DNA of 64,000 bases from Escherichia coli (GTDB lineage: Bacteria > Pseudomonadota > Gammaproteobacteria > Enterobacterales > Enterobacteriaceae), in the NCBI RefSeq assembly GCF_044324875.1, contig NZ_CP172185.1; one strand, given 5' to 3'. Below the pieces are notes generated by a model. That model saw only the letters and a list, made by a program, of their open reading frames with translations, was not told where the DNA came from and searched no databases. Numbering within the stretch: position 1 is the stretch's first letter; the number at the start of each line of letters is the position of its first letter. Both the position numbers and the translations under genes were made by a program. This document shows, piece by piece, positions 1 to 64,000 of this stretch.

Positions 1-99
1 CAGCTGTGCGACCCGGTGTTCATCAATTGTCGCCAACACAACATCAACACCATCAAGGCTGGTGCCTGACATAACGCCAATAAAGCGGCCCGATTTCAT
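1..99 (-). CDS. anmK: anhydro-N-acetylmuramic acid kinase, 5' end only (gene continues beyond window start)
   Basis: Reverse-strand translation from ATG at 97-99 gives [28 protein letters not shown]..., the recognised AnmK N-terminus; synteny next to slyB. Confidence 0.8.
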
Positions 100-232
100 A
101 GTTCATCCTTTTTCAATCTGACGTTTGCGCACCACTCAAACATAAACTTTTCGTGAATACCATGCGGAATGACCGATTTTTACCGTTGGTAGTAAAACAT
201 TATCTTCAAATCAATAATCATCATGAATGTTT

Positions 233-249
233 TGTTTATAATTGGTTGA
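233..249 (+). promoter_or_regulatory. PhoP-box-like direct repeat TGTTTA-N5-GGTTGA upstream of slyB
   Basis: Hexamer direct repeat with 5-nt spacer seen in sequence; slyB is a known PhoP-activated gene. Confidence 0.4.
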
Positions 250-372
250 TCCTACTTTCATTATGATTTGCTCATATTTGGTAGAACATGTAACCATGGA
301 TTCACATATGCCATATACTTTGACCATGAGGGATGCTTGCGTGGCGTTTCATGGTGAACAGGAGATTTTTCA

Positions 373-840
373 ATGATTAAACGCGTATTGGTTGTTTCAA
401 TGGTAGGTCTGTCTCTTGTCGGTTGTGTTAATAACGACACCCTGTCAGGGGATGTTTATACCGCTTCTGAAGCGAAACAAGTACAGAATGTCAGCTATGG
501 CACCATCGTTAACGTACGTCCGGTACAGATTCAGGGCGGTGATGATTCCAACGTTATCGGCGCAATTGGCGGTGCTGTTCTTGGTGGTTTCCTGGGGAAT
601 ACTGTTGGTGGCGGAACCGGGCGTTCTCTGGCTACTGCAGCAGGCGCTGTTGCAGGTGGCGTAGCCGGTCAGGGCGTACAGAGTGCAATGAACAAAACGC
701 AGGGTGTCGAGCTGGAAATTCGTAAAGACGATGGTAATACCATCATGGTGGTACAGAAACAAGGCAACACTCGTTTCTCTCCGGGCCAACGTGTCGTACT
801 GGCCAGCAATGGCAGTCAGGTGACCGTTTCTCCGCGCTAA
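373..840 (+). CDS. slyB: outer membrane lipoprotein SlyB
   Basis: 155-aa ORF with lipoprotein signal (LVGC) and Gly-rich region; recognised sequence and synteny. Confidence 0.92.
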   Translation: MIKRVLVVSMVGLSLVGCVNNDTLSGDVYTASEAKQVQNVSYGTIVNVRPVQIQGGDDSNVIGAIGGAVLGGFLGNTVGGGTGRSLATAAGAVAGGVAGQGVQSAMNKTQGVELEIRKDDGNTIMVVQKQGNTRFSPGQRVVLASNGSQVTVSPR

Positions 841-885
841 ATAGTTTGCGTGTGGTCAGGTTACTGACCACACGCCTCCTTCATT

Positions 886-1320
886 TCACCCTTTGGCCTG
901 TAACTCAATGATATTATGCTCAAGTTTTGCGATGAGCTTAATCAGTTGTTCCAGTTCCTCTGCGGAGATGCCATGTAAAATTTCCGCGCGGGTTTTGTTA
1001 ATAACAGCTTCCATTTCGCTGATCAGCGGCTCTGCCTTTTCCGTCAGTTTAATACGTTTAGCCCGACGATCGCTGGCACAAGTTTGACGCGAAATTAACC
1101 CTTTTTCTTCCAGTTGGTCCAGAGTACGGACCAGTGATGGCTGCTCGATGCCAATCGCTTTTGCCAGTTGAATTTGCGACTGGTCTGGAGGTAACTGATG
1201 GATATTGTGTAACGTAACCCAATGGGTTTGTGTTAACTCCAGCGGTTTCAGGCGATGGTCTATCAGAGCACGCCATATGCGCACCAACCGTGCCAGATCA
1301 GAACCTAGTGGCGATTCCAA
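886..1320 (-). CDS. slyA: MarR-family transcriptional regulator SlyA (TTG start at 1318-1320 preferred; ATG at 1324-1326 lies too close to the SD)
   Basis: [29 protein letters not shown]...; winged-helix MarR family; synteny. Confidence 0.9.
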
Positions 1321-1520
1321 TTTCATCTCCTTATAATTAGCTTGCTAAGATATTATGCGGCTTTTAGAATAGTGTGCAGCAATTGTATTGCTAAAACAAA
1401 TGTATTGCTGCATTTGGTTACCGTCAGACATATTTTTCAGAAATTGCGCGTAAATTTTTCGCACTTAAAGAATATTTATTAATCTAACGCAATATATTCG
1501 GTCGTAAAGGAATCTACTTT

Positions 1521-1757
1521 GTGAAGTTTATGCTCAATGCAACAGGATTGCCCTTACAAGATCTGGTGTTCGGTGCGTCCGTCTACTTTCCTCCGTTTTT
1601 CAAAGCCTTCGCGTTTGGATTCGTCATCTGGCTTGTCGTACACCGCCTGCTTCGTGGCTGGATCTACGCCGGTGACATCTGGCATCCCTTGTTAATGGAT
1701 TTATCGCTGTTTGCGATTTGCGTTTGCCTTGCCCTGGCAATACTGATTGCGTGGTAA
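1521..1757 (+). CDS. ydhI: small inner-membrane protein (DUF1656-type)
   Basis: 78-aa hydrophobic ORF immediately upstream of ydhJ; synteny. Confidence 0.8.
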
Positions 1758-1759
1758 CT

Positions 1760-2617
1760 ATGTCAATTAAAACAATTAAGTATTTCTCAACAATCATTGT
1801 AGCGGTAGTTGCGGTTCTTGCCGGATGGTGGCTGTGGAATTATTACATGCAATCTCCGTGGACACGCGACGGGAAAATACGCGCAGAACAGGTTTCTATC
1901 ACCCCTCAGGTGTCGGGACGTATTGTTGAGCTGAATATAAAAGACAACCAACTGGTTAACGCGGGGGATCTTCTGCTCACGATCGATAAAACGCCCTTTC
2001 AGATCGCCGAGCTGAACGCACAGGCTCAGCTGGCGAAAGCGCAATCTGACCTCGCAAAAGCCAATAACGAAGCGAATCGTCGTCGTCATCTCTCACAAAA
2101 TTTTATTTCTGCCGAAGAACTCGATACCGCTAACCTCAATGTTAAAGCGATGCAGGCCAGTGTTGATGCCGCACAGGCGACGCTGAAACAGGCACAATGG
2201 CAACTGGCGCAAACGGAAATTCGCGCCCCGGTGAGTGGATGGGTGACTAACCTCACTACCCGCATCGGCGATTACGCTGACACCGGGAAACCGCTGTTTG
2301 CCCTTGTCGACAGCCACTCGTTTTACGTCATTGGTTATTTTGAAGAAACCAAGTTGCGCCATATCCGCGAAGGTGCACCAGCACAAATTACCCTCTATAG
2401 TGATAACAAAACGTTACAGGGTCACGTTTCCAGTATCGGTCGGGCGATTTATGATCAGAGCGTTGAAAGTGACTCAAGCCTTATTCCGGATGTGAAACCT
2501 AACGTCCCCTGGGTTCGACTTGCCCAACGCGTTCCCGTCCGCTTTGCGCTGGATAAAGTCCCAGGCGATGTCACGCTGGTGTCGGGCACCACCTGTAGCA
2601 TTGCCGTAGGTCAATAA
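1760..2617 (+). CDS. ydhJ: HlyD-family membrane fusion protein
   Basis: ATG at 1760 in the frame of ORF 1718..2617; N-terminal TM segment plus coiled-coil; 285 aa. Confidence 0.85.
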
Positions 2618-4629
2618 TGAACGCATCGTCATGGTCCTTGCGCAATTTGCCCTGGTTCAGGGCCACGCTGGCGCAATGGCGTTATGCGTTACGCAATACC
2701 ATTGCCATGTGTCTGGCGCTGACGGTTGCCTATTATTTAAATCTGGATGAACCCTATTGGGCGATGACCTCGGCTGCCGTGGTTAGCTTTCCCACCGTTG
2801 GCGGTGTCATCAGCAAAAGCCTCGGACGCATCGCTGGCAGTTTGCTCGGAGCCATTGCGGCACTGCTTCTTGCCGGACATACGCTCAATGAGCCGTGGTT
2901 TTTTCTTTTGAGCATGGCGGCGTGGCTTGGCTTTTGTACCTGGGCCTGTGCGCACTTCACGAATAATGTCGCGTATGCATTTCAACTGGCGGGCTACACG
3001 GCTGCCATCATCGCCTTTCCGATGGTTAATATTACTGAGGCCAGCCAGCTGTGGGATATCGCTCAGGCGCGCGTTTGCGAGGTGATTGTCGGTATTTTGT
3101 GCGGCGGCATGATGATGATGATCCTGCCGAGCAGTTCCGATGCTACTGCCCTTTTAACCGCATTGAAAAACATGCACGCCCGATTACTGGAACATGCCAG
3201 TTTACTCTGGCAGCCTGAAACAACCGATGCCATTCGTGCAGCACATGAGGGGGTGATTGGACAGATACTGACCATGAATTTGCTCCGTATCCAGGCTTTC
3301 TGGAGCCACTATCGTTTTCGCCAGCAAAACGCACGCCTTAATGCGCTGCTCCACCAGCAATTACGTATGACCAGTGTCATCTCCAGCCTGCGACGTATGT
3401 TGCTCAACTGGCCCTCACCGCCATGTGCCACACGAGAAATTCTCGAACAGCTGCTGACGGCGCTCGCCAGTTCGCAAACAGATGTTTACACCGTCGCACG
3501 TATTATCGCCCCGCTACGCCCGACCAACGTCGCCGACTACCGGCACGTCGCCTTCTGGCAGCGACTACGTTATTTTTGCCGCCTTTATCTGCAAAGTAGT
3601 CAGGAATTACATCGTCTGCAAAGCGGTGTGGATGATCATACCAGACTCCCACGGACATCCGGCCTGGCTCGTCATACCGATAACGCCGAAGCTATGTGGA
3701 GCGGACTGCGTACATTTTGTACGTTGATGATGATTGGCGCATGGAGTATTGCTTCGCAATGGGATGCCGGTGCCAATGCATTAACGCTGGCAGCAATTAG
3801 CTGCGTACTCTACTCCGCCGTCGCAGCACCGTTTAAGTCGTTGTCACTGCTGATGCGCACGCTGGTGTTACTTTCGCTATTCAGCTTTGTGGTCAAATTT
3901 GGCCTGATGGTCCAGATTAGCGATCTGTGGCAATTTTTACTGTTTCTCTTTCCACTGCTGGCGACGATGCAGCTTCTTAAATTGCAGATGCCCAAATTTG
4001 CCGCACTGTGGGGGCAACTGATTGTTTTTATGGGTTCGTTTATCGCTGTCACTAATCCCCCGGTGTATGATTTTGCTGATTTTCTTAACGATAATTTGGC
4101 AAAAATCGTTGGCGTCGCGTTGGCGTGGTTAGCGTTCGCCATTTTGCGTCCAGGGTCGGATGCTCGTAAAAGCCGTCGTCATATTCGCGCGCTGCGCCGG
4201 GATTTTGTCGATCAACTAAGCCGCCATCCAACACTGAGTGAAAGCGAATTTGAATCGCTCACTTATCATCACGTCAGTCAGTTGAGTAACAGCCAGGATG
4301 CGCTGGCTCGCCGTTGGTTATTACGCTGGGGTGTAGTGCTGCTGAACTGTTCTCATGTTGTCTGGCAATTACGCGACTGGGAATCGCGTTCCGATCCGTT
4401 ATCGCGAGTACGGGATAACTGTATTTCACTGTTGCGGGGAGTGATGAGTGAGCGTGGCGTTCAGCAAAAATCACTGGCGACCACACTTGAAGAATTACAG
4501 CGGATTTGTGACAGCCTTGCCCGTCATCATCAACCTGCTGCCCGTGAGCTGGCGGCAATTGTCTGGCGGCTGTACTGCTCGCTTTCGCAACTTGAGCAAG
4601 CACCGCCACAAGGTACGCTGGCCTCTTAA
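2617..4629 (+). CDS. ydhK: FUSC-family inner membrane efflux protein
   Basis: 670-aa polytopic membrane ORF whose start overlaps the ydhJ stop; synteny. Confidence 0.85.
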
Positions 4630-5151
4630 TTACTTAATTACACCACAGGCATAGCGTTCACCGCCACCGCCCAGCGGTTTAGGTTGATCGGACATATTAT
4701 CGCCGCCAACGTGGACCATCAGTGCTTTGTCTTTGACTTCATCCAGTGATTTCAGACGAGGTGCGATGACGGCATCGGTAGCTTTGCCGTCATTATTGAC
4801 GACCAGTGCAGGCAGATCGCCTAAATGCCCGGCACCTTCTGGCCCTTCATGTTTACCGGTATTTTGTGGATCAAGATGCCCGCCTGCGGATTCCGCGGCG
4901 CTGGCTTTGCCATCTTTGGTGGCTGGCTGGCAGCTTCCTTTGGCATGAATATGGAAGCCATGTTCACCGGGGGGTAATGCTTTCAGATCGGGCGAAAACT
5001 CCAGACCTTTATCGGTTTCAGTAATGGTGACGCTACCAATTGACTGCCCAACCCCTTGCGACGTGACGAGGTTCATCTCGACTTTTTCACTGGCAGCTTG
5101 TGCGCCGGTCGCAACAACCAGCGCCAGAATGGCCAGACTAAAACGTTTCAT
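4630..5151 (-). CDS. sodC: periplasmic Cu/Zn superoxide dismutase
   Basis: Start at internal MKRFSLAILALVVATGAQA signal peptide; His-rich Cu/Zn SOD motifs (GFHIHAKGSC, GGGGERYACGVI). Confidence 0.92.
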   Translation of the reverse strand: MKRFSLAILALVVATGAQAASEKVEMNLVTSQGVGQSIGSVTITETDKGLEFSPDLKALPPGEHGFHIHAKGSCQPATKDGKASAAESAGGHLDPQNTGKHEGPEGAGHLGDLPALVVNNDGKATDAVIAPRLKSLDEVKDKALMVHVGGDNMSDQPKPLGGGGERYACGVIK

Positions 5152-5231
5152 AGGACCTCCGTTCATTGTGCATTCCTGAATAAGTGTAAACCAGTGACAC
5201 ATTTTTGAACGGCGGCTATTCCTAAAAGTGC

Positions 5232-6128
5232 TTACGGTACGTCGTAACCCAGTGCCGCTTTACGGATACGGAACCATTGTTGACGGGTCATTTTCAGTGT
5301 TTCTGCTTCGACAGCTGCCCGTACGCGCTCAATTTTACCTGAGCCGATAATTGGCAGCGGCTGCGACGGTAAACGTAATACCCAGGCGTAAACCACCTGT
5401 TCAATCGAGCCCGCGTTTAACTCCTCCGCCACCACAGCCAGTTCATCACGCAGCGGCTGGAAATAATCATCATTAAACAGACGACCACCACCAAGGCAGG
5501 ACCACGCCATCGGACGAACACGCAGTTGTTGCAGTTGGTCGAGCGTGCCATCCAGCAGTAACGGCTGATGCACCGGGGATATTTCCACCTGATTAGTGGC
5601 AAGGGTAAACGGCAGACGTGATTGCAACAGGGCAAATTGCGCAGGCGTAAAGTTCGATACGCCAAAATGGCGCACTTTGCCGCTCTGATGCAGATGTTTA
5701 AACGCGTCCGCCACTTCATCGGCATCCATTAACGGGTCTGGTCGGTGGATTAACAGCAGATCCAGATGATCGGTCGCGAGATTAATTAGCGACTGTTCGG
5801 CGCTCTTAATGATGTGATCGCGGTCAGTGATGTAATGACCAATGACGTTTTCTTCACGCGCGGTCGTCGCGATACCGCATTTACTGACGATTTCCATCCG
5901 TTCACGCAGATGAGGTGCAAGTTTCAGCGCCTCGCCAAACGCCGCTTCGCACTGATAGCCACCATAAATATCAGCATGGTCCACGGTGGTCACGCCGAGA
6001 TCCAGATGCTCTTCAATAAAACTGACCAGCTGGCGGGCGGACATATTCCAGTCCATCAATCGCCAGTAGCCCATCACAAAACGGGAAAACTCCGGGCCTT
6101 GCGGCGCAATAGTAATACGCTGAACCAT
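5232..6128 (-). CDS. ydhF: aldo/keto reductase family oxidoreductase
   Basis: 298-aa ORF; recognised sequence and synteny. Confidence 0.85.
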   Translation of the reverse strand: MVQRITIAPQGPEFSRFVMGYWRLMDWNMSARQLVSFIEEHLDLGVTTVDHADIYGGYQCEAAFGEALKLAPHLRERMEIVSKCGIATTAREENVIGHYITDRDHIIKSAEQSLINLATDHLDLLLIHRPDPLMDADEVADAFKHLHQSGKVRHFGVSNFTPAQFALLQSRLPFTLATNQVEISPVHQPLLLDGTLDQLQQLRVRPMAWSCLGGGRLFNDDYFQPLRDELAVVAEELNAGSIEQVVYAWVLRLPSQPLPIIGSGKIERVRAAVEAETLKMTRQQWFRIRKAALGYDVP

Positions 6129-6176
6129 AATCGCTTCCTCTTATCAGATATGAGAGGAGTATACGCAAGATTAGAC

Positions 6177-6416
6177 TCAAAAGAGTGATGGTTGCTCCGG
6201 TTCGTCTGATGACGCTGGCTTATTTGCGCGTAATTTGCGCATTAATCGCTGCCGACAAAGGCGCAGCACCTCTTGTTTTTCGCCATCGCTCATTTTATTC
6301 CAGTTAAAACGCTCATCCCGACTACGAAAACAGCCGCGACAAAACCCGCGTTCGTCAGACTGGCAAATTCCCCGGCACGGGCTCTGTACGGGAAAGAACT
6401 CTAATTGCTCCGCCAC
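6177..6416 (-). CDS. ydhL: Cys-rich DUF1289 protein
   Basis: 79-aa ORF with CxxC...CxxC motifs; synteny. Confidence 0.75.
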   Translation of the reverse strand: MAEQLEFFPVQSPCRGICQSDERGFCRGCFRSRDERFNWNKMSDGEKQEVLRLCRQRLMRKLRANKPASSDEPEQPSLF

Positions 6417-6489
6417 TTCGCCCTCCTCAAAATAAGATTATTACCATTATTGAAGCTGTTAATGCCCAAAGTAGCAACTTTGCTTGCAC

Positions 6490-6505
6490 TAGACCGACTG
6501 GTCTA
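6490..6505. promoter_or_regulatory. palindrome TAGACC-N4-GGTCTA in nemR promoter region (candidate NemR operator)
   Basis: Perfect 6-bp inverted repeat with 4-bp spacer about 15 bp upstream of nemR start. Confidence 0.45.
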
Positions 6506-6519
6506 CTACACTCCAACGC

Positions 6520-7119
6520 ATGAACAAACACACCGAACATGATACTCGCGAACATCTCCTGGCAACGGGCGAGCAACTTTGCCTGCAACGTGGATTCACC
6601 GGGATGGGGCTAAGCGAATTACTAAAAACCGCTGAAGTGCCGAAAGGGTCCTTCTATCACTACTTTCGCTCTAAAGAAGCGTTTGGCGTTGCCATGCTTG
6701 AGCGCCATTACGCCGCATATCACCAGCGACTGACTGAGTTGCTGCAATCCGGCGAAGGTAACTACCGCGACCGCATACTGGCTTATTACCAGCAAACACT
6801 GAACCAGTTTTGCCAACATGGAACCATCAGTGGTTGCCTGACAGTAAAACTCTCTGCCGAAGTGTGCGATCTGTCAGAAGATATGCGTAGCGCGATGGAT
6901 AAAGGCGCTCGCGGCGTGATCGTTCTGCTCTCGCAGGCGCTGGAAAATGGCCGTGATAGCCATTGTTTAACCTTTTGTGGCGAACCGCTGCAACAGGCAC
7001 AAGTGCTTTACGCACTATGGCTGGGTGCGAATCTGCAGGCCAAAATTTCGCGCAATTCCGAGCCACTGGAAAACGCGCTGGCACATGTAAAAACCATTAT
7101 TGCGACGCCTGCCGTTTAG
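6520..7119 (+). CDS. nemR: TetR-family repressor NemR
   Basis: 199-aa ORF with N-terminal TetR HTH; directly upstream of nemA. Confidence 0.9.
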   Translation: MNKHTEHDTREHLLATGEQLCLQRGFTGMGLSELLKTAEVPKGSFYHYFRSKEAFGVAMLERHYAAYHQRLTELLQSGEGNYRDRILAYYQQTLNQFCQHGTISGCLTVKLSAEVCDLSEDMRSAMDKGARGVIVLLSQALENGRDSHCLTFCGEPLQQAQVLYALWLGANLQAKISRNSEPLENALAHVKTIIATPAV

Positions 7120-7155
7120 CAGGCATTTTTTATCACCAGACGACCGGGAGCCTTT

Positions 7156-8253
7156 ATGTCATCTGAAAAACTGTATTCCCCACTGAAAGTGGGCGCGATC
7201 ACGGCGGCAAACCGTATTTTTATGGCACCGCTGACGCGTCTGCGCAGTATTGAACCGGGTGACATCCCTACCCCGTTGATGGCGGAATACTATCGCCAAC
7301 GTGCCAGTGCCGGTTTGATTATTAGCGAAGCCACGCAAATTTCTGCCCAGGCAAAAGGGTATGCTGGTGCACCTGGCATCCATAGTCCGGAACAAATTGC
7401 CGCATGGAAAAAAATTACCGCTGGCGTTCATGCTGAAAATGGTCATATGGCCGTACAGCTGTGGCACACCGGACGCATTTCTCACGCCAGCCTGCAACCT
7501 GGCGGTCAGGCACCGGTAGCGCCTTCCGCACTTAGCGCGGGAACACGTACTTCTCTGCGCGATGAAAATGGTCAGGCGATCCGTGTTGAAACATCCATGC
7601 CGCGTGCGCTTGAACTGGAAGAGATTCCGGGTATCGTCAATGATTTCCGTCAGGCCATTGCTAACGCGCGTGAAGCCGGTTTTGATCTGGTAGAGCTCCA
7701 CTCTGCTCATGGTTATTTGCTGCATCAGTTCCTTTCTCCTTCTTCAAACCATCGTACCGATCAGTACGGCGGCAGCGTGGAAAATCGCGCACGTCTGGTG
7801 CTGGAAGTGGTCGATGCAGGGATTGAAGAATGGGGGGCCGATCGCATTGGCATTCGCGTTTCGCCAATCGGTACTTTCCAGAACACGGATAACGGCCCGA
7901 ATGAAGAAGCCGATGCACTGTATCTGATTGAACAACTGGGTAAACGCGGCATTGCTTATCTGCATATGTCAGAACCAGATTGGGCGGGAGGTGAACCGTA
8001 TACTGATGCGTTCCGCGAAAAAGTACGCGCCCGTTTCCACGGTCCGATTATCGGCGCAGGTGCATACACGGTAGAAAAAGCCGAAACGCTGATTGGCAAA
8101 GGGTTAATTGATGCGGTGGCATTTGGTCGTGACTGGATTGCGAACCCGGATCTGGTCGCCCGCTTGCAGCGCAAAGCTGAGCTTAACCCACAGCGTGCCG
8201 AAAGTTTTTACGGTGGCGGCGCGGAAGGCTACACTGATTACCCGACGCTATAA
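7156..8253 (+). CDS. nemA: N-ethylmaleimide reductase (Old Yellow Enzyme family)
   Basis: 365-aa OYE-family ORF; recognised sequence. Confidence 0.92.
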
Positions 8254-8333
8254 TCCAACATTGCGAGCGGCGCAAAGCCGCCGCTATACTAAAACAACAT
8301 TTTGAATCTGTTAGCCATTTTGAGGATATAAAG

Positions 8334-8741
8334 ATGCGTCTTCTTCATACCATGCTGCGCGTTGGCGATCTGCAACGCTCCATCGATTTTTATACCAAAG
8401 TACTGGGCATGAAACTGCTGCGTACCAGCGAAAACCCGGAATACAAATACTCACTGGCGTTTGTTGGCTACGGCCCGGAAACCGAAGAAGCGGTGATTGA
8501 ACTGACCTACAACTGGGGCGTGGATAAATACGAACTCGGCACTGCTTATGGTCACATCGCGCTTAGCGTTGATAACGCCGCTGAAGCGTGCGAAAAAATC
8601 CGTCAAAACGGGGGTAACGTCACCCGTGAAGCGGGTCCGGTAAAAGGCGGTACTACGGTTATCGCGTTTGTGGAAGATCCGGACGGTTACAAAATTGAGT
8701 TAATCGAAGAGAAAGACGCCGGTCGCGGTCTGGGCAACTAA
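8334..8741 (+). CDS. gloA: glyoxalase I (lactoylglutathione lyase)
   Basis: 135-aa [29 protein letters not shown]...; recognised. Confidence 0.93.
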
Positions 8742-8843
8742 TCTCCTGCCGGGCGTGAACTCATCGCGCCCGCATCTTTACTGCATCGACAAGTAATATT
8801 TGTCATAATGCGCGCTGCAATTTATCCGTATTAAGAGAATCAG

Positions 8844-9491
8844 ATGTCCGATAACGCTCAACTTACCGGTCTGTGCGACCGTTTTCGTGGTTTTTATCCT
8901 GTTGTGATCGATGTTGAAACAGCCGGATTTAACGCCAAAACCGATGCGCTGCTTGAGATTGCCGCCATCACCCTGAAAATGGATGAACAAGGCTGGCTGA
9001 TGCCGGACACCACATTACATTTCCACGTCGAACCATTTGTCGGCGCAAATTTGCAGCCAGAGGCCCTCGCCTTCAACGGCATTGACCCGAACGATCCCGA
9101 TCGCGGCGCGGTCAGCGAATACGAGGCGCTGCACGAAATTTTTAAAGCTGTACGTAAAGGCATTAAAGCGAGCGGCTGTAACCGCGCCATTATAGTGGCG
9201 CACAACGCCAATTTCGATCACAGCTTTATGATGGCCGCCGCAGAACGCGCCTCACTGAAACGTAACCCGTTCCACCCTTTCGCCACTTTTGACACTGCTG
9301 CACTTGCCGGGCTGGCACTCGGACAAACCGTATTGTCAAAGGCTTGCCAGACCGCTGGCATGGACTTCGACAGCACCCAGGCGCACTCCGCGCTGTACGA
9401 CACCGAACGCACTGCTGTGCTGTTTTGTGAAATCGTCAACCGCTGGAAACGTCTGGGAGGCTGGCCGCTACCTGCCGCCGAAGAGGTGTAA
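8844..9491 (+). CDS. rnt: ribonuclease T
   Basis: 215-aa DEDDh exonuclease ORF ([11 protein letters not shown] motif); recognised. Confidence 0.93.
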
Positions 9492-9583
9492 TCGAGTCGA
9501 TGCCTGATGACATGCAATGATTCAGGCATCTATAGTGAGGCTATTCCACGCATCATGCATGATATTCACGGGGAATAGCGTTA

Positions 9584-12500
9584 ATGGCAGATAATCCAAA
9601 CCTTTCATCGCCCCTGCCGGACGTGTTTTCACCGGCAACCCGCGACTGGTTTCTTCGCGCCTTTAAACAGCCGACCGCTGTCCAGTCGCAAACCTGGCAT
9701 GTGGCGGCGCGAGGCGAACATGCGCTGGTGATTGCACCGACTGGCTCCGGGAAAACGCTGGCAGCATTTCTCTACGCCCTCGATCAGCTCTTCCGCGAAG
9801 GCGGCGAAGATACCCGCGAGGCGCATAAACGTAAAACCTCACGCATCCTCTATATTTCACCGATCAAAGCTCTGGGCACCGACGTTCAGCGCAACTTGCA
9901 GATCCCGTTACAGGGTATTGCCGATGAACGGCGGCGGCGCGGCGAAACGGAAGTCAATCTTCGCGTGGGGATCCGTACTGGCGATACGCCTGCACAGGAA
10001 CGCAGCAAACTCACCCGTAATCCGCCGGATATTCTGATCACCACACCCGAATCACTCTATCTGATGCTGACCTCCCGCGCGCGCGAAACGCTACGCGGCG
10101 TCGAAACGGTAATTATTGATGAAGTCCACGCGGTAGCGGGCAGTAAACGTGGTGCGCATCTGGCGTTAAGTCTGGAGCGGCTCGATGCGCTGCTCCACAC
10201 CTCAGCACAGCGAATTGGCCTTTCTGCCACTGTACGCTCAGCCAGCGATGTTGCAGCATTTCTTGGTGGCGATCGCCCGGTTACGGTAGTAAACCCGCCC
10301 GCAATGCGCCATCCGCAGATACGGATTGTCGTACCGGTCGCCAATATGGATGATGTCTCATCGGTCGCCAGCGGCACCGGCGAAGACAGCCATGCCGGCC
10401 GAGAAGGCTCCATCTGGCCATATATTGAAACGGGTATCCTTGATGAAGTTTTGCGCCATCGCTCGACCATTGTCTTTACTAATTCACGCGGGCTGGCGGA
10501 AAAACTGACGGCACGATTGAATGAACTTTACGCCGCACGCTTACAGCGTTCCCCGTCTATCGCCGTTGATGCGGTCCATTTCGAGTCGACCTCCGGCGCA
10601 ACCTCTAACCGTGTACAAAATAGCGACATTTTTATTGCCCGCTCACACCACGGCTCCGTCTCTAAAGAACAACGAGCAATCACCGAACAGGCGCTGAAAT
10701 CGGGTGAATTACGCTGCGTGGTCGCAACCTCCAGTCTCGAACTGGGGATTGATATGGGCGCGGTGGATCTGGTGATTCAGGTGGCAACGCCGCTTTCTGT
10801 TGCCAGTGGGTTACAACGCATTGGACGTGCCGGACACCAGGTAGGTGGTATCTCCAAAGGGCTTTTTTTCCCCCGAACCAGGCGTGACTTAGTCGATTCC
10901 GCAGTCATTGTAGAGTGTATGTTCGCAGGCAGGCTGGAAAACCTGACACCGCCGCATAATCCACTCGACGTCCTTGCGCAGCAAACCGTTGCCGCCGCGG
11001 CGATGGATGCATTACAGGTAGACGAATGGTAATCCCGCGTACGCCGTGCCGCACCGTGGAAAGATCTGCCAAGACGTGTTTTTGACGCCACGCTGGATAT
11101 GCTTTCCGGGCGCTATCCCTCTGGCGATTTTTCTGCTTTTCGCCCCAAACTGGTCTGGAACCGGGAGACCGGGATATTGACCGCCCGACCTGGCGCTCAA
11201 TTGTTGGCGGTTACCAGCGGCGGCACCATTCCGGATCGTGGCATGTATAGCGTGTTATTACCCGAAGGTGAAGAACAGGCCGGTTCGCGGCGGGTGGGTG
11301 AACTGGATGAGGAGATGGTATATGAGTCGCGGGTGAACGACATTATCACTCTCGGCGCTACCTCATGGCGGATCCAGCAAATCACCCGCGATCAGGTGAT
11401 TGTGACTCCTGCTCCAGGTCGTTCTGCCCGCCTTCCCTTCTGGCGTGGTGAAGGTAACGGACGTCCGGCAGAATTAGGCGAGATGATCGGCGATTTTCTC
11501 CATTTACTGGCGGATGGCGCGTTCTTTTCCGGGACTATTCCCCCGTGGTTGGCAGAAGAAAATACGATCGCCAATATTCAGGGGTTGATTGACGAGCAGC
11601 GCAACGCGACGGGCATCGTTCCAGGTAGTCGTCATCTGGTCCTCGAACGGTGCCGTGATGAAATTGGTGACTGGCGTATTATTTTGCACTCTCCCTATGG
11701 AAGACGGGTGCATGAACCCTGGGCGCTGGCGATTGCCGGGCGAATACATGCACTATGGGGCGCTGACGCGTCTGTGGTTGCCAGTGATGACGGCATTGTT
11801 GCGCGCATTCCTGACACCGATGGTAAATTGCCTGATGCCGCGATTTTTTTGTTTGAACCAGAAAAGTTGCTGCAAATTGTCCGCGAGGCGGTAGGCAGCT
11901 CGGCACTTTTCGCCGCCCGTTTTCGCGAATGCTCCGCGCGGGCATTATTAATGCCGGGCCGCACGCCGGGCCATCGCACCCCGCTCTGGCAACAACGGCT
12001 GCGCGCCAGTCAGTTGCTGGAAATCGCTCAGGGATATCCGGATTTTCCGGTCATTCTCGAAACACTACGCGAATGTCTGCAAGATGTTTATGATCTTCCC
12101 GCGCTGGAACGTTTGATGCGTCGCCTGAACGGTGGCGAAATTCAAATATCCGATGTAACGACCACTACGCCTTCGCCTTTCGCCGCCAGTTTATTGTTCG
12201 GCTATGTCGCGGAATTTATGTACCAGAGCGACGCCCCGCTGGCAGAGCGCCGGGCATCCGTACTGTCGCTGGACAGCGAGTTACTGCGCAATCTACTCGG
12301 ACAGGTCGATCCGGGGGAATTACTCGACCCGCAGGTCATTCGCCAGGTGGAAGAAGAGTTGCAACGACTGGCTCCTGGCAGAAGAGCGAAAGGTGAAGAA
12401 GGATTGTTCGACCTGCTGCGCGAACTGGGGCCAATGACCGTTGAAGACCTGGCGCAACGACATACAGGCAGCAGTGAAGAGATTGCGTCGTATCTGGAAA

Positions 12501-13284
12501 ATCTTCTTGCAGTAAAACGAATCTTCCCGACCATGATTAGCGGGCAGGAGCGTCTTGCCTGTATGGATGATGCCGCCAGGCTGCGCGATGCTCTCGGCGT
12601 ACGACTACCAGAGTCACTGCCAGAGATTTATTTGCACCGAGTCAGTTACCCGCTTCGCGACCTCTTTCTGCGCTATCTCCGGGCTCATGCTCTGGTCACG
12701 TCTGAACAACTGGCTCATGAGTTTAGTCTCGGTACTGCCATTGTCGAAGAGCAACTTCAGCAACTGCGCGAACAGGGGCTGGTGATGAATCTGCAACAAG
12801 ACATCTGGGTGAGCGATGAAGTATTTCGTCGTCTGCGTTTGCGCTCGCTGCAAGCCGCCAGAGAAGCGACACGTCCCGTTGCGGCCACGACCTATGCGCG
12901 ATTGCTGCTGGAACGTCAGGGCGTATTACCCGCCACCGATGGTAGCCCGGCACTCTTTGCCTCAACATCGCCAGGCGTTTATGAGGGCGTGGATGGCGTG
13001 ATGCGGGTGATCGAACAGCTTGCTGGCGTTGGTTTACCCGCCTCACTCTGGGAAAGCCAGATCCTGCCTGCCCGCGTACGCGACTATTCGCCAGAAATGC
13101 TCGATGAATTACTGGCAACCGGTGCGGTTATCTGGTCGGGGCAAAAAAAGCTGGGTGAAGATGACGGTCTGGTGGCACTGCATCTACAGGAATATGCCGC
13201 AGAATCGTTCACTCCCGCCGAAGCAGATCAGGCGAATCGTTCGGCGCTGCAGCAAGCGATAATCGCTGTTCTGGCTGACGGAGG
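9584..13284 (+). pseudogene. lhr: lhr (large ATP-dependent helicase) 5' portion: in-frame TAA at 11030-11032, then truncated by prophage insertion
   Basis: ORFs 9584..11032 and 11099..13297 are in the same frame, separated by a single TAA; Walker A GSGKT and DEVH helicase motifs; frame runs into the prophage left end and stops at 13295-13297. Confidence 0.85.
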
Positions 13285-13297
13285 TGATCAGACATGA

Positions 13298-13327
13298 GAT
13301 AAATGAAGGGGGATCCGTGAGATAAAT
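13298..13327. repeat. left-end terminal repeats (GAGATAAAT x2), putative transposase binding sites
   Basis: GATAAAT at 13298-13304 and 13321-13327, mirrored at the right end. Confidence 0.4.
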
Positions 13328-13480
13328 AACGAATTGGAGTGGGTTAACATGGGTTCTGGTGAACAGAACTGAAATTCTTTTCCGCTATACGATAGATAAG
13401 TCGGGCATTGAAATCATCCTTCCTGGCAACTTAGAATCGAGTTTGCTGAAACATGACCCGCAACAAAAAGGATGATTCCA

Positions 13481-13642
13481 ATGACTACTCAAAACAATAA
13501 GCATGATAGCCTGGATTACTCAGAAAAGCCCAAAAGCAAGCACATCGTGACGTTCGAGCGCGATTCCGGTAGAAAAGGAGAATCGTCTTCCTCTGCCAAT
13601 AAAACCACTATGCCGGCAGCCCCTGCCCCAGGGAAAAAATAA
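13481..13642 (+). CDS. hypothetical small hydrophilic protein (53 aa); may be spurious
   Basis: ATG with AAGGA 9 bp upstream; low-complexity Ser/Lys-rich product; convergent with the membrane-protein gene (3-bp gap). Confidence 0.25.
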   Translation: MTTQNNKHDSLDYSEKPKSKHIVTFERDSGRKGESSSSANKTTMPAAPAPGKK

Positions 13643-13645
13643 ACA

Positions 13646-14278
13646 TCATTCATCGTTCGTTGCACGAACGCGCCTGATCTCCACTCTGGCAATCTGATCT
13701 GCTGGAATATAGGTTGCCAGAGCTCCCCAGTACTTATCAACCACGCCTTTATACTCTTCCCATTCGTTACTGCCTGAAGGGCTGCTGTGCGTGACGTAAA
13801 GAACCATATCGCCTTTATTCCCCAGGGTAAACGGACCGTTAGGCCACTCTTCAAAGTTCCCTGGCAGCCGTGACATCATACCGGAACCATCGCGAAGAAT
13901 CACTCTGACCTCGGTAACGCTGAAGCCTGTTTGATCAAACATTGCCTGCCATGCTGAGCTGGTATCGTCAGACCATGAAATATCATTATTCCACAGTAAT
14001 CTGTACATCCATTTGCGACCGTACCTGCGCCACCACGCACCGCATGTAACGGCACACAGAAGTGCTGGTGGTGTTGCCAGCCAGGCATTCAGACCTGCCC
14101 ACATAACAGCCTGGTAAGCCATCATTGCTGTCAGGCCAAAAATCAGCGAAGAAAAAGTCACCTCAATGGGCTTGTGGTGATCCTTCAGTCCCACATTCGC
14201 AATAAAATACCCAATATAGCCACTGGTCAGGGTCACCAGTGTTGCCCATGGCAGATTTAACAACGAAACGTCAAACAT
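13646..14278 (-). CDS. prophage accessory membrane protein (about 3 TM helices plus ~120-aa soluble C-terminal domain), function unknown
   Basis: Start at MFDVSLLNL with GGGAGA SD 7 nt upstream; the longer ORF to 14356 would begin inside the terminator hairpin. Confidence 0.6.
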   Translation of the reverse strand: MFDVSLLNLPWATLVTLTSGYIGYFIANVGLKDHHKPIEVTFSSLIFGLTAMMAYQAVMWAGLNAWLATPPALLCAVTCGAWWRRYGRKWMYRLLWNNDISWSDDTSSAWQAMFDQTGFSVTEVRVILRDGSGMMSRLPGNFEEWPNGPFTLGNKGDMVLYVTHSSPSGSNEWEEYKGVVDKYWGALATYIPADQIARVEIRRVRATNDE

Positions 14279-14315
14279 ATTTTCTCCCTGCATCCTGAAT
14301 ACTAAAGAGAGAGCA

Positions 14316-14351
14316 TAAAAAAAGCACGGTAAGGGGTCTACCGTGCTTTTA
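14316..14351. terminator. bidirectional rho-independent terminator between early operon (mor) and left-end accessory gene
   Basis: A-run, 9-bp stem AGCACGGTA / TACCGTGCT with 7-nt loop, T-run. Confidence 0.55.
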
Positions 14352-14392
14352 TACAATAAGGAGATTTTTGAAAGGACTTTAACAAGCAGGAA

Positions 14393-14791
14393 TTATCTGG
14401 ATTTGTTAACGTCTTTCGTCTCCTCTGGCAGATCTTCATCAAACAACCTGCCCTGCATCCGATCCAGTTCTTCTTTTCTGACCCGCTTAACCACGCTGTA
14501 GACCCACTGAAGCGAAACACCAAACTTGCGGGCCAGTTCGTGGTGGTTGCGTCCGTTAAACTCCCTGAAGATTTCCCGGTCGCGCTGACTGACCTTCCAT
14601 ACCATGCCCATCGGGAAATAAACGTTTTGCCCGCCCCAGACCTGCATCATTCGGTTCGCGACGGCCTGACCAATCTGGTCGGCAATTGCGGGCTCAATAT
14701 CAATAATCTCGCGAACGGTCTCAGAGGTATGCTGTGCCAGCTCCACCAGGAGTTCCGGCCCTTTACTTCGAAACTGATTCAGGTCGCTCAT
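14393..14791 (-). CDS. mor: Mor-family middle/late transcription activator
   Basis: 132-aa ORF with the C-terminal segment FREFNGRNHHELARKFGVSLQWVYSVVKRVRK matching Mu Mor. Confidence 0.8.
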   Translation of the reverse strand: MSDLNQFRSKGPELLVELAQHTSETVREIIDIEPAIADQIGQAVANRMMQVWGGQNVYFPMGMVWKVSQRDREIFREFNGRNHHELARKFGVSLQWVYSVVKRVRKEELDRMQGRLFDEDLPEETKDVNKSR

Positions 14792-15254
14792 GTTTTACTC
14801 CCGCAGCTCTGTGCTGCCACTTCTTCAGTTTCTCAATAACACTGCTTGCCTGTTCAGTATTGAGCCAGCGCAGGGCGCTGATGCCCGTTTCCCGCTTGAT
14901 CCACCGCGCTAATGCATTTTCTGAACGGTCACGAACAATGCCGGCAGCAGCCATTTCAAGCCATAGCGCACGGATTTTCCTGGACTGCGGATGGTTATCC
15001 AGCGGTAAACCGGAGCTGGCTTTTCCGGCAGGCTTAACGCGAAAGCCTTTCCTTTTCATGGATTCCAGCACGCAGTTTAGTTGTGTGGTATCCATTCCTT
15101 TGGTTGAGGCTTTACCGGTCAGCCCCTGTAACATCTGGCGATAGGTGTCTTCATCCATACCCAGTTCATTACGGGCAATATGAATGAGCTGGATAAGACG
15201 TTGTTTAGTCATCATCGTTGCTCCTTTTACCTGCGCCACCGATATAATCGACAT
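14763..15254 (-). CDS. GemA/gp16-like protein (DUF1018)
   Basis: 163-aa ORF immediately upstream of mor as in Mu; family recognised from memory. Confidence 0.6.
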   Translation of the reverse strand: MSIISVAQVKGATMMTKQRLIQLIHIARNELGMDEDTYRQMLQGLTGKASTKGMDTTQLNCVLESMKRKGFRVKPAGKASSGLPLDNHPQSRKIRALWLEMAAAGIVRDRSENALARWIKRETGISALRWLNTEQASSVIEKLKKWQHRAAGVKHERPESVSK

Positions 15255-15420
15255 ATAAAGGAAGCGCCACAGGCCAGCACAGGAACATCACCGACCAGCT
15301 AATCCAGTAGCCGGCACCACTGTAACGTGAATAAAACCCTGAACGGCGGTGCAGTTCAGCAGTACACCAACCGACAAAACAATACCAGAACAGGGCACAT
15401 ACAACAGATTCAGCCGTCAT
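15205..15420 (-). CDS. small membrane protein (about 72 aa)
   Basis: ATG overlaps upstream stop (ATGACGGCTGA); G-rich SD; hydrophobic product. Confidence 0.4.
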   Translation of the reverse strand: MTAESVVCALFWYCFVGWCTAELHRRSGFYSRYSGAGYWISWSVMFLCWPVALPLYVDYIGGAGKRSNDDD

Positions 15421-15640
15421 TCTGAATATCCCCCCAACTGATATGAATATTACGGGCAGCAATGACAGGGTCGTTATTCCACCATGCACCTGACATGTAT
15501 TTTTCAACCTGTTCGCGTCCGGCAATAACACCAATTGTGATCCCCGGCCTGACGTTCTTAAAAAAGGCGCGGGCAAAAAGGTATCTGGCAGATATTCGGC
15601 AGGCTTTTAATTTCCGGCTGTTACCTGATAGCGTAATCAT
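15410..15640 (-). CDS. hypothetical early protein (76 aa)
   Basis: ATG with TGGAGG SD; start overlaps stop of upstream gene. Confidence 0.4.
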   Translation of the reverse strand: MITLSGNSRKLKACRISARYLFARAFFKNVRPGITIGVIAGREQVEKYMSGAWWNNDPVIAARNIHISWGDIQNDG

Positions 15641-16320
15641 CTGGCCTCCAGTTTCTGTTGTTCCTGCCCACTGACCGGGCGGTGCAGTCTGACGTTCTGC
15701 CCTTCACGAAACCCCGCATAGCGCGAGGCGTCGCCATTGCGGCTTCTTCCCGGTTTACGCGCCCTGGTGGTTTGCGTCTGCGGGTATTTATGTTCCAGCC
15801 ACTGCTGCATCAGTTCACGCTCATCATCGGTCAGGGCAAAGGACTGTATTTCACTGATAACGGCCAGCACCCAGCCTTCGGCAAACTGGTCTCCACGGCT
15901 GGTGCGGGTGGCGGTTTTTATTCTTTTGTTCTGTGCACTGATATACTGCTGACGCGCCTTTTTCAGCTGACGGGCCAGCACTTCCCAGGTGTATGCAGCC
16001 AGTGCCGCACGTTCCCGGTTGCCGTAGAACCCCACAGACGGATGCGTGCCGGGGTGAATGATGGAGTTAACACCAAATACCTCGCGGATGATGTTCATCA
16101 GGCCTGGCATGTAGCGCGGTGGACGGAGACTGCCTGTCGGCCAGTAGTGACTGATGGTTTCATCAATATCACTCATAGCAATGTCGGAATGTGTGATGCC
16201 GTGAACATCCATCAGTTTACGGGCTCGGCGCAGTGCCAGAGCGGCCTCGTGCGGGTTGCCGGATGCGGCCAGCGCCAGCAACTTTTTCAGTTTCTCAATG
16301 TGTTTATTCTGGTCTGTCAT
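15637..16320 (-). CDS. early protein with DUF2786-like N-terminus (IEKLKKLLALAASGNPHEAALALRRARKLM)
   Basis: Start at MTDQNK with GGAG upstream, overlapping upstream stop (ATGA); family assignment tentative. Confidence 0.5.
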   Translation of the reverse strand: MTDQNKHIEKLKKLLALAASGNPHEAALALRRARKLMDVHGITHSDIAMSDIDETISHYWPTGSLRPPRYMPGLMNIIREVFGVNSIIHPGTHPSVGFYGNRERAALAAYTWEVLARQLKKARQQYISAQNKRIKTATRTSRGDQFAEGWVLAVISEIQSFALTDDERELMQQWLEHKYPQTQTTRARKPGRSRNGDASRYAGFREGQNVRLHRPVSGQEQQKLEAR

Positions 16321-16532
16321 TGTTCTGTATCTCCGGTATTTTTCTGCCGTTTCCATGCCCGGACAGCGTCGGACAGCTCTTTCAGGCTGTATGCTGCTTT
16401 AAGCTTTTCCCATAACCACTGTGTTGTTATGTGCATCAGCAGGGCAGCCAGGGCTGCCCCCGCACTGAGGCATGTCGCCAGGCCAGTAAGAATCAGTATC
16501 CATGCGGTGATTTCCCTGAGTATGTCAGCCAT
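16317..16532 (-). CDS. small membrane protein (71 aa)
   Basis: Hydrophobic core ILILTGLATCLSAGAALAALL; translationally coupled to downstream gene. Confidence 0.45.
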   Translation of the reverse strand: MADILREITAWILILTGLATCLSAGAALAALLMHITTQWLWEKLKAAYSLKELSDAVRAWKRQKNTGDTEQ

Positions 16533-16546
16533 TGAATGCCTCCCGG

Positions 16547-16843
16547 TTACTCGTTCGTGTAAATCACGCCCAGTCGTGCAGCCAGACGTTCCAGTTTTTT
16601 CTGTTTGTGGAAGTCAATCAGCCGGTCCATCCCCTGAAGGCGCAATTGCTCTGTCATGATTTCCACGTCTGCCAGCTCTGCCGCGAGGTCGCTTTCGCTG
16701 CCCTGTCCGTTCAGATTGCGGGCAGCACTGGCCGCCAGTTCAGCGGCCTCTTCTGTCAGTTTCAGGGCCTGTGCGTCCGGCCCGAAACGCTGCAGGGCCA
16801 GACGGTAGAGGGCGGTGCGGGTGAGTATGGTGTTCCGTGTCAT
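16547..16843 (-). CDS. hypothetical early protein (98 aa)
   Basis: ORF in co-directional tight array of early genes. Confidence 0.45.
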   Translation of the reverse strand: MTRNTILTRTALYRLALQRFGPDAQALKLTEEAAELAASAARNLNGQGSESDLAAELADVEIMTEQLRLQGMDRLIDFHKQKKLERLAARLGVIYTNE

Positions 16844-16852
16844 GCCGCGCCC

Positions 16853-17125
16853 TCAGTGCTTCCGGCTGACGGTGATGTGCAGGCCGCCTTCTGCAGTGGT
16901 TTCCATCCGGTACGGCACCTCATGCTCTGCCGTGTGGGTGAGTGTGTTCATCAGTACCTGCAGGGCAGCCGCCTTTCCGTTGGTTGCCACAATGGCCTGT
17001 GTGGTCATGCTGATTAGCGCCGTCAGGACGTGCTTCACATCGGTGAGGTCGCGGCATTCACACTCGTTGACATAGTGTTCAACAAGGGTTCGGGTGCGCT
17101 GTCGTGCTTCCTGTGGGGTAATCAT
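16853..17125 (-). CDS. hypothetical early protein (90 aa)
   Basis: ORF in early gene array; stop overlaps next start. Confidence 0.45.
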   Translation of the reverse strand: MITPQEARQRTRTLVEHYVNECECRDLTDVKHVLTALISMTTQAIVATNGKAAALQVLMNTLTHTAEHEVPYRMETTAEGGLHITVSRKH

Positions 17126-17316
17126 TGCGAGTCCTCCCTGTCAGGGCGGGAGAATTCCATGACGGGCACGTCTGCCGAAAAATGCTGGCTGCAGTACGGG
17201 CAGACCAGGGTGACGCGTACCGCAGGGATGTGGTATTTACCGGACATCACGGCGATGGCGCTGTGAAAACGCAGGGCTGTTATATCCCTCTCGCACTGAA
17301 TACATTTAAATATCAT
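17122..17316 (-). CDS. small zinc-ribbon protein (CxxC...CxxC)
   Basis: 64-aa ORF with CIQC and CPYC pairs. Confidence 0.45.
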   Translation of the reverse strand: MIFKCIQCERDITALRFHSAIAVMSGKYHIPAVRVTLVCPYCSQHFSADVPVMEFSRPDREDSQ

Positions 17317-17413
17317 GATTTAATTCTCCTCTGTTTCCGGCGTGCAGAAGCCCGCGGCGCTGACGCCGGAATAAAAAAGAAAATGTTTTTATTAAATAAT
17401 TAACGTGGTGTGT

Positions 17414-17944
17414 TTACTGCACATCCTGCTCAAAAGGAATTATTGAAAAATCCTCAATGTCGCTTTTAATGGAAATACCGGGAATATTTTTCACGGCCTC
17501 TTTTTCATTCAGGATAGCGTCTTTATTTATTTCCTCTTTTACACGAATAAAGCGCTCAAGCCCCAGACGTCTCAGTAATTCAATAACATTATCCGCCCCA
17601 CGGATACTGACTGATGGCGGACGGTTTCGCCACTGCACCTCGCCGGTGGTAAGGTTAGCGAACTTCACCTTCCCGTTGCCGGTCAGTTCATCACGGTGCG
17701 CCTCACACCATGTCTGGATACCGGACTGCAGTTCGGCCATGCGTTTTTTCAGGCTCTCGGTGAGCGGGGCATAACGTGCGGTGATATCGCCAATGGCGTC
17801 ATTCATTTCTGTTTCAGCCCTGACCAGTTCACGTTGTGCGTCACCGAGTAGTCTGATTCCCTCAATGACCTCTTCGCGTGTCCCTGGTACCCAGAGTGCC
17901 GCTGCGGCCTTGATACGTTTTGCCCCTTTTGTACTTTTTGCCAT
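17414..17944 (-). CDS. gam: Gam-like host-nuclease inhibitor (Mu Gam family)
   Basis: 176-aa ORF aligns along its length with recalled Mu Gam (TEMNDAI, WCEA.RDELT, RPPSVSIRG, GLERFIR, EDFSIIPFEQ). Confidence 0.85.
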   Translation of the reverse strand: MAKSTKGAKRIKAAAALWVPGTREEVIEGIRLLGDAQRELVRAETEMNDAIGDITARYAPLTESLKKRMAELQSGIQTWCEAHRDELTGNGKVKFANLTTGEVQWRNRPPSVSIRGADNVIELLRRLGLERFIRVKEEINKDAILNEKEAVKNIPGISIKSDIEDFSIIPFEQDVQ

Positions 17945-17971
17945 ATTTTATGATTTCTCCGGTTGTGCTGA

Positions 17972-18241
17972 TTACCACAAAGATTCCGGCCACACGACGC
18001 GACAGCCGTGCAGTTCGAAAACGCCCTGACGGAAATATCCCCTGTGGTCATGTCCGGTATACAGATAACAGGCCTTTCCCTGCTCAAGCATGCGCATGCA
18101 ATGCGCACTCCGGGAAACGCGGATGACAGGTTTGTTACCCCTGATGGTGATGCTTTGTACATCCGTGTTCGTCGCCTTAAGCGCCATAATGGCTGACTGC
18201 ACTTTGCTGATTTGCTGGTTGATACCTGTGGTGGATTTCAT
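17972..18241 (-). CDS. hypothetical early protein at the kil position (89 aa)
   Basis: Sits between MuB-like and gam-like genes, where kil lies in Mu; no sequence assignment. Confidence 0.4.
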   Translation of the reverse strand: MKSTTGINQQISKVQSAIMALKATNTDVQSITIRGNKPVIRVSRSAHCMRMLEQGKACYLYTGHDHRGYFRQGVFELHGCRVVWPESLW

Positions 18242-18243
18242 TA

Positions 18244-19410
18244 TTAAACTCCTTTGACAACGTCAGCGTTGACCTGTGGAACCCCGATTTCAGCGGCCAG
18301 ATTCATGGCGGCTATTACCAGGTTACTGACGGCCAGCGGATACAGCAGGCTGACCATATTTTTACGATGACTTCCCGGATTGCTCAGGCGGGCACGTATG
18401 GCATCCACTGCGCTGGCGTCCATAATGTCCGTCAGTTGTTTACCGGCCCGTTGCAGTTTGAACGTCAGAAATTCTTCAAGGTTATTGTCCAGAGGCAGAA
18501 GTTCGACCACCTCACAGCGCTGAACGACTTCACGGACTTCCATATTGCGTTCAGACAGTTTTGTCGCCAGTTCCGGCTGGCCAATCAGCACGATGGACAG
18601 CAGTTTTTTGAAACCGGACTCCAGCTCAAAAAAGCGTTTGAGGTGTTTCAGTGTCGGAATGGGCAGACTGTGGGCCTCCTCAATCACCAGAACGTGGCTG
18701 AACCCCGCCTGGCTGCTGTCTTTCAGGACGCGATGCAACTGGCGAAAGCGGGCGTCCTGACTGCGTCTGATGCTTTCCAGTGGTGCGATGGTACTGATAA
18801 TGGCTTCGGCAATAGCTGCTGCCTTCAGGGTTTTCCCTTTCACATCGTTGTCTTCCATAGCGATGATGTATGGCTCGATAACAATTACCGGCGCATTCTC
18901 GCGGTTAATACGTTCAGTCAGGTCGCGGCGCAGCGTGGATTTACCCGCACCGGACTCACCGATGACGGCCATAAACCCACCATGACGGGCTGTCTGGTAC
19001 AGCGCCTCACGCACGTAGCGAATGTCCGGGGTGGTGAACACATCATCAGAACCCTGCATGGCTTCATCGGCGAACGGGTCACGGAAAAGACCAAACGCTT
19101 TTTTGGTTGCTGGAAATAACACCTGTTTTTTGAGTAACATATTCTCTTCCTCACTGAGGCTCGTTTTATCTGTGGTACCCGCTGTACGGGGCGTGGCCGC
19201 GCCCTGTACAGCATCAAAACTCTTCGTTGTATCAATCCCCTGACTTTCCAGCCAGGACGCAAGACGCCGGCGCACTTCTCCGGGGCTGGTGCGGGGCCAC
19301 GCGTTATGATTCACAATCTGGGCCAGCGTGGCCTCAGAAACATCGACAGCTCTCGCCGCCACCGCCTGTGGAATACGGGCCTCTTTCAGTTGCTGCTTCA
19401 GTACCAGCAT
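18244..19410 (-). CDS. MuB-like transposition ATPase (AAA+)
   Basis: Walker A GESGAGKST; ATG at 19408-19410 preceded by GAGGAGGG SD; directly downstream of transposase. Confidence 0.75.
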   Translation of the reverse strand: MLVLKQQLKEARIPQAVAARAVDVSEATLAQIVNHNAWPRTSPGEVRRRLASWLESQGIDTTKSFDAVQGAATPRTAGTTDKTSLSEEENMLLKKQVLFPATKKAFGLFRDPFADEAMQGSDDVFTTPDIRYVREALYQTARHGGFMAVIGESGAGKSTLRRDLTERINRENAPVIVIEPYIIAMEDNDVKGKTLKAAAIAEAIISTIAPLESIRRSQDARFRQLHRVLKDSSQAGFSHVLVIEEAHSLPIPTLKHLKRFFELESGFKKLLSIVLIGQPELATKLSERNMEVREVVQRCEVVELLPLDNNLEEFLTFKLQRAGKQLTDIMDASAVDAIRARLSNPGSHRKNMVSLLYPLAVSNLVIAAMNLAAEIGVPQVNADVVKGV

Positions 19411-19420
19411 GTTTCCCTCC

Positions 19421-21190
19421 TCAGTTGCCGTTAACAATGCTGATAACGCTGCTGCGGGCCGGCGTGGTCAGCGTGGCCATGACTTCATCCAGTGCGGCTT
19501 CCGGTACGCCGTCCGGGTACTGTGCTGTTAACTGGCGGTAATGTTCCGGCGTCCAGGTCAGGCCGTCGGCGCTGAACTTATCGCGCAGGGCTTTCGCGGC
19601 CTCCACATGAGTCATGGGACGCTGTTCAGTGCGCGGTCCGCGTACGTCAGAGGCCTGACCACGCTTCGGTATACAGGCCGGAAGTGTGGCGTCATCAATA
19701 TGTTTATACGGGTCAAGCCGCCCGCCGAACGGCAGCGCCTTCGCCTTGCGTGCGGCAGCTGCATCTGCGGCGTTGTCTGTACCGGTGACCAGCGCTTCGG
19801 TTTCTTTTGCCGCCATCTGCGCCGGGGTTTCCGGCAGGGCTTTGTAACTTTCGCCAAATACCGCCGCGCCTTCAGCAAAGCCAAACTCGTTCTTTCTGAC
19901 CTCTTCGACCAGGAAGAACGTCTCGTGGCCGTCCTCACCGGTCAGAACCACCTGTGCCACATCGCTGCGCCACGGGTTACGGGTAATCATCAGTTTTTCA
20001 CCGACCAGTACGCCCGGTACCGTTGATACGTCAAATTCAGTGCCCCGGAACGAGACACGAAGTTTTGGCGTGACTTTGCGGAGTTCTGGTGCCGCCACAG
20101 CCAGTTCACGACATACCTCAACGGAAGGCGCTTTTTTCAGCTGCTCAGCAGTAATCTTCAGCCAGATATCCGTGCGGGTTTTACCGTGGCGGCTGTGAAC
20201 AGCCGTGGCGTTAAAGTGGCTGCGCCATTTCGCGGCCAGCGCGTTGAGTTCTTCCAGACTGTGAACCGGCCGGAACTTCAGACCCGGCTCCAGCTTGCGT
20301 TCGATAATGTCACGCGCCTTTTCCACCTGTCCGGTGGCGCGGGCGTTATGCGGCTTGTGCGCTATCAGGTCGATGCCCAGTGAGCGGCACATGTTTTTCG
20401 TCATACCCGCGGTGTTTGCCGAGCCGGGGTCGAGATAGAGTATTTTTGGCACGCCGTGCAGCACGTCTGCGCCGCCACGCTCCTGCATGGCGTTGATAAG
20501 CACAGAACACAGGTTCTCACCGGATTCCGCACCCGTCACATACTCAACGTAAATCCAGCCGCTGGCATGGTCGGTAATCTCGTAACTCCACACGCGGTCA
20601 CTGGCGATACGGGCAAGGTTAGCGGGCTTGTTTTTGTAGAATTTCGCGCTGTCCATCACCTGCAGCCCTTTATGTCCATTGCTCAGGTAGTAAAGCGTGC
20701 AGAGTGAGGCGTCAATCTGCCAGACATGATTGGGGTGCAGACTGGCCACTTCGGTATGCGGTGCAGGGGCATCCAGTTGTTCCGGGTGCAGGCCATAGTT
20801 ACGCAGGGCACGACTGATGGCATCTTCGGACAACGGGAAAAACTCACCGGTGGTTTCATCTGTTCTGCCTGCGGAGATAAAGCCGTTAGCCCGCAGGGTT
20901 TCCACTGCATCCGCGATGGAATAGAGACGCTTACCGTTCTTGCGGGTGGCCTCACGTAGTGTGGCAGATATCAGCGCGGCTTCGTCGCGGGTCAGGGTGC
21001 TGCGTCCGGCATCGGCGCGTTTTTTGCGTTTATCAGTCACAGAGACCTCCTTCAGCCTGCGCAGCAGAGTGGCGCGGGACATGCCAAGTTCAGCACAGGC
21101 AGCGTCGTATATTGCACCGCGTTTACCATGCCCCGCATTACGTGCCGCGCGGGCTGTTTCAACAAGTTTTTCAGTCAGTGCCGGGGTCAT
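19421..21190 (-). CDS. DDE transposase (Mu A-like function, rve-type catalytic core with N-terminal HTH)
   Basis: 589-aa ORF; HTH RATLLRRLKEV; HVWQIDASLC core; position upstream of MuB-like gene. Confidence 0.8.
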   Translation of the reverse strand: MTPALTEKLVETARAARNAGHGKRGAIYDAACAELGMSRATLLRRLKEVSVTDKRKKRADAGRSTLTRDEAALISATLREATRKNGKRLYSIADAVETLRANGFISAGRTDETTGEFFPLSEDAISRALRNYGLHPEQLDAPAPHTEVASLHPNHVWQIDASLCTLYYLSNGHKGLQVMDSAKFYKNKPANLARIASDRVWSYEITDHASGWIYVEYVTGAESGENLCSVLINAMQERGGADVLHGVPKILYLDPGSANTAGMTKNMCRSLGIDLIAHKPHNARATGQVEKARDIIERKLEPGLKFRPVHSLEELNALAAKWRSHFNATAVHSRHGKTRTDIWLKITAEQLKKAPSVEVCRELAVAAPELRKVTPKLRVSFRGTEFDVSTVPGVLVGEKLMITRNPWRSDVAQVVLTGEDGHETFFLVEEVRKNEFGFAEGAAVFGESYKALPETPAQMAAKETEALVTGTDNAADAAAARKAKALPFGGRLDPYKHIDDATLPACIPKRGQASDVRGPRTEQRPMTHVEAAKALRDKFSADGLTWTPEHYRQLTAQYPDGVPEAALDEVMATLTTPARSSVISIVNGN

Positions 21191-21205
21191 AGCTTGTCTT
21201 CCCTG

Positions 21206-21523
21206 TTATCCGATTCTGGCGGCAATTTTTCTGGCACGGTCGCGCAGGGTTTCGCCATCGCAGGTTTTCACCACGTTATTTACCGGTTGCGGCGCAACTG
21301 CCGGGCGCAATGCTGACTGATGCTGCAGACGTCTTATCTGCTGCATCAGCATCACTTCCATCGTCAGTACAAACGGATGCGCCTCCTGTGCGGGTACGCA
21401 GATTTCACCGGAAGGTGTCACCACGCGGAAACCCTGCACCATCTCCGGCAGCAGATTACACAGTGCGTGCCCCAGTGCCTCCGGGCTGTCCATCAGGATA
21501 TTTTGTGTGTTATCCGTGTTCAT
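21206..21523 (-). CDS. hypothetical early protein (105 aa)
   Basis: ORF between ner-like and transposase genes. Confidence 0.4.
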   Translation of the reverse strand: MNTDNTQNILMDSPEALGHALCNLLPEMVQGFRVVTPSGEICVPAQEAHPFVLTMEVMLMQQIRRLQHQSALRPAVAPQPVNNVVKTCDGETLRDRARKIAARIG

Positions 21524-22440
21524 TACTGCATGCCCTCCGGTCGGTTGATTTCAGGCTCCGGTTCGGTCAGCCATGCGGGGACATCGTTACCCGATGGTGC
21601 GGCATCAAGGTCGAACGTCTCACGCAATGCATGAACACTGCGTTCAATCTGGCAGACCAGACCGGCCATGAAATCTCTGGGGGTATCAATCATGTTTTTA
21701 CTGCAGTATTCACACAGGGTTTCAAAGGCACCGGAGAGCCGGACGGCGATGGCAGATTCCGCCTCAACCGCTAATGCGGTCACTTCCGCCCGCAGCTTCT
21801 TCACCTCTTCATCAGGCTCAGGCGGTTGAATACGGGATTTCTTCTCCAGTTTTGTGGCCAGTTCGTTGATTTTTTCGTCCTTTCCGGCAAGCACCTGTTG
21901 CTGAGCTGCGTTAGTTTCGCGCGCTTCACGCAGGGCCTGGCGAAGTTCACGTACTGACATGCGATCAACATCATCAAGCGTCAGGCCGGCAACTGTGCCG
22001 CCGTCGGCCAGTTCGGCAAGGTCTTCATCGTCTTCAGCAACAAGTTCAAATAATTTTGCCTTACCCAAAAGCGACAACGTTGTCGCTTTTGGCTCTAGTT
22101 TTGGTGAAAGGTATTTCAAAGATGCTTTCATCATTCGTTGTGCTGCGCGCACGTGCAAACCAAGTTGTTCTTCTACAATTCCAACAAAGTCCCCGTGTGG
22201 CTCATTTTCTTTTAAGATGATCAGCCGTTTACCCGCTTCCAGCATAGATTCAGCACTCTGCGCCATATAAAAACGTGCTTCGTGAACGATGCGATCACGT
22301 TCATAAGGCAGTCCATCACCAAACTGCTGCATGATCTCCATGCGATGCTGTGTCATGGCATTCAGGCTGACGTTGAGATCATCCGACAGCGGTACCTCGG
22401 CGTTCAGTTCAGTGTTAACCGGTGATTTGGTGCGTCCCAT
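21523..22440 (-). CDS. hypothetical early protein (305 aa, acidic coiled-coil region)
   Basis: ORF between ner-like and transposase genes; no confident family assignment. Confidence 0.45.
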   Translation of the reverse strand: MGRTKSPVNTELNAEVPLSDDLNVSLNAMTQHRMEIMQQFGDGLPYERDRIVHEARFYMAQSAESMLEAGKRLIILKENEPHGDFVGIVEEQLGLHVRAAQRMMKASLKYLSPKLEPKATTLSLLGKAKLFELVAEDDEDLAELADGGTVAGLTLDDVDRMSVRELRQALREARETNAAQQQVLAGKDEKINELATKLEKKSRIQPPEPDEEVKKLRAEVTALAVEAESAIAVRLSGAFETLCEYCSKNMIDTPRDFMAGLVCQIERSVHALRETFDLDAAPSGNDVPAWLTEPEPEINRPEGMQ

Positions 22441-22450
22441 TGATTACTCC

Positions 22451-22759
22451 TTACAAACGACTACCTGAAATGACACGTTGGTTGATTTCGTTAATGCGAT
22501 CCTGTGCACGTGCCATCTCGTTACTGTGGGCCATGGCGATCTGCAGCAACTGGATGCCCGGTGCGAAACGCCCGTTTTCCAGTTTCAGGGCCAGTCCTTC
22601 TTCAATGAGGGTGTTGAGTGCCCGGTTGATGTTTGCCGGTGACTCGTGCAGTGCTGCCGCCAGTTCACCATTGGAAATACCGTTCAGGGCATGACCGCGC
22701 AGCGCTTTGAGTACCCGGAGGATGCGACTGCCGGAGCTTGAAACATTCGTCTTACTCAT
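22451..22759 (-). CDS. winged-helix DNA-binding protein (about 102 aa)
   Basis: HTH-like segment ILRVLKALRGHALNGISNGELAAAL; start at MSKT has the better SD spacing. Confidence 0.45.
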   Translation of the reverse strand: MSKTNVSSSGSRILRVLKALRGHALNGISNGELAAALHESPANINRALNTLIEEGLALKLENGRFAPGIQLLQIAMAHSNEMARAQDRINEINQRVISGSRL

Positions 22760-22811
22760 CTGCATACCTCTTTTGCGATATGTGATAACCTTTTACAAAG
22801 AATCAAAATAT

Positions 22812-23000
22812 TCAGGCTGCCTGAGCTGTTGATTTCAGCCCCAGTTTCACGGCGATTTCATGGGATTTACCGTAACGTGCTTTGCTCTGCCCATTGAGAA
22901 CGCGGTATACCTCATTGCGGTTGTAGCCGTTTTCTTCTGCCCAGCGGGTGAAAGTGATCCCGCGCTGGCGGAAGAGAGCTTTGACTTGTTCTGCAGTCAT
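22812..23000 (-). CDS. ner: Ner-like small DNA-binding protein (Cro-equivalent)
   Basis: 62-aa ORF with AAGGAGA SD, divergent from the repressor; Ner-like HTH pattern. Confidence 0.55.
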   Translation of the reverse strand: MTAEQVKALFRQRGITFTRWAEENGYNRNEVYRVLNGQSKARYGKSHEIAVKLGLKSTAQAA

Positions 23001-23100
23001 CGTTGTCTCCTTTGTTGATGCAATGATGTTTGCCTTATGTGTGATAGATTATGGTGCAGATTATCTCACCAGTCAACTTAAAGAGTGCAGAAAAACTCAC
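23001..23100. promoter_or_regulatory. divergent early control region between ner and repressor (candidate operators)
   Basis: 100-bp AT-rich spacer containing the direct repeat AGATTAT twice (GATAGATTATGGTGCAGATTATCTC). Confidence 0.35.
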
Positions 23101-23439
23101 ATGATCGGGTTACGTATTAAAGAAGAAAGAGAGCGTCTATCTCTTACACAGCAAGGGTTGGCTGATGCTATCGGTGTGGCAAAGAGAACTTTTATTGATT
23201 GGGAAAAAGATCGCACTTCTCCTACTGCAGTGCAGTTATCTGCACTATCAGAAATCGGTGTAGATGTTTTGTATGTAGTTACTGGGGTGCGGAGTCAGCC
23301 TGTTGTTGCACCTTATATGTCACAAGAAAAGAAAGAGTTAATGGATGCATTCGACGAGATGAGCCCCGAACAACGGAGGGCAATTCTTGAGGTCGGCAAA
23401 GTCTTCATTCAACCCAAACCAAGCAAACTCGCAGGCTGA
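23101..23439 (+). CDS. XRE-family HTH repressor (c-like)
   Basis: Internal start MIGLRIKEERERLSLTQQGLADAIGVAKRTFIDWEKDRTSP, a classic XRE HTH; divergent from ner. Confidence 0.6.
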   Translation: MIGLRIKEERERLSLTQQGLADAIGVAKRTFIDWEKDRTSPTAVQLSALSEIGVDVLYVVTGVRSQPVVAPYMSQEKKELMDAFDEMSPEQRRAILEVGKVFIQPKPSKLAG

Positions 23440-23525
23440 TTCTGACCTGGACAGAAAGGACAGGTGGTTGATCTGGATGCTTTCAGAAAACGCCGTCAGT
23501 AGCATGGCAGAAATCGGCGGGCTTA

Positions 23526-23548
23526 CCGGAAAGCACTGTACTTTCCGG
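23526..23548. terminator. bidirectional terminator between convergent repressor and dam genes
   Basis: Stem CCGGAAA / TTTCCGG with 9-nt loop followed by T-rich tract. Confidence 0.5.
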
Positions 23549-23557
23549 TTATGGCTT

Positions 23558-24322
23558 TTAGAAATTGCAGATCACCAGCTCACGGCGTGGAGTTGATTTG
23601 CCTGCCAGACTGTAGTTGATGTTCACTGTCTGTATGTTCAGTCCAGTGAACACCTCGCGCATCTGCGGGATGTCGTTCACCGAAATTATCATCTTTCCTC
23701 TGATGCACCGGGCCAGCTCTGCCAGCCGCGAGTAGTTCCCTTCAGGAAAATCCACACCATAGCCTTCTGTACCCAGATACGGCGGGTCACAGTAGAACAG
23801 CGTGTGCGGACGGTCATAGCGCTCAATGCACTGTTGCCAGTCCATGTGTTCTATCACCGTTCTGGAAAGCCGCAGGTGTGCCGCTGACAGTTCTTCCTCG
23901 ATACGCAGCAGGTTGAAGCGTGGCGGGGATGTGGTGGAGGTGCCGAAGCTGTGCTCTGCCACCTTGCCGCCAAACGCCTGCTTCTGGAGGTAGTAGAACC
24001 GTGCTGCACGCTGGATATCCGTCAGTGTTTCTGTCGGGGTGATCTGCAGCCATTTGTAGATCTGCCGGCTGACCAGCGCCCATTTGAACTGGCGGACAAA
24101 TTCTTCCAGATGATGTTTTACCACCCGATACAGATTTACCAGTTCACCATTGATATCGTTAATGACTTCGAGCTTACCAGGTGTCTTAAGAAAATAGAGC
24201 GCTGCTGCGCCGCAGAACGGCTCCACGTAACATTCATGCGCCGGAAACAGCGGCAGGATGTGTTTTGCCAGGCGACGTTTGCCACCAATCCATGGAACGA
24301 TGGGTAATGTCTGCATTTTCAT
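23558..24322 (-). CDS. Dam-type N6-adenine DNA methyltransferase (D12 class)
   Basis: 254-aa ORF with DPPY catalytic motif and N-terminal FCGAAALYF SAM-binding motif. Confidence 0.8.
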   Translation of the reverse strand: MKMQTLPIVPWIGGKRRLAKHILPLFPAHECYVEPFCGAAALYFLKTPGKLEVINDINGELVNLYRVVKHHLEEFVRQFKWALVSRQIYKWLQITPTETLTDIQRAARFYYLQKQAFGGKVAEHSFGTSTTSPPRFNLLRIEEELSAAHLRLSRTVIEHMDWQQCIERYDRPHTLFYCDPPYLGTEGYGVDFPEGNYSRLAELARCIRGKMIISVNDIPQMREVFTGLNIQTVNINYSLAGKSTPRRELVICNF

Positions 24323-24514
24323 AATCTGTAAGCCTTTTACAATTATTAAAAATATGGCAGGCTAGTCTGGTCTCGCGAGACTGACTGAACCCCGGTCGGC
24401 TCACAGCGCATTCCTGTGGGACGATGGCCAGCCCGGTGGGTCCGAAGCACCGGGCTGGTCGTTCTTTCATGATGCGGCAGGGATGAAGTGATTTCTGTTA
24501 ATGTGGTTTAGGGA

Positions 24515-24730
24515 TTATCCGGGGCGATTTTCTGACCTTATCTGGTCCAGGGCATAAGTGATCCCTTCTGCAAAAACAGAAGTATCAAACTGCTTTTGTA
24601 TTTCCTGAAAATGAACAGTGGCACGACAGACACTCAGTTCTCCGCGATGTAACCGGATAATATCTTCCAGAACATTGTTCACTGCTTCGGCACGGCGCTG
24701 ATGTTCTGTTAACGTTAATCGGGGATTCAT
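24515..24730 (-). CDS. hypothetical 71-aa protein upstream of dam
   Basis: ATG with AAGGAG SD 8 nt upstream; no recognisable motif. Confidence 0.5.
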   Translation of the reverse strand: MNPRLTLTEHQRRAEAVNNVLEDIIRLHRGELSVCRATVHFQEIQKQFDTSVFAEGITYALDQIRSENRPG

Positions 24731-25107
24731 GATGCACTCCTTAAATGATGATTTTTATGTACTCACCGGCAAAATATTCTGCCGATTACTGAACACGCAT
24801 CCGGCTCCTCAGGTTTTGATTTATTCTGGTTTTTTCGATATCCCGGACCAGGTTGATCACGACAGAAAAAGTGCCGGTATTTTATTGATACGCTGATATG
24901 GCTTCGGGATAACAGCTATATTCGTTACTCTCAGTTGCTGGCTGTGGGAGCGGCTGATGTCGTCCTCACGGAAAAAACGCTCTGTCTGCTCAATGCCATG
25001 CCGACCTTTCTGCAGCCCCGGCCCGTACCATTTAAAGAGTCACTTCTGGATGCAGTAAAAACCGGTGAAAATGCAGTCATCGCTGAATGCGTATCCCGGA
25101 TTATGCG

Positions 25108-25656
25108 TTACGTGTTTAATGAACGTAAGTGAGGTTTATCCGCTGTCTGCATAATCCCGATAGCCAGTGCGAGGGGAAGCAATTCCGGGGAAACTCTTTC
25201 AAACAGCGATTCCCATTCTCCTCTCGCCATCACTCTGTCCAGCCCGCCCTCCAGCTGCATTTCAGCAATCTTCCTGATTTCCCGGAACAACGCCGCTTTG
25301 ATCTCTTCATGCTCAGCTTTATTTTCCGGTGTCAGAATGTATTCGTCGAAGAACCGGGGAGGCTGGTTAACGGGGGGCATGTTCACCGGGATGTGTTCCT
25401 GTATCCCGTACTCCGGGGCTGAAAAACATTTTGTTGTCTGACCGGTGAGTTTGCGTAACACCTTCATGAGTTGCTCCTGAAGCAGCTCATTCGTCCGACA
25501 GATACGCTCGTCGTCCACAACTGCGGCATCGACAATGACGCTTTTTCCAAATTCCTTTTTCACCATCTCTTTTATACGCGTCAGAACGTAACTTTTACCG
25601 CTGCCTACAGGCCCGGACACTCTGACGGTGATGGTCGGCTTCGGTGTGACTGTCAT
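25108..25656 (-). CDS. small P-loop NTPase (about 182 aa), function unknown
   Basis: Start MTVTPKPT with AAGGAG SD; Walker A GPVGSGKS and hhhhDD Walker B-like VIVDAAVVDDE. Confidence 0.6.
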   Translation of the reverse strand: MTVTPKPTITVRVSGPVGSGKSYVLTRIKEMVKKEFGKSVIVDAAVVDDERICRTNELLQEQLMKVLRKLTGQTTKCFSAPEYGIQEHIPVNMPPVNQPPRFFDEYILTPENKAEHEEIKAALFREIRKIAEMQLEGGLDRVMARGEWESLFERVSPELLPLALAIGIMQTADKPHLRSLNT

Positions 25657-25725
25657 TCTGTATCTCCTTTGTGAGTGATCCAGCGTGTATTCTGCATACC
25701 CCGAACACGCCTCTCTCTTAACGCG

Positions 25726-25736
25726 CTTTAAAATCC
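25726..25736 (+). promoter_or_regulatory. late-promoter-like motif GCTTTAAAATC about 60 bp upstream of first late gene
   Basis: One of four related motifs at matching distances from late-operon starts. Confidence 0.35.
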
Positions 25737-25787
25737 TCCGCGCCACGCTTTTGCCATGCTGTCTCCACACAACAAGGAGACATTTTC

Positions 25788-26138
25788 ATGAAACCATTCA
25801 CTTCCCTTATCGTTGACGTACAAAAAACCCGCCTGCGTGGATGGCTTGTTGCGGCCGTGCTGCTGCTCCTCATCATCGCGCTGGTCTCACCCCAGCAGTT
25901 GCCGGTGGTGGTGTACAAGCTCTCTCTCATCTCCCTCGCCGCCGTGCTCGGCTACTGGCTGGACCGCTCACTCTTCCCGAAGGCCCGTCCGGGGCAGTAC
26001 CTGAAGCATGACGAGCGCCTCATGGCTGAGGGGCGCTGGCCCGTACAGACCGGCCTTCACCTGGTGTTTTCTGCTGCGTTAATCCGCCGTGCACTGATTG
26101 TTGCAGCTGTCTGTCTGGCTGTTGCGATGGGGCTTTAA
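25788..26138 (+). CDS. putative holin / lysis membrane protein
   Basis: 116-aa ORF with two or three TM segments immediately upstream of the endolysin. Confidence 0.5.
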   Translation: MKPFTSLIVDVQKTRLRGWLVAAVLLLLIIALVSPQQLPVVVYKLSLISLAAVLGYWLDRSLFPKARPGQYLKHDERLMAEGRWPVQTGLHLVFSAALIRRALIVAAVCLAVAMGL

Positions 26139-26140
26139 TC

Positions 26141-26875
26141 ATGAACTGGCCACAGAGCACCTGGATTGTATGCATGTCCCTGAAACTGGCTTTCGAAGCC
26201 TTTCTGGTCTTCATCAGAACCGAACGCCTGTCAGTCCGTGTCGGGACCTTTCTGGTTCATATGGCATGGGTATTCTTTGTCGCAATGTTGCTCTGGTGTG
26301 GCGGCTTCTTCAGTCAGGCCCGCGCAGCGCAGCCTCCGCAGGCTGCGCTGCAGTATCGCGATGATGTGATCCGTAATGCCCGGCTTGAATGGGGGCTGTC
26401 TGCGCCGGTGGCCGATTTCGCCGCGCAACTGCATCAGGAAAGCGGCTGGCGGACTGATGCGGTCTCGCCGGTGGGCGCTCAGGGGCTGGCGCAGTTTATG
26501 CCCGCCACCGCTGACTGGATAAGCCAGTTGATGCCGGCGTTGAGCAGTCGTGAGCCGTTTAATCCGGCATGGGCCATCCGGGCGCTGGTCAGCTATGACC
26601 GCTGGCTGTGGCAGCGCATCAGCGCCGCCAGTGACTGCGAGCGTATGGCCATGACACTGTCGGGCTATAACGGTGGTCTGGGTTGGGTACAACGGGACAG
26701 GCGGCTCGCATCACAGAAAGGTCTGGACAGCACCCGCTGGTTCGGACATGTCGCCACGGTGAATGCCGGACGCAATGCTGCCAGCTGGCGGGAGAACCGC
26801 CATTATCCGCAGCGCATCCTGCACGAACTGGCCCCCCGTTATCTGACATGGGGGGGCGGCAGCTGTGTGGACTAA
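26141..26875 (+). CDS. lytic transglycosylase endolysin (SLT domain), probable signal-anchor (SAR) type
   Basis: SLT catalytic region HQESGWR...GAQGLAQFMPATA; hydrophobic N-terminal segment. Confidence 0.75.
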   Translation: MNWPQSTWIVCMSLKLAFEAFLVFIRTERLSVRVGTFLVHMAWVFFVAMLLWCGGFFSQARAAQPPQAALQYRDDVIRNARLEWGLSAPVADFAAQLHQESGWRTDAVSPVGAQGLAQFMPATADWISQLMPALSSREPFNPAWAIRALVSYDRWLWQRISAASDCERMAMTLSGYNGGLGWVQRDRRLASQKGLDSTRWFGHVATVNAGRNAASWRENRHYPQRILHELAPRYLTWGGGSCVD

Positions 26876-27167
26876 CCTGCTAAAAAATCTGCCGTGGCGC
26901 AGTCTGCTGCTGGCAGTGCTCATAAATGCTTTTCTGATTGGACTTTATTACCTGGGCTACAAAAGTGCAAAATGGCATCTGAATCGATCGCAGTTTGGCA
27001 TTCGAATCGATCATGATTTGGCATCCATCTCCGATCACAGTTTGGCATCACAATCGATCACGATTTGGCATGCTTCCGATCATTGATTGGCATCCTGCCA
27101 GTCACTCCGGGAATTAACTCTTTTCACCACAGTCTCCATTGCCGTGTTTAAACCAGTGGAGACGTCA

Positions 27168-28733
27168 ATGTCCAGAAAGAGAAAATCCAGGAGCACTATG
27201 GAAACCTGTTTTAAGATCCTTCAGCTCAAGTTCGACAAGAAGCTGACTAACCGTTGTATCGGACTGACGTTACACATCAGCGCCTCAACCGTTTTTGAGG
27301 TTCTTGCCCGCTTCAAAGCCTCTTCTCTGTCATGGCCATTACCTGCTGATATATCCCATGACACGCTGGAGAAACTCATTTTTCCGCCCAAAGACACCTT
27401 TGCATCAGAGCTTGTAATGCCTGACATGTTGTACTTCGATACGGAAATGAGAAAACCAGGTGTGACGCGGCAACTGTTGTGGATGGAATACAAGGCACAG
27501 GCGGGTAACAAAGCGATGGGATACTCGCACTTCTGCCGTTGCTACCGGGAGTGGAAAAAAACGCGACGTCTCTCCATGCGCCAGGAGCATCGTGCCGGCG
27601 AAAAGCTTTTTATCGACTTCTGTGGTCCTACGGTTCCTGTTATTAATCCGGACACCGGTGAGATACGCCGCGTGGCAATCTTCGTGGCCGTAATGGGGGC
27701 GTCCAACTATACCTACGTTGAAGCGTGCGAAGGTCAGGACATGATGTCATGGTTAAATGCCCACAGCCGTTGCCTGACCTTCCTGGGCGGCGTACCGAAG
27801 CTGCTCATCCCCGATAACCTCAGAAGCGCAGTGAAAAAGGCCGATCGATATGAGCCTGTCATCAACGACAGTTATCAGGCACTGGCTGAGCACTATGGCA
27901 CGGTTATCATCCCGGCCCGACCACGCAAACCTAAAGATAAACCAAAAGCAGAAAACGGCGTCCTCATCGTTGAACGATGGCTTCTTGCCCGCATCCGTAA
28001 TGAAACCTTCCACACGCTCAGGGCGCTGAATGCGCGCCTTAGGGAGTTACTGACAGACATGAATAACCGGCCAATGAAGGGGTACGGCAATCAAACCCGT
28101 GCAGAACGCTTCCGCATACTGGATGCGCCAGCACTCTCTCCGCTGCCTCTGGCACCTTATGAATACACGGAATACAAAGCTGTGAAGGTTGGCCCTGACT
28201 ACCACGTTGAATATGCCCGTCACTGGTACTCCGTTCCACACGAACTGGTCGGTCAGCGTCTGTCACTGAAGGCGGGGCAGTCGGTGGTACAGCTCTGGCA
28301 CAAGGGGCAGTGTGTGGCGCAACATCCGCGCAGCACACATGAATATAAACACACAACCAATCCGCTTCACATGCCAGAGCGCCACCGGCAGCACGGGACA
28401 TGGACACCGGAACGCCTGATCGAGCAGGGAAAACGTACGGGCCCGTCCACAGGCCGGGTGGTTGAATCCATGCTGAAGGCAAAACCCCATCCGGAACTGG
28501 CTTATCGTGCAGTTCTGGGGCTGCTGGCACTTCAGAAAAAATACGGCCCGGAACGGCTGGAAAAGGCCTGTTACGTTGCCCTGCACTATAACGCCCCTGA
28601 CAGACGCTTTATCGACAATCTGCTGCGTCACCATCGGGAGAACCTGGAGCTTCCATTATCCCGCCAGGGCGAACAACATCCGGCATATGCTTCAGAGCAT
28701 GAAAACCTGCGTGGTCCGGGCTACTACCACTGA
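27168..28733 (+). CDS. istA: IS21-family transposase IstA
   Basis: N-terminal HTH plus DDE core (FIDFCGP ... IPDNLRS ... VERW); start uncertain (27087 TTG to 27198 ATG). Confidence 0.8.
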   Translation: MSRKRKSRSTMETCFKILQLKFDKKLTNRCIGLTLHISASTVFEVLARFKASSLSWPLPADISHDTLEKLIFPPKDTFASELVMPDMLYFDTEMRKPGVTRQLLWMEYKAQAGNKAMGYSHFCRCYREWKKTRRLSMRQEHRAGEKLFIDFCGPTVPVINPDTGEIRRVAIFVAVMGASNYTYVEACEGQDMMSWLNAHSRCLTFLGGVPKLLIPDNLRSAVKKADRYEPVINDSYQALAEHYGTVIIPARPRKPKDKPKAENGVLIVERWLLARIRNETFHTLRALNARLRELLTDMNNRPMKGYGNQTRAERFRILDAPALSPLPLAPYEYTEYKAVKVGPDYHVEYARHWYSVPHELVGQRLSLKAGQSVVQLWHKGQCVAQHPRSTHEYKHTTNPLHMPERHRQHGTWTPERLIEQGKRTGPSTGRVVESMLKAKPHPELAYRAVLGLLALQKKYGPERLEKACYVALHYNAPDRRFIDNLLRHHRENLELPLSRQGEQHPAYASEHENLRGPGYYH

Positions 28734-28749
28734 CAGAAGGAACAACAGT

Positions 28750-29505
28750 ATGAGTGATAACCTGTTAAACAAACTGACCCAACTGAAACTCCCGGCGATG
28801 GCCGGGAGCCTGATACGGCAGCGGGAAACGCCTCAGACCTACGACGAACTGTCGTTCGAGGAAAGGCTGACGCTGCTGGTTGATGACGAGCTTCTGAGCA
28901 GGGAAAACAGCCGTGTGGCACGGTTGAGAAAAAATGCCGGCCTGAAATACCAGGCAACACCGGAAGGGCTGCGCTATCCGGCCTCAAGAGGTCTGCGGGC
29001 TGAACAGATGAGAGAACTGCTGAACGGCCACTACATAACCCACAGGAAAAACCTGCTGATAACCGGTCCGACAGGATGTGGCAAGAGCTGGATAGCCAAT
29101 GCGCTGGGCGAACAGGCATGTCGACAGAAACACAGCGTCCGGTACTGTAGAACCGGGCGATTACTGGAACAACTGGCTCAGGGACGTGTTGATGGCAGCT
29201 GGCTGAAATATCTGAAACAGTTGCAAAAAATACAGGTTCTAATCCTGGACGATCTGGGGCTGGAACAGTTAAGTAACGCCCAGTGTAATGACCTTCTGGA
29301 GCTCATAGAGGATCGTTACGGACAAAGCAGCACGATAGTGGTAAGCCAGTTCCCGGTAGATAAATGGCATGGTCTGATGGAGAACCCAACAACAGCAGAT
29401 GCCATCCTGGACAGACTGGTACATAACTCACACCGAGTGGTCCTTCAGGGAGAGTCACTGAGGAAAAATCCCCCGGTAGTGGAAAGCAGCGAAAAAACGC
29501 GTTAA
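28750..29505 (+). CDS. istB: IS21-family helper ATPase IstB
   Basis: 251-aa ORF with Walker A GPTGCGKSWIA; ATG at 28750 a few bp after istA stop. Confidence 0.85.
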   Translation: MSDNLLNKLTQLKLPAMAGSLIRQRETPQTYDELSFEERLTLLVDDELLSRENSRVARLRKNAGLKYQATPEGLRYPASRGLRAEQMRELLNGHYITHRKNLLITGPTGCGKSWIANALGEQACRQKHSVRYCRTGRLLEQLAQGRVDGSWLKYLKQLQKIQVLILDDLGLEQLSNAQCNDLLELIEDRYGQSSTIVVSQFPVDKWHGLMENPTTADAILDRLVHNSHRVVLQGESLRKNPPVVESSEKTR

Positions 29506-29856
29506 AAAGCGGTAGAAAAAGTTAAGTTCCCGGTTGATCGAATGGATGCGAATCGCTGATCGGACTTCGATGCCAATCCGTGATCGAATAGAGCGGAATA
29601 CGCAAAAGCGGGCATGAAAACGCCACGCGCGACGGCGATAAGGCGATCAGTGAGTTGCAGTCAGCATTCGACACATACAAAACGGAGCAGGCAATGCTTG
29701 AGAACGCTGCATTGCGAGCATGGGCAAAACGGTATCAGGAGCAGGTGGCCGCTGGGCAGCAGGCTGAGGCCGGTTATCTTGAGCAGATTGCTCAACTGGA
29801 GAGTCAGAACAAACAACTACAGGGGCAAATTAACGATGTCACACAGCGCTGGATTG

Positions 29857-30123
29857 ATGAAAAAGGTAAGAGCCATCCCATTGAGTGCGTGTTTACTCGC
29901 GGTTTCGTGCGCCAGTACAACGCCGCACTCGGGTATGACAACGCATCCGTCGACACCGGTCATTCAGACTCAGTTGCCGCCACTGGCACCCGCTCTGGCA
30001 CAGCGACCGGGCAACCTGAAACCACTGACACCCGGTTACGCGATTCGGGTGTCTCCCAGCGTGACGTTCTCGCCAACATCATCGACAACGCAGGACAATG
30101 TCGTCGCTGGCGGAACCAGATAA
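29857..30123 (+). CDS. Rz1-like o-spanin lipoprotein embedded in the Rz frame
   Basis: MKKVRAIPLSACLLAVSCAST lipobox followed by Pro-rich mature region, wholly inside the Rz C-terminal coding region in another frame. Confidence 0.5.
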   Translation: MKKVRAIPLSACLLAVSCASTTPHSGMTTHPSTPVIQTQLPPLAPALAQRPGNLKPLTPGYAIRVSPSVTFSPTSSTTQDNVVAGGTR

Positions 30124-30157
30124 ACGCGTTGCTGGATGAACGGGAAGGATTACAGAA

Positions 30158-30484
30158 ATGACACTGCAGGTTGAATTCTGGACGGTGGTGGGCTTTCTCA
30201 TCACCTTCATGAGCTTTGTTGGCGGTATGGCCAAATGGCTGTTCAGTAAAGCGGAGGAACGTCAGGCTGCACGTTTTGCCTCTCTTGAGCAGTCACTGCA
30301 GCAGTCCGCCTCCAGTTGGGGCGAGCTGGAAAAAGAATTGATGCGATTTAAAGCGGATTTACCGCTGAATTATGTCCGTCGCGAGGATTATATCCGTGGC
30401 CAGACAGTCATCGAGGCCAAACTGGACGCGCTTTACAACAAACTGGAAGTGGTACAGCAGTACCGCAATACCGGAGGTCAATAA
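30158..30484 (+). CDS. hypothetical late protein with N-terminal TM (108 aa)
   Basis: ORF overlapping Rz stop. Confidence 0.45.
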   Translation: MTLQVEFWTVVGFLITFMSFVGGMAKWLFSKAEERQAARFASLEQSLQQSASSWGELEKELMRFKADLPLNYVRREDYIRGQTVIEAKLDALYNKLEVVQQYRNTGGQ

Positions 30485-30795
30485 TGGTCGATATTACCCG
30501 GGTACGCCGTGAATCCCTGCGCTGGAGTCTGCTGGTTGCCCTTAACAAAACCCGCCCTTACACCGCCAGCGAGACGCTGCTGCTGGAAGTGTCCCGCGCC
30601 ATCTACCCGGACACCACGCAACTGGAACTGCGCCGTGAGCTTGATTACCTGGCAGATCGCAAAATGGTGGAACTGGAGAGGAGACCGTCCGGTGACTGGT
30701 TTGCCGATCTGAGTCGCCTTGGTGTGGATATTGTGGAATACACCGTGGAATGCGGCCCCGGTATTGCCCGCCCGGAAAAATACTGGAGTGAGTGA
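30484..30795 (+). CDS. hypothetical late protein (103 aa)
   Basis: ORF; start overlaps upstream stop. Confidence 0.45.
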   Translation: MVDITRVRRESLRWSLLVALNKTRPYTASETLLLEVSRAIYPDTTQLELRRELDYLADRKMVELERRPSGDWFADLSRLGVDIVEYTVECGPGIARPEKYWSE

Positions 30796-31340
30796 TTATG
30801 GGACGTCGCAGCAGCATTGATTCTCTGCCGAAGGAGGTCCGTCGCTGGCTTGAGCGGGCACTGACGGAGAATAATTTCACCGGCTATGCAGAGCTTGAAA
30901 GTCTGTTGAAGGAAAAGGGGTACAGCATCACCCGCTCTTCCCTGCAGCGGTTTGGCTACAAAATGGAGCAGCAACTGGCCCGTGTGCGGGCGGCAACCGA
31001 GGCAGCGCGTCTGCTTGCCCGGGAGGCCGGAGACGATCCTGATGACCGTTCAGCCGGACTGATAACCCTCGTCCAGACCGAAATGACGGATATCCTGATG
31101 CGCCTGCAGGAGTCGCGGGAAAACGACGATCCCTTCGCCCGGGCAAAACTGCTGGCAACGGCTTCAAAAAATATCGCCACACTGACCCGCGCCTCGGTCA
31201 ACCTCAAGCGCTATCAGGCAGAAGTCAGAGAGAGGGTTGAACGTGCTGCCGCTGCCGCCGAGAAAATTGCCCGTAAGGGCGGGCTCTCTGCGGAAGCCGT
31301 ACAGGCACTGCGCCGGGAAATTCTGGGGGTGGCGTCATGA
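30792..31340 (+). CDS. DUF3486-type protein (Mu gp27-like, putative small terminase)
   Basis: 182-aa ORF immediately upstream of large terminase; family recalled from memory. Confidence 0.55.
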   Translation: MIMGRRSSIDSLPKEVRRWLERALTENNFTGYAELESLLKEKGYSITRSSLQRFGYKMEQQLARVRAATEAARLLAREAGDDPDDRSAGLITLVQTEMTDILMRLQESRENDDPFARAKLLATASKNIATLTRASVNLKRYQAEVRERVERAAAAAEKIARKGGLSAEAVQALRREILGVAS

Positions 31341-32860
31341 CGGAGCTGCCGCCGCACATTCCTGACACCGCGAGTTATGAGACACCGCCGGTTCTGTTGC
31401 CTTACCAGCAGCGCTGGGTGGCAGATACCTCTCCGCTTAAGGTGATGGAAAAGAGCCGTCGTACCGGTATTACATGGGCTGAGGCATCCGATAACGTACT
31501 GACCGCAGCCTCTTCTGCGCCTGCAGGCGGGATGAATGTGTATTACATCGCCTATAACCAGGATATGACCGTCGAATACATTCAGGCGTGTGCGATGTGG
31601 GCGCGGGCATTCAACTATGCGGCCAGTGAAATTGAAGAAGGATTCTGGGAGGAGGACGACGACGATAAACACATCAGGACTTACACCATCAAATTTCCTG
31701 ACTCCGGCTTTCGCATTGTCGCGCTCTCCAGCCGCCCGTCTAACCTGCGTGGCCGTCAGGGTATTATTGTTATCGACGAAGCGGCGTTCCATGAGCAACT
31801 GGACGAACTGCTGAAAGCGGCGCTGGCGATGCTTATCTGGGGGGGCAAGGTACGCGTTATCTCCACCCATGACGGTGACGACAATCCATTCAGTACGCTT
31901 ATCGGAGATATCCGTGCCGGACGTCAGGGAGGCAGCGTACATCGCATCACTTTCCGGGAAGCCGTATCTGAGGGGCTGTTCCAGCGCGTTTGTCTGCGCA
32001 CCGGGAAGGAATGGTCGGAGGCATCCGAGCTGGCCTGGATGGCGTCGGTGTACAAATTCTACGGTGCCGGCGCATCCGAAGAGCTTGACTGTATTCCGGC
32101 CAACGGTGGCGGTGCCTGGCTGTCCCGTGCCCTGATAGAGTCCCGAATGTCCGCTGATACGCCAGTATTGCGTCTGACCTGCAAGGAAGGTTATGAACTG
32201 CTGTCTGATGAGGTTCGCTTCCACGAGACACAGGACTGGCTTGATGAGCATCTGAAACCCTTGCTGGAGGCACTCCCCACTGATGCCCGCTCTTTCCTGG
32301 GGCGCGACTTTGGTCGCAGCGGTGATTTGTCGGTGGACTATCCCCTGCTGCAGGAGAAGAACCTGGTACGACGCGTGCCATTCGTACTGGAGCTGCGTAA
32401 CGTGCCGTTCAGACAGCAGGAGCAAATCACCTGGTATCTGATGGATGGCCTGCCCGGTCTGCTGGGTGCAGCATTTGATGCCCGTGGTAATGGTGCCTAT
32501 CTGGCTGAATACGCCATGCAGCGCTACGGCTCCAGCCGGGTTCAGCAGGTGATGCCAACCGAAGGCTGGTACCGGGAGCATATGCCTCCGGTCAAAGCTG
32601 CACTGGAAGACGGTAACCTGCTGGACTTACCAAAAGATGAAGACACACTGGATGACCTGCGGGCCGTTCAGGTGGTGAACGGTGTCCCCCGCGTGCCGGA
32701 ACAACGCTCAAAAGCAAAGGCTGATGGTGGTAAACGCCACGGGGATTCAGCCATCGCACTGGCGCTGGCGTATTTCGCCAGCCGTGAAATTAACAAAGGG
32801 CCGGTGAAGGCAAGCTCACGACGTCGTCGTCAGGCGGCCCGTATGCTGGAGGGATTCTGA
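31337..32860 (+). CDS. terminase large subunit (Mu gp28-like)
   Basis: 507-aa ORF with IIVIDEAAF Walker B-like motif; precedes portal. Confidence 0.7.
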   Translation: MTELPPHIPDTASYETPPVLLPYQQRWVADTSPLKVMEKSRRTGITWAEASDNVLTAASSAPAGGMNVYYIAYNQDMTVEYIQACAMWARAFNYAASEIEEGFWEEDDDDKHIRTYTIKFPDSGFRIVALSSRPSNLRGRQGIIVIDEAAFHEQLDELLKAALAMLIWGGKVRVISTHDGDDNPFSTLIGDIRAGRQGGSVHRITFREAVSEGLFQRVCLRTGKEWSEASELAWMASVYKFYGAGASEELDCIPANGGGAWLSRALIESRMSADTPVLRLTCKEGYELLSDEVRFHETQDWLDEHLKPLLEALPTDARSFLGRDFGRSGDLSVDYPLLQEKNLVRRVPFVLELRNVPFRQQEQITWYLMDGLPGLLGAAFDARGNGAYLAEYAMQRYGSSRVQQVMPTEGWYREHMPPVKAALEDGNLLDLPKDEDTLDDLRAVQVVNGVPRVPEQRSKAKADGGKRHGDSAIALALAYFASREINKGPVKASSRRRRQAARMLEGF

Positions 32861-34356
32861 TGGCAAAAGGTATCTGGGTTTCACCCGATGAGTTCGTGGC
32901 GTTTGCCGAACCCAAAAAGTCACTGACCGCGCAGATTGCCTCCCGCAGCCGCGCCATCGACTTTTACGCTCTGGGAATGTACCTGCCCAACCCTGATCCC
33001 ATTCTCAAGGCTCAGGGACGGGATATCCGTATCTACCGCGAACTGCGCACCGACCCGCTGGTCGGGGGCTGTATCCGCAGACGTAAAGCAGCGGTCAAAT
33101 CGCTGGAACGTGGACTGGAGCGCGGTCACGCTTCTGCCCGGGTCTTCCGTTTCATCCGCGACATGCTCGACGATCTGGATCTGTCCCGCATCATCGGTGA
33201 GATGAGCGATGCCGTGCTCTACGGGTATCAGCCCTGTGAAATCATGTGGGGCCGTTCGGTCAGGGCGTGGGCGGTGACGGATATTGTCGGCAAACCGCCT
33301 GAGTGGTTTCAGTTTGATACGGACAACTGCCTGCGCTTCCGGGCTCGTGATGCGGGTGTGGAGGGTGAGCTGCTGTCACCGTCAAAATTCGTGGTGCCGG
33401 CACAGGATGCCTCGTATGACAATCCTTACGGTTTCCCGGACCTGTCCATGTGCTTCTGGCCGGTCGCCTTCAAGAAAGGCGGGATGAAATTCTGGCTCCG
33501 CTTTGCCGAAAAGTTTGGCTCCCCCTGGGTCATCGGTAAGCACCCGAGGGGTGCAAATGATGCAGAGATTGAAAAACTGCTGGACTCCATGGAGCAGATG
33601 GTGGAGGACGCGGTGGCCGCCATCCCTGATGACAGCAGCATCGAACTCAAAGCAGCGGATGGCAAGGCGGACAGCAGCGAGGTATTCCGCGAGCTGATCA
33701 CACTGTCACGCAGTGAGATCTCCATTGCATTACTCGGTCAGAATCAGACCACGGAAGCGAACAGTAACAAGGCCTCTGCACAGGCCGGGCTGGAGGTGAC
33801 GGCTGATATCCGCGATGCGGATGCGGACATCATTCAGGCGGCAGTGAATCAGGTCATAAGAACGGTGGTCACCCTGAACTTCGGCGATGTGCCGTGTCCG
33901 GTCTGGGCCATGTGGGAACAGGAGGCCATTGATGACACCCGTGCCACCCGCGATGAAAAACTCACCCGGGCGGGTCTGCGTCTGACCCCGCAATACTTCA
34001 AGCGTGAGTACCAGCTGCAGGACGGCGATATTGACGAGACACCACCGTCAGAATGCGAGAAGAACATGCTGCCGCTGTCATTTGCCGAGGCGATTGATGC
34101 CGATATTCAGGCTCAGCAGCAGCTTGACGACGCGCTGGACATTCTGATGAACGGAGGTGTGTTAAATGGCACGCTGGAACCCGTCCTGGCACCTCTGTTC
34201 AGACGGGTCGAAAACGGGGTTAACCCGACTGAGCTGCTGGGCGAACTGGCGGAGCTCTACCCTCAGATGAACACGGACGATCTGCAGGAGCGGCTGGCCC
34301 GTATTCTCTTTGTGGCAAATATCTGGGGGCATCTGCATGAGCGTGACAACGGCTGA
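32860..34356 (+). CDS. portal protein (DUF935, Mu gp29-like)
   Basis: 498-aa ORF after terminase; gene order. Confidence 0.7.
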   Translation: MAKGIWVSPDEFVAFAEPKKSLTAQIASRSRAIDFYALGMYLPNPDPILKAQGRDIRIYRELRTDPLVGGCIRRRKAAVKSLERGLERGHASARVFRFIRDMLDDLDLSRIIGEMSDAVLYGYQPCEIMWGRSVRAWAVTDIVGKPPEWFQFDTDNCLRFRARDAGVEGELLSPSKFVVPAQDASYDNPYGFPDLSMCFWPVAFKKGGMKFWLRFAEKFGSPWVIGKHPRGANDAEIEKLLDSMEQMVEDAVAAIPDDSSIELKAADGKADSSEVFRELITLSRSEISIALLGQNQTTEANSNKASAQAGLEVTADIRDADADIIQAAVNQVIRTVVTLNFGDVPCPVWAMWEQEAIDDTRATRDEKLTRAGLRLTPQYFKREYQLQDGDIDETPPSECEKNMLPLSFAEAIDADIQAQQQLDDALDILMNGGVLNGTLEPVLAPLFRRVENGVNPTELLGELAELYPQMNTDDLQERLARILFVANIWGHLHERDNG

Positions 34357-35158
34357 ACTGGCGTACTGCATGACGCTTCCCCCGAAGCGGGCAGTCAGCT
34401 ACCTGAAGTCCAAAGGGTATCAGATTACCTGGGACCAGGAAGAAATGTGGCAGGACGCCCATGCCCGCGCCTTTACCGTCGCTAAAGTGACCCGCCTGGA
34501 TATTCTGGAAGATATTCGCGGGACACTGCAGCAGGCTGTTGATGAAGGAAAAACCGATCGCTGGTTCCGGCAGGAGCTGGAGCCGGCGCTGAAGCGCAGG
34601 GGATGGTGGGGACCGCGTGACACGACTGACCCGGTAACGGGTGAGCCGGTCACCATTCAGCAGGGCAGTCCGTGGCGGCTCGATACCATCTTTCGCACCA
34701 ATATGTCCGTACTCTACAGCGCCGGTCGTTGGGCGGAGCAGATGGAAAACGTCGACGACAGGCCGTACTGGATGTATACCGGCATCAACGACAGCCATAC
34801 CCGCAGGAGCCATCTGGCGCTGCATGGTCTGGTGCTGCGCTGGGATGACCCGTTCTGGCAGGCATTTTACCCGCCGAACGGCTGGCGCTGCCGCTGTAGT
34901 GTGATTGCCCTGAGTGCGGCGGATGTACGTGCCCGTGGCCTGAAGGTTATCAGCTCCGGCTCTGCCATGGGCCAGGAACTGAAACTGGTCTCAGAGAAAA
35001 CCGGCGAAATGTGGAACGTGGCCACCTTTAATACCGGCACCACGAAGGTGACCACCGACGTCGGCTGGTCTTATGCACCGGGGGCAGCATACCGTCCCGA
35101 CCTGGCCCGCTATCAGGGTACGCTTCAGCCACTGGCACAACAGGAACTGAGAGGATAA
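34337..35158 (+). CDS. head morphogenesis protein (Mu F-like)
   Basis: ATG at 34337 overlapping portal 3' end; about 273 aa. Confidence 0.6.
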   Translation: MSVTTAELAYCMTLPPKRAVSYLKSKGYQITWDQEEMWQDAHARAFTVAKVTRLDILEDIRGTLQQAVDEGKTDRWFRQELEPALKRRGWWGPRDTTDPVTGEPVTIQQGSPWRLDTIFRTNMSVLYSAGRWAEQMENVDDRPYWMYTGINDSHTRRSHLALHGLVLRWDDPFWQAFYPPNGWRCRCSVIALSAADVRARGLKVISSGSAMGQELKLVSEKTGEMWNVATFNTGTTKVTTDVGWSYAPGAAYRPDLARYQGTLQPLAQQELRG

Positions 35159-35160
35159 CA

Positions 35161-35619
35161 ATGGCTTCCGATAACCTGGTCAGTGTCACCATTAATGATA
35201 AATCCCTGCGCCGGAGCCTCCGTGCGCTGGATCTGGCTGCCACAGACATGGAGCCTGCGATGCGCAAAATCGCCGGAACCCTGCTGGCGGAAACACAGTT
35301 TAACTTTCTTGATGAGGGGCGTCCGGGGTGGATGCCCTCGCTGGCAGCGGAAGAACGTAACGGACAGACACTGCAGGATACCGGGCGTCTGATGGGGTCA
35401 GTATCAACCGAGCATGACGACCGGCAGGCTGTTGTGGGGACCAACGTTGTTTACGGTGCCATTCACCAGTTCGGGGGTAAAACGGGGCGTAATGAGTCTG
35501 TTGAACTTCCGGCCCGCCCGTTCCTGCCGGTGACGGAGGATGGAGAGCTACAGCCTGAAGTGGTAGTCCCCATCCTCGATACCATTGTCCGCCATCTTGA
35601 AGCAGCGGCCCGTCGCTGA
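35161..35619 (+). CDS. virion morphogenesis protein (Mu G-like)
   Basis: 152-aa ORF; position and size. Confidence 0.55.
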   Translation: MASDNLVSVTINDKSLRRSLRALDLAATDMEPAMRKIAGTLLAETQFNFLDEGRPGWMPSLAAEERNGQTLQDTGRLMGSVSTEHDDRQAVVGTNVVYGAIHQFGGKTGRNESVELPARPFLPVTEDGELQPEVVVPILDTIVRHLEAAARR

Positions 35620-35769
35620 GTTTTCTCTCTTCAGGCGGGTGATTTATCATTGCCAGCGAATGAGGGGCTGTATTACCTTTATAAAGGCTTTACAGCCTCT
35701 GTTTTATAACTGCCTCCGGTTCACCACATTGCTTTCCCTGTCCTTCTCCCCTGATGTTTTCTAAAGCAG

Positions 35770-35781
35770 ATTAAAATCGCC
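35770..35781 (+). promoter_or_regulatory. late-promoter-like motif GATTAAAATCGCC upstream of protease/scaffold gene
   Basis: Second instance of the shared motif, about 60 bp upstream of ATG 35834 in a 214-bp noncoding gap. Confidence 0.35.
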
Positions 35782-35833
35782 GGGCCCGCATTTCTCACAA
35801 ACTGTCTCCGACAACATAACGCGGGACAGCAAA

Positions 35834-36949
35834 ATGTCAGCCATTCACATTTTTAAAGCCGGTACTCATACCGATATGCACGGCAAAAAACTGCCGTTCA
35901 CGCCAGACGATCTTGCCGCCTGCGTGAAAGCCTATGACCCGTCCGTCCATGAAGCACCACTCGTGATTGGTCATCCCAGAACGGAAGACCCGGCGTGGGG
36001 CTGGGTGAAAGCCCTGTCGCTCAGCGGCGTCGATCTGATGGCAGAGCCTGCCCAGCTGGACCCGCAGTTTGCTGAGATGGTCACCGACGGACGATTCAAA
36101 AAAGTGTCTGCCTCTTTCTACCTCCCGGATTCACCGTCCAATCCGAAGCCCGGCGTGCTCTACCTGCGCCATGTGGGCTTTCTTGGGGCACAGCCACCTT
36201 CCGTCAAAGGACTGAAACAGGTGTCCTTCAGTGAGCAGGAAGAAGGTGTGGTGGAGTTCGCCGACTGGCAGGCCATCACGAATGCCTCACTGTGGGGAAA
36301 GCTGCGCGATTTTCTGATCGCCCGCTTCAGTCTGGACGAAGCAGAAAAAGTTCTGCCGGAATGGCAGCTCAACAGTCTGCGCGAAGAGGCGTACCGCGAC
36401 ACACCGTCGCAGGATGCAGCAGGTGCGCAATTCAGTGAGACAGGCCAGGTGCCGTCTTCCGCAAGTAACGAGGAATCATCGATGACAAAAGAAGAGATTG
36501 AAGCCCTTCAGGCGGAGAACCGCCGCCTGAAGCAGCAGGCTGCTGATCGCGATGCGCGTGATGCACAGGTCAGACAGGAGCAACTGCATAAGGACAATGT
36601 GGCCTTTGCAGAAAAACTGGTCGCAGAGGGCCGTCTGGCTCCCCGCGCCTCCTCCGTGGTGGTTGCCCTGCTGGATTCCGTCGCCGGTGGCGACAAGCCG
36701 GTGGAGTTTGCTGAGGGGGAAAGCCGCACACCGCTGGCCACCGCCTTCCGTTCGCTGCTCTCCGACGGGGAGCCGGTGATGAACTTCGCCGAACAGGCCA
36801 CGAAGGAGCGTGTCGGCGACACGGTGAAAGTGGATGTGACGGAGTTTGCAGAAGCCGACCCTGACCGTCTGGCACTGCACCAGAAGGCTGTGGAACTGTC
36901 GAAAAAAGAAGGCATCAGCTATGAGGCTGCTGTCACACGCTGCCTGTAA
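35834..36949 (+). CDS. head protease/scaffold protein (Mu I-like)
   Basis: 371-aa ORF with acidic coiled-coil C-terminus, directly before major capsid gene. Confidence 0.6.
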   Translation: MSAIHIFKAGTHTDMHGKKLPFTPDDLAACVKAYDPSVHEAPLVIGHPRTEDPAWGWVKALSLSGVDLMAEPAQLDPQFAEMVTDGRFKKVSASFYLPDSPSNPKPGVLYLRHVGFLGAQPPSVKGLKQVSFSEQEEGVVEFADWQAITNASLWGKLRDFLIARFSLDEAEKVLPEWQLNSLREEAYRDTPSQDAAGAQFSETGQVPSSASNEESSMTKEEIEALQAENRRLKQQAADRDARDAQVRQEQLHKDNVAFAEKLVAEGRLAPRASSVVVALLDSVAGGDKPVEFAEGESRTPLATAFRSLLSDGEPVMNFAEQATKERVGDTVKVDVTEFAEADPDRLALHQKAVELSKKEGISYEAAVTRCL

Positions 36950-36958
36950 GGAGAAAGC

Positions 36959-37912
36959 ATGTCTGATTACTTAAAAAATAAACGCGTTGTTGATCCTGTT
37001 ATGACCAGCATCGCGCGTGGCTACAGGAATGCAGCCTTCATCGGAGAACATATATTTCCGGTTGTGTATACGGACAGAGAAGCGGTAACGGTCCCCGTTT
37101 TCGGGAGATCAGCGTTTGTGGAAGTTGATACCGTCCGTGCTGTGGGGGCAGACAGTAATGTTCTGATCAGGGAAAAGAGCAGTACGCTGGATCTGGTGTT
37201 GCATGAGCACGATCTTGCTGCACCTGTGGACTACCGTGAACAGACGGAGTCAATGTTCAACGAAGAGGCCAAGGCAATCCGGCGGGTGACAAATGGCATT
37301 CATCTTCGCCGTGAGCTTATTGCTGCCCGTCTTGCGCAGGACAAAAAAGTGTACCCGGCATCTTCGGTAAAGACGATGACGTCTGTTGAACGCTGGGAAG
37401 GAGGCCATGGTGATCCTGTTGAGGTCATTGAGGGAGGCATTGAAGCTGTGCGAAGTAAGATCGGGGTCAGACCCAATCTGATGGTCATGGGAGCCAGTGT
37501 GATGCCCCTGCTGAGATATCATCCAGCCATCACCACTGCTCTGGGACTTAATGAGAGAAAACGGATCACCCCGCAAATCCTCAGGGAGCTTTTTGGTCTG
37601 GACAAGGTCATTGTGGGTGAGCCTGTTTCCATGGCATCCATGACTGATGCAGGCAACCGGAACAAATATCCGGTGGACATCTGGGGAGATAATCTCATGC
37701 TCTTCTATGTCACTCCACCGCGAGAAGGTGCCGAAAGTGCCGACGAAAATGAACCATCGTTCGGGTATACCCTGCGACGTAAGGGGATGCCGGTGGCAGA
37801 TAAATACGATGGAGTGGGCGGAAAGGTGAAGTACTGCCGTTATACCGACATCTATAAGGTGGCGGTCGTGGGCGGGGATGCCGGTTATCTCGTTACAAAT
37901 ATAGTGAAGTAA
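36959..37912 (+). CDS. major capsid protein (Mu T-like)
   Basis: 317-aa ORF after scaffold gene; strong SD AAGGAGAA. Confidence 0.65.
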   Translation: MSDYLKNKRVVDPVMTSIARGYRNAAFIGEHIFPVVYTDREAVTVPVFGRSAFVEVDTVRAVGADSNVLIREKSSTLDLVLHEHDLAAPVDYREQTESMFNEEAKAIRRVTNGIHLRRELIAARLAQDKKVYPASSVKTMTSVERWEGGHGDPVEVIEGGIEAVRSKIGVRPNLMVMGASVMPLLRYHPAITTALGLNERKRITPQILRELFGLDKVIVGEPVSMASMTDAGNRNKYPVDIWGDNLMLFYVTPPREGAESADENEPSFGYTLRRKGMPVADKYDGVGGKVKYCRYTDIYKVAVVGGDAGYLVTNIVK

Positions 37913-37922
37913 GGAGAAGTCT

Positions 37923-38258
37923 ATGACTACACAGCAGGTCACTCTGACCATGACAGTCACAGCCAGTACTGCACTTACTCAGCAGAGGTTTGTGGGAGCA
38001 GATAACGGCGCATGTAAGCAGGGTGCCGTTGCCGTCGGTGTCGCCCAGGTGGATGCCCGTGCAGGTGATCTGACCCCGGTGAGTGTGACCGGGATCCTTG
38101 CAGTTGAAACGGGAGCGGCAGTTTCCAGAGGGGCACTGGTACAGTCTGATGCCAAATCAAGGGCTGTTCCTCAGGCTGACAGTGGTAAATCCTGTGGCAT
38201 TGCACTGGATGAGGCAAAGGCCGAAGGCGACATCATCCGTATCCTGCGCGGGGTGTGA
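37923..38258 (+). CDS. hypothetical head-associated protein (111 aa)
   Basis: ORF in head module. Confidence 0.45.
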   Translation: MTTQQVTLTMTVTASTALTQQRFVGADNGACKQGAVAVGVAQVDARAGDLTPVSVTGILAVETGAAVSRGALVQSDAKSRAVPQADSGKSCGIALDEAKAEGDIIRILRGV

Positions 38259-38259
38259 G

Positions 38260-38706
38260 ATGTACTGCACCCTGGAGGATTTGCTTGCGCAGGTGCCGGA
38301 ACGAACGCTGATCGAGCTCACCAGTGAAGATATGGACTTCGACTCGCCTGCAACAGTGAATACCCGTGTGGTGGACAGCTGTATCCGCTATGCCGACGAG
38401 CTGATTGATGCCCATCTGCGCGGACGCTATATCCTGCCGCTGGCGGAGATACCGACCGTTCTGCGGGACATTGCCATCACGCTGGTCCGTTACCGGCTCT
38501 ACGCCCGCCGCCCGGAAGGTGACCTCCCGGATACGGTGAAGGATGACCACAAAGAAGCGCTGCGGCAACTCAGGGAGTTACGTGATAACAGGCTCACGCT
38601 GGGGCTGCCGTCCACTCAGAAAGATGTGCCTGAGCCAGGAGAGTTTCGTGTACGCAGTCGCCCGGCCACTTTCGGCGGTCGTGACGGTTTACTGGAGAAA
38701 TACTGA
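38260..38706 (+). CDS. head-tail connector-type protein (148 aa)
   Basis: Start at MYCTLEDLL directly after upstream stop. Confidence 0.5.
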   Translation: MYCTLEDLLAQVPERTLIELTSEDMDFDSPATVNTRVVDSCIRYADELIDAHLRGRYILPLAEIPTVLRDIAITLVRYRLYARRPEGDLPDTVKDDHKEALRQLRELRDNRLTLGLPSTQKDVPEPGEFRVRSRPATFGGRDGLLEKY

Positions 38707-39170
38707 TGAACGTTCTGCCCGTCCTTGATGCGGTACTGGCCCGGTTACGCGAGAACCTGCCGCAACTGCAGGTGGAGTACTTCCCGGAGAAACCGGCTGA
38801 ATATCGCCTGAACCATCCGGTTGGCGCGTTGCTGCTGAGCTATGCCGGTTCGCGCTTTGACAGGCCGGATGATACCGGTGCGGTGATCCAGCCTCAGACT
38901 ATCCAGCTCTGCGTCACGGTGGTCTTCCGCCAGCTCAACGGTAAAAAAGGGGCGATTAATGTCCTGGATGCTGTCCGCCGCATTCTCGGTGGCTACACCC
39001 CGCCCGGCTGCCGCCGTCGTATCTGGCTGACCCGCGAGGTGTTTATCGGTGAAGTCAGGGGGCTGTGGCAATACGCCCTCGACTTCGCGACTGAAAGCGT
39101 CTTTATCGAAGACAGCGATTTACCGTCCGGCCCGCTGTTAACCGAAGTGAACTATGAGGAAAGCGAGTGA
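38706..39170 (+). CDS. hypothetical head completion protein (154 aa)
   Basis: ORF; start overlaps upstream stop. Confidence 0.5.
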   Translation: MNVLPVLDAVLARLRENLPQLQVEYFPEKPAEYRLNHPVGALLLSYAGSRFDRPDDTGAVIQPQTIQLCVTVVFRQLNGKKGAINVLDAVRRILGGYTPPGCRRRIWLTREVFIGEVRGLWQYALDFATESVFIEDSDLPSGPLLTEVNYEESE

Positions 39171-39421
39171 TGAAAGCATACCGCTATTCCGGCCCGGCCA
39201 GCGGCGTCACGCTGTCGGACGGAACCGAAATCCTGCTCTGGCCGGGGAAGACGTTTTCCCTGCCGGAGGAGCATGACTACGTGAAGGTACTGGTGGCGCT
39301 GAAACATCTGACGCCGGTACCTGAAGAGACTAAACTCGCCGGCACACCGGCTGTGCAGTCACCAAAGCGCAGAAGCAGCAGTGACAGCGAAGTGAAAACG
39401 GAGGACACCCATGGCAGCTAA
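39167..39421 (+). CDS. hypothetical protein (84 aa)
   Basis: ORF with overlapping start/stop in late operon. Confidence 0.4.
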   Translation: MMKAYRYSGPASGVTLSDGTEILLWPGKTFSLPEEHDYVKVLVALKHLTPVPEETKLAGTPAVQSPKRRSSSDSEVKTEDTHGS

Positions 39422-40838
39422 CTATCTGCATGGTCCCGAAACCATTGAGGTGGAAAACGGTGCCCGCCCGGTTAAAACGGTGAAATCTGCCGTTATTGGC
39501 CTGATTGGTACCGCCCCGATGGGGGACGTCAATACGCTGGTACAGTGCCTGTCTGAGAAAGACGCAGCGGCATTTGGCAGCCAGTTCACCGGCTTTACCA
39601 TTCCGCAGGCGCTGGATGCGATTTATGACCATGGTGCAGGCACCGTTCTGGTCATTAACGTCCTCGACCCGGCGAAACATAAAACGGCGATCCAGGGTGA
39701 AGTGGTTACCTTTGACAAATCGACAGGGCAGGCCAGACTTGCGCATCCGGTTGTCGCTAATGTGGTGGTGAAAAACAGTGAAGGCAGCACCACCCACACG
39801 GCGAACACGGACTACCGTGTTGATGCGCAGGCGGGTGTGCTCACGAACCTGGGCAAGGCTATTGAGGCCGGTGGCAGCGTGAAGGTGAGCTATGAGTACG
39901 CGGACCCGTCGAAGGTGACTGCGGCGGACATCATCGGCGGGGTGAACAGCGCCGGAAACCGAACCGGCATGAAGCTGCTTAACGACAGCTTCAACCTGTA
40001 CGGCTATTTTGCCAAAATTCTGATTGCGCCGGTGTTCTGCACCCAGAAGAGTGTAGCAGTTGAGCTTATCGCCATGACAGAGAAGCTGGGCGCGGTAACC
40101 TACATTGATGCGCCTGTCGGTACCACCTTTGCACAGGCTCTGGCAGGTCGTGGCCCGGAAGGCACCATTAACTTCAATACCAGCTCCGACCGCGTCCGTC
40201 TGTGCTATCCGCATGTGAAGGTATATGACCCGGTGACAAACACGGAGCGTCTGGAGCCGCTCAGCCAGCGTGCAGCAGGTCTGCGTGCCAGAGTCGATCT
40301 GGACAAGGGCTACTGGTGGTCATCCTCCAATCAGGAGATTCTGGGGATCACCGGCGTGGAGCGCCAGCTGTCCGCGATGATTGATGACCCGCAGAGTGAG
40401 GTGAACCTGCTTAACGAACAGGGGATCACCACGGTATTCAGCAGTTACGGCAGCGGCCTTCGTCTGTGGGGTAACCGGACGGCAGCATGGCCAACGGTCA
40501 CCCATATGCGTAACTTTGAGAACGTTCGCCGCACCGGTGATGTGATCAACGAGTCCATTCGTTATTTCAGCCAGCAGTACATCGACATGCCGATTACTCA
40601 GGCGCTGATTGATGCACTGACGGAGTCGGTCAACGCCTACGGTCGCAAAATGACTGGTGATGGTGCGGTACTGGGCTTCCGTTGCTGGTTTGATCCGGCC
40701 CGCAATCCGGAGACGGAGCTGGCCGCCGGGCACCTGTTGCTGAGCTACAAATATACGCCACCACCGCCGCTGGAGCGACTGACGTTTGAGACTGAGATCA
40801 CCTCGGAATACCTGTTAACCCTGAAAGGGGGCAACTGA
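39411..40838 (+). CDS. contractile tail sheath protein
   Basis: 475-aa ORF immediately before tail tube gene. Confidence 0.75.
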   Translation: MAANYLHGPETIEVENGARPVKTVKSAVIGLIGTAPMGDVNTLVQCLSEKDAAAFGSQFTGFTIPQALDAIYDHGAGTVLVINVLDPAKHKTAIQGEVVTFDKSTGQARLAHPVVANVVVKNSEGSTTHTANTDYRVDAQAGVLTNLGKAIEAGGSVKVSYEYADPSKVTAADIIGGVNSAGNRTGMKLLNDSFNLYGYFAKILIAPVFCTQKSVAVELIAMTEKLGAVTYIDAPVGTTFAQALAGRGPEGTINFNTSSDRVRLCYPHVKVYDPVTNTERLEPLSQRAAGLRARVDLDKGYWWSSSNQEILGITGVERQLSAMIDDPQSEVNLLNEQGITTVFSSYGSGLRLWGNRTAAWPTVTHMRNFENVRRTGDVINESIRYFSQQYIDMPITQALIDALTESVNAYGRKMTGDGAVLGFRCWFDPARNPETELAAGHLLLSYKYTPPPPLERLTFETEITSEYLLTLKGGN

Positions 40839-41359
40839 TGTCAAAGATTGAGATAAACCGCATCACGAATGCCAACATCTATCTGGATGGTACTAACCTG
40901 CTGGGACGGGCTGAGGAAGTTAAACTCCCCGATGTCTCCATGATTATGCAGGAACACAAGGCGCTGGGGATGGTGGGTAAGGTGGAACTCCCGGCTGGTT
41001 TTGACAAACTGGAAGGCGAAATCAAATGGAACAGCTTTTACCGCGATGCGATGCTGTCTGCCGCGAACCCGTACAGGTCGCTGGCACTGCAGTGTCGTTC
41101 CAGCGTCCAGCGCTACAGCTCGCAGGGGCTGATTGACGAAATCCCGCTGGTCACCTTCCTGACGATTATGTTCAAGAAGAACCCGCTGGGGACGTTCAAA
41201 CAGCACGAGAACGCCGAGTTCTCCAGTAGCTTCACATGCACGTATATCAGACAGGTACTGGATGGTGAAGAGCTGCTGCAACTGGACTATCTGGCCAACA
41301 TCTTCCGGGTCGGCGGTGTTGATCAACTGACTGACTACCGTATCAATATCGGGGGCTGA
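40838..41359 (+). CDS. tail tube protein
   Basis: 173-aa ORF after sheath. Confidence 0.7.
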   Translation: MSKIEINRITNANIYLDGTNLLGRAEEVKLPDVSMIMQEHKALGMVGKVELPAGFDKLEGEIKWNSFYRDAMLSAANPYRSLALQCRSSVQRYSSQGLIDEIPLVTFLTIMFKKNPLGTFKQHENAEFSSSFTCTYIRQVLDGEELLQLDYLANIFRVGGVDQLTDYRINIGG

Positions 41360-41361
41360 CG

Positions 41362-41643
41362 GTGAGTGTTGAACTGACGGATAAAGGAGGACGATGTGCG
41401 GCACTGGGCATGTCAAATGGTACGTGGTTTACCCTCCTTGATATTCCGGGGGTGGAAACCCTTTTTAATACCCGTAAAACCAATGACCCGATTGACTGCA
41501 CACGTTCAAAGGCCCGCAGACTGGCGGATTTGATTGAAGCATGGGAGCCTCCCGACCACTGGTTCTCCGGCACCGGCAAATCTGAGGGAAAGACGCTTCT
41601 CATCGCTTTCCTGCGTAACTGCAAGGGGTTTCGCACTTGCTGA
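41362..41643 (+). CDS. hypothetical small protein (start uncertain)
   Basis: ORF with GTG start; weak translation signals. Confidence 0.3.
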   Translation: MSVELTDKGGRCAALGMSNGTWFTLLDIPGVETLFNTRKTNDPIDCTRSKARRLADLIEAWEPPDHWFSGTGKSEGKTLLIAFLRNCKGFRTC

Positions 41644-41677
41644 CATCACAGGGGCTCCGGCCCCTTCTTCTTAATCT

Positions 41678-41690
41678 CCTTTAATATCCG
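41678..41690 (+). promoter_or_regulatory. late-promoter-like motif CCTTTAATATCCG upstream of tail chaperone/tape-measure genes
   Basis: 11-mer CCTTTAATATC identical to the motif at 48029; preceded by GC hairpin plus T-tract at 41651-41672. Confidence 0.4.
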
Positions 41691-41740
41691 TCACGCGCTT
41701 CTCCCGACATACTGCCCTGAACTTACACAGGAGCACAATC

Positions 41741-42076
41741 ATGTCACAGACCCCATCCGATACTTTTAAATTGTCTTATCCCTTCACCACTGCTGCAGGC
41801 ACCAGAATTGAGCTGGTTGAACTGAAACGCCTGACGGTAAAAGACCTGAAGCAGGTGCGCAAAATCAGCAAAAACCCGGCAGACTGGGACGAACCGCTGA
41901 TTGCCCGCAGTACTGGTCTTCTCCCGGAAGATCTCGACAATATGGATCTGGCTGATTACCTGCAGTTACAGAAACGATTTCAGCTCATCACGGGGATGGG
42001 TGAGAGCGACAAAGGCGCTGACGCAGGCGCAGGGGCTGCTGGCGAGATGGTTCCGGTTTCAGCCGGGGGAGATTGA
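41741..42076 (+). CDS. tail assembly chaperone (gpE/gpG-like)
   Basis: 111-aa acidic ORF between tube and tape measure; overlapping ORF 41901..42158 in +1 frame. Confidence 0.5.
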   Translation: MSQTPSDTFKLSYPFTTAAGTRIELVELKRLTVKDLKQVRKISKNPADWDEPLIARSTGLLPEDLDNMDLADYLQLQKRFQLITGMGESDKGADAGAGAAGEMVPVSAGGD

Positions 42077-42233
42077 TGCCCTCGATACTGACGATCTGGA
42101 GATGTGGCTGGAGCAGGCTGAAGAGCAAATAAAAAGCGAGTACGGCGACAAATCATAGTACAGACAGCCGCCAGTAGCGGCTGTTCTGCGTTATCCCCTC
42201 ACGTCTTTTCACCTTCCCCGGAGGTTAACCACT

Positions 42234-45185
42234 ATGTCGGGACAGTTTTCAGTCGGCGTTGTTATCGGCGGGATGATTGGCAGCACATTCCGTTCTGCAA
42301 TGAGCGGTACCCGCCGTGCGCTTGATTCCCTGAGCGATACCTCACGCCGCCTGCAGGAACGTCAGAACGCTTTAACCCGTGCAACAGAACGTTATGGTCA
42401 ACTGGGCTCTTCCCGGATGCAGCATCTCAACAGCGAGCTGCTGCGGGTAAGCCGCACCATGGAGCAAATTGAGCGCCAGCAGCGCCGTCTGTCAGCGGCA
42501 TCAGCCACCAGTGATGCGCTGAAAGCTAACCGCATGGCGCTGTATGGTCAGGGGATTGAAGCGTATGGCATGGCACAGACTGTTTATCATACGGTTTCCC
42601 CTGCCGTTCAGCAGTCCATGTCTTTTCAGGACAAAATGATTGATATGTCGATCACCGCAAAATATGACAATAAAACGCGGGATGCACTTGCCGGACAGAT
42701 AAAAGGCTGGGCGCAAAAATACAATCAGTATCAGGATGAACTGCAGGAGGCGGTGGGTTCGCTCATCAGCGACAATATTGATAACTTGTCAGATATCGGT
42801 TTTCTGATGCCGGATATTGCCCGCGCGGCAACGGCAACACGCACGTCATCTCAGGACTGGGCAAAAGTGGCCGCAGTCTGGCAAAACTCCCTGAAAGGTG
42901 CGGCCAGAGATTTTAGTGCCGTCCAGAATATTATGGCTTATGCCGGTGACCAGGGGTCATTTGAAATCCCGGATCAGGTCAAGTGGATGCAGTCCCTGGC
43001 CCCAATGATGGCGGGTATTGCCAGTGGAAAAGAGGCTGTTGCTGAAATCGGGGCCAGTCTCCAGATAGCAAAAATCGGTGCGGGCTCCACCGACGAAGCA
43101 GCCAATAATTTTAAAAACTTTCTTACCAAAATTTTTGCCCGCGATACTCAGAAACAGTTTGCTGATCTGGGTATTGATTTGCAGGGTTCTGTTGCGAGTT
43201 ATAAGGCTGCGGGGATCTCTCCGATTGAAGGGATGTTGAGTGTTATAGAACGTTACCTCAATGCCAAAAGCCCCGAAGCGCTGGCCGGCTTCAAATCCGC
43301 CATGAAAATAAAGAATGATACGGCAAGAGATGAGGCACTTCAGGCTCTGGCGAAAAACTTTGGTCTGGGCGATATGTTCGCGGATATGCAGGTCATGGCA
43401 TTTATCCGCCCGATGCTGGCCAACATGGACAGATATCGCGAGATCCGTGCCGGTGCTCTCAGGGCTGCGGATAACGATTTGCTTGCCAGTGCTTACGATC
43501 AGCGGCTGAAATCTCCCCTTGAAGCCACTAAAGCGCTTATGGTCAGCAGTCGCGATCTGGCTATTACGCTGGGCGATCAGCTCGCCCCCTCTTTTATTTC
43601 TCTGACTCAGGAGCTGATCCCACTCATTCAGGGGGCAAAACACTGGGTGGCGACTCACCCGCAATTTGTCAGTGGGGCTTTTAAGCTCATCAGTGCGCTC
43701 CTTGCGATTAAGATAGCGACTGTTGGTCTCAAACTGGGGCTGAATCTCCTTATTTCCCCCTTTGTGAACGTCTGGAAAACTGCTGTTTTACTCCGGACCA
43801 ACTGGCATCGACTGACTACCGCACTAGGAGAAGGTGGCAAATTACGCTGGCTTGTCACTGGATTTAGCCGACTGACCAGCGGAGGACTGAAACTCAGCAA
43901 AGTTCTGGCGGGCAGCCTCGTTCGCGGTTTTATGAGCGCTGCACGTGCCGTTCTCTGGATTGGGCGAGCGCTGATGATGAATCCCATCGGTCTCGTTATC
44001 ACCGCTGTCGCGGCAGCAGCTTACCTTATCTACCGCAACTGGGGGACAGTCAGTGGCTGGTTTAAACAGCGCTGGGCTGACATTCAGGAAGCCTTTAACG
44101 GCGGTATCGCGGGAACTGGTAAGCTGCTGATTAACTGGTCGCCGGCAGGGCTGCTCTATAAAGCCTTTGCGGCTGCGCTGAAATATTTCGGCGTTGCTCT
44201 GCCGGCAAAGTTCACCGACTTCGGTGGCCATCTTGTCGACGGTCTGATTAACGGTATCAAAAACAAATGGGGGTCGCTCAAATCCAGTGTAACCGGAATG
44301 GGTGACAGCATCAGTAGCTGGTTTAAACAGTGCTGGTCTGACATTCAGGAGGCCTTTAACGGCGGTATCGCGGGAACTGGTAAGCTGCTGATTAACTGGT
44401 CGCCGGCAGGTCTGCTCTATAAAGCCTTTGCAGCTGCGCTGAAATATCTTGGTGTTGATCTGCCGGCAAAGTTCACCGACTTCGGTGGCCATCTTGTCGA
44501 CGGTCTGATTAACGGTATCAAAAACAAATGGGAGTCGCTCAAATCCAGTGTAACCGGAATGGGTGACAGCATCAGTGGCTGGTTCAGTGAAAAGCTGGGT
44601 ATTCATTCGCCGAGCCGCGTGTTTATGGGCTTTGGTGACAATATCGCGCAGGGGGCCGCCATTGGCCTGCAGCGGAGCACTCCGATTGCAGCTCTGGCCG
44701 GGCAGCGAATGGCCAGTGAACTGCTCCCCAGAATGCCCGTGAGCATTCAGGGGCCAGAAATACGGGATAACACTTCAGGTGTTCGCTTCAGTATGCCGTT
44801 GCCCGATATCAACGGGTTTATGTCGTCTGCTAAAAATGCGATCGGATCCGTAATCAATAGTTTGTCTTCCATGCCCGCTATTCCGATCTCCACCCGGGCA
44901 TCGACTTTACCAGGTCAACGTCTGGCAAATGAGATGACACCGGATGTTCCCCGTATCCCCTCGCCTGAAATCCTGGCTGCCGGATATTCAGGCCGTGGTG
45001 CAGCTGCAACCGGCGGTGGAACGTCTGGTGGTATCCAGGTCAGCTTTAATCCTCAGTTTTTCCTCAATGGCAGGGAAACCACAGCGCCTGCAGGACTGAC
45101 TGGTGCCCTGAATATGAGTCTGCATGAGCTGGAAAAAATGCTGGAGCGTCTGCTGGCTCAGAAACAACGTAAGGAGTACCGCTGA
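42234..45185 (+). CDS. tail tape measure protein
   Basis: 983-aa ORF with coiled-coil N-terminus, TM segments and internal tandem duplication. Confidence 0.8.
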   Translation: MSGQFSVGVVIGGMIGSTFRSAMSGTRRALDSLSDTSRRLQERQNALTRATERYGQLGSSRMQHLNSELLRVSRTMEQIERQQRRLSAASATSDALKANRMALYGQGIEAYGMAQTVYHTVSPAVQQSMSFQDKMIDMSITAKYDNKTRDALAGQIKGWAQKYNQYQDELQEAVGSLISDNIDNLSDIGFLMPDIARAATATRTSSQDWAKVAAVWQNSLKGAARDFSAVQNIMAYAGDQGSFEIPDQVKWMQSLAPMMAGIASGKEAVAEIGASLQIAKIGAGSTDEAANNFKNFLTKIFARDTQKQFADLGIDLQGSVASYKAAGISPIEGMLSVIERYLNAKSPEALAGFKSAMKIKNDTARDEALQALAKNFGLGDMFADMQVMAFIRPMLANMDRYREIRAGALRAADNDLLASAYDQRLKSPLEATKALMVSSRDLAITLGDQLAPSFISLTQELIPLIQGAKHWVATHPQFVSGAFKLISALLAIKIATVGLKLGLNLLISPFVNVWKTAVLLRTNWHRLTTALGEGGKLRWLVTGFSRLTSGGLKLSKVLAGSLVRGFMSAARAVLWIGRALMMNPIGLVITAVAAAAYLIYRNWGTVSGWFKQRWADIQEAFNGGIAGTGKLLINWSPAGLLYKAFAAALKYFGVALPAKFTDFGGHLVDGLINGIKNKWGSLKSSVTGMGDSISSWFKQCWSDIQEAFNGGIAGTGKLLINWSPAGLLYKAFAAALKYLGVDLPAKFTDFGGHLVDGLINGIKNKWESLKSSVTGMGDSISGWFSEKLGIHSPSRVFMGFGDNIAQGAAIGLQRSTPIAALAGQRMASELLPRMPVSIQGPEIRDNTSGVRFSMPLPDINGFMSSAKNAIGSVINSLSSMPAIPISTRASTLPGQRLANEMTPDVPRIPSPEILAAGYSGRGAAATGGGTSGGIQVSFNPQFFLNGRETTAPAGLTGALNMSLHELEKMLERLLAQKQRKEYR
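44058..44590 (+). repeat. 240-bp tandem duplication inside tape measure gene (two full units plus start of a third)
   Basis: Protein repeat WFKQ(R/C)W(A/S)DIQEAFNGGIAGTGKLLINWSPAGLLYKAFAAALKY... occurs twice 80 aa apart. Confidence 0.7.
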
Positions 45186-46069
45186 TGTTTGCCGTACTGG
45201 GTGATATTGAGTTTGATCTGATTACCTACTGGGACGGCTTCGAGGCCACGTTCGGCGTCGATTATGCGGAGCATGCCCGCATCGGGGGTAAGCCTGGCCT
45301 GCAGTTCGTCGGCGACAGGCTGGACGAAATCCAGATAAGTCTGGTCTTCCATCAGCATTATTGTGCACCCGATGTGGAGCTGGCGAGACTGCGAACAACC
45401 ATGAAAGCCCATCAGGCACTGGCGCTGGTCTTCGGCAACGGTGACTATCGTGGCTGGTTCGTGATTACCGATGTGACCGCAACCAGCGAGCAGACAGACA
45501 GCACCGGTAACGTGCTGGCTGTCAGTGCCACCGTGTCTCTCCGGGAATACACCGGTGATCCGAAAAATCCTCTGCAACCACCGGCAATACGCACGAAGCT
45601 CCCGGGTGTCGGGGCGGTCTCCGGTGCCATTCCTTCACCTTCAGGGGTGGCGCAGTTCATCCGCAACGGCGTCAACTATGCGAAACAGGCGCAGTCTGTA
45701 CTCCAGACCACTATCAGCGCCGTTCGGGTGACACAGAAAATGAAGGATAACCCCGTTGTCGCACTGACCCGTGTGCCGGGGCTGATGAGCGGACTGGGTA
45801 ATATCTCCGGGGCTCTGGGGAAAAGTGTTCCGGCGTTTAACGCACTCTCTGAATCCATGCCCGATGCCATCAGTCTGGCCAGAACAGCCAGCGAAGCAGC
45901 CACGTATGTACAGCAGGCACAGTCTGCGCTGAGTGGTGTGGACAAAAGAAATATTGCAGGTGCTCTGGATACCGTTTCCGGGCAGCTTAACGCCGCCAGC
46001 ACAGCATTCAACCGCATGTCTCCGGGATTAAGTGCAATGGCCGCCAGAATACTGACGAGGAGTGTGTGA
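45185..46069 (+). CDS. tail protein (Mu N / DNA-circularisation-like)
   Basis: 294-aa ORF directly after tape measure; assignment by order. Confidence 0.5.
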   Translation: MFAVLGDIEFDLITYWDGFEATFGVDYAEHARIGGKPGLQFVGDRLDEIQISLVFHQHYCAPDVELARLRTTMKAHQALALVFGNGDYRGWFVITDVTATSEQTDSTGNVLAVSATVSLREYTGDPKNPLQPPAIRTKLPGVGAVSGAIPSPSGVAQFIRNGVNYAKQAQSVLQTTISAVRVTQKMKDNPVVALTRVPGLMSGLGNISGALGKSVPAFNALSESMPDAISLARTASEAATYVQQAQSALSGVDKRNIAGALDTVSGQLNAASTAFNRMSPGLSAMAARILTRSV

Positions 46070-46281
46070 TGTTTCTTGAACATGTTACCCGTGACGGAGA
46101 GCGCTGGGATTCGCTGGCATGGCAGTACTACGGTGACCCGCTGGGCTATCCCCGGATTATTGCCGCCAATCCGCACGTGGCCATCACGCCGGTGCTGCCC
46201 TCCGGGCTGTTGTTACTGATCCCGGTGATTGAGGCTGAAGAAGCCCGTACAGAAGAGGATATTGCCCCATGGCTGAGATAA
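46066..46281 (+). CDS. small tail protein (P2 gpX-like)
   Basis: 71-aa ORF in P2/Mu-type tail gene order. Confidence 0.45.
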   Translation: MMFLEHVTRDGERWDSLAWQYYGDPLGYPRIIAANPHVAITPVLPSGLLLLIPVIEAEEARTEEDIAPWLR

Positions 46282-47423
46282 ACAGCACTGCGCAAGTCAC
46301 TTCAGCGTTAACCAGCGTCAGCGATGTGCTGACACCGGTGTTCACTCTGTGGTATCTGCAGAAAAACATCACCTCTGATATCGCGCCTTATGTCACCCGT
46401 GTGACCTGGAGCGATAACATCAAAAATGAGTCCGATACCATTGAGGTGGAGCTGGACGACACCGATGGCCGCTGGCTGGATAAGTGGTATCCGGGCAAGG
46501 GTGACACGCTGACGCTGAAAATGGGCTATCAGGGCGAGAAGCTGCTGTCCTGCGGTACGTTCTCTATAGACGAGATCGAAGTGAGTTCGCCCGCTTCCGT
46601 TGTTTCTATCCGTGGGGTGGCCACCTCGGTTAACAGTGCTCTGCGGACTAAAACCAGTCGTGGTTTTGAGAACACCACGCTGGCAGCTGTTGCGGGGCGG
46701 ATTGCCAGAAAGCACCGACTGAAACTGGTGGGCAGCATTGAGTCCATCAGAATCGACCGGGTGACCCAGTATGCTGAAACCGACGTGGGTTTTCTGCGCC
46801 GGCTGGCCAGCGAGTATGGTTATGCAGTGAAAGTGGTCAGTGACCAGCTGATTTTTTCTCATCTGGCCACACTGCGCAGTCAGGAGCCGGTCAGGCAGTT
46901 AAAACCGCAGGATGTGGCCCGCTTTTCCCTGCGTGACACCATCAACCGGGTCTATAAATCTGCAAAGGTAAAACACCAGAAAAGCAGCAGTAAAAAACTG
47001 ATCGTCTACGAAGCTGATGGTGGTACCCGTGAAAGCGACAAAAAGCTCAAAGGTGGTAAGGTTACCAGCGCTGACTCACTTAAAGTTAACAGCCGCGTCA
47101 GCGACCCGGACAGTGCCCGGATTAAAGCGGATTCAGCACTGGCCAGACATAACGAATACCAGCAGAACGGCTCCCTGACGCTGACGGGAACACCTCAACT
47201 GACAGCAGGCAACAAAATTGAACTGGTGGGTTTTGGGCAGTTATCCGGGCCATGGCTCATAACCACTGCCCGCCATGCGTTTGACCGTAACAGCGGCTAC
47301 ACCACAGAGCTGGAAGTGGCACGGGGGCCAGTCACAAGAGGGAAAAAACAAAAAACTCAGAAACTCACGGTTTATCACCCGGATGGCAGTACATCGACGG
47401 TGATTAAGGAGAAGAAAAAATGA
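46269..47423 (+). CDS. tail protein (P2 gpD / Mu P-like)
   Basis: 384-aa ORF; size and order. Confidence 0.55.
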   Translation: MAEINSTAQVTSALTSVSDVLTPVFTLWYLQKNITSDIAPYVTRVTWSDNIKNESDTIEVELDDTDGRWLDKWYPGKGDTLTLKMGYQGEKLLSCGTFSIDEIEVSSPASVVSIRGVATSVNSALRTKTSRGFENTTLAAVAGRIARKHRLKLVGSIESIRIDRVTQYAETDVGFLRRLASEYGYAVKVVSDQLIFSHLATLRSQEPVRQLKPQDVARFSLRDTINRVYKSAKVKHQKSSSKKLIVYEADGGTRESDKKLKGGKVTSADSLKVNSRVSDPDSARIKADSALARHNEYQQNGSLTLTGTPQLTAGNKIELVGFGQLSGPWLITTARHAFDRNSGYTTELEVARGPVTRGKKQKTQKLTVYHPDGSTSTVIKEKKK

Positions 47424-48016
47424 CTGGTGTCACTCGTCAGGTCGGTACGGTCAGTGCCGTTGATGCCGACAGGGTTCAGGCCCGCGTTCGTCTGCCTGAA
47501 TGCGATAACCTGCGCACAAACTGGCTTAACGTGCTGCAGCGCAATACCCAGGATAACAAAGATTACTGGCTCCCTGACGTGGGGGAGCAGGTTGAGGTGC
47601 TGCTCGATGCCAACGGCGAGGATGGTGTTATTCTGGGCGCGGTGTATTCAGACGTCGATAAACCACCGTTCAGTGACAAAAATATCCGGGGAACCCGGTT
47701 TGCTGATGGTGCAGAGTACAGCTACAACCGGAAGACGCACACTCTGACCATCCGGGGCGGCATTGAGCATATTGTCATTGAGTGTGGTGCTGATGTGGTA
47801 TTGAAAACACAGAAAGCCACGATTGACGCACCGGAAACCGAACTTACCGGAGATCTGCGTGTCAGGGGAAAGCTGATTTACGAAGGAGGCATGGCGGGTT
47901 CTGGTGGTAAAGGTGTTACCGCGACCATCCATGGCAATATCGAGATTAAAGGGAATGCCCATGCCACGGGCAGTATGCTGTCTGATGGCGAAAACTCCAG
48001 CCACCACTCCCACTGA
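47420..48016 (+). CDS. baseplate spike protein (gpV-like)
   Basis: 198-aa ORF with Gly-rich, His-rich C-terminus. Confidence 0.6.
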   Translation: MTGVTRQVGTVSAVDADRVQARVRLPECDNLRTNWLNVLQRNTQDNKDYWLPDVGEQVEVLLDANGEDGVILGAVYSDVDKPPFSDKNIRGTRFADGAEYSYNRKTHTLTIRGGIEHIVIECGADVVLKTQKATIDAPETELTGDLRVRGKLIYEGGMAGSGGKGVTATIHGNIEIKGNAHATGSMLSDGENSSHHSH

Positions 48017-48028
48017 GCTTCTTAAACG

Positions 48029-48040
48029 CCTTTAATATCA
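48029..48040 (+). promoter_or_regulatory. late-promoter-like motif CCTTTAATATCA upstream of baseplate genes
   Basis: Shared 11-mer; followed by hairpin GGGGGCA-ATAC-TGCCCCC at 48053-48070 abutting the ATG. Confidence 0.4.
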
Positions 48041-48070
48041 GCGTTCCCGCACGGGGGCAATACTGCCCCC

Positions 48071-48418
48071 ATGAAAACGACCTCAGTATTCTGGCAACCA
48101 GCCCTGCAGGCTCCCGGCGAAATTGTCCGGGGGCTGGATGATATCCGGCAGGCGATTCAAATTATCCTGCGGACTCCCCGCGGCAGCGACCCGCATCGCC
48201 CGGAGTTCGGCAGCAATCTGCATCTTTATATCGACTGGCCTGTAGACCGGGCCATTCCGCATGTGGTGCGCGAATCCGTCGATGCCATCCGGCGCTGGGA
48301 GCCCCGCTGCCAGCTTATGTCAGTTAAACCCGCCGTCGACGGCGAACATCTTACGCTCCGGGTGAGCTGGAAAGGCTCAGACGGACAGACCCGGACTCAG
48401 GAGCTGCTATGGCGCTGA
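48071..48418 (+). CDS. baseplate protein (gpW / gp25-like)
   Basis: 115-aa ORF; size and order. Confidence 0.6.
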   Translation: MKTTSVFWQPALQAPGEIVRGLDDIRQAIQIILRTPRGSDPHRPEFGSNLHLYIDWPVDRAIPHVVRESVDAIRRWEPRCQLMSVKPAVDGEHLTLRVSWKGSDGQTRTQELLWR

Positions 48419-49512
48419 CAGAACCCGATTTTATTGAACGCGATGCCGACAAAATCACGGCAGAAATGATTGCGAAGTATGAAGCGGATACCGGCAAAAC
48501 GCTGTACCCGGCACAGGCAGAACGTCTGCTGATTGATCTGTGGGCCTATCGCGAAATGCTGGTCAGGGTTGCGGTACAGGAGGCAGCAAAGCAGAATCTG
48601 GTCGCCTTTGCCCGTGAGCCGATGATTGATTACCTCGGTGAACTGGTCGGTGTATACCGTCTTGCCGCGCAGCCTGCCACCACCACGCTCCAGTTCTCCG
48701 TAGATGAGGCACTGGCCATTGATGTGCTGATCCCGGCAGGCACCCGCGTCAGCGCTTCCGACAGCGTTATTTTTGCCACCGATACAGATGTGGTACTGAA
48801 GCCCGGATTGCTGCTGGTCAATGTCACGTCCACCTGTACCGAACCCGGTACCGCTGGTAACGGCTGGCAACCTGCGCAGGTCAGTCAGTTACTCGATGAG
48901 ATTGATAACGTCGACCTGCTGGTGAGCAATCTGACGGCCAGTTCCGGCGGTTCAGAACAGGAAGACGATGACAGGCTCCGGGAGCGTATCAGGCTGGCCC
49001 CGGAGTCATTCACCAATGCCGGAAGCCGTGGCGCATACCGCTTTCATGCCATGCAGGCCCATCCCAACATTGTCGATGTTGCTGTGCTTTCCCCGGTTCC
49101 CGGGACCGTAGATCTGTATCCGCTGCTCAGTACCGGTCTGCCGGACGGCGGTGTTCTCACGCTGGTAGAGAGTTTCTGCTCTGATGAGAAAGTCAGGCCA
49201 CTCACTGATACAGTGCGGGCTAAAACACCAGTGAAGGTGGATTACACCATTGAAGCCAGGATTACGATCTATCGTGATCAGGATGCCAGGTCTGTAAAAG
49301 ATGCCGCTAACAGCGCCATACAGAACTGGGTGGCATCACGTGCCGCCACGCTGGGGCGTGATATTGTCCCCAGCCAGATTATCAGTGCATTGTCCGTTTC
49401 CGGGGTGTACCAGGTTGAACTGGTGACACCGGCACTGCGGGTGGTGGCAGAAAACGAATGGGCAAACTGTACGGCAATCACTCTTAACATGAGTGGAGTG
49501 TCTGATGACTGA
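48409..49512 (+). CDS. baseplate protein J-like
   Basis: 367-aa ORF; order. Confidence 0.65.
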   Translation: MALTEPDFIERDADKITAEMIAKYEADTGKTLYPAQAERLLIDLWAYREMLVRVAVQEAAKQNLVAFAREPMIDYLGELVGVYRLAAQPATTTLQFSVDEALAIDVLIPAGTRVSASDSVIFATDTDVVLKPGLLLVNVTSTCTEPGTAGNGWQPAQVSQLLDEIDNVDLLVSNLTASSGGSEQEDDDRLRERIRLAPESFTNAGSRGAYRFHAMQAHPNIVDVAVLSPVPGTVDLYPLLSTGLPDGGVLTLVESFCSDEKVRPLTDTVRAKTPVKVDYTIEARITIYRDQDARSVKDAANSAIQNWVASRAATLGRDIVPSQIISALSVSGVYQVELVTPALRVVAENEWANCTAITLNMSGVSDD

Positions 49513-50083
49513 GCCATTACAACTCCCGCCACCGCTTGAGGGTGATATCAGTCTCAGGACGCTGGGAAGACTGGCAGGACGGCTGGATAACATCGACCTG
49601 AGCGTACTGATGGTCTTTCTCGTCGATATCGTCGACAGTTCCGCGCTGCCATGGCTGGGCGAGCAGTTCTCACTGTCTGGCGATGGCTGGGAGCTGGCGG
49701 AATCGGACGATGTTCGCCGCATGCTTATAAAAGCAGCCATCGAACTGCACCGGTATAAAGGGACGCCGTGGTCAATCCGGGAAGTTATCCGCCGTTTTGG
49801 CTTTGGTGAAGTGGATCTGATTGAAGGCACAGGTCGTCTCAGTTACGACGGCAATCGCAGCTATAACGGACTGTTTGTTCATGGAGATGCAGCCGCCTGG
49901 GCAGTTTATCGCGTTATTCTGAAACAGCCCATTACTAACGATCAGGCCGCGATGCTGCGTCAGACGCTGGCTGCATTTGCACCGGCCCGCTGCCATCTGG
50001 CCAGCCTGGAGTATCAGTCTGTGGCCATTCGCTATAACAATACCGCCATCCATGATGGCAGTTATAACCACGGGAGCAGTTGA
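49493..50083 (+). CDS. tail protein (gpI-like)
   Basis: 196-aa ORF before tail fibre. Confidence 0.55.
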   Translation: MECLMTEPLQLPPPLEGDISLRTLGRLAGRLDNIDLSVLMVFLVDIVDSSALPWLGEQFSLSGDGWELAESDDVRRMLIKAAIELHRYKGTPWSIREVIRRFGFGEVDLIEGTGRLSYDGNRSYNGLFVHGDAAAWAVYRVILKQPITNDQAAMLRQTLAAFAPARCHLASLEYQSVAIRYNNTAIHDGSYNHGSS

Positions 50084-51798
50084 TTATGGGAAACCTGAAT
50101 GAAACAGAAAAGTGGGAAGAAAATATCTATCAACTGGAGACATCAGATCCGGTTCTGGGTGGTGCAGACGGGATATCAAATCGAGCCCCCCGGCAACTGG
50201 CAAACAGGACGAAATGGCTGAAGAAGAAAACGGAGGAAGCCGCACAGTCACTGGCTGAACACGTACGTTCCCGTAACCACCCGGACGCGACACTGACAGC
50301 TAAGGGGTTCACCCAACTGAGCAGTGCCACCAACAGCACCTCTGAAACGCTGGCCGCCACACCAAAAGCGGTCAAGGCTGCATACGACCTGGCAGCCGGC
50401 AAGGCGCCTGCCAGCCACACTCACCCGTGGAGTCAGATAACGGGAGTGCCTGCGGCTTCACTGACGGCAAAAGGCACCGTACAACTGAGCAGCGCCACGG
50501 ACAGTCAATCAGAAACTGAGGCTGCCACGCCGAAGGCTGTGAAAATCGCGTATGATCTGGCCCGGGGAAAATACACAGCCCAGGATGCAACAACGACCCG
50601 TAAAGGGATCGTACAACTGAGCAGTGCCATCAACAGCACGTCTGAAACGCTGGCCGCCACACCGAAAGCGGTCAAGGCTGCATACGACCTGGCAGCCGGC
50701 AAGGCGCCTGCCAGCCACACTCACCCGTGGAGTCAGATAACGGGAGTGCCTGCGGCTTCACTGACGGCAAAAGGCACCGTACAACTGAGCAGCGCCACGG
50801 ACAGTCAATCAGAAACTGAGGCTGCCACGCCGAAGGCTGTGAAAATCGCGTATGATCTGGCCCGGGGAAAATACACAGCCCAGGATGCAACAACGACCCG
50901 TAAAGGGATCGTACAACTGAGCAGTGCCATCAACAGCACGTCTGAAACGCTGGCCGCCACACCGAAAGCGGTCAAGGCTGCATACGACCTGGCAGCCGGC
51001 AAGGCGCCTGCCAGCCACACTCACCCGTGGAGTCAGATAACGGGAGTGCCTGCGGCCTCGCTGACGGCAAAAGGCACCGTACAACTGAGCAGTGCCATCA
51101 ACAGCACGTCTGAAATACTGGCCGCCACACCGAAAGCGGTCAAGGCTGCATACGATCTGGCAAACGGAAAACAACCGGCAGATGCCACGCTCACTGCTCT
51201 GGCAGGACTTGCCACTGCAGCAGATCGGTTGCCTTATTTTACCGGAGCAGACCGCGCAGCGCTGGCAACCCTTACAGCTATTGGTCGCGCTATTATCGCT
51301 AAGGGCAGTATAAAAGATGTCCTCAATTACCTTGGTTTGGGGGAAGGCTCTGCATTGCCTGTTGGTGTACCGGTTCCATGGCCCACCGCCACACCGCCAG
51401 CAGGCTGGTTACAGTGCAACGGAGCTACGTTCACCAAAGAACAATATCCTGTTCTGGCCAGAGTCTACCCGACCCTCCGTCTTCCCGATTTGCGCGGTGA
51501 GTTTATCCGTGGATGGGACGGTGGTCGCAAGGTTGATACCGGGCGTGCGCTACTTTCATTTCAGGAAGGGACTATCGTATCCGGTTTTGATGATAATGAT
51601 ACCGGAGATATCAGTTCGCTCGGCTCTACACAATACGGATTTGGTGACGCTTTAACCTCTAATCAACTGGGGGTCATAAATGGCAAAAAGTGGATATTTG
51701 ATGCATCCTCTAAAGGTGCACAAAGATATGACTGGTGGGCTTATGTATCAGCTCGCCCCCGCAATATCGCATTTAACTATATCGTGAGGGCGGCGTGA
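50080..51798 (+). CDS. side tail fibre protein (Stf-like) with invertible variable C-terminus
   Basis: 572-aa ORF with repeated TAKGxVQLSSAxNSTSETLAATPKAVK motifs, PWP region and C-terminal NIAFNYIVRAA as in lambda Stf. Confidence 0.8.
   Translation: MIMGNLNETEKWEENIYQLETSDPVLGGADGISNRAPRQLANRTKWLKKKTEEAAQSLAEHVRSRNHPDATLTAKGFTQLSSATNSTSETLAATPKAVKAAYDLAAGKAPASHTHPWSQITGVPAASLTAKGTVQLSSATDSQSETEAATPKAVKIAYDLARGKYTAQDATTTRKGIVQLSSAINSTSETLAATPKAVKAAYDLAAGKAPASHTHPWSQITGVPAASLTAKGTVQLSSATDSQSETEAATPKAVKIAYDLARGKYTAQDATTTRKGIVQLSSAINSTSETLAATPKAVKAAYDLAAGKAPASHTHPWSQITGVPAASLTAKGTVQLSSAINSTSEILAATPKAVKAAYDLANGKQPADATLTALAGLATAADRLPYFTGADRAALATLTAIGRAIIAKGSIKDVLNYLGLGEGSALPVGVPVPWPTATPPAGWLQCNGATFTKEQYPVLARVYPTLRLPDLRGEFIRGWDGGRKVDTGRALLSFQEGTIVSGFDDNDTGDISSLGSTQYGFGDALTSNQLGVINGKKWIFDASSKGAQRYDWWAYVSARPRNIAFNYIVRAA
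50287..51178 (+). repeat. tandem repeats in tail fibre gene (300-bp units, near-identical, with ~100-bp sub-repeats)
   Basis: Identical reverse-frame ORFs 50372..50593 and 50672..50893 show an exact 300-bp period; protein repeat of about 100 aa x3. Confidence 0.75.
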
Positions 51799-51804
51799 TA
51801 CCGT

Positions 51805-52419
51805 TCAGCCGGCAAGCGCCAGTGGCGCTTCCGGCCAGCTGATTTCAGGTGCCTTGCTGATATCCAGTGCGTTCAGCTCGTCGATATAATCCAGCACGGC
51901 GTTCAGTTTTGCCGTTTCTTCTGGTTTCAGACTGCGACCTGCCCGCAGTTTGAGGTTGATGAGGTCGATGGACTTCATCGCCTGATCCACCCGTTCCTGG
52001 CGTTGCAGTCTGGCAACCTCCAGCTCTGCGGCTCGCTGCCGTTCAGTATCGGTTACCCACGCCTCACCGTTCCAGGTATCCCATGGCGTGGCCGGCTGTT
52101 TTGTGGTGGTGTCCGCCGGGTAATCACCCGGCTGGGTAATCTGAACGGGAGTACCGTTCTCCGTGCTGTATACCGTCTCGCCGCGGTGATCAGGCACATG
52201 TTCCCACCCGTTCAGCGTGGCAGTCCGGCAAACCACGTAACCCGAAATTGCCTCCGGCGGTGCATCGGCGCACGAATGTGCCGGAGTACCCACCCCAAGG
52301 GCGAGATACTCCACAGAGGATGAGGTGTATTCCCGGGTTTCCTCGTCATAGTGATATACAGTGATATCGCCCGCTACAGTGGCGATACCGTTTTCATCCA
52401 GAACTGCAGTGTTACTCAT
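51805..52419 (-). CDS. tail fibre assembly protein (Tfa/U-like), cognate to the alternative fibre tip
   Basis: 204-aa ORF of Tfa type downstream of the alternative fibre C-terminus on the minus strand. Confidence 0.7.
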   Translation of the reverse strand: MSNTAVLDENGIATVAGDITVYHYDEETREYTSSSVEYLALGVGTPAHSCADAPPEAISGYVVCRTATLNGWEHVPDHRGETVYSTENGTPVQITQPGDYPADTTTKQPATPWDTWNGEAWVTDTERQRAAELEVARLQRQERVDQAMKSIDLINLKLRAGRSLKPEETAKLNAVLDYIDELNALDISKAPEISWPEAPLALAG

Positions 52420-52901
52420 TAAACTGCCCTCACAATGTAATTAAGTGCAATGCTACGGGGTCTGACAGTGATACCCTTCGCATACCCGCTTCTGATAGAG
52501 GTCAGAATAGTAGCCTGCATACCATTGTCTGACATTGCCACGACAGGATCGCTGAATGTTGTCCCGTCCGGCATTTTAAAGCTGCCCTCACGAAGGTCTG
52601 TAATGGAATCTTCATTGTTGAATCCCATGCCGACTATCCCCGAGGTTCCCGTAGTGTCCTGGTTATAATAATCCAGCATTGCTGTTCTTAACAGCGTTGC
52701 CCCTTGTGCGGACAGCAACTTACGTCCTGTATCAACTTTGCGCCCGTCGTCCCATCCACGGATAAACTCACCGCGCAAATCGGGAAGACGGAGGGTCGGG
52801 TAGGCTCTGGCCAGAACAGGATATTGTTCTTTTGTAAAGGCGCGCCCGTCGCACTTTAACCAGCCTGCTGGCGGTGTGGCGGTGGGCCACGGAACAGGCA
52901 C
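52419..52901 (-). CDS. alternative tail fibre C-terminal cassette (promoterless in current orientation)
   Basis: Begins PVPWPTATPPAGWL..., paralogous to the plus-strand fibre tip, ends NYIVRAV; lies inside the invertible segment. Confidence 0.7.
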   Translation of the reverse strand: MPVPWPTATPPAGWLKCDGRAFTKEQYPVLARAYPTLRLPDLRGEFIRGWDDGRKVDTGRKLLSAQGATLLRTAMLDYYNQDTTGTSGIVGMGFNNEDSITDLREGSFKMPDGTTFSDPVVAMSDNGMQATILTSIRSGYAKGITVRPRSIALNYIVRAV

Positions 52902-53002
52902 ACCAACGGGTAGCGCCGAGCCTTCTCCTAAACCAACGTTTATCTCTCAAATCCTCCTCACATTATCTCAGTACTTTAACCACTCAAAAGGGAGTATTTT
53001 TA

Positions 53003-53575
53003 ATGCTGATTGGCTACATACGTGTGTCAACAAATGACCAAAACACAGATTTGCAACGCAATGCATTAATGTGCGCAGGATGTGAACAGATTTTTGAGGA
53101 CAAAATGAGCGGAACCAAGTCGGAACGACCAGGCCTGAAACGCGCTTTAAAGTGCCTTAAAAGAGGGGATACATTGGTGGTCTGGAAGCTGGATCGGTTG
53201 GGTAGAAGAATGAAACACCTCATTGCTCTCACAGAAGAGCTACGCGCAAAAGGTGTCAATTTTCGCAGTCTGACGGATTCAATCGATACCAGCACTCCGA
53301 TGGGAAGGTTCTTTTTTCATATGATGGGTGCACTGGCAGAAATGGAGCGTGAACTGATAGTTGAGCGCACGCTGGCAGGACTGGCTGCTGCGCGAGCACA
53401 AGGGAGAGTTGGAGGACGTCGCCCGAAACTGACGAAGGAGCAGCATGAGCAGATCGCAAGATTGCTCCAGAAAGGGTATGACAGAAAGCGGCTGGCAATT
53501 ATCTATGATATTGGACTGTCAACGATCTACCGCTATCACCCTGTTGGGACTGTCATAACGGAACCTGAAATGTAA
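53003..53575 (+). CDS. gin: Gin/Hin/Cin-family serine DNA invertase
   Basis: MLIGYIRVSTNDQNTDLQRNAL... closely matches Mu Gin; ATG at 53003 with AAAGGGAG SD. Confidence 0.9.
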   Translation: MLIGYIRVSTNDQNTDLQRNALMCAGCEQIFEDKMSGTKSERPGLKRALKCLKRGDTLVVWKLDRLGRRMKHLIALTEELRAKGVNFRSLTDSIDTSTPMGRFFFHMMGALAEMERELIVERTLAGLAAARAQGRVGGRRPKLTKEQHEQIARLLQKGYDRKRLAIIYDIGLSTIYRYHPVGTVITEPEM

Positions 53576-53610
53576 TTCTTTTTCAAATAATGAAACGCCG
53601 CGTGGATGCC

Positions 53611-53640
53611 ATTTATCGCACAAGATAGAGCGCATTTATC
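53611..53640. repeat. right-end terminal repeats (ATTTATC x2), putative transposase binding sites
   Basis: CATTTATC at 53611-53617 and 53634-53640, inverted relative to left-end GATAAAT motifs. Confidence 0.4.
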
Positions 53641-53659
53641 GCGCGGCGCATCACGGAGG

Positions 53660-54575
53660 AGCCTGGTTTGCACAACAAATCAGCCAACGGATACGCGATA
53701 AAATCGGCGAATCGGTTGATCCCTCAGCCATGCAAGAGGCGTTATGGGCGCTGGTCTGGCAAGGCGTCATCACCAGCGACATTTGGGCACCGTTACGCGC
53801 CCTCACCCGCAGCAGTTCCAACGCACGCACCTCGACTCGCCGCAGTCACCGGGCTCGTCGTGGGCGTCCTGTCTATGCACAACCCGTCTCGCCACGGGTA
53901 TCTTACAACACACCAAATCTTGCTGGACGCTGGTCGTTATTGCAGGTGGAGCCACTAAACGATACCGAAAGGATGCTGGCGCTGGCGGAAAATATGCTCG
54001 ACCGCTACGGCATCATCAGTCGTCAGGCGGTGATAGCCGAAAATATCCCTGGCGGGTTTCCATCGATGCAAACGCTTTGTCGAAGTATGGAAGACTCCGG
54101 GCGAATTATGCGAGGTCGTTTTGTAGAAGGTCTGGGGGGTGCGCAATTCGCTGAACGTCTGACTATTGACCGATTGCGCGATCTGGCGACACAAGCCACG
54201 CAAACGCGCCACTATACACCAGTGGCGCTCTCCGCCAACGATCCGGCTAATGTGTGGGGAAATCTTCTGCCCTGGCCTGCACATCCGGCAACGCTGGTTC
54301 CAACGCGTCGGGCGGGTGCGCTGGTGGTCGTTTCTGGCGGCAAATTGTTACTCTATCTGGCGCAAGGCGGCAAAAAAATGCTGGTCTGGCAGGAAAAAGA
54401 TGAATTACTCGCCCCAGAGATTTTCCAGGCGCTGACCACCGCACTGCGTCGCGAACCACGGCTGCGCTTTACGCTAACAGAAGTGAATGATCTACCGGTC
54501 CGGCAAACGCCGATGTTTACGCTGCTGCGTGAGGCGGGATTTTCAAGTTCGCCACAAGGGCTGGATTGGGGATAG
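53660..54575 (+). pseudogene. lhr: lhr 3' portion downstream of prophage
   Basis: Frame continues from the junction through ORF 53730..54575; 5' plus 3' parts total 4617 nt. Confidence 0.85.
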
Positions 54576-54592
54576 ATAAAGAACTGACGGAT

Positions 54593-54616
54593 GCCCGTTC
54601 GCATCCGTCAGTACTG
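54593..54616. terminator. hairpin between convergent lhr and grxD
   Basis: Stem GACGGATGC / GCATCCGTC. Confidence 0.4.
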
Positions 54617-54625
54617 CAGGACGGA

Positions 54626-54973
54626 TTATTCCGCGTCCGGCTCTTCAGACTTGTATTTAGCGGCAGTTTCTTTGATCAGCTGCTGCAGTTCGCCACGCTG
54701 ATACATTTCGATCACGATATCACAACCGCCGACCAGCTCGCCGTCAACCCACAGTTGCGGGAAAGTCGGCCAGTTAGCATATTTCGGCAGTTCCGCACGA
54801 ATGTCCGGATTCTGCAGAATATCAACATAGGCAAAACGTTCGCCACATGCGGCAAGCGCCTGGACTGCCTGGGCAGAGAAACCGCAGCTCGGCAGTTTCG
54901 GTGAACCTTTCATGTACAGCAGGATCGGGTTTTCAGCAATCTGGCGTTGGATTTTTTCGATAGTGGTGCTCAT
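54626..54973 (-). CDS. grxD: monothiol glutaredoxin Grx4
   Basis: 115-aa ORF with CGFS active site (PSCGFS); recognised. Confidence 0.93.
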   Translation of the reverse strand: MSTTIEKIQRQIAENPILLYMKGSPKLPSCGFSAQAVQALAACGERFAYVDILQNPDIRAELPKYANWPTFPQLWVDGELVGGCDIVIEMYQRGELQQLIKETAAKYKSEEPDAE

Positions 54974-55307
54974 TGTCTTGCTTCCTCAAACTTCTTTACG
55001 GCAGTAATCTGACATTGTAGCGGGTCAGTGCGGCATCGGAAAATAACATTTTCATCACGCTTTTGCTATTTTATCCCTTTGCTCTATTTGTTGCATTTCA
55101 AATATTCGTTTCTTCCCTGACGCAAGGCAAACTGGCGTATTTATGACCATTTTTAGCTTTCACTGCTGCATTTTTTTGCGCTCGCCGACGAAACGTATTT
55201 TTTAACAATAAAAGCTATTAACTTTCTCTTCTTCTATGCATTAGAATCATCAAGTTTTGTAAATCAGACGCAGGCATGATAGACCTGCCTTAACAGAGGG
55301 ACGCTCA

Positions 55308-56135
55308 GTGGCGCGGATAAACCGTATTTCGATCACGCTCTGTGCTTTACTTTTTACCACCCTGCCTTTAACGCCTATGGCCCATGCTTCAAAGCAAGCC
55401 AGGGAGAGTTCTGCTACTACTCATATCACCAAAAAAGCAGATAAAAAGAAAAGCACGGCAACCACCAAAAAGACCCAGAAAGCCAGCCAGAAAACAGCGA
55501 AAAAAGCCGCCAGTAAAAGTACGATCAAAAGCAAAACCGCTTCTTCCGTTAAAAAATCTTCCATTACCGCTTCTAAAAACGCCAAAACTCGCAGCAAACA
55601 CGCCGTCAATAAAACGGCCTCAGCCAGCTTTACCGAAAAGTGTACCAAACGTAAGGGCTATAAATCGCATTGTGTGAAAGTCAAAAATGCCGCGTCAGGA
55701 ACTCTTGCCGACGCGCACAAAGCGAAGGTGCAAAAAGCCACGAAAGTGGCAATGAATAAACTGATGCAGCAAATTGGTAAGCCATATCGTTGGGGTGGCA
55801 GCTCACCGCGTACCGGTTTTGATTGCAGCGGCCTGGTTTATTACGCTTATAAAGATTTGGTGAAAATTCGTATTCCGCGTACAGCGAATGAAATGTATCA
55901 CCTGCGTGATGCAGCACCTATCGAACGTAGTGAGCTGAAAAACGGCGACCTGGTCTTTTTCCGTACTCAGGGACGCGGTACAGCCGATCATGTCGGCGTG
56001 TATGTCGGCAACGGCAAATTTATTCAGTCACCGCGTACGGGTCAGGAAATTCAAATCACTTCTCTCAGTGAAGACTACTGGCAGCGCCACTATGTTGGCG
56101 CTCGCCGGGTAATGACCCCAAAAACACTTCGCTAA
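55308..56135 (+). CDS. mepH: NlpC/P60-family peptidoglycan endopeptidase
   Basis: Signal peptide, Lys/Thr-rich linker, NlpC/P60 domain with catalytic Cys (DCSGLV). Confidence 0.85.
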   Translation: MARINRISITLCALLFTTLPLTPMAHASKQARESSATTHITKKADKKKSTATTKKTQKASQKTAKKAASKSTIKSKTASSVKKSSITASKNAKTRSKHAVNKTASASFTEKCTKRKGYKSHCVKVKNAASGTLADAHKAKVQKATKVAMNKLMQQIGKPYRWGGSSPRTGFDCSGLVYYAYKDLVKIRIPRTANEMYHLRDAAPIERSELKNGDLVFFRTQGRGTADHVGVYVGNGKFIQSPRTGQEIQITSLSEDYWQRHYVGARRVMTPKTLR

Positions 56136-56262
56136 AACTTTACCCTGTTGTTACGGCAACAGGGTAAGTTCATCTTTTGTCTCACCTTTTAATTTGCTAC
56201 CCTATCCATACGCACAATAAGGCTATTGTACGTATGCAAATTAATAATAAAGGAGAGTAGCA

Positions 56263-56844
56263 ATGTCATTCGAATTACCTGCACTACCATATGCTAAAGA
56301 TGCTCTGGCACCGCACATTTCTGCGGAAACCATCGAGTATCACTACGGCAAGCATCATCAGACTTATGTCACTAACCTGAACAACCTGATTAAAGGTACC
56401 GCGTTTGAAGGTAAATCACTGGAAGAGATTATTCGCAGCTCTGAAGGTGGCGTATTCAACAACGCAGCTCAGGTCTGGAACCATACTTTCTACTGGAACT
56501 GCCTGGCACCGAACGCGGGTGGCGAACCGACTGGAAAAGTCGCTGAAGCTATCGCCGCATCTTTTGGCAGCTTTGCCGATTTCAAAGCACAGTTTACTGA
56601 TGCAGCAATCAAAAACTTTGGTTCTGGCTGGACCTGGCTGGTGAAAAACAGCGATGGCAAACTGGCTATCGTTTCAACCTCTAACGCGGGTACTCCGCTG
56701 ACCACCGATGCAACTCCGCTGCTGACCGTTGATGTCTGGGAACACGCTTATTACATCGACTATCGCAATGCACGTCCTGGCTATCTGGAGCACTTCTGGG
56801 CGCTGGTGAACTGGGAATTCGTAGCAAAAAATCTCGCTGCATAA
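56263..56844 (+). CDS. sodB: Fe superoxide dismutase
   Basis: 193-aa [35 protein letters not shown]...; recognised. Confidence 0.95.
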
Positions 56845-56867
56845 TAACTGATGGCAAATGCAACATT

Positions 56868-56927
56868 GCCTGATGCGCTTCGCTTACCATGCCAACTCGG
56901 ATGAAGCGTTAACACCGCATCCGGCAA
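56868..56927. repeat. REP-like palindromic element downstream of sodB
   Basis: GCCTGATGCG... and ...CGCATCCGGCA imperfect palindromic units. Confidence 0.4.
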
Positions 56928-56955
56928 GATAAATCGCACGTTGCCAGCAACTGTA

Positions 56956-56986
56956 ACGCAGAAGGTTATCCTTCTGCGTTTTTGTT
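56956..56986. terminator. rho-independent terminator between convergent sodB and ydhP
   Basis: Stem ACGCAGAAGG / CCTTCTGCGT, loop TTAT, then TTTTTGTTT. Confidence 0.6.
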
Positions 56987-56989
56987 TAA

Positions 56990-58159
56990 TTAGCTGTTGG
57001 CAACGCAAACTGCTTCAGGTTGTTTTCTGGCTGACATAAACACCAGCAATAATGCCAGTCCCGCGACAATCGCCCCCATCACCGGCACAAAACTGTATCC
57101 CAGCCCAGCGGAAATTACCGCACCACCAGCAGCTGCTCCCAGCGCATTTCCAAGATTAAAGGCACCAATATTGACTGATGAAGACAGACCTGGCGCTTCA
57201 CTGGCGACACGCATCACGCGCATCTGTAACGGCGGTACGACCGCAAAGGTTGCAGCTCCCCACACCACCATGCTAATAGCTGCGCCGAACTCATTGCGGG
57301 CCAGGAACGGGATTGCCAGCATAATCACCATCAGCAACAACAAAAAGCCTTTCAACGTGCTGTTAACTGAACGATCTGCCAGTTTGCCGCCGAGATAGTT
57401 ACCGATAGAGAATCCGACACCAATCAGCACCAGCATTGCCGTAACGAACACCGGTGTTGCGTGGGTAATACTTTGCAGTACCGGAGAGATATAGGTGTAG
57501 AGGGTAAACATTGCACCAGCTCCCAGTACCGTCGTCAGCAATGCAGACAGCACCTGCGGACGCATTAATACCGCCAGCTCTTTTTTCACTTCAGGTCGCG
57601 CCCCTGCGCCACCTTTAGGTAATGAGAAGAACAGACTTACCATTGAAATCACTCCCAGCCCCGCCGTTGCCAGAAATGACATCCGCCAGCCGATGGTTTC
57701 ACCCAACCAAGTCGCCGCCGGTACGCCACCGATATTTGCCAGGGTTAACCCCATAAACATAGTGGCAACTGCGCTGGCCTGTTTATGTTTTGGCACCACG
57801 CTTGCGGCCACAACTGAACCCAAACCAAAAAATGCTCCGTGATTCAGGCTGGTCAAAATGCGTGAAAGCATGAGAGTCATATAATCCGGCGCGATGGCGG
57901 AAAGTACGTTGCCGAGCGTGAAAATCGCCATCAGGAAAATCAACGCACTGCGGCGAGCACGATGAGAAAGTAGAAGCGTCATCAGCGGCGCGCCAACCAT
58001 TACGCCAACTGCATAGGCACTGATTAACATTCCGGCAGCGGGAATCGAGACATCCACACCGCGCGCAATGACGGGCAATAAGCCCATTGGCGAGAACTCC
58101 GTTGTCCCAATACCAAACGCACCAATCGCCAGCGCCAGCAACGGATAGTTAATTTTCAT
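56990..58159 (-). CDS. ydhP: MFS transporter
   Basis: 389-aa 12-TM ORF; synteny. Confidence 0.85.
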   Translation of the reverse strand: MKINYPLLALAIGAFGIGTTEFSPMGLLPVIARGVDVSIPAAGMLISAYAVGVMVGAPLMTLLLSHRARRSALIFLMAIFTLGNVLSAIAPDYMTLMLSRILTSLNHGAFFGLGSVVAASVVPKHKQASAVATMFMGLTLANIGGVPAATWLGETIGWRMSFLATAGLGVISMVSLFFSLPKGGAGARPEVKKELAVLMRPQVLSALLTTVLGAGAMFTLYTYISPVLQSITHATPVFVTAMLVLIGVGFSIGNYLGGKLADRSVNSTLKGFLLLLMVIMLAIPFLARNEFGAAISMVVWGAATFAVVPPLQMRVMRVASEAPGLSSSVNIGAFNLGNALGAAAGGAVISAGLGYSFVPVMGAIVAGLALLLVFMSARKQPEAVCVANS

Positions 58160-58324
58160 GCCTTATCTCCACCTCTTCGCGTCATTACGCGATATTCATT
58201 AAAGTGGCGAAAGCATGACAGCAATCACAAAAAAATGAAAATAACAAAAAGAGAAAACACTTTTGCCATTTTGCTAACAAACAGGAAGGAGATGCGAGGG
58301 AGAACGCGCTCCCTCGAGAGGAAA

Positions 58325-58414
58325 TCAGTGCAGCGCGGCAGTCAAACCCACGGCCACGATCAAACCGAGGACGATAATCGTTGTTACCAGTGAAAATTTA
58401 AGGTCGGTGCTCAT
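58325..58414 (-). CDS. ynhF: 29-aa small membrane protein
   Basis: Reverse-strand ORF MSTDLKFSLVTTIIVLGLIVAVGLTAALH between ydhP and purR. Confidence 0.65.
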   Translation of the reverse strand: MSTDLKFSLVTTIIVLGLIVAVGLTAALH

Positions 58415-58653
58415 CAAGTTTTCTCCTTTTTTATTACCACACAAAAAGTGATATTACGCATTTTTACACACTGTGATGAAAAAATCTCCCGTCATTTATA
58501 ATGATAAGTGTTTTTACCACTTCCCCTTTTCGTCAAGATCGGCCAAAATTCCACGCTTACACTATTTGCGTACTGGCCATTGACCCCTTCCTGACGCTCC
58601 GTGTCGTTTTTCCGGCGTACCGCAACACTTTTGTTGTGCGTAAGGTGTGTAAA

Positions 58654-58667
58654 GGCAAACGTTTACC
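58654..58667. promoter_or_regulatory. PUR box (PurR operator) in purR leader
   Basis: GGCAAACGTTTACC palindrome upstream of purR ATG. Confidence 0.5.
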
Positions 58668-58712
58668 TTGCGATTTTGCAGGAGCTGAAGTTAGGGTCTG
58701 GAGTGAAATGGA

Positions 58713-59738
58713 ATGGCAACAATAAAAGATGTAGCGAAACGAGCAAACGTTTCCACTACAACTGTGTCACACGTGATCAACAAAACACGTTTCGTCGCTG
58801 AAGAAACGCGCAACGCCGTGTGGGCAGCGATTAAAGAATTACACTACTCCCCTAGCGCGGTGGCGCGTAGTCTGAAGGTTAACCACACCAAGTCTATCGG
58901 TTTGCTGGCGACCAGCAGCGAAGCGGCCTATTTTGCCGAGATCATTGAAGCGGTTGAAAAAAATTGCTTCCAGAAAGGTTACACCCTGATTCTGGGCAAT
59001 GCGTGGAACAATCTTGAGAAACAGCGGGCTTATCTGTCGATGATGGCGCAAAAACGCGTCGATGGTCTGCTGGTGATGTGTTCTGAGTACCCAGAGCCGT
59101 TGCTGGCGATGCTGGAAGAGTATCGCCATATCCCAATGGTGGTGATGGACTGGGGTGAAGCAAAAGCTGACTTCACCGATGCGGTCATTGATAACGCGTT
59201 CGAAGGCGGCTACATGGCCGGGCGTTATCTGATTGAACGCGGTCACCGCGAAATCGGCGTCATCCCCGGCCCGCTGGAACGTAACACCGGCGCAGGCCGC
59301 CTTGCCGGTTTTATGAAGGCGATGGAAGAAGCGATGATCAAGGTGCCGGAAAGCTGGATTGTGCAGGGTGACTTTGAACCCGAATCTGGTTATCGCGCCA
59401 TGCAGCAAATCCTGTCGCAGCCGCATCGCCCTACTGCCGTCTTCTGTGGTGGCGATATCATGGCAATGGGCGCACTTTGTGCTGCTGATGAAATGGGCCT
59501 GCGCGTCCCGCAGGATGTTTCGCTGATTGGTTATGATAACGTGCGCAACGCCCGCTATTTTACGCCGGCGCTGACCACGATCCATCAGCCAAAAGATTCG
59601 CTGGGCGAAACGGCGTTCAATATGCTGTTGGATCGTATCGTCAATAAACGCGAAGAACCGCAATCCATTGAAGTGCATCCGCGGTTGATTGAACGCCGCT
59701 CCGTGGCTGACGGCCCGTTCCGCGACTATCGTCGTTAA
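58713..59738 (+). CDS. purR: purine repressor PurR (LacI family)
   Basis: 341-aa [30 protein letters not shown]...; recognised. Confidence 0.95.
58742..58755. promoter_or_regulatory. second PUR-box-like site inside purR 5' coding region
   Basis: AGCAAACGTTTCCA. Confidence 0.4.
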
Positions 59739-60667
59739 TCACCCGTTGCGGGAGTCTCTTCCGGCTCCCGCAGCCACTCCTTATTCAGCGTCTCACTATC
59801 GCCGAGATACTCAAGCAACCAGGTTAACGCAGGCGACATATCATTTTGCTGCCATGTCAGACAGCATGCCGAATCCGGGAAGGGGTTTTCCAGTTCTAGT
59901 GCTACCCACTTACCCTCATTAAGCCACGGTTTGGCGAAATGTGTTGGCACCATCCCTATGCATAATCCTGCCGAGATACAGGTTGCCGATGATTCCCAGT
60001 CAGGCACGACAAGTCTTTTTTGGTTATCCAGCAACCAGGTAATACGTTTAGGTAGCGTTCGCGAGGTGTCTTCGCGCACCAACGACGGCCAGTTGCGCAA
60101 CGTATCATCGCTGAACGGGCCATCCATCAACGCCAGCGGGTGGTGACTGGCAACAACGCAACTCCAGCTTAGCATCCCCATATCCCGGAAGGCATAACGA
60201 CCGCCTACCGGAATCGCGCGTGTTGCGCCAATCGCCAGTTCCACGCGCCCGTCGGAAAGCGCATCCCAGACACCGTTGAACACTTCCTGAAAGACAAGAA
60301 GTTCGACATCATCAAAATGGCGATAAAAATCAACGATCATCTGCCGTGTACGTTCTGGCCTGACAATATTATCCACTGCGATAGCTAACTGACCGCGCCA
60401 GCCGTTCGCTATCTGCTGACATTGCTGCCGGGTGATCTGCATTTTTTTGACAACAGAGCGCCCTTCTTTGAGAAACCACGCCCCGGCAGCGGTCAGTTCC
60501 ACATCACGGTGACGTCGTTCAAACAGCGGCACCGCCAGCCACTCTTCCAGCTGACGCACGGTATAGCTGACCGCAGAAGGAACGCGATGCAACTCCTGTG
60601 CCGCAGCGCTAAAACTACCATTACGCGCTACCGCATCAACAACTTCGAGTGAATATTCTGACCACAT
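59735..60667 (-). CDS. punR: LysR-family transcriptional regulator
   Basis: 310-aa LysR-type ORF divergent from punC; synteny (ydhB). Confidence 0.85.
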
Positions 60668-60779
60668 AGTCTGCCTGCAAAATTTTTGAAACCAGTCATC
60701 AAATATTACCGTTTCACAACACTAATTTCACTCCCTACACTTTGCGGCGGTGTTTAATTGAGAGATTTAGAGAATATAC

Positions 60780-61991
60780 ATGCAACCTGGGAAAAGATTT
60801 TTAGTCTGGCTGGCGGGTTTGAGCGTACTCGGTTTTCTGGCAACCGATATGTATCTGCCTGCTTTCGCCGCCATACAGGCCGACCTGCAAACGCCTGCGT
60901 CTGCTGTCAGTGCCAGCCTTAGTCTGTTCCTTGCCGGTTTTGCCGCAGCCCAGCTTCTGTGGGGGCCGCTCTCCGACCGTTATGGTCGTAAACCGGTATT
61001 ATTAATCGGCCTGACAATTTTTGCGTTAGGTAGTCTGGGGATGCTGTGGGTAGAAAACGCCGCTACGCTGCTGGTATTGCGTTTTGTACAGGCTGTGGGT
61101 GTCTGCGCCGCGGCGGTTATCTGGCAAGCGTTAGTGACGGATTATTATCCTTCACAGAAAGTTAACCGTATTTTTGCGACCATCATGCCGCTGGTGGGTC
61201 TATCTCCGGCACTGGCTCCTCTGTTAGGAAGCTGGCTGCTGGTCCATTTTTCCTGGCAGGCGATTTTCGCCACCCTGTTTGCCATTACCGTGGTGCTGAT
61301 TCTGCCTATTTTCTGGCTCAAACCCACGACGAAGGCCCGTAACAATAGTCAGGATGGTCTGACCTTTACCGACCTGCTACGTTCTAAAACCTATCGCGGC
61401 AACGTGCTGATATATGCAGCCTGTTCAGCCAGTTTTTTTGCATGGCTGACCGGCTCACCGTTCATCCTTAGTGAAATGGGCTACAGCCCGGCAGTTATTG
61501 GTTTAAGTTATGTCCCGCAAACTATCGCGTTTCTGATTGGTGGTTATGGCTGTCGCGCCGCACTGCAGAAATGGCAAGGCAAGCAGTTATTACCGTGGTT
61601 GCTGGTACTGTTTGCTGTCAGCGTCATTGCGACCTGGGCTGCGGGCTTCATTAGCCATGTGTCGCTAGTCGAAATCCTGATCCCATTCTGTGTGATGGCG
61701 ATTGCCAACGGCGCAATCTACCCGATTGTTGTCGCCCAAGCGCTGCGTCCCTTCCCACATGCAACTGGTCGCGCCGCAGCGTTGCAGAACACTCTACAAC
61801 TGGGTCTGTGCTTCCTCGCAAGTCTGGTAGTTTCCTGGCTTATCAGTATCAGCACGCCATTGCTCACCACCACCAGCGTGATGTTATCAACAGTAGTGCT
61901 GGTCGCTCTGGGTTACATGATGCAACGTTGTGAAGAAGTAGACTGCCAGAATCATGGCAATGCCGAAGTCGCTCATAGCGAATCACACTGA
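60780..61991 (+). CDS. punC: MFS transporter (purine nucleoside)
   Basis: 403-aa 12-TM ORF; synteny (ydhC). Confidence 0.85.
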
Positions 61992-62281
61992 TCTATATCG
62001 ATATACTTATACTTAGGCTGCTAACAAAATTTTGTTGTATGATTGAAATTAGCGGCCTATACTAATTTCGAGTTGTTAAAGCTACGATAAATATTATGTT
62101 TTTACGGGGACAGGATCGTTCCCGACTCACTATGGATGGTCATTTCGGCAAGGGTTCCTCCTTTCCCTCTGTTCTACGTCGGATTATAGACTCGCGGTTT
62201 TTTCTGCGAGATTTCTCACAAAGCCCAAAAAGCGTCTACGCTGTTTTAAGGTTCTGATCACCGACCAGTGATGGAGAAACT

Positions 62282-63430
62282 ATGAGTTCATCGTGTATAG
62301 AAGAAGTCAGTGTACCGGATGACAACTGGTACCGTATCGCCAACGAATTACTTAGCCGTGCCGGTATAGCCATTAACGGTTCTGCCCCGGCGGATATTCG
62401 TGTGAAAAACCCCGATTTTTTTAAACGCGTTCTGCAGGAAGGATCGTTGGGGTTAGGCGAAAGTTATATGGATGGCTGGTGGGAATGTGACCGACTGGAT
62501 ATGTTTTTTAGCAAAGTCTTACGCGCAGGTCTCGAGAACCAACTCCCCCATCATTTCAAAGACACGCTGCGTATTGCCGGCGCTCGTCTCTTCAATCTGC
62601 AGAGTAAAAAACGTGCCTGGATAGTCGGCAAAGAGCATTACGATTTGGGTAATGACTTGTTCAGCCGCATGCTTGATCCCTTCATGCAATATTCCTGCGC
62701 TTACTGGAAAGATGCCGATAATCTGGAATCTGCCCAGCAGGCGAAGCTCAAAATGATTTGTGAAAAATTGCAGTTAAAACCAGGGATGCGCGTACTGGAT
62801 ATTGGCTGCGGCTGGGGCGGACTGGCGCACTACATGGCATCTAATTATGACGTAAGCGTGGTTGGCGTCACCATTTCTGCCGAACAGCAAAAAATGGCTC
62901 AGGAACGCTGTGAAGGCCTGGATGTCGCCATTTTGCTGCAAGATTATCGTGACCTGAACGACCAGTTTGATCGTATTGTTTCTGTGGGGATGTTCGAGCA
63001 CGTCGGACCGAAAAATTACGATACCTATTTTGCGGTGGTGGATCGTAATTTGAAACCGGAAGGCATATTCCTGCTCCATACTATCGGTTCGAAAAAAACC
63101 GATCTGAATGTTGATCCCTGGATTAATAAATATATTTTTCCGAACGGTTGCCTGCCCTCTGTACGCCAGATTGCTCAGTCCAGCGAACCCCACTTTGTGA
63201 TGGAAGACTGGCATAACTTCGGTGCTGATTACGATACTACGTTGATGGCGTGGTATGAACGATTCCTCGCCGCATGGCCAGAAATTGCGGATAACTACAG
63301 TGAACGCTTTAAACGAATGTTTACCTATTATCTGAATGCCTGTGCAGGTGCTTTCCGCGCCCGTGATATTCAGCTCTGGCAGGTGGTGTTCTCTCGCGGA
63401 GTCGAAAACGGCCTTCGAGTCGCTCGCTAG
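62282..63430 (+). CDS. cfa: cyclopropane-fatty-acyl-phospholipid synthase
   Basis: 382-aa SAM-dependent methyltransferase (VLDIGCGWGG); recognised. Confidence 0.93.
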   Translation: MSSSCIEEVSVPDDNWYRIANELLSRAGIAINGSAPADIRVKNPDFFKRVLQEGSLGLGESYMDGWWECDRLDMFFSKVLRAGLENQLPHHFKDTLRIAGARLFNLQSKKRAWIVGKEHYDLGNDLFSRMLDPFMQYSCAYWKDADNLESAQQAKLKMICEKLQLKPGMRVLDIGCGWGGLAHYMASNYDVSVVGVTISAEQQKMAQERCEGLDVAILLQDYRDLNDQFDRIVSVGMFEHVGPKNYDTYFAVVDRNLKPEGIFLLHTIGSKKTDLNVDPWINKYIFPNGCLPSVRQIAQSSEPHFVMEDWHNFGADYDTTLMAWYERFLAAWPEIADNYSERFKRMFTYYLNACAGAFRARDIQLWQVVFSRGVENGLRVAR

Positions 63431-63440
63431 AGGCTATTCT

Positions 63441-63463
63441 ATCGCCCCCGCTCCGGGGGCGAT
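63441..63463. terminator. bidirectional terminator between convergent cfa and ribC
   Basis: Stem TCGCCCCC / GGGGGCGA with short loop and flanking T. Confidence 0.55.
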
Positions 63464-63469
63464 TTCAGA

Positions 63470-64000
63470 TCAGGCTTCTGTACCTGGTTGATTCATGGCA
63501 TTTTCTCGTGCCGCCAGCACTCGTTCTACCGTATCTACCACTGCCTGAGTTTGTGGATCGATTTCAATGTTGACGCGTGCGCCAAGTTTTTTCTTCCCAA
63601 GAGTCGTGCGTTCCAGGGTTTCCGGAATTAAATGGACGCAAAAACGCGTTGGCGTGACTTCGCCGACGGTCAGGCTAATACCGTCGATGCCAATAAATCC
63701 TTTGTACAGAATATATTTCATCAACTGACTATCCTGGACTTTAAACCAGATCTGGCGATTATTTTCCGAGGTTAATATTTTCGCCACTTCAGCGGTGGTC
63801 ATAATATGACCTGACATTAAGTGTCCGCCAATTTCATCACTGAATTTCGCCGCACGCTCAACGTTTACCCAATCCCCCACTTTTAAATCGCCAAGATTGG
63901 TAATGCGTAACGTTTCTTTCATGAGGTCAAAACTGACATGGTTGCCGTTAATTTCCGTTACGGTCAGGCAGCAACCGTTATGCGCCACGGACGCACCGGT
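63470..64000 (-). CDS. ribC: riboflavin synthase, 3' portion (gene start lies beyond window end)
   Basis: Reverse-strand frame open to the window edge (...[20 protein letters not shown]...); lumazine-binding repeat. Confidence 0.85.

Follow-up and report, generated by a model that had tools for sequence, protein, structure and literature searches.

The interval at 15205-18241, on the minus strand of the window (the whole 64,000-nt stretch of Escherichia coli DNA that was analysed), consists of nine co-oriented genes of 64-227 amino acids at a coding density of about 95%. We consider it probable, at roughly 0.8, that this interval forms the accessory, or "semi-essential", part of an early lytic operon belonging to an intact BcepMu-like prophage, and that the products of the interval act early on the host. 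Because three of the genes can be named from similarity (a putative Kil relative, Gam and a predicted MazG-like hydrolase) and six are conserved without known function, we regard the interval as an ordinary but poorly understood host-takeover region. The original prediction, an array of tightly packed small ORFs, agrees with the nine genes found, and RefSeq calls the identical set; the placement of the array between gam and gemA is not strictly right, since the interval already starts before gam, at the B stop codon. The features are collected in Table 1.

Table 1. Features of the prophage and of its early accessory interval (positions in the window)
Feature	Position	Strand	Description
BcepMu-like transposable prophage	13285..53653		40.4 kb, TG...CA ends, inserted in lhr
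A (transposase)	21190-19421	-	upstream of B, which adjoins the interval
B-like transposition ATPase (ExeA family)	18244..19410	-	upstream boundary; phmmer BcepMu gp08 E 2e-145; NCBI call
p89	17972..18241	-	89 aa; phrog_2041 E 3e-36; putative remote Mu Kil homologue, first gene after B
gam	17414..17944	-	176 aa; phrog_491 E 5.5e-73; Mu Gam family host-nuclease inhibitor
post-gam non-coding gap	17317..17413	-	97 nt; conserved; homologous to Mu gap
p64	17122..17316	-	64 aa; phrog_3401 E 1.6e-40; CxxC...CxxC zinc-ribbon
p90	16853..17125	-	90 aa; phrog_3691 E 1.3e-55; mosaic N-terminal alleles
p98	16547..16843	-	98 aa; PHROG NTP-PPase/MazG E 2.8e-34; predicted minimal MazG-like (all-alpha) NTP pyrophosphohydrolase
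p71a	16317..16532	-	71 aa; phrog_3958; single-pass membrane protein, optional cassette
p227	15637..16320	-	227 aa; DUF2786 + DUF7168
p76	15410..15640	-	76 aa; phrog_3681 E 4e-54; optional cassette
p71b	15205..15420	-	71 aa; phrog_6436 E 5e-15; two hydrophobic aromatic-rich segments, swappable cassette
gemA (gp16 family)	14763..15212	-	downstream boundary; phmmer Mu GemA E 9e-24, BcepMu gp02 E 1e-34; NCBI call

The prophage, its early operon and the post-gam gap

The prophage is flanked by a 6-bp target duplication (CGGAGG at 13279-13284 and 53654-53659) and is 98.5% identical to Escherichia phage PhiKM of the genus Bcepmuvirus, and both the transposase and the B protein that it encodes belong to the BcepMu type, unlike those of Mu; judged by its sequence, the element is an intact BcepMu-like prophage and not Mu. 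Among 5426 complete E. coli genomes, 639 (about 12%) have the region, and the carriers include ST131 strains such as JJ1886. Its genes run in the order A, B, the interval, gemA and mor, all on the minus strand. Consensus scans placed a promoter-like site at 23076-23048 on the minus strand and a terminator with a 13-bp stem at 14350-14320, after mor; within the interval they gave no convincing terminator-like site, and three weak minus-strand consensus matches all lie inside coding sequence. The ATGA junctions that had been claimed for the array occur at three places (p64/p90, p71a/p227 and p227/p76) and at none of the remaining junctions, which consist of longer overlaps of 11 nt (p76/p71b) and 8 nt (p71b/gemA), spacers of 2, 27, 9 and 14 nt, and the single 97-nt gap 3' of gam.

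On induction, a single leftward transcript would probably start from the early promoter beside the repressor gene, as the consensus scans suggest, and would carry A, B and then the nine genes before ending at the strong terminator after mor. The short overlaps and spacers would favour coupled translation within two blocks, split by the structured post-gam gap, which would mask the distal block's ribosome-binding site; the nine products would then act on the host cell early.

The post-gam gap, which is homologous to the non-coding gap after Mu gam, folds with a minimum free energy of -29.1 kcal/mol (z -4.5) into a central GC-rich hairpin (17335-17371) and an outer helix (17323-17384) in which the ribosome-binding site of p64 is paired with a pyrimidine tract. 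All 20 distinct sequences compared are predicted to form the hairpin, with compensatory change at three pairs of the stem and single mismatches in four close variants; paired cells make up 85%, a share that falls to 33-56% once the partners are slid. An Rfam scan of 13000-25000 returned no match at E <= 1, and the gap was rejected as a terminator, its structure not being terminator-like.

Predicted products of the nine genes

The sequences of the interval had been described as unrecognisable, which stands for p64, p90, p76, p71a and p71b, five of the nine products, for which no informative similarity at all was found, but not for p89 (Kil-like), p98 (MazG-like) or p227 (DUF2786 and DUF7168). 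Profile comparisons point to p89 as a remote but reciprocal homologue of Mu Kil. The alignment of the p89 family with Mu Kil by hhalign extends over the full length at 76% probability (E 2e-5), and a p89-family HMM run against 5229 ORFs ranks every one of the 29 Mu Kil ORFs above the noise, at E values (6e-4 to 0.018 in this ORF database) that are weak in absolute terms; the three matches that outrank Mu Kil in this search are the post-B ORFs of other relatives. The Kil families are also the best non-self PHROG matches of p89 (E 0.019 against phrog_6381), BcepMu gp07, the ORF after B in that phage, falls in the same superfamily, and the NCBI name of p89 is "HI_1482 family protein". Mu Kil (gp5) and p89 are thus alike in lying directly after B, in size, in full-length profile similarity and in a common C-terminal motif, GC(R/Q)(V/I)(V/I)W, whereas they are only about 17% identical and are assigned to different PHROG families (2743 and 6381 for Kil, 2041 for p89). 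By this remote homology p89 would be expected to halt growth or to change cell shape like Mu Kil, which a passage in PMC3961180, citing Waggoner 1989, describes as the cause of spherical cells.

Gam presents a much closer relationship, being 62% identical to Mu Gam (phmmer E 8e-66). Proteins of the Gam family bind DNA ends and block RecBCD-type nucleases, and the Gam encoded here would be expected to share this family property.

The four best PHROG matches of p98 are all NTP-PPase/MazG families (E 2.8e-34, 5.5e-4, 4.4e-3 and 0.02), and its family retains an intact EExxE...ExxD motif, placed on consecutive helices, in which E31, E32, E56, D59, E61 and E65 are invariant and E35 is kept in most members, with K or a gap in three. 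Matches to Pfam PRA-PH and MazG are sub-threshold only (best E 2.3e-3), such weak PRA-PH matches occur in 15 of the 20 family members, and p98 has neither an NCBIfam match nor a significant PDB match by sequence. Its AlphaFold2 (AF2) model is all-helical (pLDDT 84), with DCTPP1, HisE-type, MazG, YpjD and AF1178 structures as the top Foldseek matches in the PDB (E >= 0.19, TM about 0.5), and its dN/dS is 0.09-0.21. We therefore predict from its sequence that p98 is a minimal MazG-like NTP pyrophosphohydrolase, whose substrate would most likely be an alarmone or non-canonical (d)NTPs. The phage MazG-like protein Atd1 lowers (p)ppGpp and counters TIR-STING toxicity (bioRxiv 10.1101/2022.06.09.495361). 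Atd1 and other small single-domain MazG proteins resemble p98 in being small and all-alpha with the EExxE...ExxD metal-binding motif, and Atd1, like p98, is encoded among phage accessory genes, a likeness of description and not of sequence alignment; in contrast to phage MazG-like pyrophosphatases, p98 stays sub-threshold in Pfam.

The assignment of p227 as a DUF2786-like protein is borne out by an N-terminal match to Pfam PF10979 (E 2.3e-10), followed by PF23771 (E 4.1e-24), although its length is 227 and not the claimed 228 residues. The pair recurs in most of the p227 homologues found, and the protein has a wide distribution among Mu-like prophages of many genera. It carries an invariant basic motif (K132, R133, K135, T138, R142 and D144), and its central beta-alpha-beta-beta-alpha part matches the KH domain; this basic and weakly KH-like core hints that p227 might bind nucleic acid. 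No similarity was found between p227 and any replication or transposition protein.

Among the remaining products, p64 is, as predicted, a CxxC...CxxC zinc-ribbon protein: its four cysteines are kept in divergent orthologues, including those that distant relatives encode at this post-gam position, and its dN/dS is 0.08-0.16. The alleles of p90 are 72-81% identical, with a dN/dS of 0.14-0.47. Homologues of p76 in other Enterobacterales genera are 57-75% identical, those of Salmonella, Citrobacter, Proteus and Serratia having 25 invariant residues in common, while p76 was not detected in two relatives, L013 and L032. Of the two small transmembrane proteins that had been proposed, p71a has a clear segment (19-residue Kyte-Doolittle maximum 2.02), whereas p71b is borderline (1.51) and is probably membrane-bound. 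In about ten close relatives p71a is either not detected or represented by a 67-70% identical variant, and about half of the close relatives, together with most E. coli copies, have a 39-41% identical variant in place of p71b.

Alternative readings of the gene set

We assign almost no weight to the reading that some short ORFs are open by chance and are not genes. Spurious frames do arise in this G+C-rich stretch, as a long antisense ORF on the plus strand (15658-16659) illustrates, and the loci retrieved gave no measurable dN/dS for p76. Nevertheless, all nine ORFs match PHROG phage protein families (E 5e-15 to 2e-76), NCBI, annotating an identical copy (Ec1117) independently, arrives at exactly the same nine genes, a dN/dS of 0.08-0.47 indicates purifying selection on p64, p90, p98, p71a and p71b, and the p76 family is conserved across genera; p64, p90, p76, p71a and p71b are real genes. 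It is also quite improbable that p71a and p71b serve lysogenic conversion or superinfection exclusion, with expression from the prophage instead of early in the lytic cycle: both are small membrane-type proteins and both are optional or swappable cassettes, but they lie inside the early operon among overlapping or closely spaced neighbours and have no promoter-like site of their own, so they should be repressed in the lysogen.

The presence or absence of the genes varies among related prophages, as had been suggested as a check: the relatives retain the kil-like, gam, zinc-ribbon, MazG-like and DUF2786 genes, between which lie cassettes that even near-identical phages exchange or lose. An anti-defence role for the region is plausible, and it can be taken further into a dedicated anti-defence island, in which most genes would each neutralise one bacterial immune system (Gam acting against RecBCD, the MazG-like protein against abortive infection through alarmone or nucleotide signalling, with restriction or other systems as the targets of the small proteins) and cassette turnover would reflect an arms race. 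Gam as a nuclease inhibitor, the precedent of Atd1, the cassette turnover itself and the presence at the same positions in relatives of other nucleotide hydrolases and of a protein with a match to a "host nuclease inhibitor" family all speak for such an island. Against it, there is no PADLOC match, PADLOC being a resource for defence systems and not for anti-defence proteins, and the most conserved members, p227 and the Kil-like protein, span many genera with different immune repertoires, so that a phage-intrinsic or general host-takeover role fits better. We consider the island doubtful, although it overlaps with the preferred reading of a host-takeover segment and does not exclude it. Slightly less likely again is a role of the conserved members, especially p227 and perhaps p64, in binding nucleic acid and aiding either replicative transposition or DNA-end handling, with no action on host physiology or immunity. 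The retention of p227 beside gam and gemA in distant relatives (L080-L082) that lack every other ORF, its wide distribution in Mu-like prophages, its invariant basic motif and its KH-domain matches are consistent with this, but Mu has no p227 homologue and still transposes efficiently, and the lack of similarity to replication or transposition proteins also counts against it.

Relation to other transposable phages and implications

The interval had been equated with the Mu semi-essential early region, and this is upheld as to position, strand, Gam, the remote Kil homologue and the gap, while the phage itself is BcepMu-like and not Mu; on sequence and gene order, we take the interval to be the positional counterpart of that region. 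In Mu, the region (kil to gp14, between B and gemA) contains many small ORFs of unknown function; the region has a part in host killing, and its deletion restores host viability (PMC3325207). The two regions agree in early-operon position and strand, in the presence of Gam and of a Kil-family gene directly after B, in the homologous post-gam gap of about 97 nt with its hairpin, and in having gemA and mor downstream. They differ in that Mu encodes MuA and MuB where this prophage has a Tn552-like transposase and an ExeA-like B, and in that the Mu region is without a MazG-like or DUF2786 gene; p64, p90, p98, p71a, p227, p76 and p71b have no detectable homologue among Mu gp6-gp14, and gam, the kil-like gene, gemA and mor are the only ORFs with homologues in the Mu region.

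The early region of the Burkholderia phage BcepMu (gp03-gp07), like that of Salmonella and E. coli BcepMu-like prophages, has the same architecture, with the early operon directed toward the left end. Strong matches link B, gemA and mor to their BcepMu homologues, and the BcepMu pyrophosphatase gp06 lies in the same region, although it belongs to a different PHROG family from p98; in contrast to the prophage described here, BcepMu has no Mu-type Gam among gp01-gp13; an SSB-like gene and an HU-like gene are there instead. Mu-like phages of Pseudomonas encode early small host-modulating proteins just downstream of their transposition genes, for example Tip of D3112 and Aqs1 of DMS3; no sequence relationship between these and the genes described here is to be expected, the likeness being one of position and kind.

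We tentatively propose, as a possibility that we consider less likely than not, that at least one of p64, p90, p76, p71a, p71b and p227 is a host-takeover or anti-defence effector of novel mechanism and that the post-gam element, common to Mu and to this otherwise unrelated transposable phage, is a translational gate. If such a gate exists, the distal accessory block would be expressed separately from the B-kil-gam block, and the element could explain how toxic accessory genes are dosed in transposable phages. The conservation of p227 across the Mu-like prophages of many genera means that its function would inform the whole phage group. Roughly one complete E. coli genome in eight carries the region, and for most of its early genes no role is known; the assignments of a minimal MazG-like hydrolase that recurs at one position, and of a homologue of Kil in phages of the BcepMu-like and FluMu-like kinds, are open to direct experiment. 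Current understanding is not overturned by these results, which refine the annotation of a common and neglected prophage.

The prophage and its early operon

The DNA surrounding the prophage in the window is E. coli chromosome, in which the lhr helicase gene is broken at position 13284 by a 40,369-bp element that starts with TG and finishes with CA; the direct repeat CGGAGG, 6 bp long, lies on either side of it, and the boundaries of the prophage are exact. The part of lhr lying 5' of the insertion is listed as a pair of same-frame ORFs, which would imply an in-frame stop, and lhr may therefore already have been a pseudogene. In the E. coli strain Ec1117 an identical early region adjoins inaA, so that the insertion site varies between strains. 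Of 5426 complete E. coli genomes, 639 carry the region, and its chromosomal site varies among them, as would be predicted of a phage that transposes.

The interval 15205-18241 is 98.5% identical to the corresponding DNA of Escherichia phage PhiKM (genus Bcepmuvirus), and the B-like ATPase matches gp08 of BcepMu (E 2e-145), whose early operon also runs leftward, while gemA and mor have matches in both BcepMu and Mu. The early genes follow the order of a ner-like gene, three further genes, A, B, the nine genes of the interval, gemA and mor, with a promoter-like site at 23076-23048 and, just 3' of mor, a strong terminator-like hairpin with a 13-bp stem followed by TTTTTAT. The original prediction had assigned the interval to the Mu semi-essential early region (between B and gemA), which is borne out by its position and by partial homology (gam, gemA, mor and, remotely, kil), although the phage itself is BcepMu-like. 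Beyond the mor terminator, the left end of the prophage has a 210-aa gene found only in some relatives, and a DNA adenine methylase gene, so annotated in PhiKM and Ec1117, adjoins the repressor/early-promoter region.

Features of the prophage, its early operon and the adjoining DNA (coordinates of the window)
Feature	Coordinates	Strand
lhr, two same-frame ORFs	9584-11032; 11099-13297	
lhr, implied in-frame stop	11030-11032	
Direct repeat CGGAGG	13279-13284; 53654-53659	
Inserted element	13285-53653	
210-aa gene	14278-13646	
Terminator-like hairpin	14350-14320	minus
p71b	15420-15205	minus
p76	15640-15410	minus
p227	16320-15637	minus
p71a	16532-16317	minus
p98	16843-16547	minus
p90	17125-16853	minus
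p64	17316-17122	minus
Non-coding gap	17413-17317	minus
gam	17944-17414	minus
p89	18241-17972	minus
B	19410-18244	
A	21190-19421	
DNA adenine methylase gene	23558-24322	minus

Nine genes, conserved and exchanged

The small, coupled early ORFs that had been proposed for this interval are present as nine consecutive ORFs on the minus strand (gam and eight others named here by protein length in residues), which leave the interval about 95% coding. The ATGA junctions ascribed to the array as a whole are found at three places, namely p64/p90, p71a/p227 and p227/p76, whereas the other junctions are longer overlaps (11 nt in p76/p71b and 8 nt in p71b/gemA), spacers of 2, 27, 9 and 14 nt, and a single 97-nt gap 3' of gam. 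All nine are real genes, as follows from four lines of evidence: the RefSeq annotation of the identical copy in Ec1117 calls exactly the same nine; every one matches a PHROG family (E 5e-15 to 2e-76); dN/dS against divergent alleles is 0.08-0.16 for p64, 0.14-0.47 for p90, 0.09-0.21 for p98, 0.31-0.42 for p71a and 0.36 for p71b; and p76, divergent alleles of which are absent from the fetched loci, has homologues of 57-75% identity with 25 invariant columns in Salmonella, Citrobacter, Proteus and Serratia in a large protein collection. A long plus-strand ORF at 15658-16659 was dismissed as an antisense shadow.

Eighty loci fetched through Gam were compared gene by gene. Among the close relatives for which the fetched DNA spans the region, p89, p64, p90, p98 and p227 are kept, the alleles of p90 being mosaic. 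In about ten of these relatives p71a goes undetected, or it occurs as a 67-70% variant; no p76 is detected in the two complete loci L013 and L032, and p71b gives way to a variant of 39-41% identity in roughly half of the close relatives and in the majority of E. coli copies. BcepMu-like phages at a greater distance retain a kil-like gene and gam, with other cassettes replacing the rest and with the zinc-ribbon, MazG-like and p227 genes present in varying combinations; true Mu-like loci, by contrast, have only gam, gemA and mor in common with this phage, plus kil remotely. This pattern of retention, exchange and loss, read from sequence comparison, is that of a conserved gene set interleaved with fast-turnover cargo. 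At equivalent positions, locus L045 (6992-7450) encodes a match to the 'host nuclease inhibitor' family phrog_1518, and the protein of 189 aa encoded at locus L042 (8186-8755) has matches in many PHROGs to which no function is assigned.

Products of the accessory genes

The ORFs had been described as unrecognisable, which still fits p90 and p76, for which no search, including Pfam and PHROG, gave an informative match; p89, p98 and p227 can be named. NCBIfam and PADLOC gave zero matches for all ten scanned proteins, and Pfam gave none for p89, p64, p90, p71a, p76, p71b or Mu Kil, it being noted that one Pfam scan took the eight non-Gam proteins concatenated into one sequence, so that weak matches may be slightly blunted. 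Searches of PDB sequences returned nothing significant for p98 and p227 singly or for family profiles of p227, p98, p89 and p76, and with shallow HMMs of p90, p98, p71a, p76 and p71b the early regions of Mu and BcepMu gave no homologues.

Fully searched with HMMER, a collection of 1.84 billion representative proteins yielded 55 relatives of p89, nearly all of about 85-110 aa, with the family pattern (K/R)P-V-I-R-I ... C ... G-A-Y ... QG-F ... GC(R/K)V(V)WSESLH. Profile-profile comparison of this family with Mu Kil gave a probability of 76% (E 2e-5) over the whole length of Kil, and among 5229 six-frame ORFs from Mu-like loci the family HMM found all 29 Mu Kil ORFs, that of Mu included (E 6e-4 to 0.018), outranked only by the post-B ORFs of three loci (L078, L080 and L081) and followed by noise at E 0.53. 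In the reverse search, the top non-self matches of p89 among 38,880 PHROGs were two Kil families (E 0.019 and 0.11); BcepMu gp07 reaches the p89 family as well (E 0.008), and p89, Mu Kil and gp07 are each the first gene after B. Given these profile matches and the shared position, we assign p89 to the Kil superfamily as a remote member. Expression of Mu kil gives spherical cells (PMC3961180), and infected hosts regain viability when the semi-essential region of Mu is deleted (PMC3325207); we infer a Kil-like phenotype for p89. The HMMER search also returned P0065 (4728 aa) and P0087 (1901 aa), with 41 and 5 stretches, respectively, resembling p89 residues 18-66, which could be products of faulty assembly or gene calling, or real repeat proteins.

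The top four PHROG matches of p98 are all annotated as NTP pyrophosphohydrolase or MazG-like (best E 2.8e-34), and E31, E32, E56, D59, E61 and E65 are invariant across the 20 family members, which gives p98 the EExxE...ExxD signature by which all-alpha NTP pyrophosphohydrolases bind metal. Fifteen of the 20 members match Pfam PRA-PH, all below threshold (best E 2.3e-3), and three match Pfam MazG; the AlphaFold model is all-helical (pLDDT 84), with DCTPP1, HisE-type enzymes, Bacillus MazG, AF1178 and YpjD as its top Foldseek matches in the PDB, none significant (E >= 0.19). These lines, individually weak or indirect, all point one way, and p98 is probably a MazG-like NTP pyrophosphohydrolase. 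A nucleotide hydrolase is recurrent in this region, since BcepMu gp06 is likewise a pyrophosphatase and a more distant relative (L078 7741-8298) carries an HD-domain dNMP phosphatase there. The phage MazG-like protein Atd1, which is reported to deplete (p)ppGpp and to protect against TIR-STING toxicity (bioRxiv 10.1101/2022.06.09.495361), would by analogy be a precedent for p98. The anti-defence role once suggested for the array is plausible for Gam and possible for p98.

The DUF2786-like protein and the CxxC...CxxC zinc-ribbon protein that had been foreseen are p227 and p64. The former carries two Pfam domains in succession, DUF2786 (E 2e-10) and DUF7168 (E 4e-24), for which literature searches found no functional study; Foldseek against AFDB50 gave at least 798 clusters, and not one of the 50 matches listed has been characterised, prophage proteins of Shewanella, Haemophilus ducreyi, Neisseria and Kingella among them. 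It is the accessory gene retained in the most distant fetched relatives (L080-L082), whereas Mu lacks it. The four cysteines of p64 (C5, C8, C39 and C42) are kept in orthologues of the same PHROG that lie directly 3' of gam in distant relatives. Homology of p64 to Mu gp6 (E5, also CxxC...CPxC) was considered on a phmmer match at E 0.021 in a database of only 28 sequences, and was rejected: the p64-family HMM fails to single out gp6 among the 5229 ORFs, and the sole common signal is a very weak match of each to phrog_4875. In the PhiKM record the p64 gene is unannotated, and an antisense CDS (10934-11155, minus in that locus) spanning the gam-p64 gap and p64 is likely a misannotation. Two small transmembrane proteins had also been listed, of which p71a has a clear segment; p71b, with two hydrophobic, aromatic-rich segments, is borderline in hydropathy.

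The element downstream of gam

The gap 3' of gam aligns with a 98-nt gap 3' of Mu gam (L084 6326-6423), although the genes that follow it in Mu differ from those of this phage. Both gaps contain an AT-rich block, a pyrimidine tract and a GC-rich hairpin (at 17335-17371 in this phage, with arms TTCCGGCGT and ACGCCGGAA separated by 19 nt, compared with GGCGCGA and TCGCGCC separated by 16 nt in Mu), and GAAACAGA, a Shine-Dalgarno sequence and the start codon are likewise common to the two. The minimum free energy of the gap RNA is -29.1 kcal/mol (z -4.5), against -17.6 kcal/mol (z -2.0) in Mu; the central hairpin is predicted in all 20 distinct gap sequences, and in most folds (18 of 20, by reading) the next gene's ribosome-binding site is base-paired in an outer helix to upstream sequence, which is usually the pyrimidine tract.

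Compensatory changes occur in three of the nine stem pairs, and 85% of stem cells are paired, versus 33-56% with the partners slid; because four close variants each have one mismatched pair and the sequences are relatives of one another, the support that this lends to the stem is moderate. The hairpin does not read as a terminator on either strand, its T-run lying 5' rather than 3' of the stem, and the alternative local hairpin offered by RNAalifold was set aside, as it would need a loop of 2 nt in this phage. Rfam has no match to the element. We hypothesize that it is a candidate element, lying between the B-kil-gam block and the distal block, for the control of translation or stability.

The Mu-type Gam of this phage is 62% identical to that of Mu, whereas none of BcepMu gp01-gp13 (L085 1-12000) is a Mu-type Gam. 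In a genome otherwise of BcepMu type, this phage seems to have a module in common with Mu-type phages, made up of the kil-like gene, gam and the gap element. To a specialist the region would bring no surprise: it belongs to a known class of phage region, is common and has already been annotated, mostly as hypothetical proteins. The concrete leads that it offers are a Kil homologue, a minimal MazG-like enzyme, a widespread DUF2786/DUF7168 protein and the element 3' of gam.

Follow-up and report, generated by a model that had tools for sequence, protein, structure and literature searches.

What do the genes between the ner-like gene and the transposase gene of a transposable prophage encode, and what might they do there? 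In phage Mu, ner (1099-1326) is followed directly by the transposase gene A (1328-3319), as the first-pass annotation of the present locus correctly stated. In the window, the whole stretch of 64,000 nt of Escherichia coli DNA analysed here (contig NZ_CP172185.1 of assembly GCF_044324875.1), three ORFs (open reading frames) lie tightly packed on the minus strand between a 62-aa helix-turn-helix (HTH) gene and a transposase gene. They had been taken for genes of a winged-helix protein, an acidic coiled-coil protein and a further protein, possibly additional early regulators or transposition accessory factors specific to this phage lineage.

The early operon and the type of prophage

The 102-aa winged-helix (wHTH) gene (22451-22759, minus strand; phrog_1368), the 305-aa DUF3102 gene (21523-22440, minus strand; phrog_1748) and the 105-aa ORFan (21206-21523, minus strand; phrog_5446) all match their PHROG families over the full length (E = 9e-45, 4e-141 and 7e-67, respectively), and RefSeq annotates the same three CDSs in an identical prophage of E. 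coli Ec1117, which confirms that the genes are real. The translation signals regarded as plausible were also found: AAGAGG and AAGGAG, each 7 nt before its ATG (at 22759 and 22440, respectively), and GGAGGG 8 nt upstream of the TAATG at 21523, in which the start of the 105-aa ORF overlaps the DUF3102 stop. The length of 102 aa is counted from the second ATG; from the first it is 104 aa. Against related prophages, dN/dS was 0.03-0.06 for the 102-aa gene, 0.12-0.23 for the 305-aa gene and 0.30 for the 105-aa ORF, the last value from only 16 differences. The three ORFs thus look like expressed early-operon genes under purifying selection. The 102-aa protein, a homolog of BcepMu gp12 and B3 ORF14, scored 27.3 bits with HTH_IclR (E = 3e-6; cut-off 22), in agreement with its description as a winged helix, and Pfam detected no IclR effector-binding domain in it; it is predicted to be a stand-alone, IclR/MarR-type winged helix. 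The 305-aa protein, named 'DUF3102 domain-containing' in RefSeq (WP_021537369) and homologous to BcepMu gp10 and B3 ORF13, is acidic (pI 4.83) and shows long paired helices in its AlphaFold model, which fits the earlier coiled-coil assignment. NCBIfam gave no match for the 305-aa or the 105-aa protein, and PADLOC gave no meaningful match for any of the three.

The 62-aa HTH gene (22812-23000, minus strand), which had been read as ner, is a member of the BcepMu gp16 family: it scored 98 bits with TIGR04111 (cut-off 34) but only 17.8 bits with the Ner family HTH_35, under the cut-off of 25. It opens the early operon, with a putative sigma-70-like promoter upstream (TTGACT-17-CATAAT, 23048-23076, minus strand), and is divergent from an XRE/cI-type repressor gene (23101-23439, plus strand; HTH_3, E = 1.6e-7; a RefSeq CDS in the identical prophage). 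The consensus scan that located this promoter detected no other promoter-like site in 21000-23700. Downstream of the trio are the genes of the 589-aa rve-type DDE transposase TnpA (19421-21190, minus strand; rve, E = 1e-8; phrog_310, E = 8e-147, with the match beginning at profile position 130) and of an ExeA-like AAA_22 ATPase, a B-type transposition protein (18244-19410, minus strand; AAA_22, E = 4e-20; phrog_296), the order of the BcepMu/B3 type. TnpA showed no BLASTP similarity to MuA, and the MuA DNA-binding domains (HTH_Tnp_Mu_1 and HTH_Tnp_Mu_2), DDE_2 and Mu-transpos_C are absent from it. Homologs of BcepMu gp12 and gp10 were located upstream of the transposase by tblastn and in annotated regions, the nearest phage is PhiKM, classified as Bcepmuvirus, and in the gene map of the Ec1117 prophage the early operon runs opposite to the genes for lysis and structure. 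By these sequence features the element is a BcepMu/B3-type transposable prophage of E. coli and not a Mu-type one. Since its 'ner' is of the gp16 family and its transposase lacks similarity to MuA, Mu is the wrong frame in which to view the trio. Prophages of the BcepMu/B3 type were present in 633 of 5,426 complete E. coli genomes (about 12%), including that of the ST131 strain JJ1886; some E. coli genomes have two or three of them.

As a gene set the trio is ordinary; its annotation dates back to the genomes of BcepMu and B3. The early operons of the Bcepmuvirus and Beetrevirus transposable phages BcepMu (gp12-gp11-gp10-gp09), phiE255 (gp42-41-40) and B3 (ORF14-13-12) share gene order and orientation with the present one, and their products are homologous: small wHTH, DUF3102, rve transposase and AAA_22 ATPase. 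An HTH gene of the gp16 family precedes the operon, and an XRE repressor gene diverges from it; the order wHTH-DUF3102-transposase also occurs in phiSHP3, JBD25 and metagenomic relatives. Related loci were gathered by a degenerate DNA motif scan. In a viral-contig sample of about 100 contigs, the transposase gene lay directly downstream of the DUF3102 gene at 84 of 84 loci and the wHTH gene directly upstream at 97 of 100. Across this phage group the wHTH and DUF3102 genes therefore form a conserved pair directly before those of the transposase and the ATPase, which is the outcome of the synteny comparison that had been suggested. The database records of these early genes in BcepMu, phiE255 and B3 give no function, and in the literature examined only A, B, gemA and mor among the early-operon ORFs have an assigned one (PMC9936078).

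A palindrome in the DUF3102 gene and its coupling to the encoded protein

The Pfam match of the 305-aa protein to DUF3102 (PF11300) is marginal, 24.8 bits against a gathering threshold of 24.4, and covers residues 65-172. In the AlphaFold model, two long helices form the N-terminus, a helical core spans aa 44-172, and an antiparallel hairpin of long helices forms the C-terminus; because of this hairpin the protein is probably a dimer. The modelled core appears to resemble the HTH DNA-binding domain of ParB/KorB. Its predicted HTH (aa 82-110; codons 22111-22197, minus strand), supported by the secondary structure of the models and by the residue-base coupling described below, has R98, Q101 and R102 at positions 2, 5 and 6 of the presumptive recognition helix. 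A PDB sequence search with the profiles A1 and A2 returned nothing significant, and hhalign detected no similarity between A1 and MuA or between A2 and the F-plasmid SopB. Longer homologs (434-545 aa) carry N-terminal extensions, some with Cys-rich repeats, in which no Pfam domain and no 'Rosetta stone' fusion clue was found. A literature search on DUF3102 yielded no functional paper.

Within codons 117-126 of the gene, about 0.9 kb upstream of the transposase start, lies a perfect 28-bp palindrome, CCAAAAGCGACAACGTTGTCGCTTTTGG (22065-22092; halves CCAAAAGCGACAAC and GTTGTCGCTTTTGG), which we predict to be the DUF3102 binding site. It is the sole copy in the window, where no further full site or half-site occurs beyond chance, and a match was obtained in 0 of 100 shuffles. 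The JJ1886 allele reads CCAAAACGCTCAGCGCTGAGCGTTTTGG (halves CCAAAACGCTCAGC and GCTGAGCGTTTTGG), and the segment of its protein that corresponds to HVRAAQR in the present copy, with R98, Q101 and R102, is APQVARR. Among 96 distinct homologous genes, 76 have at this position a 26-bp palindrome with no more than 2 mismatches, and in 44 of the 76 it is perfect. BcepMu, B3 and phiE255 also have a palindrome at the same place in the gene; its core and the recognition residues vary from phage to phage. In 47 distinct sites, 9 of the 13 symmetric pairs showed changes on both sides, and the pair 12-15 was AT in 22, GC in 20, TA in 4 and CG in 1, without any mismatch. As this pair is next to the centre of the palindrome, it would fall in the loop of a hairpin and cannot pair there. 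Of the perfect palindromes of 22 bp or more in 1.49 Mb of loci, 78 lay inside DUF3102 ORFs and 14 elsewhere, 11 of the 14 belonging to the same CAAA...TTTG family. Some sites, sole or extra, have been relocated: they lie immediately 3' of the divergently oriented repressor gene in the loci L026 and L045 and further beyond in L017 and L085. No paper on a palindrome in these early operons was found in the literature searched, which did not extend to the original reports on B3 (Braid 2004) and on BcepMu (Summer 2004).

The residues R98, Q101 and R102 show a nearly deterministic covariation with particular bases of the site. All 54 cases of R at core column 55 have G at half-site position 8; at column 58, Q goes with [A/T]GC (36/38) and R with ACG (8/9); at column 59, R goes with C at position 10 in all 44 cases and other residues with A in 17 of 18. 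With the codons overlapping the site left aside, these three columns had the highest mutual information with it, and the coupling persisted at every level of background identity. The relocated sites of L087 and L045, kilobases from the gene, follow the same rules. By comparison, no column of the wHTH protein or the TnpA N-terminus exceeded a normalised mutual information of 0.68 with the site, and site cores differed despite at least 97% identity in 36 wHTH pairs and in 50 pairs of the TnpA N-terminus. These results strongly suggest that DUF3102 is a sequence-specific DNA-binding protein.

The diversification of DUF3102 maps to the segment of the HTH and the site. In the same genome pairs, dS was 0.5-0.6 for the DUF3102 gene and 0.06-0.07 for tnpA, and the DUF3102 alleles are mosaic. 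The protein and its site very probably diversify together as a swappable specificity module, and the locus offers a clear example of how a predicted protein-binding site can be kept within coding DNA through compensatory changes, even though these also change the protein.

Comparison with known DNA-binding systems

ParB/Spo0J and KorB are ParB-family HTH proteins bound to the palindromic sites parS and OB, respectively, and the first parS of Bacillus subtilis sits inside spo0J. The DUF3102 protein has no sequence similarity to these proteins, and no Pfam match to the N-terminal ParB/Srx-like CTP-binding domain of ParB was obtained at E<=0.1. Its predicted site of 26-28 bp is longer than the 13-16 bp of the ParB and KorB sites, no gene of a ParA-type partner ATPase is present in the prophage gene map, and the element is a transposable prophage in integrated form, in which there is nothing to partition. 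In size, acidity and overall architecture the protein resembles KfrA of IncP plasmids, an acidic protein of about 300 aa in which an N-terminal DNA-binding domain is joined to a long coiled coil. However, no Pfam match to KfrA_N was obtained at E<=0.1, the genetic context differs, and KfrA targets its own promoter, not a coding sequence.

Mu has a transpositional enhancer, the IAS (internal activation sequence), and domain I-alpha of MuA is the enhancer-binding domain. Like the IAS, the predicted cis site is a unique internal site near the transposase gene, and, as with I-alpha, a dedicated predicted DNA-binding module is encoded immediately 5' of the catalytic part of the transposase; TnpA itself has no equivalent of I-alpha. 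The differences are that the site is a single palindrome and not the operator cluster, and that the predicted reader is a separate protein of unrelated fold.

Possible roles of the protein/site pair

We consider the best reading to be a self-contained protein/site pair that would act in cis on transposition or on early-operon expression. We propose that a DUF3102 dimer would bind the palindrome inside its own coding sequence, each recognition helix reading one half, and that the bound site would act in cis as an architectural element for transposition, enhancer-like or tethering. The site would mark the phage's own DNA beside the transposase gene, and the pair would help a short rve transposase without the MuA enhancer-binding domain to act on its own genome. 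Taken as a whole, from binding to the cis role, this proposal is tentative, with a chance we put at somewhat less than even; the architectural role in transposition is its least certain part. Three points have been cited for a link with transposition: the invariant tnpA adjacency, a TnpA without the N-terminal domains of MuA, and the relocation of sites outside the early transcription unit. The earlier suggestion of early regulators or transposition accessory factors is still plausible and has become sharper for the 305-aa protein as predicted palindrome binder; the winged-helix protein would be a separate small DNA-binding regulator, apart from this pair. A proposed function for the most conserved unknown gene beside the transposase is apparently new. 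For this gene there is now a predicted DNA target together with a simple residue-base code, each with several natural variants to compare, and therefore an old gap, namely how non-Mu transposable phages control or assemble transposition without the MuA enhancer-binding domain, becomes directly testable.

The same pair might be purely transcriptional, a roadblock or autorepressor limiting read-through into tnpA, the ATPase gene and downstream early genes, and hence a second brake besides the ner-like protein. We regard this as possible but rather unlikely. The proteins nearest to DUF3102 in architecture, KorB and KfrA, both repress transcription. In about 80% of the homologs the site falls inside the early transcription unit, upstream of tnpA, and RNA-seq of the B3-like phage Fc02 showed early transcripts 'dwindling distally' (PMC9936078), which would suit such a brake. 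However, a roadblock on early transcription is impossible at the sole or extra sites of L026, L045, L017 and L085 that sit outside the early operon, and no promoter-like sequence was found near the site by the consensus scan.

A more specific version of the transposition proposal, that DUF3102 and the palindrome are the functional counterpart of the Mu enhancer and MuA I-alpha, split off and licensing transpososome assembly on the phage's own DNA only, through a dimer at a unique internal site beside tnpA, seems to us doubtful. If it were true, rapid co-diversification would keep co-resident related prophages from cross-activating each other or mis-pairing their ends.

It is improbable that the palindrome functions as an RNA hairpin (attenuator, bidirectional terminator or RNase III site) with DUF3102 not its binder. 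The GC-rich core flanked by A4 and T4 was flagged as terminator-like, the transcript could fold into a 12-bp hairpin (-21.9 kcal/mol, z -3.2), and the relocated copies lie 11-21 bp past the repressor stop codon, a typical terminator position. Against this, the symmetry runs through the four central bases, with the pair 12-15 paired in 47 of 47 sites by four pair types; mismatches of imperfect copies are not biased to G-U; and the recognition-helix residues predict the core, also of physically unlinked sites. An intrinsic rho-independent terminator at 22065-22092 was considered in its own right and rejected: the stem forms, but the U-run of just 4 nt pairs with the A-run, and the bases that would make up the loop covary symmetrically.

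We give hardly any credence to DUF3102 being mainly a host-takeover or anti-defence factor, with the palindrome read by something else: its acidity, elongated shape, high dS relative to tnpA and mosaic alleles would fit an early protein of that kind, but no match in PADLOC or other libraries points there, the diversification is centred on the HTH/site segment and obeys the residue-base code, and the position beside tnpA is invariant.

Least credible is that a Mu-like ner-A layout has gained all three genes as lineage-specific regulators or accessory factors; the trio is indeed absent from Mu, but the phage proteins are not of Mu type, the DUF3102 family comprises 1,529 representative clusters at 50% identity, and the wHTH and DUF3102 genes, whose lineage-specific origin is ruled out by the synteny data, are conserved in phages of Burkholderia, Pseudomonas, Stenotrophomonas and Klebsiella and in metagenomic phages. 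What stands of the lineage-specific claim concerns the 105-aa ORF, which the E. coli lineage adds between the DUF3102 and transposase genes, while BcepMu has on the other side of the DUF3102 gene an unrelated 70-aa gp11, to which the 105-aa ORF shows no similarity. This ORF is an optional insertion: it varies, present or absent, between otherwise similar prophages and is missing in KP12, in some E. coli copies and in L006, L012 and L013. Its presence goes together with the allele of the C-terminal tail of DUF3102. All 11 protein clusters of its family are from E. coli/Salmonella, and its one phage match besides PhiKM is a weak one, to the Ralstonia phage YO107_2 (E = 5e-3).

Gene content and conservation of the early operon

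Over 5.6 kb, the window has the same sequence as an E. coli Ec1117 prophage (100% identity). Matches to this region occur in 643 of the 5426 complete E. coli genomes, and its identity to Escherichia phage PhiKM, a phage assigned to Bcepmuvirus, is 95%. In the prophage map, the leftward early operon ends with Mor and GemA at its far end, and holin, SLT, Mu-like head and contractile-tail genes run rightward. This layout is of the BcepMu/B3 type, which is characterized by an inverted early operon (PMC5977238). On the minus strand, a sigma-70-like promoter (23076..23048) is followed by a 62-aa HTH gene designated "ner" (23000..22812), a 102-aa winged-helix gene (wHTH, 22759..22451), a 305-aa gene (DUF3102, 22440..21523), a 105-aa gene (orf105, 21523..21206), the gene (tnpA) of a 589-aa transposase (21190..19421) and a gene for an AAA ATPase (19410..18244). 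The opposite strand carries an XRE-type repressor gene (23101..23439), oriented divergently to the operon.

The first-pass annotation had described the three ORFs between "ner" and the transposase gene as extra genes relative to Mu, and its coordinates, lengths and descriptions (a winged helix; an acidic protein with long helices) were all borne out. The three genes are real: each ORF is preceded by a Shine-Dalgarno sequence at normal spacing, the start of orf105 overlaps the stop of the DUF3102 gene (TAATG), and the three products give full-length matches to PHROG families. The Mu gene order that the annotation assumed is correct (ner at 1099-1326, then A at 1328-3319), but Mu is not the relevant comparator, because "ner" is a BcepMu gp16-family protein (98 bits; below threshold on the Ner family) and the transposase, an rve enzyme, has no BLASTP similarity to MuA and contains 0 of the 4 MuA Pfam domains. 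Thus the extra genes were correctly observed, but their arrangement was already known from a common prophage family; what emerged from following it up is a conserved protein/site pair.

Homologs of the DUF3102 protein include BcepMu gp10, phiE255 gp41, B3 ORF13 and a phiSHP3 protein, as well as proteins of Ralstonia, Klebsiella and Microcystis-associated phages, and 1529 representative relatives were found in a library clustered at 50% identity. A wHTH homolog adjoins the DUF3102 gene in every record in which both were found, and annotated maps give the order wHTH, DUF3102, transposase, ATPase in BcepMu, B3, phiE255, phiSHP3, JBD25 and distant metagenomic contigs. In KS10, a gp10 homolog lies directly 5' of the transposase gene (PMC2628397). 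A conserved peptide motif was used to retrieve 120 loci from IMG/VR; in these, the transposase gene was directly downstream of DUF3102 in 84 of 84 cases and wHTH directly upstream in 97 of 100. The dN/dS values were 0.03-0.06 for wHTH, a stand-alone DNA-binding regulator, and 0.12-0.23 for DUF3102. The suggestion that the genes are specific to this phage lineage fails for wHTH and DUF3102, which are widespread across BcepMu/B3-type phages, but holds for orf105, which forms only 11 protein clusters, all from E. coli/Salmonella. It occurs in 409 E. coli genomes, compared with 633 for DUF3102, and its dN/dS of 0.30 rests on 16 differences only. KP12 and strains SF-173 and JNEC-KY180 lack the gene; there, 3 nt separate the DUF3102 stop from the tnpA start. 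According to RNA-seq work on Fc02, a B3-like phage, no function is assigned to early-operon ORFs besides A, B, gemA and mor (PMC9936078).

Several other elements were seen around the operon. A short palindrome, TCAGGCAGCCTGA, at 22812-22824 spans the "ner" stop codon, with a T-rich stretch after it, and could act as a weak attenuator separating the first early gene from the remaining operon. Motifs of a second family, (AT)GGTGCAGA, occur as two direct copies over the early promoter (23051-23061 and 23084-23094) and one inverted copy within the repressor gene (23236-23248), and perfect 22-bp palindromes of this family, ATGGTGCAGAATTCTGCACCAT, are present in related phages (L088 543-564; L106 9737-9758). 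The repressor, the gp16-family protein or wHTH probably uses these motifs as operators. A D12-class (Dam-like) DNA adenine methyltransferase gene (23558-24322, minus strand) lies between the repressor and lysis genes and reads toward the immunity region.

A covarying palindrome in the DUF3102 gene

A terminator scan first flagged positions 22065-22092, a perfect 28-bp palindrome with half-sites CCAAAAGCGACAAC and GTTGTCGCTTTTGG that covers DUF3102 codons 117-126. It is unique in the window and was matched in 0 of 100 shuffles. Homologs carry a perfect palindrome at the same gene position with a different core, that is, different inner bases: CCAAAACGCTCAGC and GCTGAGCGTTTTGG in the ST131 strain JJ1886, ...GCGCAAGC and GCTTGCGC... 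in KP12, TTCAAAAGCGGCGTT and AACGCCGCTTTTGAA in BcepMu, and CAAAACGGACAAC and GTTGTCCGTTTTG in B3. Perfect palindromes with other cores also occupy this position in phiE255, Mae-JY22, phiSHP3 and one metagenomic contig. In 96 distinct viral-contig genes, a 26-bp palindrome at this position was perfect in 44, had one mismatch in 21 and two in 11. The consensus is CAAA[A/T]-N7-C, continued across the dyad by G-N7-[A/T]TTTG.

Across 47 distinct sites, 9 of the 13 symmetric pairs have changed on both sides (136 cells), and the covariation score was 0.565, versus 0.148 for shuffles and about 0.05 for slid partners. Since these symmetric changes alter the encoded peptide (PKATTLSLLG, PKRSALSVLG, SNASTSTHLI and others), the selection is on DNA symmetry; the site codons lie in the loop where the protein is least conserved. 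Perfect palindromes of 22 bp or longer, counted over 1.49 Mb of loci, number 78 within DUF3102 ORFs and 14 elsewhere; 11 of the 14 belong to the same family. Loci whose DUF3102 gene has no intragenic palindrome carry a same-family site elsewhere: 11-21 bp past the repressor gene (L026 and L045), between the wHTH and DUF3102 genes (L029), or about 2 kb away (L087).

Association of the site with the DUF3102 protein

The residue-base association between protein and site is clear and, at three columns, nearly deterministic. Among alignment columns not encoded by the site itself, normalised mutual information with the site peaked at 53-59, where helix 2 of the DUF3102 helix-turn-helix begins; control columns downstream of the site, equally close, gave much lower values. 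An R in column 55 (R98) accompanies G at half-site position 8 (54/54). In column 58 (Q101), Q is paired with [A/T]GC (36/38), R with ACG (8/9), and any of V, A, H and S with T(G/A)T. For column 59 (R102), sites of proteins with R have C at position 10 (44/44), and those of proteins with another residue have A (17/18). In the predicted recognition helix, R98, Q101 and R102 occupy positions 2, 5 and 6, through which HTH proteins usually contact bases. The covarying bases are centred about 5.5 bp on each side of the dyad, a spacing that would place two recognition helices one DNA turn apart. When pairs were stratified by background identity, the three residues were shared in 43-100% of same-core pairs and 9-18% of different-core pairs (12% of 345 pairs at >=80% background identity). 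The relocated L087 and L045 sites obey these rules fully, and that of L029 in part.

The site RNA can fold into a 12-bp hairpin, and the A4/T4 flanks look like a bidirectional terminator. However, the symmetry runs through the centre, where all 47 sites have complementary bases at pair 12-15 (four pair types), which would fall in the 4-nt hairpin loop; the U-run is short and paired with the A-run in the RNA fold; and the core is predicted by the protein sequence. These features favour recognition of the site as double-stranded DNA by a dimer. The wHTH protein and the TnpA N-terminus were rejected as readers, as neither had a column above 0.68 normalised mutual information with the site and pairs at least 97% identical had different cores (36 for wHTH, 50 for the TnpA N-terminus); between the window and JJ1886, both proteins are 99% identical and the core differs at 6 of 8 positions. 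From these sequence comparisons, we consider it probable that the DUF3102 protein binds the palindrome as a dimer.

When DUF3102 and tnpA are compared over the same E. coli prophage pairs, dS is 0.5-0.6 in DUF3102 versus 0.06-0.07 in tnpA. The HTH/site segment (aa 85-170) exists as two alleles recombining independently of the flanks, and one allele of the C-terminal tail travels with orf105. The protein/site pair thus behaves as an exchangeable specificity cassette.

AlphaFold gave a confident all-helical model of the 305-aa protein (pLDDT 92.5; 60-sequence alignment), in which two long helices at the N-terminus precede a compact core (aa 82-160), and helices of 40 residues form an antiparallel hairpin at the C-terminus. 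The core scored modestly against ParB/KorB-type DNA-binding domains and the unrelated Raf1 scored equally, so the predicted likeness is treated as a fold resemblance, short of family membership. No ParB N-terminal domain, ParA partner gene or sequence-level similarity to ParB-type proteins was found. As an HTH protein with a probable cognate palindrome, the pair is like parS within spo0J. We found no earlier description of it in the literature searched, a scope outside which the original BcepMu and B3 genome papers lie. The pair offers an immediately testable prediction.

Some DUF3102 homologs, P0201 and P0248 among them (532 and 537 aa), are extended at the N-terminus by about 240 aa. The extensions contain repeated Cys-rich motifs (C..C...H/C), have no match in Pfam and may be zinc-binding modules. 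JBD25 gp15 (L015 4419-5396) occupies the same slot ahead of the transposase. Its similarity to the 305-aa protein is confined to the latter's C-terminal part, and the DUF3102 core HMM does not match it. Its codons 86-94 hold a 25-bp palindrome, AAAAGTGGTCAC-G-GTGACCAGTTTT, which suggests that the site-in-gene theme extends to a different DNA-binding head.

Possible role of the site and setting of the prophage

We tentatively favour a cis-acting architectural role in transposition, in which the DUF3102-bound palindrome would serve as an enhancer-like or tethering site, because the DUF3102 gene invariably adjoins tnpA, because the transposase has no domain for enhancer binding, and because the site occurs once, internally, and tolerates moves outside the early transcription unit. 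A purely transcriptional role, as a roadblock or in autorepression, is almost equally probable.

Identity to the Ec1117 prophage begins at about 13282, the Mor-side prophage end, and the window's left flank is unlike that in Ec1117, which contains inaA/nrdAB; this prophage thus occupies different chromosomal sites, as expected of a transposable phage. A 2637-bp IS21-family element (26966-29602; istA 27087-28733, istB about 28750-29505) is inserted just 3' of the SLT endolysin gene and is missing from the otherwise identical Ec1117 prophage; its flanks overlap by 6 bp, which looks like a target duplication. A tandem duplication at 44032-44584, inside the tail tape-measure gene, consists of two overlapping copies of about 290 bp with 94% identity, offset by about 260 bp.

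Follow-up and report, generated by a model that had tools for sequence, protein, structure and literature searches.

A composite accessory locus with a D12-class methylase and a conserved structured leader between the repressor and lysis genes of a BcepMu-like Escherichia coli prophage

The mom/com system of phage Mu is among the closest described systems to the locus treated here. In this transposable phage, the gene for DNA modification lies at the right end, its leader RNA occludes the start region, and the zinc-finger protein Com acts as translational activator. Another comparison is offered by the face-to-face promoter switches of the phages P2 and 186 (C/Cox and CI/Apl), and by the P2 accessory genes tin and old, which lie at the accessory end of P2-like genomes. 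The GATC-specific D12 enzymes EcoDam, T4 Dam and DpnM are a further point of comparison. In Mu-like prophages, adenine methylases are used as mom substitutes, among them the non-specific m6A enzymes Hia5, Hin1523 and Nma1821 (Drozdz et al. 2012, PMC3299994). For E. coli, the methylome study of strain EC958 (Forde et al. 2015) placed M.EcoMIV among the methyltransferases without assigned motif (PMC4659465).

In this study, a stretch of 64,000 nucleotides of E. coli DNA (contig NZ_CP172185.1), in the following called the window, was used to characterise a locus next to the lysis genes of a prophage with respect to its genes and their homologues, the conservation of its parts, and possible base pairing in its RNA (Table 1). 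According to the genome context, the host element is a defective BcepMu-like (Bcepmuvirus) prophage with an IS21 element in its lysis cassette. Of the 5426 complete E. coli genomes in the collection, about one in nine (635) had matching DNA. With a probability of roughly one in two, we propose that the locus forms the arm running leftward from the lysis (late) promoter region and would provide a late-made, leader-gated methylase with a putative anti-restriction role, accompanied by lineage-specific cargo.

Table 1. Features of the locus and of its surroundings in the window
Feature	Position	Strand	Remarks
Mor/C-type activator gene	14393-14791		same prophage
HTH repressor gene	ends 23439		flank on the methylase side
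Terminator-like hairpin	23525-23549	+	after the repressor gene, 8 nt past the methylase stop
D12-class (alpha, Dam-family) N6-adenine DNA methyltransferase, 254 aa	23558-24322	-	DPPY motif, phrog_56, TIGR00571
Conserved structured 5′ leader, ~150 nt	24323-24472	-	cross-genus alignments, folds, pair counts
Leader hairpin 2	24402-24418	-	invariant CACAG/CUGUG
Leader hairpin 1	24428-24458	-
71-aa helical protein	24515-24730	-	phrog_4490; small partner of a head-to-head two-gene cassette
Pseudogene of 134-aa protein	24729-25132	+	phrog_2266; winged-helix-like sequence pattern; frameshifted
182-aa mosaic protein	25108-25656	-	phrog_3787; ATG start; Walker A GPVGSGKS
Divergent control region	25657-25787		conserved in 11 relatives; putative promoter region
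Mirrored -10-like CAGAAT	25694-25689	-
Dyad TTAAcGCGCtTTAA	25718-25731		within the control region
Holin -10-like CATGCT	25755-25760	+
Holin, first late/lysis gene	25788-26138	+	phrog_1528, 1e-50
IS21 element	27087-29505		directly after the endolysin gene

The three minus-strand open reading frames described in a first-pass annotation of the window are present and lie, as stated there, between the HTH repressor gene and the genes for holin and SLT endolysin. All three predicted proteins match phage families (phrog_56, phrog_4490 and phrog_3787). None of the genes is a core function of Mu or BcepMu, which agrees with their placement outside the canonical Mu set, although this label is imprecise for a BcepMu-like phage. 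Strong Shine-Dalgarno (SD) sequences had been assigned to all three genes; AAGGAG is found 7 nt upstream of the 71-aa and 182-aa genes, whereas the methylase has AAAGG at about 11 nt, which is predicted to be base-paired. The hairpin behind the methylase had been taken for a bidirectional terminator, but its T-run is found on the plus strand only and it is the terminator of the repressor gene, not clearly a bidirectional one. Altogether, the region is a common, partly known accessory region and not a new defence system. The window copy is impaired: the IS element disrupts the prophage, and of four genes two are damaged, namely the 134-aa gene by a frameshift and the P-loop (182-aa) gene by loss of half the conserved domain. 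Apart from the methylase unit, the 71-aa gene alone therefore looks intact.

The methylase exhibits the motif order EPFCGAAAL ... DPPY, consisting of an FxGxG-like AdoMet motif, a central target-recognition region and a C-terminal DPPY, as in the class defined by PF02086 and TIGR00571 (score 116.8, cutoff 114.85). It matches phrog_56 and the PADLOC model MTase_II at 1e-112, and over its full length DpnM (E 1e-17) and EcoDam (E 1e-14). Fold family and motifs are shared with EcoDam, T4 Dam and DpnM. Unlike in EcoDam, however, all five base-contact residues are replaced (K9 to P, N120 to G, L122 to K, R124 to A, P134 to S), identically in six family members, and the hairpin motif [FY]NGLxRxN..FNVP[FY]GRY has given way to the family-invariant FGGKVAEHSFGTSTTSPPRF. 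The GATC-specific Dam signature formed by these five residues is absent from the family in the alignment of six members, and the EcoDam equivalog model NF008152 gives a score of 67 against a cutoff of 441. GATC specificity, as suggested by the former designation Dam, can therefore not be assumed. With Hia5, Hin1523 and Nma1821 the enzyme has in common the alpha-class order FxGxG, target-recognition domain and DPPY, and the target-recognition region of these mom substitutes also diverges from the GATC enzymes (PMC3299994). Compared by description only, the window methylase is much closer to DpnM and EcoDam than published for Hia5 (PMC3299994).

The closest described enzyme is M.EcoMIV (EC958_1101), an orphan type II methyltransferase from prophage Phi2 of the ST131 strain EC958, with 98.4% amino acid identity. 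It belongs to the same D12 class, its gene has the same neighbours on the EC958 chromosome and resides in a BcepMu-like prophage, and nothing essential differs. In the EC958 lysogen, M.EcoMIV was transcribed far below dam in LB, no methylation motif was assigned and activity was not detectable (PMC4659465), so that the name adds no function to the window methylase. M.EcoGI and M.EcoGII were rejected as relatives due to their architecture (beta-class, 349 aa; PMC5778455), and the names of the M.EcoG series gave no useful lead on specificity. Across E. coli, Klebsiella, Serratia and other relatives, the methylase is 79-86% identical, and the comparison with the relative L003 gave 40 synonymous to 3 non-synonymous codon differences. 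Judged by such counts, it is under strong purifying selection, while the neighbouring genes evolve fast (synonymous to non-synonymous 21:21 and 3:4). Some relatives carry a methylase pseudogene or deletions.

The spacer of 192 bp upstream of the methylase, which had been passed over in the first-pass annotation, is a conserved structured leader. A helix can form between its segment CUGUGAGCC (24398-24406) and GGCUUACAG (24326-24334), the latter covering the SD region. In the pair counts, 95.7% of the cells were paired, and the SD helix reached 100% and was intact in 10 of 10 sequences, while slid controls were only 27-47% paired. Three compensatory pairs were found, all of them outside the SD helix; covariation events are few because the 11 leader sequences represent only two or three clades. 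The SD-pairing helix itself is nearly invariant, with no double compensatory change, and its conservation could reflect something else. Folds of single sequences gave z-scores of -2.5 to -5.3, and minimum free energy folds adopt either the SD-paired state or an alternative hairpin. With the covariance models of Rfam 15, no match to the leader was obtained at E ≤ 1 within positions 22000-27200. The leader is kept wherever the methylase is present and persists even in L005, where only the first ~100 nt of the methylase remain. Since L005 is a deletion remnant consisting of the leader and the methylase start, the reading of hairpin 1 as a relic junction or a plus-strand terminator, based on its presence in this locus without annotated methylase, was discarded. 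Because both the 71-aa and the P-loop protein are absent from L006 and KP12, they cannot be required to open the leader.

In the divergent control region, both -10-like hexamers begin 30.5 bp from the centre of the dyad. A second dyad at 48022-48035 has the same geometry, with a -10 at +30.5 bp (element 48022-48064). In L006, the leader directly abuts the dyad, and CATGAT is found at the position of the mirrored -10. A sigma-70 scan missed the leftward -10 elements, which are weak (CAnnAT), and predicted no promoter on the minus strand within 23500-25800; the one clean terminator there is on the plus strand. Taken by its geometry, the putative promoter points to late expression of the methylase arm. 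A dyad-like match at 53137-53162 was dismissed, as it lies inside the coding sequence of a serine invertase. A further dyad-like match at 14367 adjoins the Mor gene.

The 182-aa protein consists of the first half of a conserved mini P-loop N-domain of ~75 aa and a C-terminal helical module. Its gene is an allele without 65 codons of the common 247-aa form, which had been overlooked, and the loss removes conserved W..P and beta-strand residues. Two alleles with the 182-aa architecture exist, and they are 84% identical to each other. An upstream GTG at 25770 is unsupported as start codon by the N-termini of the family. The sequence GPVGSGKS corresponds to the Walker A pattern GxxxxGK[ST], with G and K invariant or nearly so in 42-45 homologues, but searches for a full NTPase core (Walker B strand, further strands) gave no significant P-loop family or fold match for the 182-aa protein. 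A profile search against PDB sequences revealed similarity at the level of the Walker A motif only (PilT, CMP kinase, ABC proteins, designed P-loop prototypes), and an identity as nucleotide kinase was rejected as unsupported. AlphaFold2 modelled the 247-aa form poorly without alignment (pLDDT 45), while with 45 sequences the N-domain reached a pLDDT of ~90 and the remainder stayed below 60. For the scan of viral contigs for homologues only the N-domain was used, as the full alignment had no stretch conserved enough. In 28 of 28 BcepMu-like loci, the P-loop gene starts ~130 bp from the holin gene in divergent orientation; its products range from 140 to 364 aa and combine the constant N-domain with variable, swappable C-termini. 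In Serratia, only the C-terminal module is kept.

The 377-bp gap that had been left between the 71-aa and 182-aa genes contains the frameshifted phrog_2266 gene on the plus strand. A 1-nt deletion at 24863 has split it into the pieces 24729-24896 and 24935-25132; relatives have it intact. As scored, 57 of 58 loci have the start codons of the 71-aa and 134-aa genes overlapping as CATG, and the remaining one is due to a wrong choice of start codon in the scoring; the 71-aa frame is intact in all 58. The constant companion of the 71-aa gene is the 134-aa gene and not the methylase, and the cassette also occurs independently in P2-like phages, at the accessory end of the genome. The large gene has repeatedly been inactivated next to an intact small partner (window, L007/L077/L078, L034). 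As in the P2 and 186 switches, the cassette consists of a divergent pair of small genes, which requires promoters facing each other; unlike them, it has no intergenic region and its starts overlap, and none of C, Cox, Tin and Old showed homology to it. None of the searches in Pfam, NCBIfam, PHROGs and PADLOC linked the 71-aa, 134-aa or P-loop protein to a functional family. A likeness to T7 gp5.5/5.7, noted in GenBank for a 143-aa homologue of phage Midge, was rejected (hhalign probabilities 0.1% and 1.8%), and the label DUF2513, given to a Serratia homologue in UniRef, was not confirmed by a Pfam match for any member.

The view of the region as a variable accessory slot holds: BcepMu carries gp18-20, KP12 and L005 a DUF2441-type gene, L006 the methylase alone, and Serratia another set. 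The idea of an insulated three-gene module does not, since the parts occur independently of one another. Without P-loop or 71-aa genes, the methylase is found in L006 and KP12; the P-loop gene occurs without methylase in L094-L099 and L101; and L009, L014, L100 and L103 have the P-loop gene followed by the methylase, with the 71-aa gene absent from L009 and L014. The locus is composite: its conserved core is the promoter with dyad site, the leader and the methylase, and the P-loop gene and the 71-aa/134-aa cassette are lineage-specific insertions. These distributions weigh heavily against one three-component system, in which P-loop protein, 71-aa protein and methylase would act together in an NTPase-assisted modification or restriction-like manner. 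Adjacency of the genes on the same strand and the order of P-loop gene and methylase in many relatives fit such a system, but the methylase occurs without either partner and the P-loop gene without the methylase, the 71-aa gene travels with the 134-aa gene instead, Serratia retains the C-terminal module of the P-loop protein alone, and evolutionary rates differ strongly between the genes; we regard it as very improbable.

An island for lysogenic conversion or defence, whose expression from the resting prophage would shield the host through superinfection exclusion, abortive infection or epigenetic action of the methylase, appears unlikely, although several traits suit it. With its hypervariable content the slot resembles a moron hotspot, the phrog_2266 cassette occupies the same genome end of P2-like phages as tin and old, loss of a large gene beside an intact small partner is a pattern seen with toxic effectors, and an arms race is suggested by the constant P-loop domain with its changing C-termini. 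However, PADLOC-DB v2 gave for the methylase only generic MTase_II and orphan-MTase models, for the P-loop protein only matches to SngB, HerA and mad8 (4e-4 to 5e-3) confined to the P-loop, i.e. noise at Walker A level, and nothing for the 71-aa and 134-aa proteins; the three small proteins match no defence family of PADLOC, Pfam or NCBIfam. The defence-island assignment is thus not supported. A moron expressed in the lysogen also fits poorly with the near silence and missing motif of the EC958 homologue (PMC4659465) and with the promoter geometry, which suggests late expression, and the genes lie behind a putative late-type promoter and seem to form no autonomous promoter-terminator unit. Somewhat doubtful, too, is the explanation that the small genes of the window prophage are inactive remnants kept by sequence inertia only. 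The frameshifted 134-aa gene, the 65 codons missing from the P-loop gene together with conserved residues, the IS21 element right behind the endolysin gene, the relaxed substitution ratios of 21:21 and 3:4, and methylase pseudogenes or deletions in other relatives are in line with decay. Against it, the 182-aa architecture has persisted, as indicated by its two diverged alleles, the 71-aa frame is unbroken in every locus, and the methylase is clearly under selection. Moreover, decay describes the state of the window copy and not the biology of the family, and is compatible with a late methylase.

For the late, leader-gated methylase as preferred explanation, the following course is proposed. 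A Mor/C-type activator would switch on the unit of dyad promoter, leader and methylase during lytic growth, and the leader may gate methylase translation by pairing with the ribosome binding site. The methylase would then modify progeny DNA before packaging and thereby confer resistance to restriction in the next host, a putative role parallel to that of mom/com in Mu and of the Hia5-type methylases in FluMu. Extra cargo, differing by lineage, would have been acquired between promoter and leader, namely a mosaic protein of a small constant P-loop domain with swappable C-terminal modules and an autonomous head-to-head cassette for 71 and 134 aa. Protection of phage DNA, already considered in the first-pass annotation, is the best-supported role of the methylase, and it is most likely made late to modify progeny DNA, as presumed by analogy to mom. 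The resemblance to mom/com would comprise a modification gene in a transposable phage, an apparently Mor/C-type activator-dependent promoter and a leader RNA occluding the start region. In contrast, the window enzyme methylates while Mom acetamidates, and its gene lies at the early/late junction and not at the right end. No matches to Mom or Com families were found among the locus proteins in PHROGs, Pfam and NCBIfam; a Com-like zinc-finger protein is lacking, as the 71-aa protein contains only one Cys and many relatives do not have it.

More speculatively, M.EcoMIV-type methylases might be non-GATC enzymes of different or relaxed specificity, gated by a hitherto undescribed leader that sequesters the ribosome binding site, as a com-independent analogue of mom control, and the CATG cassette might be a new two-gene switch or exclusion system with fully overlapping 5′ ends; we consider this combination rather unlikely. 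As a candidate for control of a phage methylase after transcription, the conserved leader is concrete and testable, and the CATG-overlap cassette and the mini P-loop domain of 75 aa are small uncharacterised phage families of unusually constant architecture that are cheap to test. The prophage type is widespread and also occurs in the pandemic ST131 reference strain EC958. If non-GATC or relaxed specificity and expression in the lytic phase only were true, this would explain why the methylase is missed in methylome studies, and the enzyme would represent a broad anti-restriction device in a widespread transposable phage.

The stable unit of this locus is a promoter dyad, a structured leader and a methylase gene, whereas the P-loop gene and a head-to-head cassette were inserted between promoter and leader. 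The first-pass annotation had seen a single three-gene module; the locus is composite instead, as P-loop gene and cassette occur independently of the promoter-leader-methylase unit. The three minus-strand ORFs on which that reading was built are present at the positions assigned to them. Of the strong Shine-Dalgarno (SD) sequences ascribed to them, those of the 71-aa and 182-aa genes were found (AAGGAG, 7 nt upstream), while the methylase has AAAGG about 11 nt upstream. The terminator thought to be bidirectional carries its T-run on the + strand only, and is therefore that of the repressor gene and not clearly bidirectional.

Coordinates of the locus and of related prophage features
Feature	Position	Strand or direction	Description
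Mor/C-type late activator	14393-14791	-	phrog_532 (2e-45)
rve-type transposase	19421-21190		within early operon
Early operon		leftward	
HTH repressor	ends 23439		
Terminator hairpin	23525-23549		T-run on + strand
Methylase	23558-24322	-	254 aa, DPPY; phrog_56 (DNA methyltransferase)
SD helix	24398-24406 with 24326-24334		9 bp; CUGUGAGCC with GGCUUACAG
Leader hairpin 1	24428-24458		two compensatory double changes (AU<->UA, GC<->CG)
Leader hairpin 2			invariant CACAG...CUGUG stem, 7-nt hypervariable loop
71-aa gene	24515-24730	-	phrog_4490 (unknown)
P-loop gene	25108-25656	-	182 aa counted from ATG, GPVGSGKS; phrog_3787 (unknown)
Promoter dyad	25718-25731		TTAAcGCGCtTTAA
Holin	25788-26138	rightward	phrog_1528; first of the late genes
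SLT endolysin	26141-26875	rightward	follows holin in the late genes
IS21-family element	27087-29505		IstA 27087-28733, IstB up to 29505
Second dyad	48022-48035		TTAAACGCCTTTAA
Two ORFs	51805-52901	-	adjoin invertase
Gin/Hin-type serine invertase	52874-53575		...GDTLVVWKLDRLGR...

The nearest phage record belongs to Escherichia phage PhiKM (Bcepmuvirus); BcepMu has a matching layout with gp18-20 in the slot and no methylase there. DNA matching 23300-26200 was found in 635 of 5426 complete E. coli genomes, the same 635 that contain holin-endolysin, and the 24323-25770 part was matched in 555. Among the matches listed, 11 records matched the full query at 100% identity, 14 were at least 99% identical and 466 showed 90-95% identity. 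Directly 3' of the endolysin lies an IS21-family element with an IstA-like ORF of 548 aa and an IstB-like ORF bearing a Walker A motif, and the prophage copy is probably defective in lysis. Relatives carry an Rz-like or lipoprotein gene at this point. Also, the right prophage end appears to hold an invertible tail-fibre segment, made up of the invertase and its two adjoining ORFs (51805-53575).

The 131-bp region between holin and P-loop gene contains the near-perfect dyad. CATGCT upstream of the holin starts 30.5 bp right of its centre, and CAGAAT on the opposite strand 30.5 bp left of it. Dyad, right hexamer and left CAnnAT hexamer are conserved with constant spacing in 11 relatives, some of which lack the P-loop gene; in the related locus L006, the methylase leader directly follows the dyad, with CATGAT at the mirrored position. 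We infer that this is a late promoter acting in both directions, with the methylase ultimately served by its leftward arm. A generic sigma-70 scan gave no call for this promoter, as expected for an activator-dependent one. The Mor/C-type activator gene occupies the far left of the prophage. Just past its stop codon, beside a host-type terminator, a dyad-like sequence with 2 mismatches occurs (14367-14382), and the left prophage end probably lies near 14.36-14.39 kb. The second dyad, just upstream of an ORF beginning at 48071, has a -10-like AATACT at +30.5 bp and no mirrored hexamer; this site (48022-48064) is probably a further Mor/C-dependent late promoter.

The 192 bp that precede the methylase, previously overlooked, form a conserved structured leader, of which about 150 nt 5' of the ATG can be aligned across E. 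coli, Klebsiella, Serratia and two more lineages. In the proposed structure 95.7% of cells were paired, compared to 27-47% with slid partners (11 sequences from few clades). The SD helix, in which GGCUUACAG spans the SD region immediately 5' of the AUG, was paired in 10 of 10 sequences; all three one-sided changes led to G.U pairs, and a double compensatory change was not found among the 10. Since hairpin 2 and the SD helix share the CUGUG segment, they are mutually exclusive states. Minimum-energy folding gave the SD-paired state for the leaders of the window (z = -2.5) and the related locus L009 (z = -5.3), and the hairpin-2 state for that of Serratia (z = -3.4). No Rfam family matched the leader.

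The methylase had been called Dam-type. Its family membership holds, if narrowly (TIGR00571, 116.8 vs a cutoff of 114.85), but it stays below the cutoff of the E. coli Dam equivalog model (67 vs 441), and its closest solved relatives are DpnM (6.5e-17) and EcoDam (3.5e-14). The EcoDam residues that reportedly contact bases (Horton et al. 2006) are all changed (K9->P, N120->G, L122->K, R124->A, P134->S; pairwise and MAFFT alignments), and the hairpin motif [FY]NGLxRxN....FNVP[FY]GRY common to EcoDam and DpnM is replaced by an invariant FGGKVAEHSFGTSTTSPPRF in the methylase family. Therefore, GATC specificity should not be assumed. Judged by sequence, the enzyme is the counterpart of M.EcoMIV from prophage Phi2 of strain EC958 (98.4% identity, same neighbour genes), a D12-class enzyme transcribed in LB significantly below dam, with no motif assigned and no characterised homologue above 65% identity found (Forde et al., PMC4659465). 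Copies in Klebsiella phage KP12, Serratia and other relatives are 79-86% identical, and homologues in Burkholderia and Stenotrophomonas phages 60-70%. Between the window and the related locus L003, 40 synonymous and 3 non-synonymous codon differences were counted, and the methylase is under strong selection. The non-specific beta-class enzymes M.EcoGI/GII have an unrelated architecture (PMC5778455); the non-specific alpha-class Hia5-type enzymes of Mu-like prophages (PMC3299994) offer a functional precedent. Two relatives show other stages of decay at this locus. In L006 (3235-3999) the methylase is a pseudogene interrupted by an internal stop, and it comes immediately after the late-promoter dyad. 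The decayed locus L005 (3842-4250) is a deletion remnant, as leader and first ~100 nt of the methylase remain without an annotated methylase gene.

The P-loop gene encodes 247 aa in most relatives; that the window allele lacks 87 and 108 nt, both in frame, had been missed. The domain's second half is missing from this allele, to which a cluster of 58 sequences shows 99% identity and another allele of 182 aa 84%. A word-indexed search returned close E. coli relatives only, whereas an exhaustive one gave 55 matches with likeness limited to the first ~75 residues (MTxTLNPTITITVSGPTGSGKS...IIDAPD..E[KR]..W..P..T.f.L.E.), in which the Walker A G and K are invariant or almost so. The C-termini are mosaic and differ greatly in length and content, stand-alone forms comprise 73-90 aa, and Serratia keeps only the C-terminal module. 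In 28 of 28 BcepMu-like loci the gene (140-364 aa) starts divergently ~130 bp from the holin; the methylase follows in most and is absent from L094-L099. Substitutions (21 synonymous, 21 non-synonymous) indicate relaxed or diversifying evolution. The data support describing the protein as a putative phosphate-binding handle that stays constant while its C-terminal modules can be swapped. Stand-alone or short domains (70-155 aa) were also seen in phage-like contigs that are unrelated and reach 141 kb (L104-L111, L011, L012). Some lie close to DUF7941 genes, and neither a methylase nor BcepMu-type lysis genes are found in their vicinity.

A fourth gene, likewise overlooked, lies on the + strand between the 71-aa and P-loop genes in L003, PhiKM and EC958 and encodes 134 aa (phrog_2266, 2.6e-44). 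In the window one C is absent at 24863, leaving pieces of 55 and 65 aa; the large gene is also broken in L007/L077/L078 (L007 with a 325-bp internal deletion) and L034, while the small ORF is intact in 58 of 58 loci. In 57 of 58 loci as scored (43 distinct variants), the start codons of the pair overlap to form the palindrome CATG; for the exception, L068, the script placed the start too far upstream. Thereby, promoter and SD sequence of each gene must sit inside its partner, and the 5' ends of the two mRNAs must be complementary to each other. The 71-aa protein is restricted to close E. coli relatives, apart from a 73-aa Serratia homologue (~30% identity), again paired with a phrog_2266 protein (139 aa, 52% identity to that of E. 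coli). In the P2-like phages Midge and ST147-VIM1phi7.1, a 143-aa phrog_2266 protein (30% identity) is partnered by an unrelated 63-64-aa protein, phrog_2454. The CATG-overlapping cassette often occupies the accessory end of P2-like phage genomes (L022 336-957; L023 3293-3917; L037-L076), beside DinI-like genes or between portal gene and genome end. In our own reading, GYIxY..V.LTEKxLxxLN in the 134-aa protein may be a winged-helix-like pattern, which no database family backed. Compared with L001, L003 and L008, the 134-aa gene region (24729-25132) is almost 100% identical and its flanks just 80-95%, which suggests recent segment exchange or nucleotide-level constraint.

The proposal of a defence island is not borne out, as positive evidence for a defence system is absent and the nearest methylase homologue is all but silent in the lysogen. 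The best-supported mechanism, to which we give a probability of about one half, is a late, post-transcriptionally gated adenine methylase marking progeny DNA: the dyad promoter would fire late, its leftward arm would reach the methylase, the leader would gate production post-transcriptionally, and the enzyme would mark progeny DNA. Functionally, this mechanism would parallel both Mu mom/com and the Hia5-type enzymes. With its frameshift, in-frame deletion and IS21 element, the window holds a degenerate copy, which lowers its own value. At the family level, the leader, the CATG cassette, the mini P-loop domain and the non-Dam recognition loop may be undescribed features and are of moderate interest.

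Follow-up and report, generated by a model that had tools for sequence, protein, structure and literature searches.

A conserved plus-strand RNA structure opposite the leader of prophage dam genes, a candidate cis-antisense regulator

Immediately upstream of a prophage dam gene in Escherichia coli lies a spacer of 192 bp (24323-24514) that carries inverted repeats, and the question raised by this locus is what these repeats do and on which strand they act. The window, by which we mean the whole stretch of 64,000 nucleotides that was analysed, is E. coli chromosome that includes a BcepMu-type transposable prophage; PhiKM, a phage classified as a Bcepmuvirus, is 89.5% identical across the dam region. 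The locus is present in 564 of 5426 complete E. coli genomes, or about one in ten. A variable cargo region sits between the repressor-like HTH gene and the late genes, and the genes that matter here are the following.

Minus strand, leftward: early operon (Ner-like, HTH, DUF3102, DDE transposase at 19421-21190, and others up to Mor).
23100-23439, rightward: repressor-like HTH gene.
23558-24322, minus strand: dam, 254 aa, with its ATG at 24322; RefSeq name 'DNA adenine methylase'.
24515-24730, minus strand: 71-aa gene directly upstream of the dam leader; PHROG 4490, function unknown, annotated as hypothetical protein.
24729-25132, plus strand: broken 134-aa phage gene; PHROG 2266, counterpart WP_000972292.1.
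25108-25656, minus strand: P-loop NTPase gene.
Rightward: late genes (holin at 25788, SLT and others).

The methyltransferase scores 116.8 bits against the Dam subfamily model TIGR00571 (cut-off 114.85) and belongs to PHROG 56, DNA methyltransferase; judged by these profiles, it is a true Dam-family enzyme. Its gene is an orphan, with no restriction partner nearby, and has a Shine-Dalgarno sequence AAGG at 24336-24333. Further upstream, the first-pass annotation had seen no convincing ORF in the 378 bp at 24731-25107; this stretch in fact holds the plus-strand 134-aa gene, whose copy in the window is 99% identical to the intact WP_000972292.1 except for a 1-nt deletion near 24862/63 that shifts the frame, and which is intact in strain 2016C-3878 and most relatives. 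Because this plus-strand gene sits between them, the NTPase gene, the 71-aa gene and dam do not form one simple operon.

Two structured elements had initially been described in the dam leader. Both are real, but they are better understood as the first and last hairpins of one plus-strand unit. The 12-nt palindrome GTCTCGCGAGAC lies at 24370-24381 exactly as reported, with flanks AGTC (24364-24367) and GACT (24383-24386) set off from it by TG on the 5' side and T on the 3' side. By itself it is no more than chance would provide: the window contains 14 palindromes of 12 nt, against 18.4 ± 4.4 in dinucleotide shuffles, and no second copy with up to 2 mismatches is found within the 64-kb window. 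As for the GC-rich stem, given as 12 bp, the pairing of GGCCAGCCCGGTG (24426-24438) with CACCGGGCTGGTC (24448-24460) is confirmed, but its perfect Watson-Crick part covers only 11 bp (24428-24438 with 24448-24458). A perfect 11-bp stem does exceed chance, with 0.2 per shuffled window versus 13 overlapping matches in the window (some 8-9 separate hairpins), yet what makes the structures significant is their conservation and covariation. Finally, the remark that no U-tract follows this stem is correct for the dam (minus) strand only, since on the plus strand the stem is trailed by CUUUCA. The plus-strand unit is composed as follows.

24336-24341, plus strand: -35-like hexamer TTTACA, read from the sequence, 16 nt before the -10-like hexamer.
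24358-24363, plus strand: -10-like hexamer CAGGCT, forming with TTTACA a predicted sigma-70-type promoter.
24370-24469, plus strand: predicted antisense RNA of ~100 nt, the perfect complement of leader positions -48 to -147 relative to dam.
24370-24381, plus strand: P1, the 5' palindromic hairpin.
24381-24399, plus strand: SLB, CUGACUG-AACCC-CGGUCGG, with a conserved CCYYGG motif; from the RNAalifold consensus.
24400-24420, plus strand: SL2, CUCACAG-loop-CUGUGGG; stem conserved, loop variable in sequence and length.
24423-24469, plus strand: SL3, terminator hairpin of 16 pairs (24423-24438 with 24448-24463) followed by the tail CUUUCA (24464-24469).

In related E. coli prophages the cargo differs and a block at ~24345-24469 is nearly invariant, even beside diverged dam coding sequence, with homology stopping right after the hairpin tail; two E. 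coli strains keep the block with only ~80 nt of dam. Among enterobacterial relatives the element is 83-91% identical, compared with 77-85% for dam DNA. We assembled 37 distinct close sequences from viral contigs (via two exact-pattern scans at opposite ends of the block), E. coli genomes, PhiKM, KP12 and Phi06_2974 B, and found their variation in hairpin loops and in stem positions that preserve pairing. The loops differ in length by numbers that are not multiples of three, which makes the region non-coding, and no conserved ORF occurs in the 192-bp spacer. A small spacer ORF was considered and discarded: its ATG at 24470 exists in the window group only, and the loop indels break the reading frames.

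A covariance model built from the 37 close sequences (R1) also matched, over its full length, Dam-anchored viral contigs in which Dam identity is only 64-82%; these matches lie opposite dam, 25-150 nt upstream of it. The divergent copies have little sequence in common and share the same architecture, namely a hexamer TAnnnT, a zero-spacer palindrome 7-10 nt further on, CCYYGG, an SL2 of 7-9 bp, a GC-rich SL3 and a pyrimidine/U-rich tail, in that order; beyond the structure, the host groups have no conserved sequence in common. In an alignment of 30 diverse members (A4), which was fitted to R1 and hence favours its structure, 94.6% of the cells in SL2 and SL3 are paired versus 76.3% in shuffles (0 of 500) and 35-48% in slid controls, and 20 of the 23 pairs in these two helices have changed on both sides.

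The helices differ in how they vary. At the P1 site, homologs present 17 distinct zero-spacer Watson-Crick palindromes of 10-16 nt, placed 7-10 nt past the hexamer (Fisher-combined shuffle p = 3e-17; this strict test supersedes one allowing G.U pairs and loops, which was weak per sequence, p 0.01-0.2). The palindrome can be wholly different in sequence between related phages with the hairpin kept, and its centre varies by ± 2 nt (GCCTACCGGTAGGT versus GCCTACGTAGGC). In all 17 the self-complementarity runs through the centre, beyond the needs of an RNA tetraloop; if the hairpin were used on both strands, this would account for the missing G.U pairs, but not for the central symmetry, for which template-switch correction of quasi-palindromes is a possible mutational cause. 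P1 can be extended by the AGTC/GACT flanks, yet the 5' flank (24364-67) lies upstream of the predicted start. This outer stem covaries in relatives (GGCCC/GGGCC, CACCTT/AAGGTG, TGCC/GGCA), so that either transcription starts a few bases earlier or the stem belongs to the sense leader. In the single-sequence minimum-energy fold the palindrome pairs with part of SL2 and P1 is not formed. A 5' helix suggested by RNAalifold ('SLA', GGCAGGC with the palindrome; pairs 30-33 with 119-122) was rejected, as distant homologs keep the local palindromic hairpin.

SLB shows changes from G.U to G-C at two pairs and is the least certain helix in distant homologs. Six of the seven pairs of SL2 have changed on both sides (e.g. 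CACAG/CUGUG, CACUG/CAGUG, UGCAG/CUGCG). SL3, which is the GC-rich stem of the first-pass annotation lengthened to 16 pairs on the plus strand by G.U pairs, has 14 of 16 pairs changed on both sides; its apex GUG..CAC and base GGUCGC are kept and its middle covaries. On the plus strand it has the make-up of a Rho-independent terminator, with UU within the last stem pairs, and it was flagged on that strand in a promoter/terminator scan. The tail in the window is short and interrupted (CUUUCA); homolog tails, C-rich in many cases, range from C/U mixtures to runs of U7-8. Conservation of the SL3 apex and base and of the CCYYGG motif suggests a protein or RNA partner.

Upstream of P1, the -35-like TTTACA shares bases with GCCTTTT (24332-24338), which is complementary to the Shine-Dalgarno region of dam, and many homologs have TTTnCA 16-18 nt before the hexamer, as read by eye and without a formal score. 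The hexamer itself is TAGGCT, TAGAAT, TAGACT, TAAACT, TAAAGT, TACGCT or GATAAT in homologs. Positions 2 and 6 are invariably A and T across the 25 distinct homologs (from a list picked by eye, hence with some ascertainment) and positions 3-5 vary, a pattern that reads as a -10 box signature. For a 'P0' helix that would join the hexamer to CCYYGG, one compensated case was seen (TAAAGT with CUUU), TAGACT, TACGCT, TAAACT and the TAGAAT class being uncompensated by eye; since this pairing is mostly uncompensated, the hexamer is read as a -10 box. In the window the -10 is imperfect, beginning with C, as is the -35. The generic scan picked another pair, TTTTCA-16-TACAAT at 24316-24343, from which the start would fall at ~24350. 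The CAGGCT promoter is preferred because a large subgroup of relatives has TGCAAT in place of TACAAT and thus misses the critical A. From the -10 spacing, the RNA is predicted to start at ~24370, where the palindrome begins; this 5' end is uncertain and a start near 24350 may be an alternative. Its 3' end is predicted at ~24466-24469 because the terminator tail lies there and homology breaks off sharply at 24469.

Which strand carries the structure can be read from the substitutions, as nearly all of those in the stems are C to U or G to A and therefore give G.U pairs on the plus strand and C.A mismatches on the dam strand. Among close homologs, pairing on the plus versus the minus strand amounts to 98.5% versus 80.7% for SL3, 100% versus 59.5% for SLB and 100% versus 85.7% for SL2; in the 30 diverse homologs, SL2 and SL3 together reach 95.0% on the plus strand, with 97 G.U cells, versus 82.7% on the dam strand. 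The segment 24370-24469 folds at -51.6 kcal/mol (z -4.03) on the plus strand and -38.7 kcal/mol (z -1.13) on the minus strand. A second covariance model built from A4 (R2) scores the window at 100.3 bits on the plus strand versus 26.2 on the minus strand, and a Burkholderia-type member (L124) at 82.2 versus 29.4. The pyrimidine/U-rich tail exists on the plus strand only, no U-tract following the hairpin on the minus strand. The palindrome pairs equally well on either strand. Because the G.U versus C.A asymmetry, the tail, the folding z and the model scores agree, we assign the structure to the plus strand, and with high confidence regard the spacer as carrying a plus-strand structured RNA element.

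The element is closely tied to dam. With R2 it was found, as full-length hits, opposite dam in 70 of 80 Dam-anchored viral loci, in 68 of them just upstream, within ~330 nt, counts that do not represent independent events as many of the viral contigs are related. The same arrangement opposite dam occurs in PhiKM, KP12, Pseudomonas phage B3, Burkholderia phages phi1026b and KS9 and Vibrio phage VP882, and in B3, phi1026b, KS9 and VP882 the R2 score is always far above that of the reverse orientation. Across unrelated phage types, the element occupies the ~145 nt that separate dam from the last late gene (Rz, gpD or a tail gene). Since both co-occur across unrelated phages, element and dam appear to travel together as a cassette. 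In B3 and several viral contigs a Com-like gene lies between element and dam, and Com-type control seems, from this arrangement, to be an add-on in a wider dam cassette.

No Rfam 15 family matches the window element, whether 5 kb are searched at E ≤ 1 or 221 nt at E ≤ 10. The relationship appears with other members of the family: L124 matches RF00236 (ctRNA_pGA1) end to end (model positions 1-79) with 44.4 bits and an E-value of 1.6e-5, and a further member (L084) with 29.5 bits; the gathering threshold of 45 bits is reached by no family member tested, and 20 further loci gave nothing at gathering. For the reciprocal comparison, a search with the RF00236 consensus found Corynebacterium plasmids, of which pTP10 and pAG1 were used as comparison members; their ctRNAs score 82 and 76 bits against RF00236 and occupy 1201-1277, antisense to the leader of a replication initiator gene, rep, whose end is at 1146 or 987. 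R2 matches these RNAs at the same place and on the same strand, with 35.2 bits (E 2.8e-9) for pTP10 and 17.2 bits for pAG1. The plasmid hexamers TATACT/TAGACT align under the phage hexamer, that of pAG1 ending 10 nt before position 1 of the Rfam model.

The ctRNA of pGA1 controls the amount of Rep and plasmid copy number (PMC9592669). Like it, the phage element lies opposite the leader of the gene it would control, begins ~50 nt upstream of the start codon and reads away from it, and has a stem-loop followed directly by a terminator hairpin with a UUGCCG-type loop, a -10 hexamer standing just upstream. Unlike the plasmid RNAs, which lack P1, the phage RNA has the extra 5' palindromic hairpin and the CCYYGG motif; its partner is a phage Dam in a chromosomal Bcepmuvirus-like prophage instead of a plasmid Rep, and its hosts are Proteobacteria instead of Actinobacteria. 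The likeness may reflect common descent or convergence.

We infer that the spacer probably encodes, and the prophage expresses, a cis-antisense countertranscript RNA that represses dam. This reading builds on a structure that is conserved and specific to one strand, on its linkage to dam and on its likeness to a characterised antisense family. The promoter TTTACA-16 nt-CAGGCT, which adjoins the dam ribosome-binding site and points away from dam, would drive transcription from ~24370 through P1, SLB and SL2 to a stop at SL3, at ~24466-24469. Its target would be any transcript entering dam from upstream, in the window those crossing the 71-aa gene and in other phages read-through from the late operon. 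Pairing of the antisense RNA with the dam leader would lower Dam synthesis via leader refolding, RNase III cleavage or reduced translation; direct occlusion of the ribosome is unlikely because the RNA overlaps neither the dam Shine-Dalgarno sequence nor the start codon. As the promoter faces incoming polymerases, transcriptional interference may also block weak read-through into dam, and we estimate from typical footprints that a promoter-bound polymerase would cover ~24315-24390, including the ribosome-binding site and start codon of dam. Both effects would give way to strong late transcription, so that Dam would be made mainly late in lytic growth.

The evidence on strand weighs most directly on the reading proposed in the first-pass annotation, of a structure in the dam-mRNA leader and/or an operator palindrome that controls transcription or translation in the manner of Com and mom. 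The part of that proposal that survives is a conserved, dam-linked regulatory element with RNA structure, and its general notion that such a structure regulates dam is reasonable; the operator and the choice of the leader strand do not. A perfect Watson-Crick palindrome does fold equally on both strands, the AGTC/GACT outer stem falls outside the predicted antisense transcript and may matter in a sense leader, pairing in two variants (AATC/GACT) is better in the sense orientation, and Com homologs exist in relatives. But on the dam strand pairing in SL2, SLB and SL3 is 13-40 percentage points lower, the fold is no better than shuffles (z -1.13) and R2 falls from 100 to 26 bits, and the palindrome has no second copy and varies between phages in sequence and centre length. 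A site for a dimeric protein was likewise set aside, there being one copy in 64 kb, 17 unrelated palindromes and a centre that varies by 2 nt among close relatives. The com/mom analogy fails as a mechanism here: the spacer has no com ORF, 24323-24514 contains no GATC, and the structure is antisense. We consider control through the sense leader improbable. A reading at the DNA level, in which the palindrome forms a cruciform, binds a protein or serves for recombination at a mosaic boundary of the phage genome, would account for the self-complementarity of all 17 palindromes through the centre, beyond what an RNA tetraloop requires, and for homology blocks that end at the element. It leaves the SL2/SL3 covariation with G.U pairs, the U-rich tail and the -10-like hexamer unexplained, no recombinase is linked to the element, and palindromes of 10-16 bp are short for cruciform extrusion; we regard it as very improbable.

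Other readings accept the strand and dispute the function. SL3 might serve only as a one-way terminator or insulator that keeps plus-strand read-through, for instance antisense transcription crossing dam from the repressor side, out of the late lysis genes, the remainder of the block being dam promoter and leader with no free RNA. SL3 does behave as a plus-strand terminator, plus-strand cargo genes after the repressor in relatives run toward the hairpin with the holin ~100 nt beyond it, and the block persists where dam is deleted. A generic terminator, however, needs no conserved SL2, P1, CCYYGG or SL3 apex and base; phi1026b, KS9, VP882 and B3 have nothing downstream to protect, the element there facing the end of a convergent late operon; and local initiation is favoured by the -10-like hexamer, which is invariant and keeps a fixed distance to P1. 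On balance this is unlikely. The same RNA could instead be a trans-acting phage sRNA whose main targets are mRNAs of the host or further mRNAs of the phage, its position beside dam being incidental cassette linkage. The two E. coli strains that keep the block with a mere stub of dam would fit, as would the conservation of the single-stranded CCYYGG motif and the SL3 apex, and prophage sRNAs with trans targets are known. Against it speaks the linkage to dam, tight and directional in 70 of 80 loci from unrelated types of phage and host, and the unconserved sequence outside the structure between host groups argues against a shared trans target, so that a role in trans seems to us hardly probable.

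The cis-antisense countertranscript reading can also be placed among known systems. Cis-antisense control RNAs of mobile elements include RNAII of pMV158, RNAI of pT181, CopA of R1, RNA-OUT of IS10, OOP of lambda, sar of P22 and c4 of P1/P7, and such RNAs are constitutive. The dam-linked RNA resembles them in being short and structured, with its own (here predicted) promoter and terminator, and complementary to the 5' part of a dosage-sensitive mRNA. It differs in having no sequence or model relationship to them (no Rfam match), in facing a DNA methyltransferase gene where the known ones control replication, transposition or immunity genes, and in leaving free the ribosome-binding site that several of them overlap. 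The RNAII of pMV158 is the subject of PMC4485353. RNA-level control of a methyltransferase on a mobile element, here inferred, may have a parallel in the antisense RNAs of restriction-modification systems (the subject of PMC3874152), although dam in the window is an orphan with no restriction partner nearby. With com-mom of Mu the locus shares a DNA-modification gene that a transposable phage carries in its late region or at the end of it, special post-transcriptional control (here predicted) and, in B3-type relatives, a Com homolog directly upstream of dam; unlike com-mom, the window has no Com protein, no sense-strand Com-target hairpin and no GATC/OxyR-type sites, and its structure is antisense. 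Full-text literature searches for the element sequence returned nothing relevant.

Several variants of the mechanism were tried and dropped. The original work on the pGA1 ctRNA reportedly proposed attenuation in the rep leader. For dam, a U5 run lies only 5-11 nt past the sense hairpin and is missing in several groups, a clean extra terminator occurs in one locus only (L072), and no attenuator terminator conserved across the family was found in the sense leader. Antisense-released pairing of an anti-Shine-Dalgarno AGCCU with the dam Shine-Dalgarno AGGCU can be drawn by eye in enterobacterial and some other groups and is absent in the Burkholderia group and the group of locus L080, so no conserved scheme of this kind was found that holds across the family. 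[quoted passage not shown]

Only tentatively do we extend the reading to a previously unannotated and widespread family of phage countertranscripts, evolutionarily related to the copy-control ctRNAs of actinobacterial plasmids and with P1, at the transcription start, used on both strands, which together with dam would form a portable, self-regulating 'RNA-gated methyltransferase' cassette moving between Mu-like, lambda-like and P2/telomere-type temperate phages of Proteobacteria. A self-contained gate needs no phage-specific regulator and would therefore be portable among Mu-like, lambda-like and P2-like phages, and P1 acting as a hairpin in both the antisense RNA and the sense leader would explain why its pairs are Watson-Crick only. 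Orphan Dam enzymes of phages have effects on how restriction is evaded, on packaging, on mismatch repair and on the regulation of host genes, and what is understood of their dosage control comes mostly from Mu mom and P1. If true, a self-contained antisense gate would let a dam cassette be inserted beside unrelated late regulators without harming the lysogen, phage annotation would gain a sizeable RNA family reaching phages of Klebsiella, Pseudomonas, Burkholderia and Vibrio, and the plasmid link would suggest that one RNA design has been reused, or exchanged, between plasmids and phages across phyla.

The predicted RNA gene would also correct local gene models, namely those of PhiKM Dam and B3 ORF46. 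In PhiKM, Dam is annotated with a 5' extension that reaches into the predicted RNA gene, and in B3, ORF46 overlaps it.

In seven of the related prophages, phages and viral contigs compared with the window (L101, L111, L113, L090, L082, L107 and L135), a small gene with many Cys codons lies between dam and the RNA element, the predicted antisense RNA opposite the dam leader. The annotation of L135, Pseudomonas phage B3, names this gene as the translational regulator Com; there it overlaps the start of dam. Because a Com-like gene stands between RNA element and dam in these relatives, some dam cassettes would appear to join a predicted antisense RNA with control of the type that Com exerts on the modification gene mom of Mu. 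The position of dam recalls the same system: in many Mu-like viral contigs (L074-L081, L084 and others) only a few bases separate the end of dam from that of the contig, which is where mom is placed in Mu, and the RNA element stands between the last tail gene and dam.

Two public annotations overlap the RNA element, namely a Dam call in PhiKM (L033, 4249-5103) whose 5' end is extended by 90 nt and reaches into the element, and the 26-aa ORF46 of B3 (L135, 2224-2304), placed on top of it. Both the PhiKM extension and ORF46 are probably over-calls.

Further hairpins were found near dam, in the window and in one homolog, and elsewhere in the window:

23525-23549, window: terminator-like hairpin ACCGGAAAG..CTTTCCGGT then TATGGCTTTT, in the gap where the repressor-like gene and dam converge
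About 2466-2490, L072, minus strand of the locus: additional small hairpin TGCCAGCATGGCA, between -35 and -10 regions, in one homolog
848-875, 14320-14350, 22065-22092, 26324-26351, 54583-54612, 56140-56167 and 56955-56980, window: other perfect hairpins of at least 11 bp

The first of these is probably the 3' end signal of both the repressor-like HTH gene and dam. Read on the dam-sense strand, the L072 hairpin is followed by UUGUUUUU, and the two together have the clean form of an intrinsic terminator, a short distance upstream of dam. Perfect hairpins of at least 11 bp are far more numerous in the window than the 0.2 that shuffled sequence would lead one to expect.

Beyond the dam leader, three features concern neighbouring and late genes:

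24729-25132, plus strand: 134-aa phage gene, broken copy (PHROG 2266; WP_000972292.1 in relatives)
25760-25782, plus strand: inverted repeat TGTCTCC-N9-GGAGACA, directly 5' of the holin ATG (25788)
27087-28733, plus strand: IS21-family transposase (NF033546, 284 bits), directly after the SLT gene

The holin inverted repeat encloses the Shine-Dalgarno GGAG of the gene and is kept in the relative L004, whose flanks differ; it may serve as a translational lock on the holin. Its GTCTC/GAGAC arms also occur in the palindrome of the RNA element, which may be coincidence. Further on, the transposase follows SLT where the relative L001 has a lysis/spanin-like gene directly behind SLT, so an IS seems to break up the late genes in this copy of the prophage.

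In the window a 1-nt deletion near 24862/63 splits the 134-aa gene, which shows up as one ORF of 55 aa and another of 65 aa. Its start codon and that of the minus-strand 71-aa gene overlap back to back (CATGATG, 24728-24731); the promoter of each must therefore be within the other gene. This divergent pair is an unusual arrangement.
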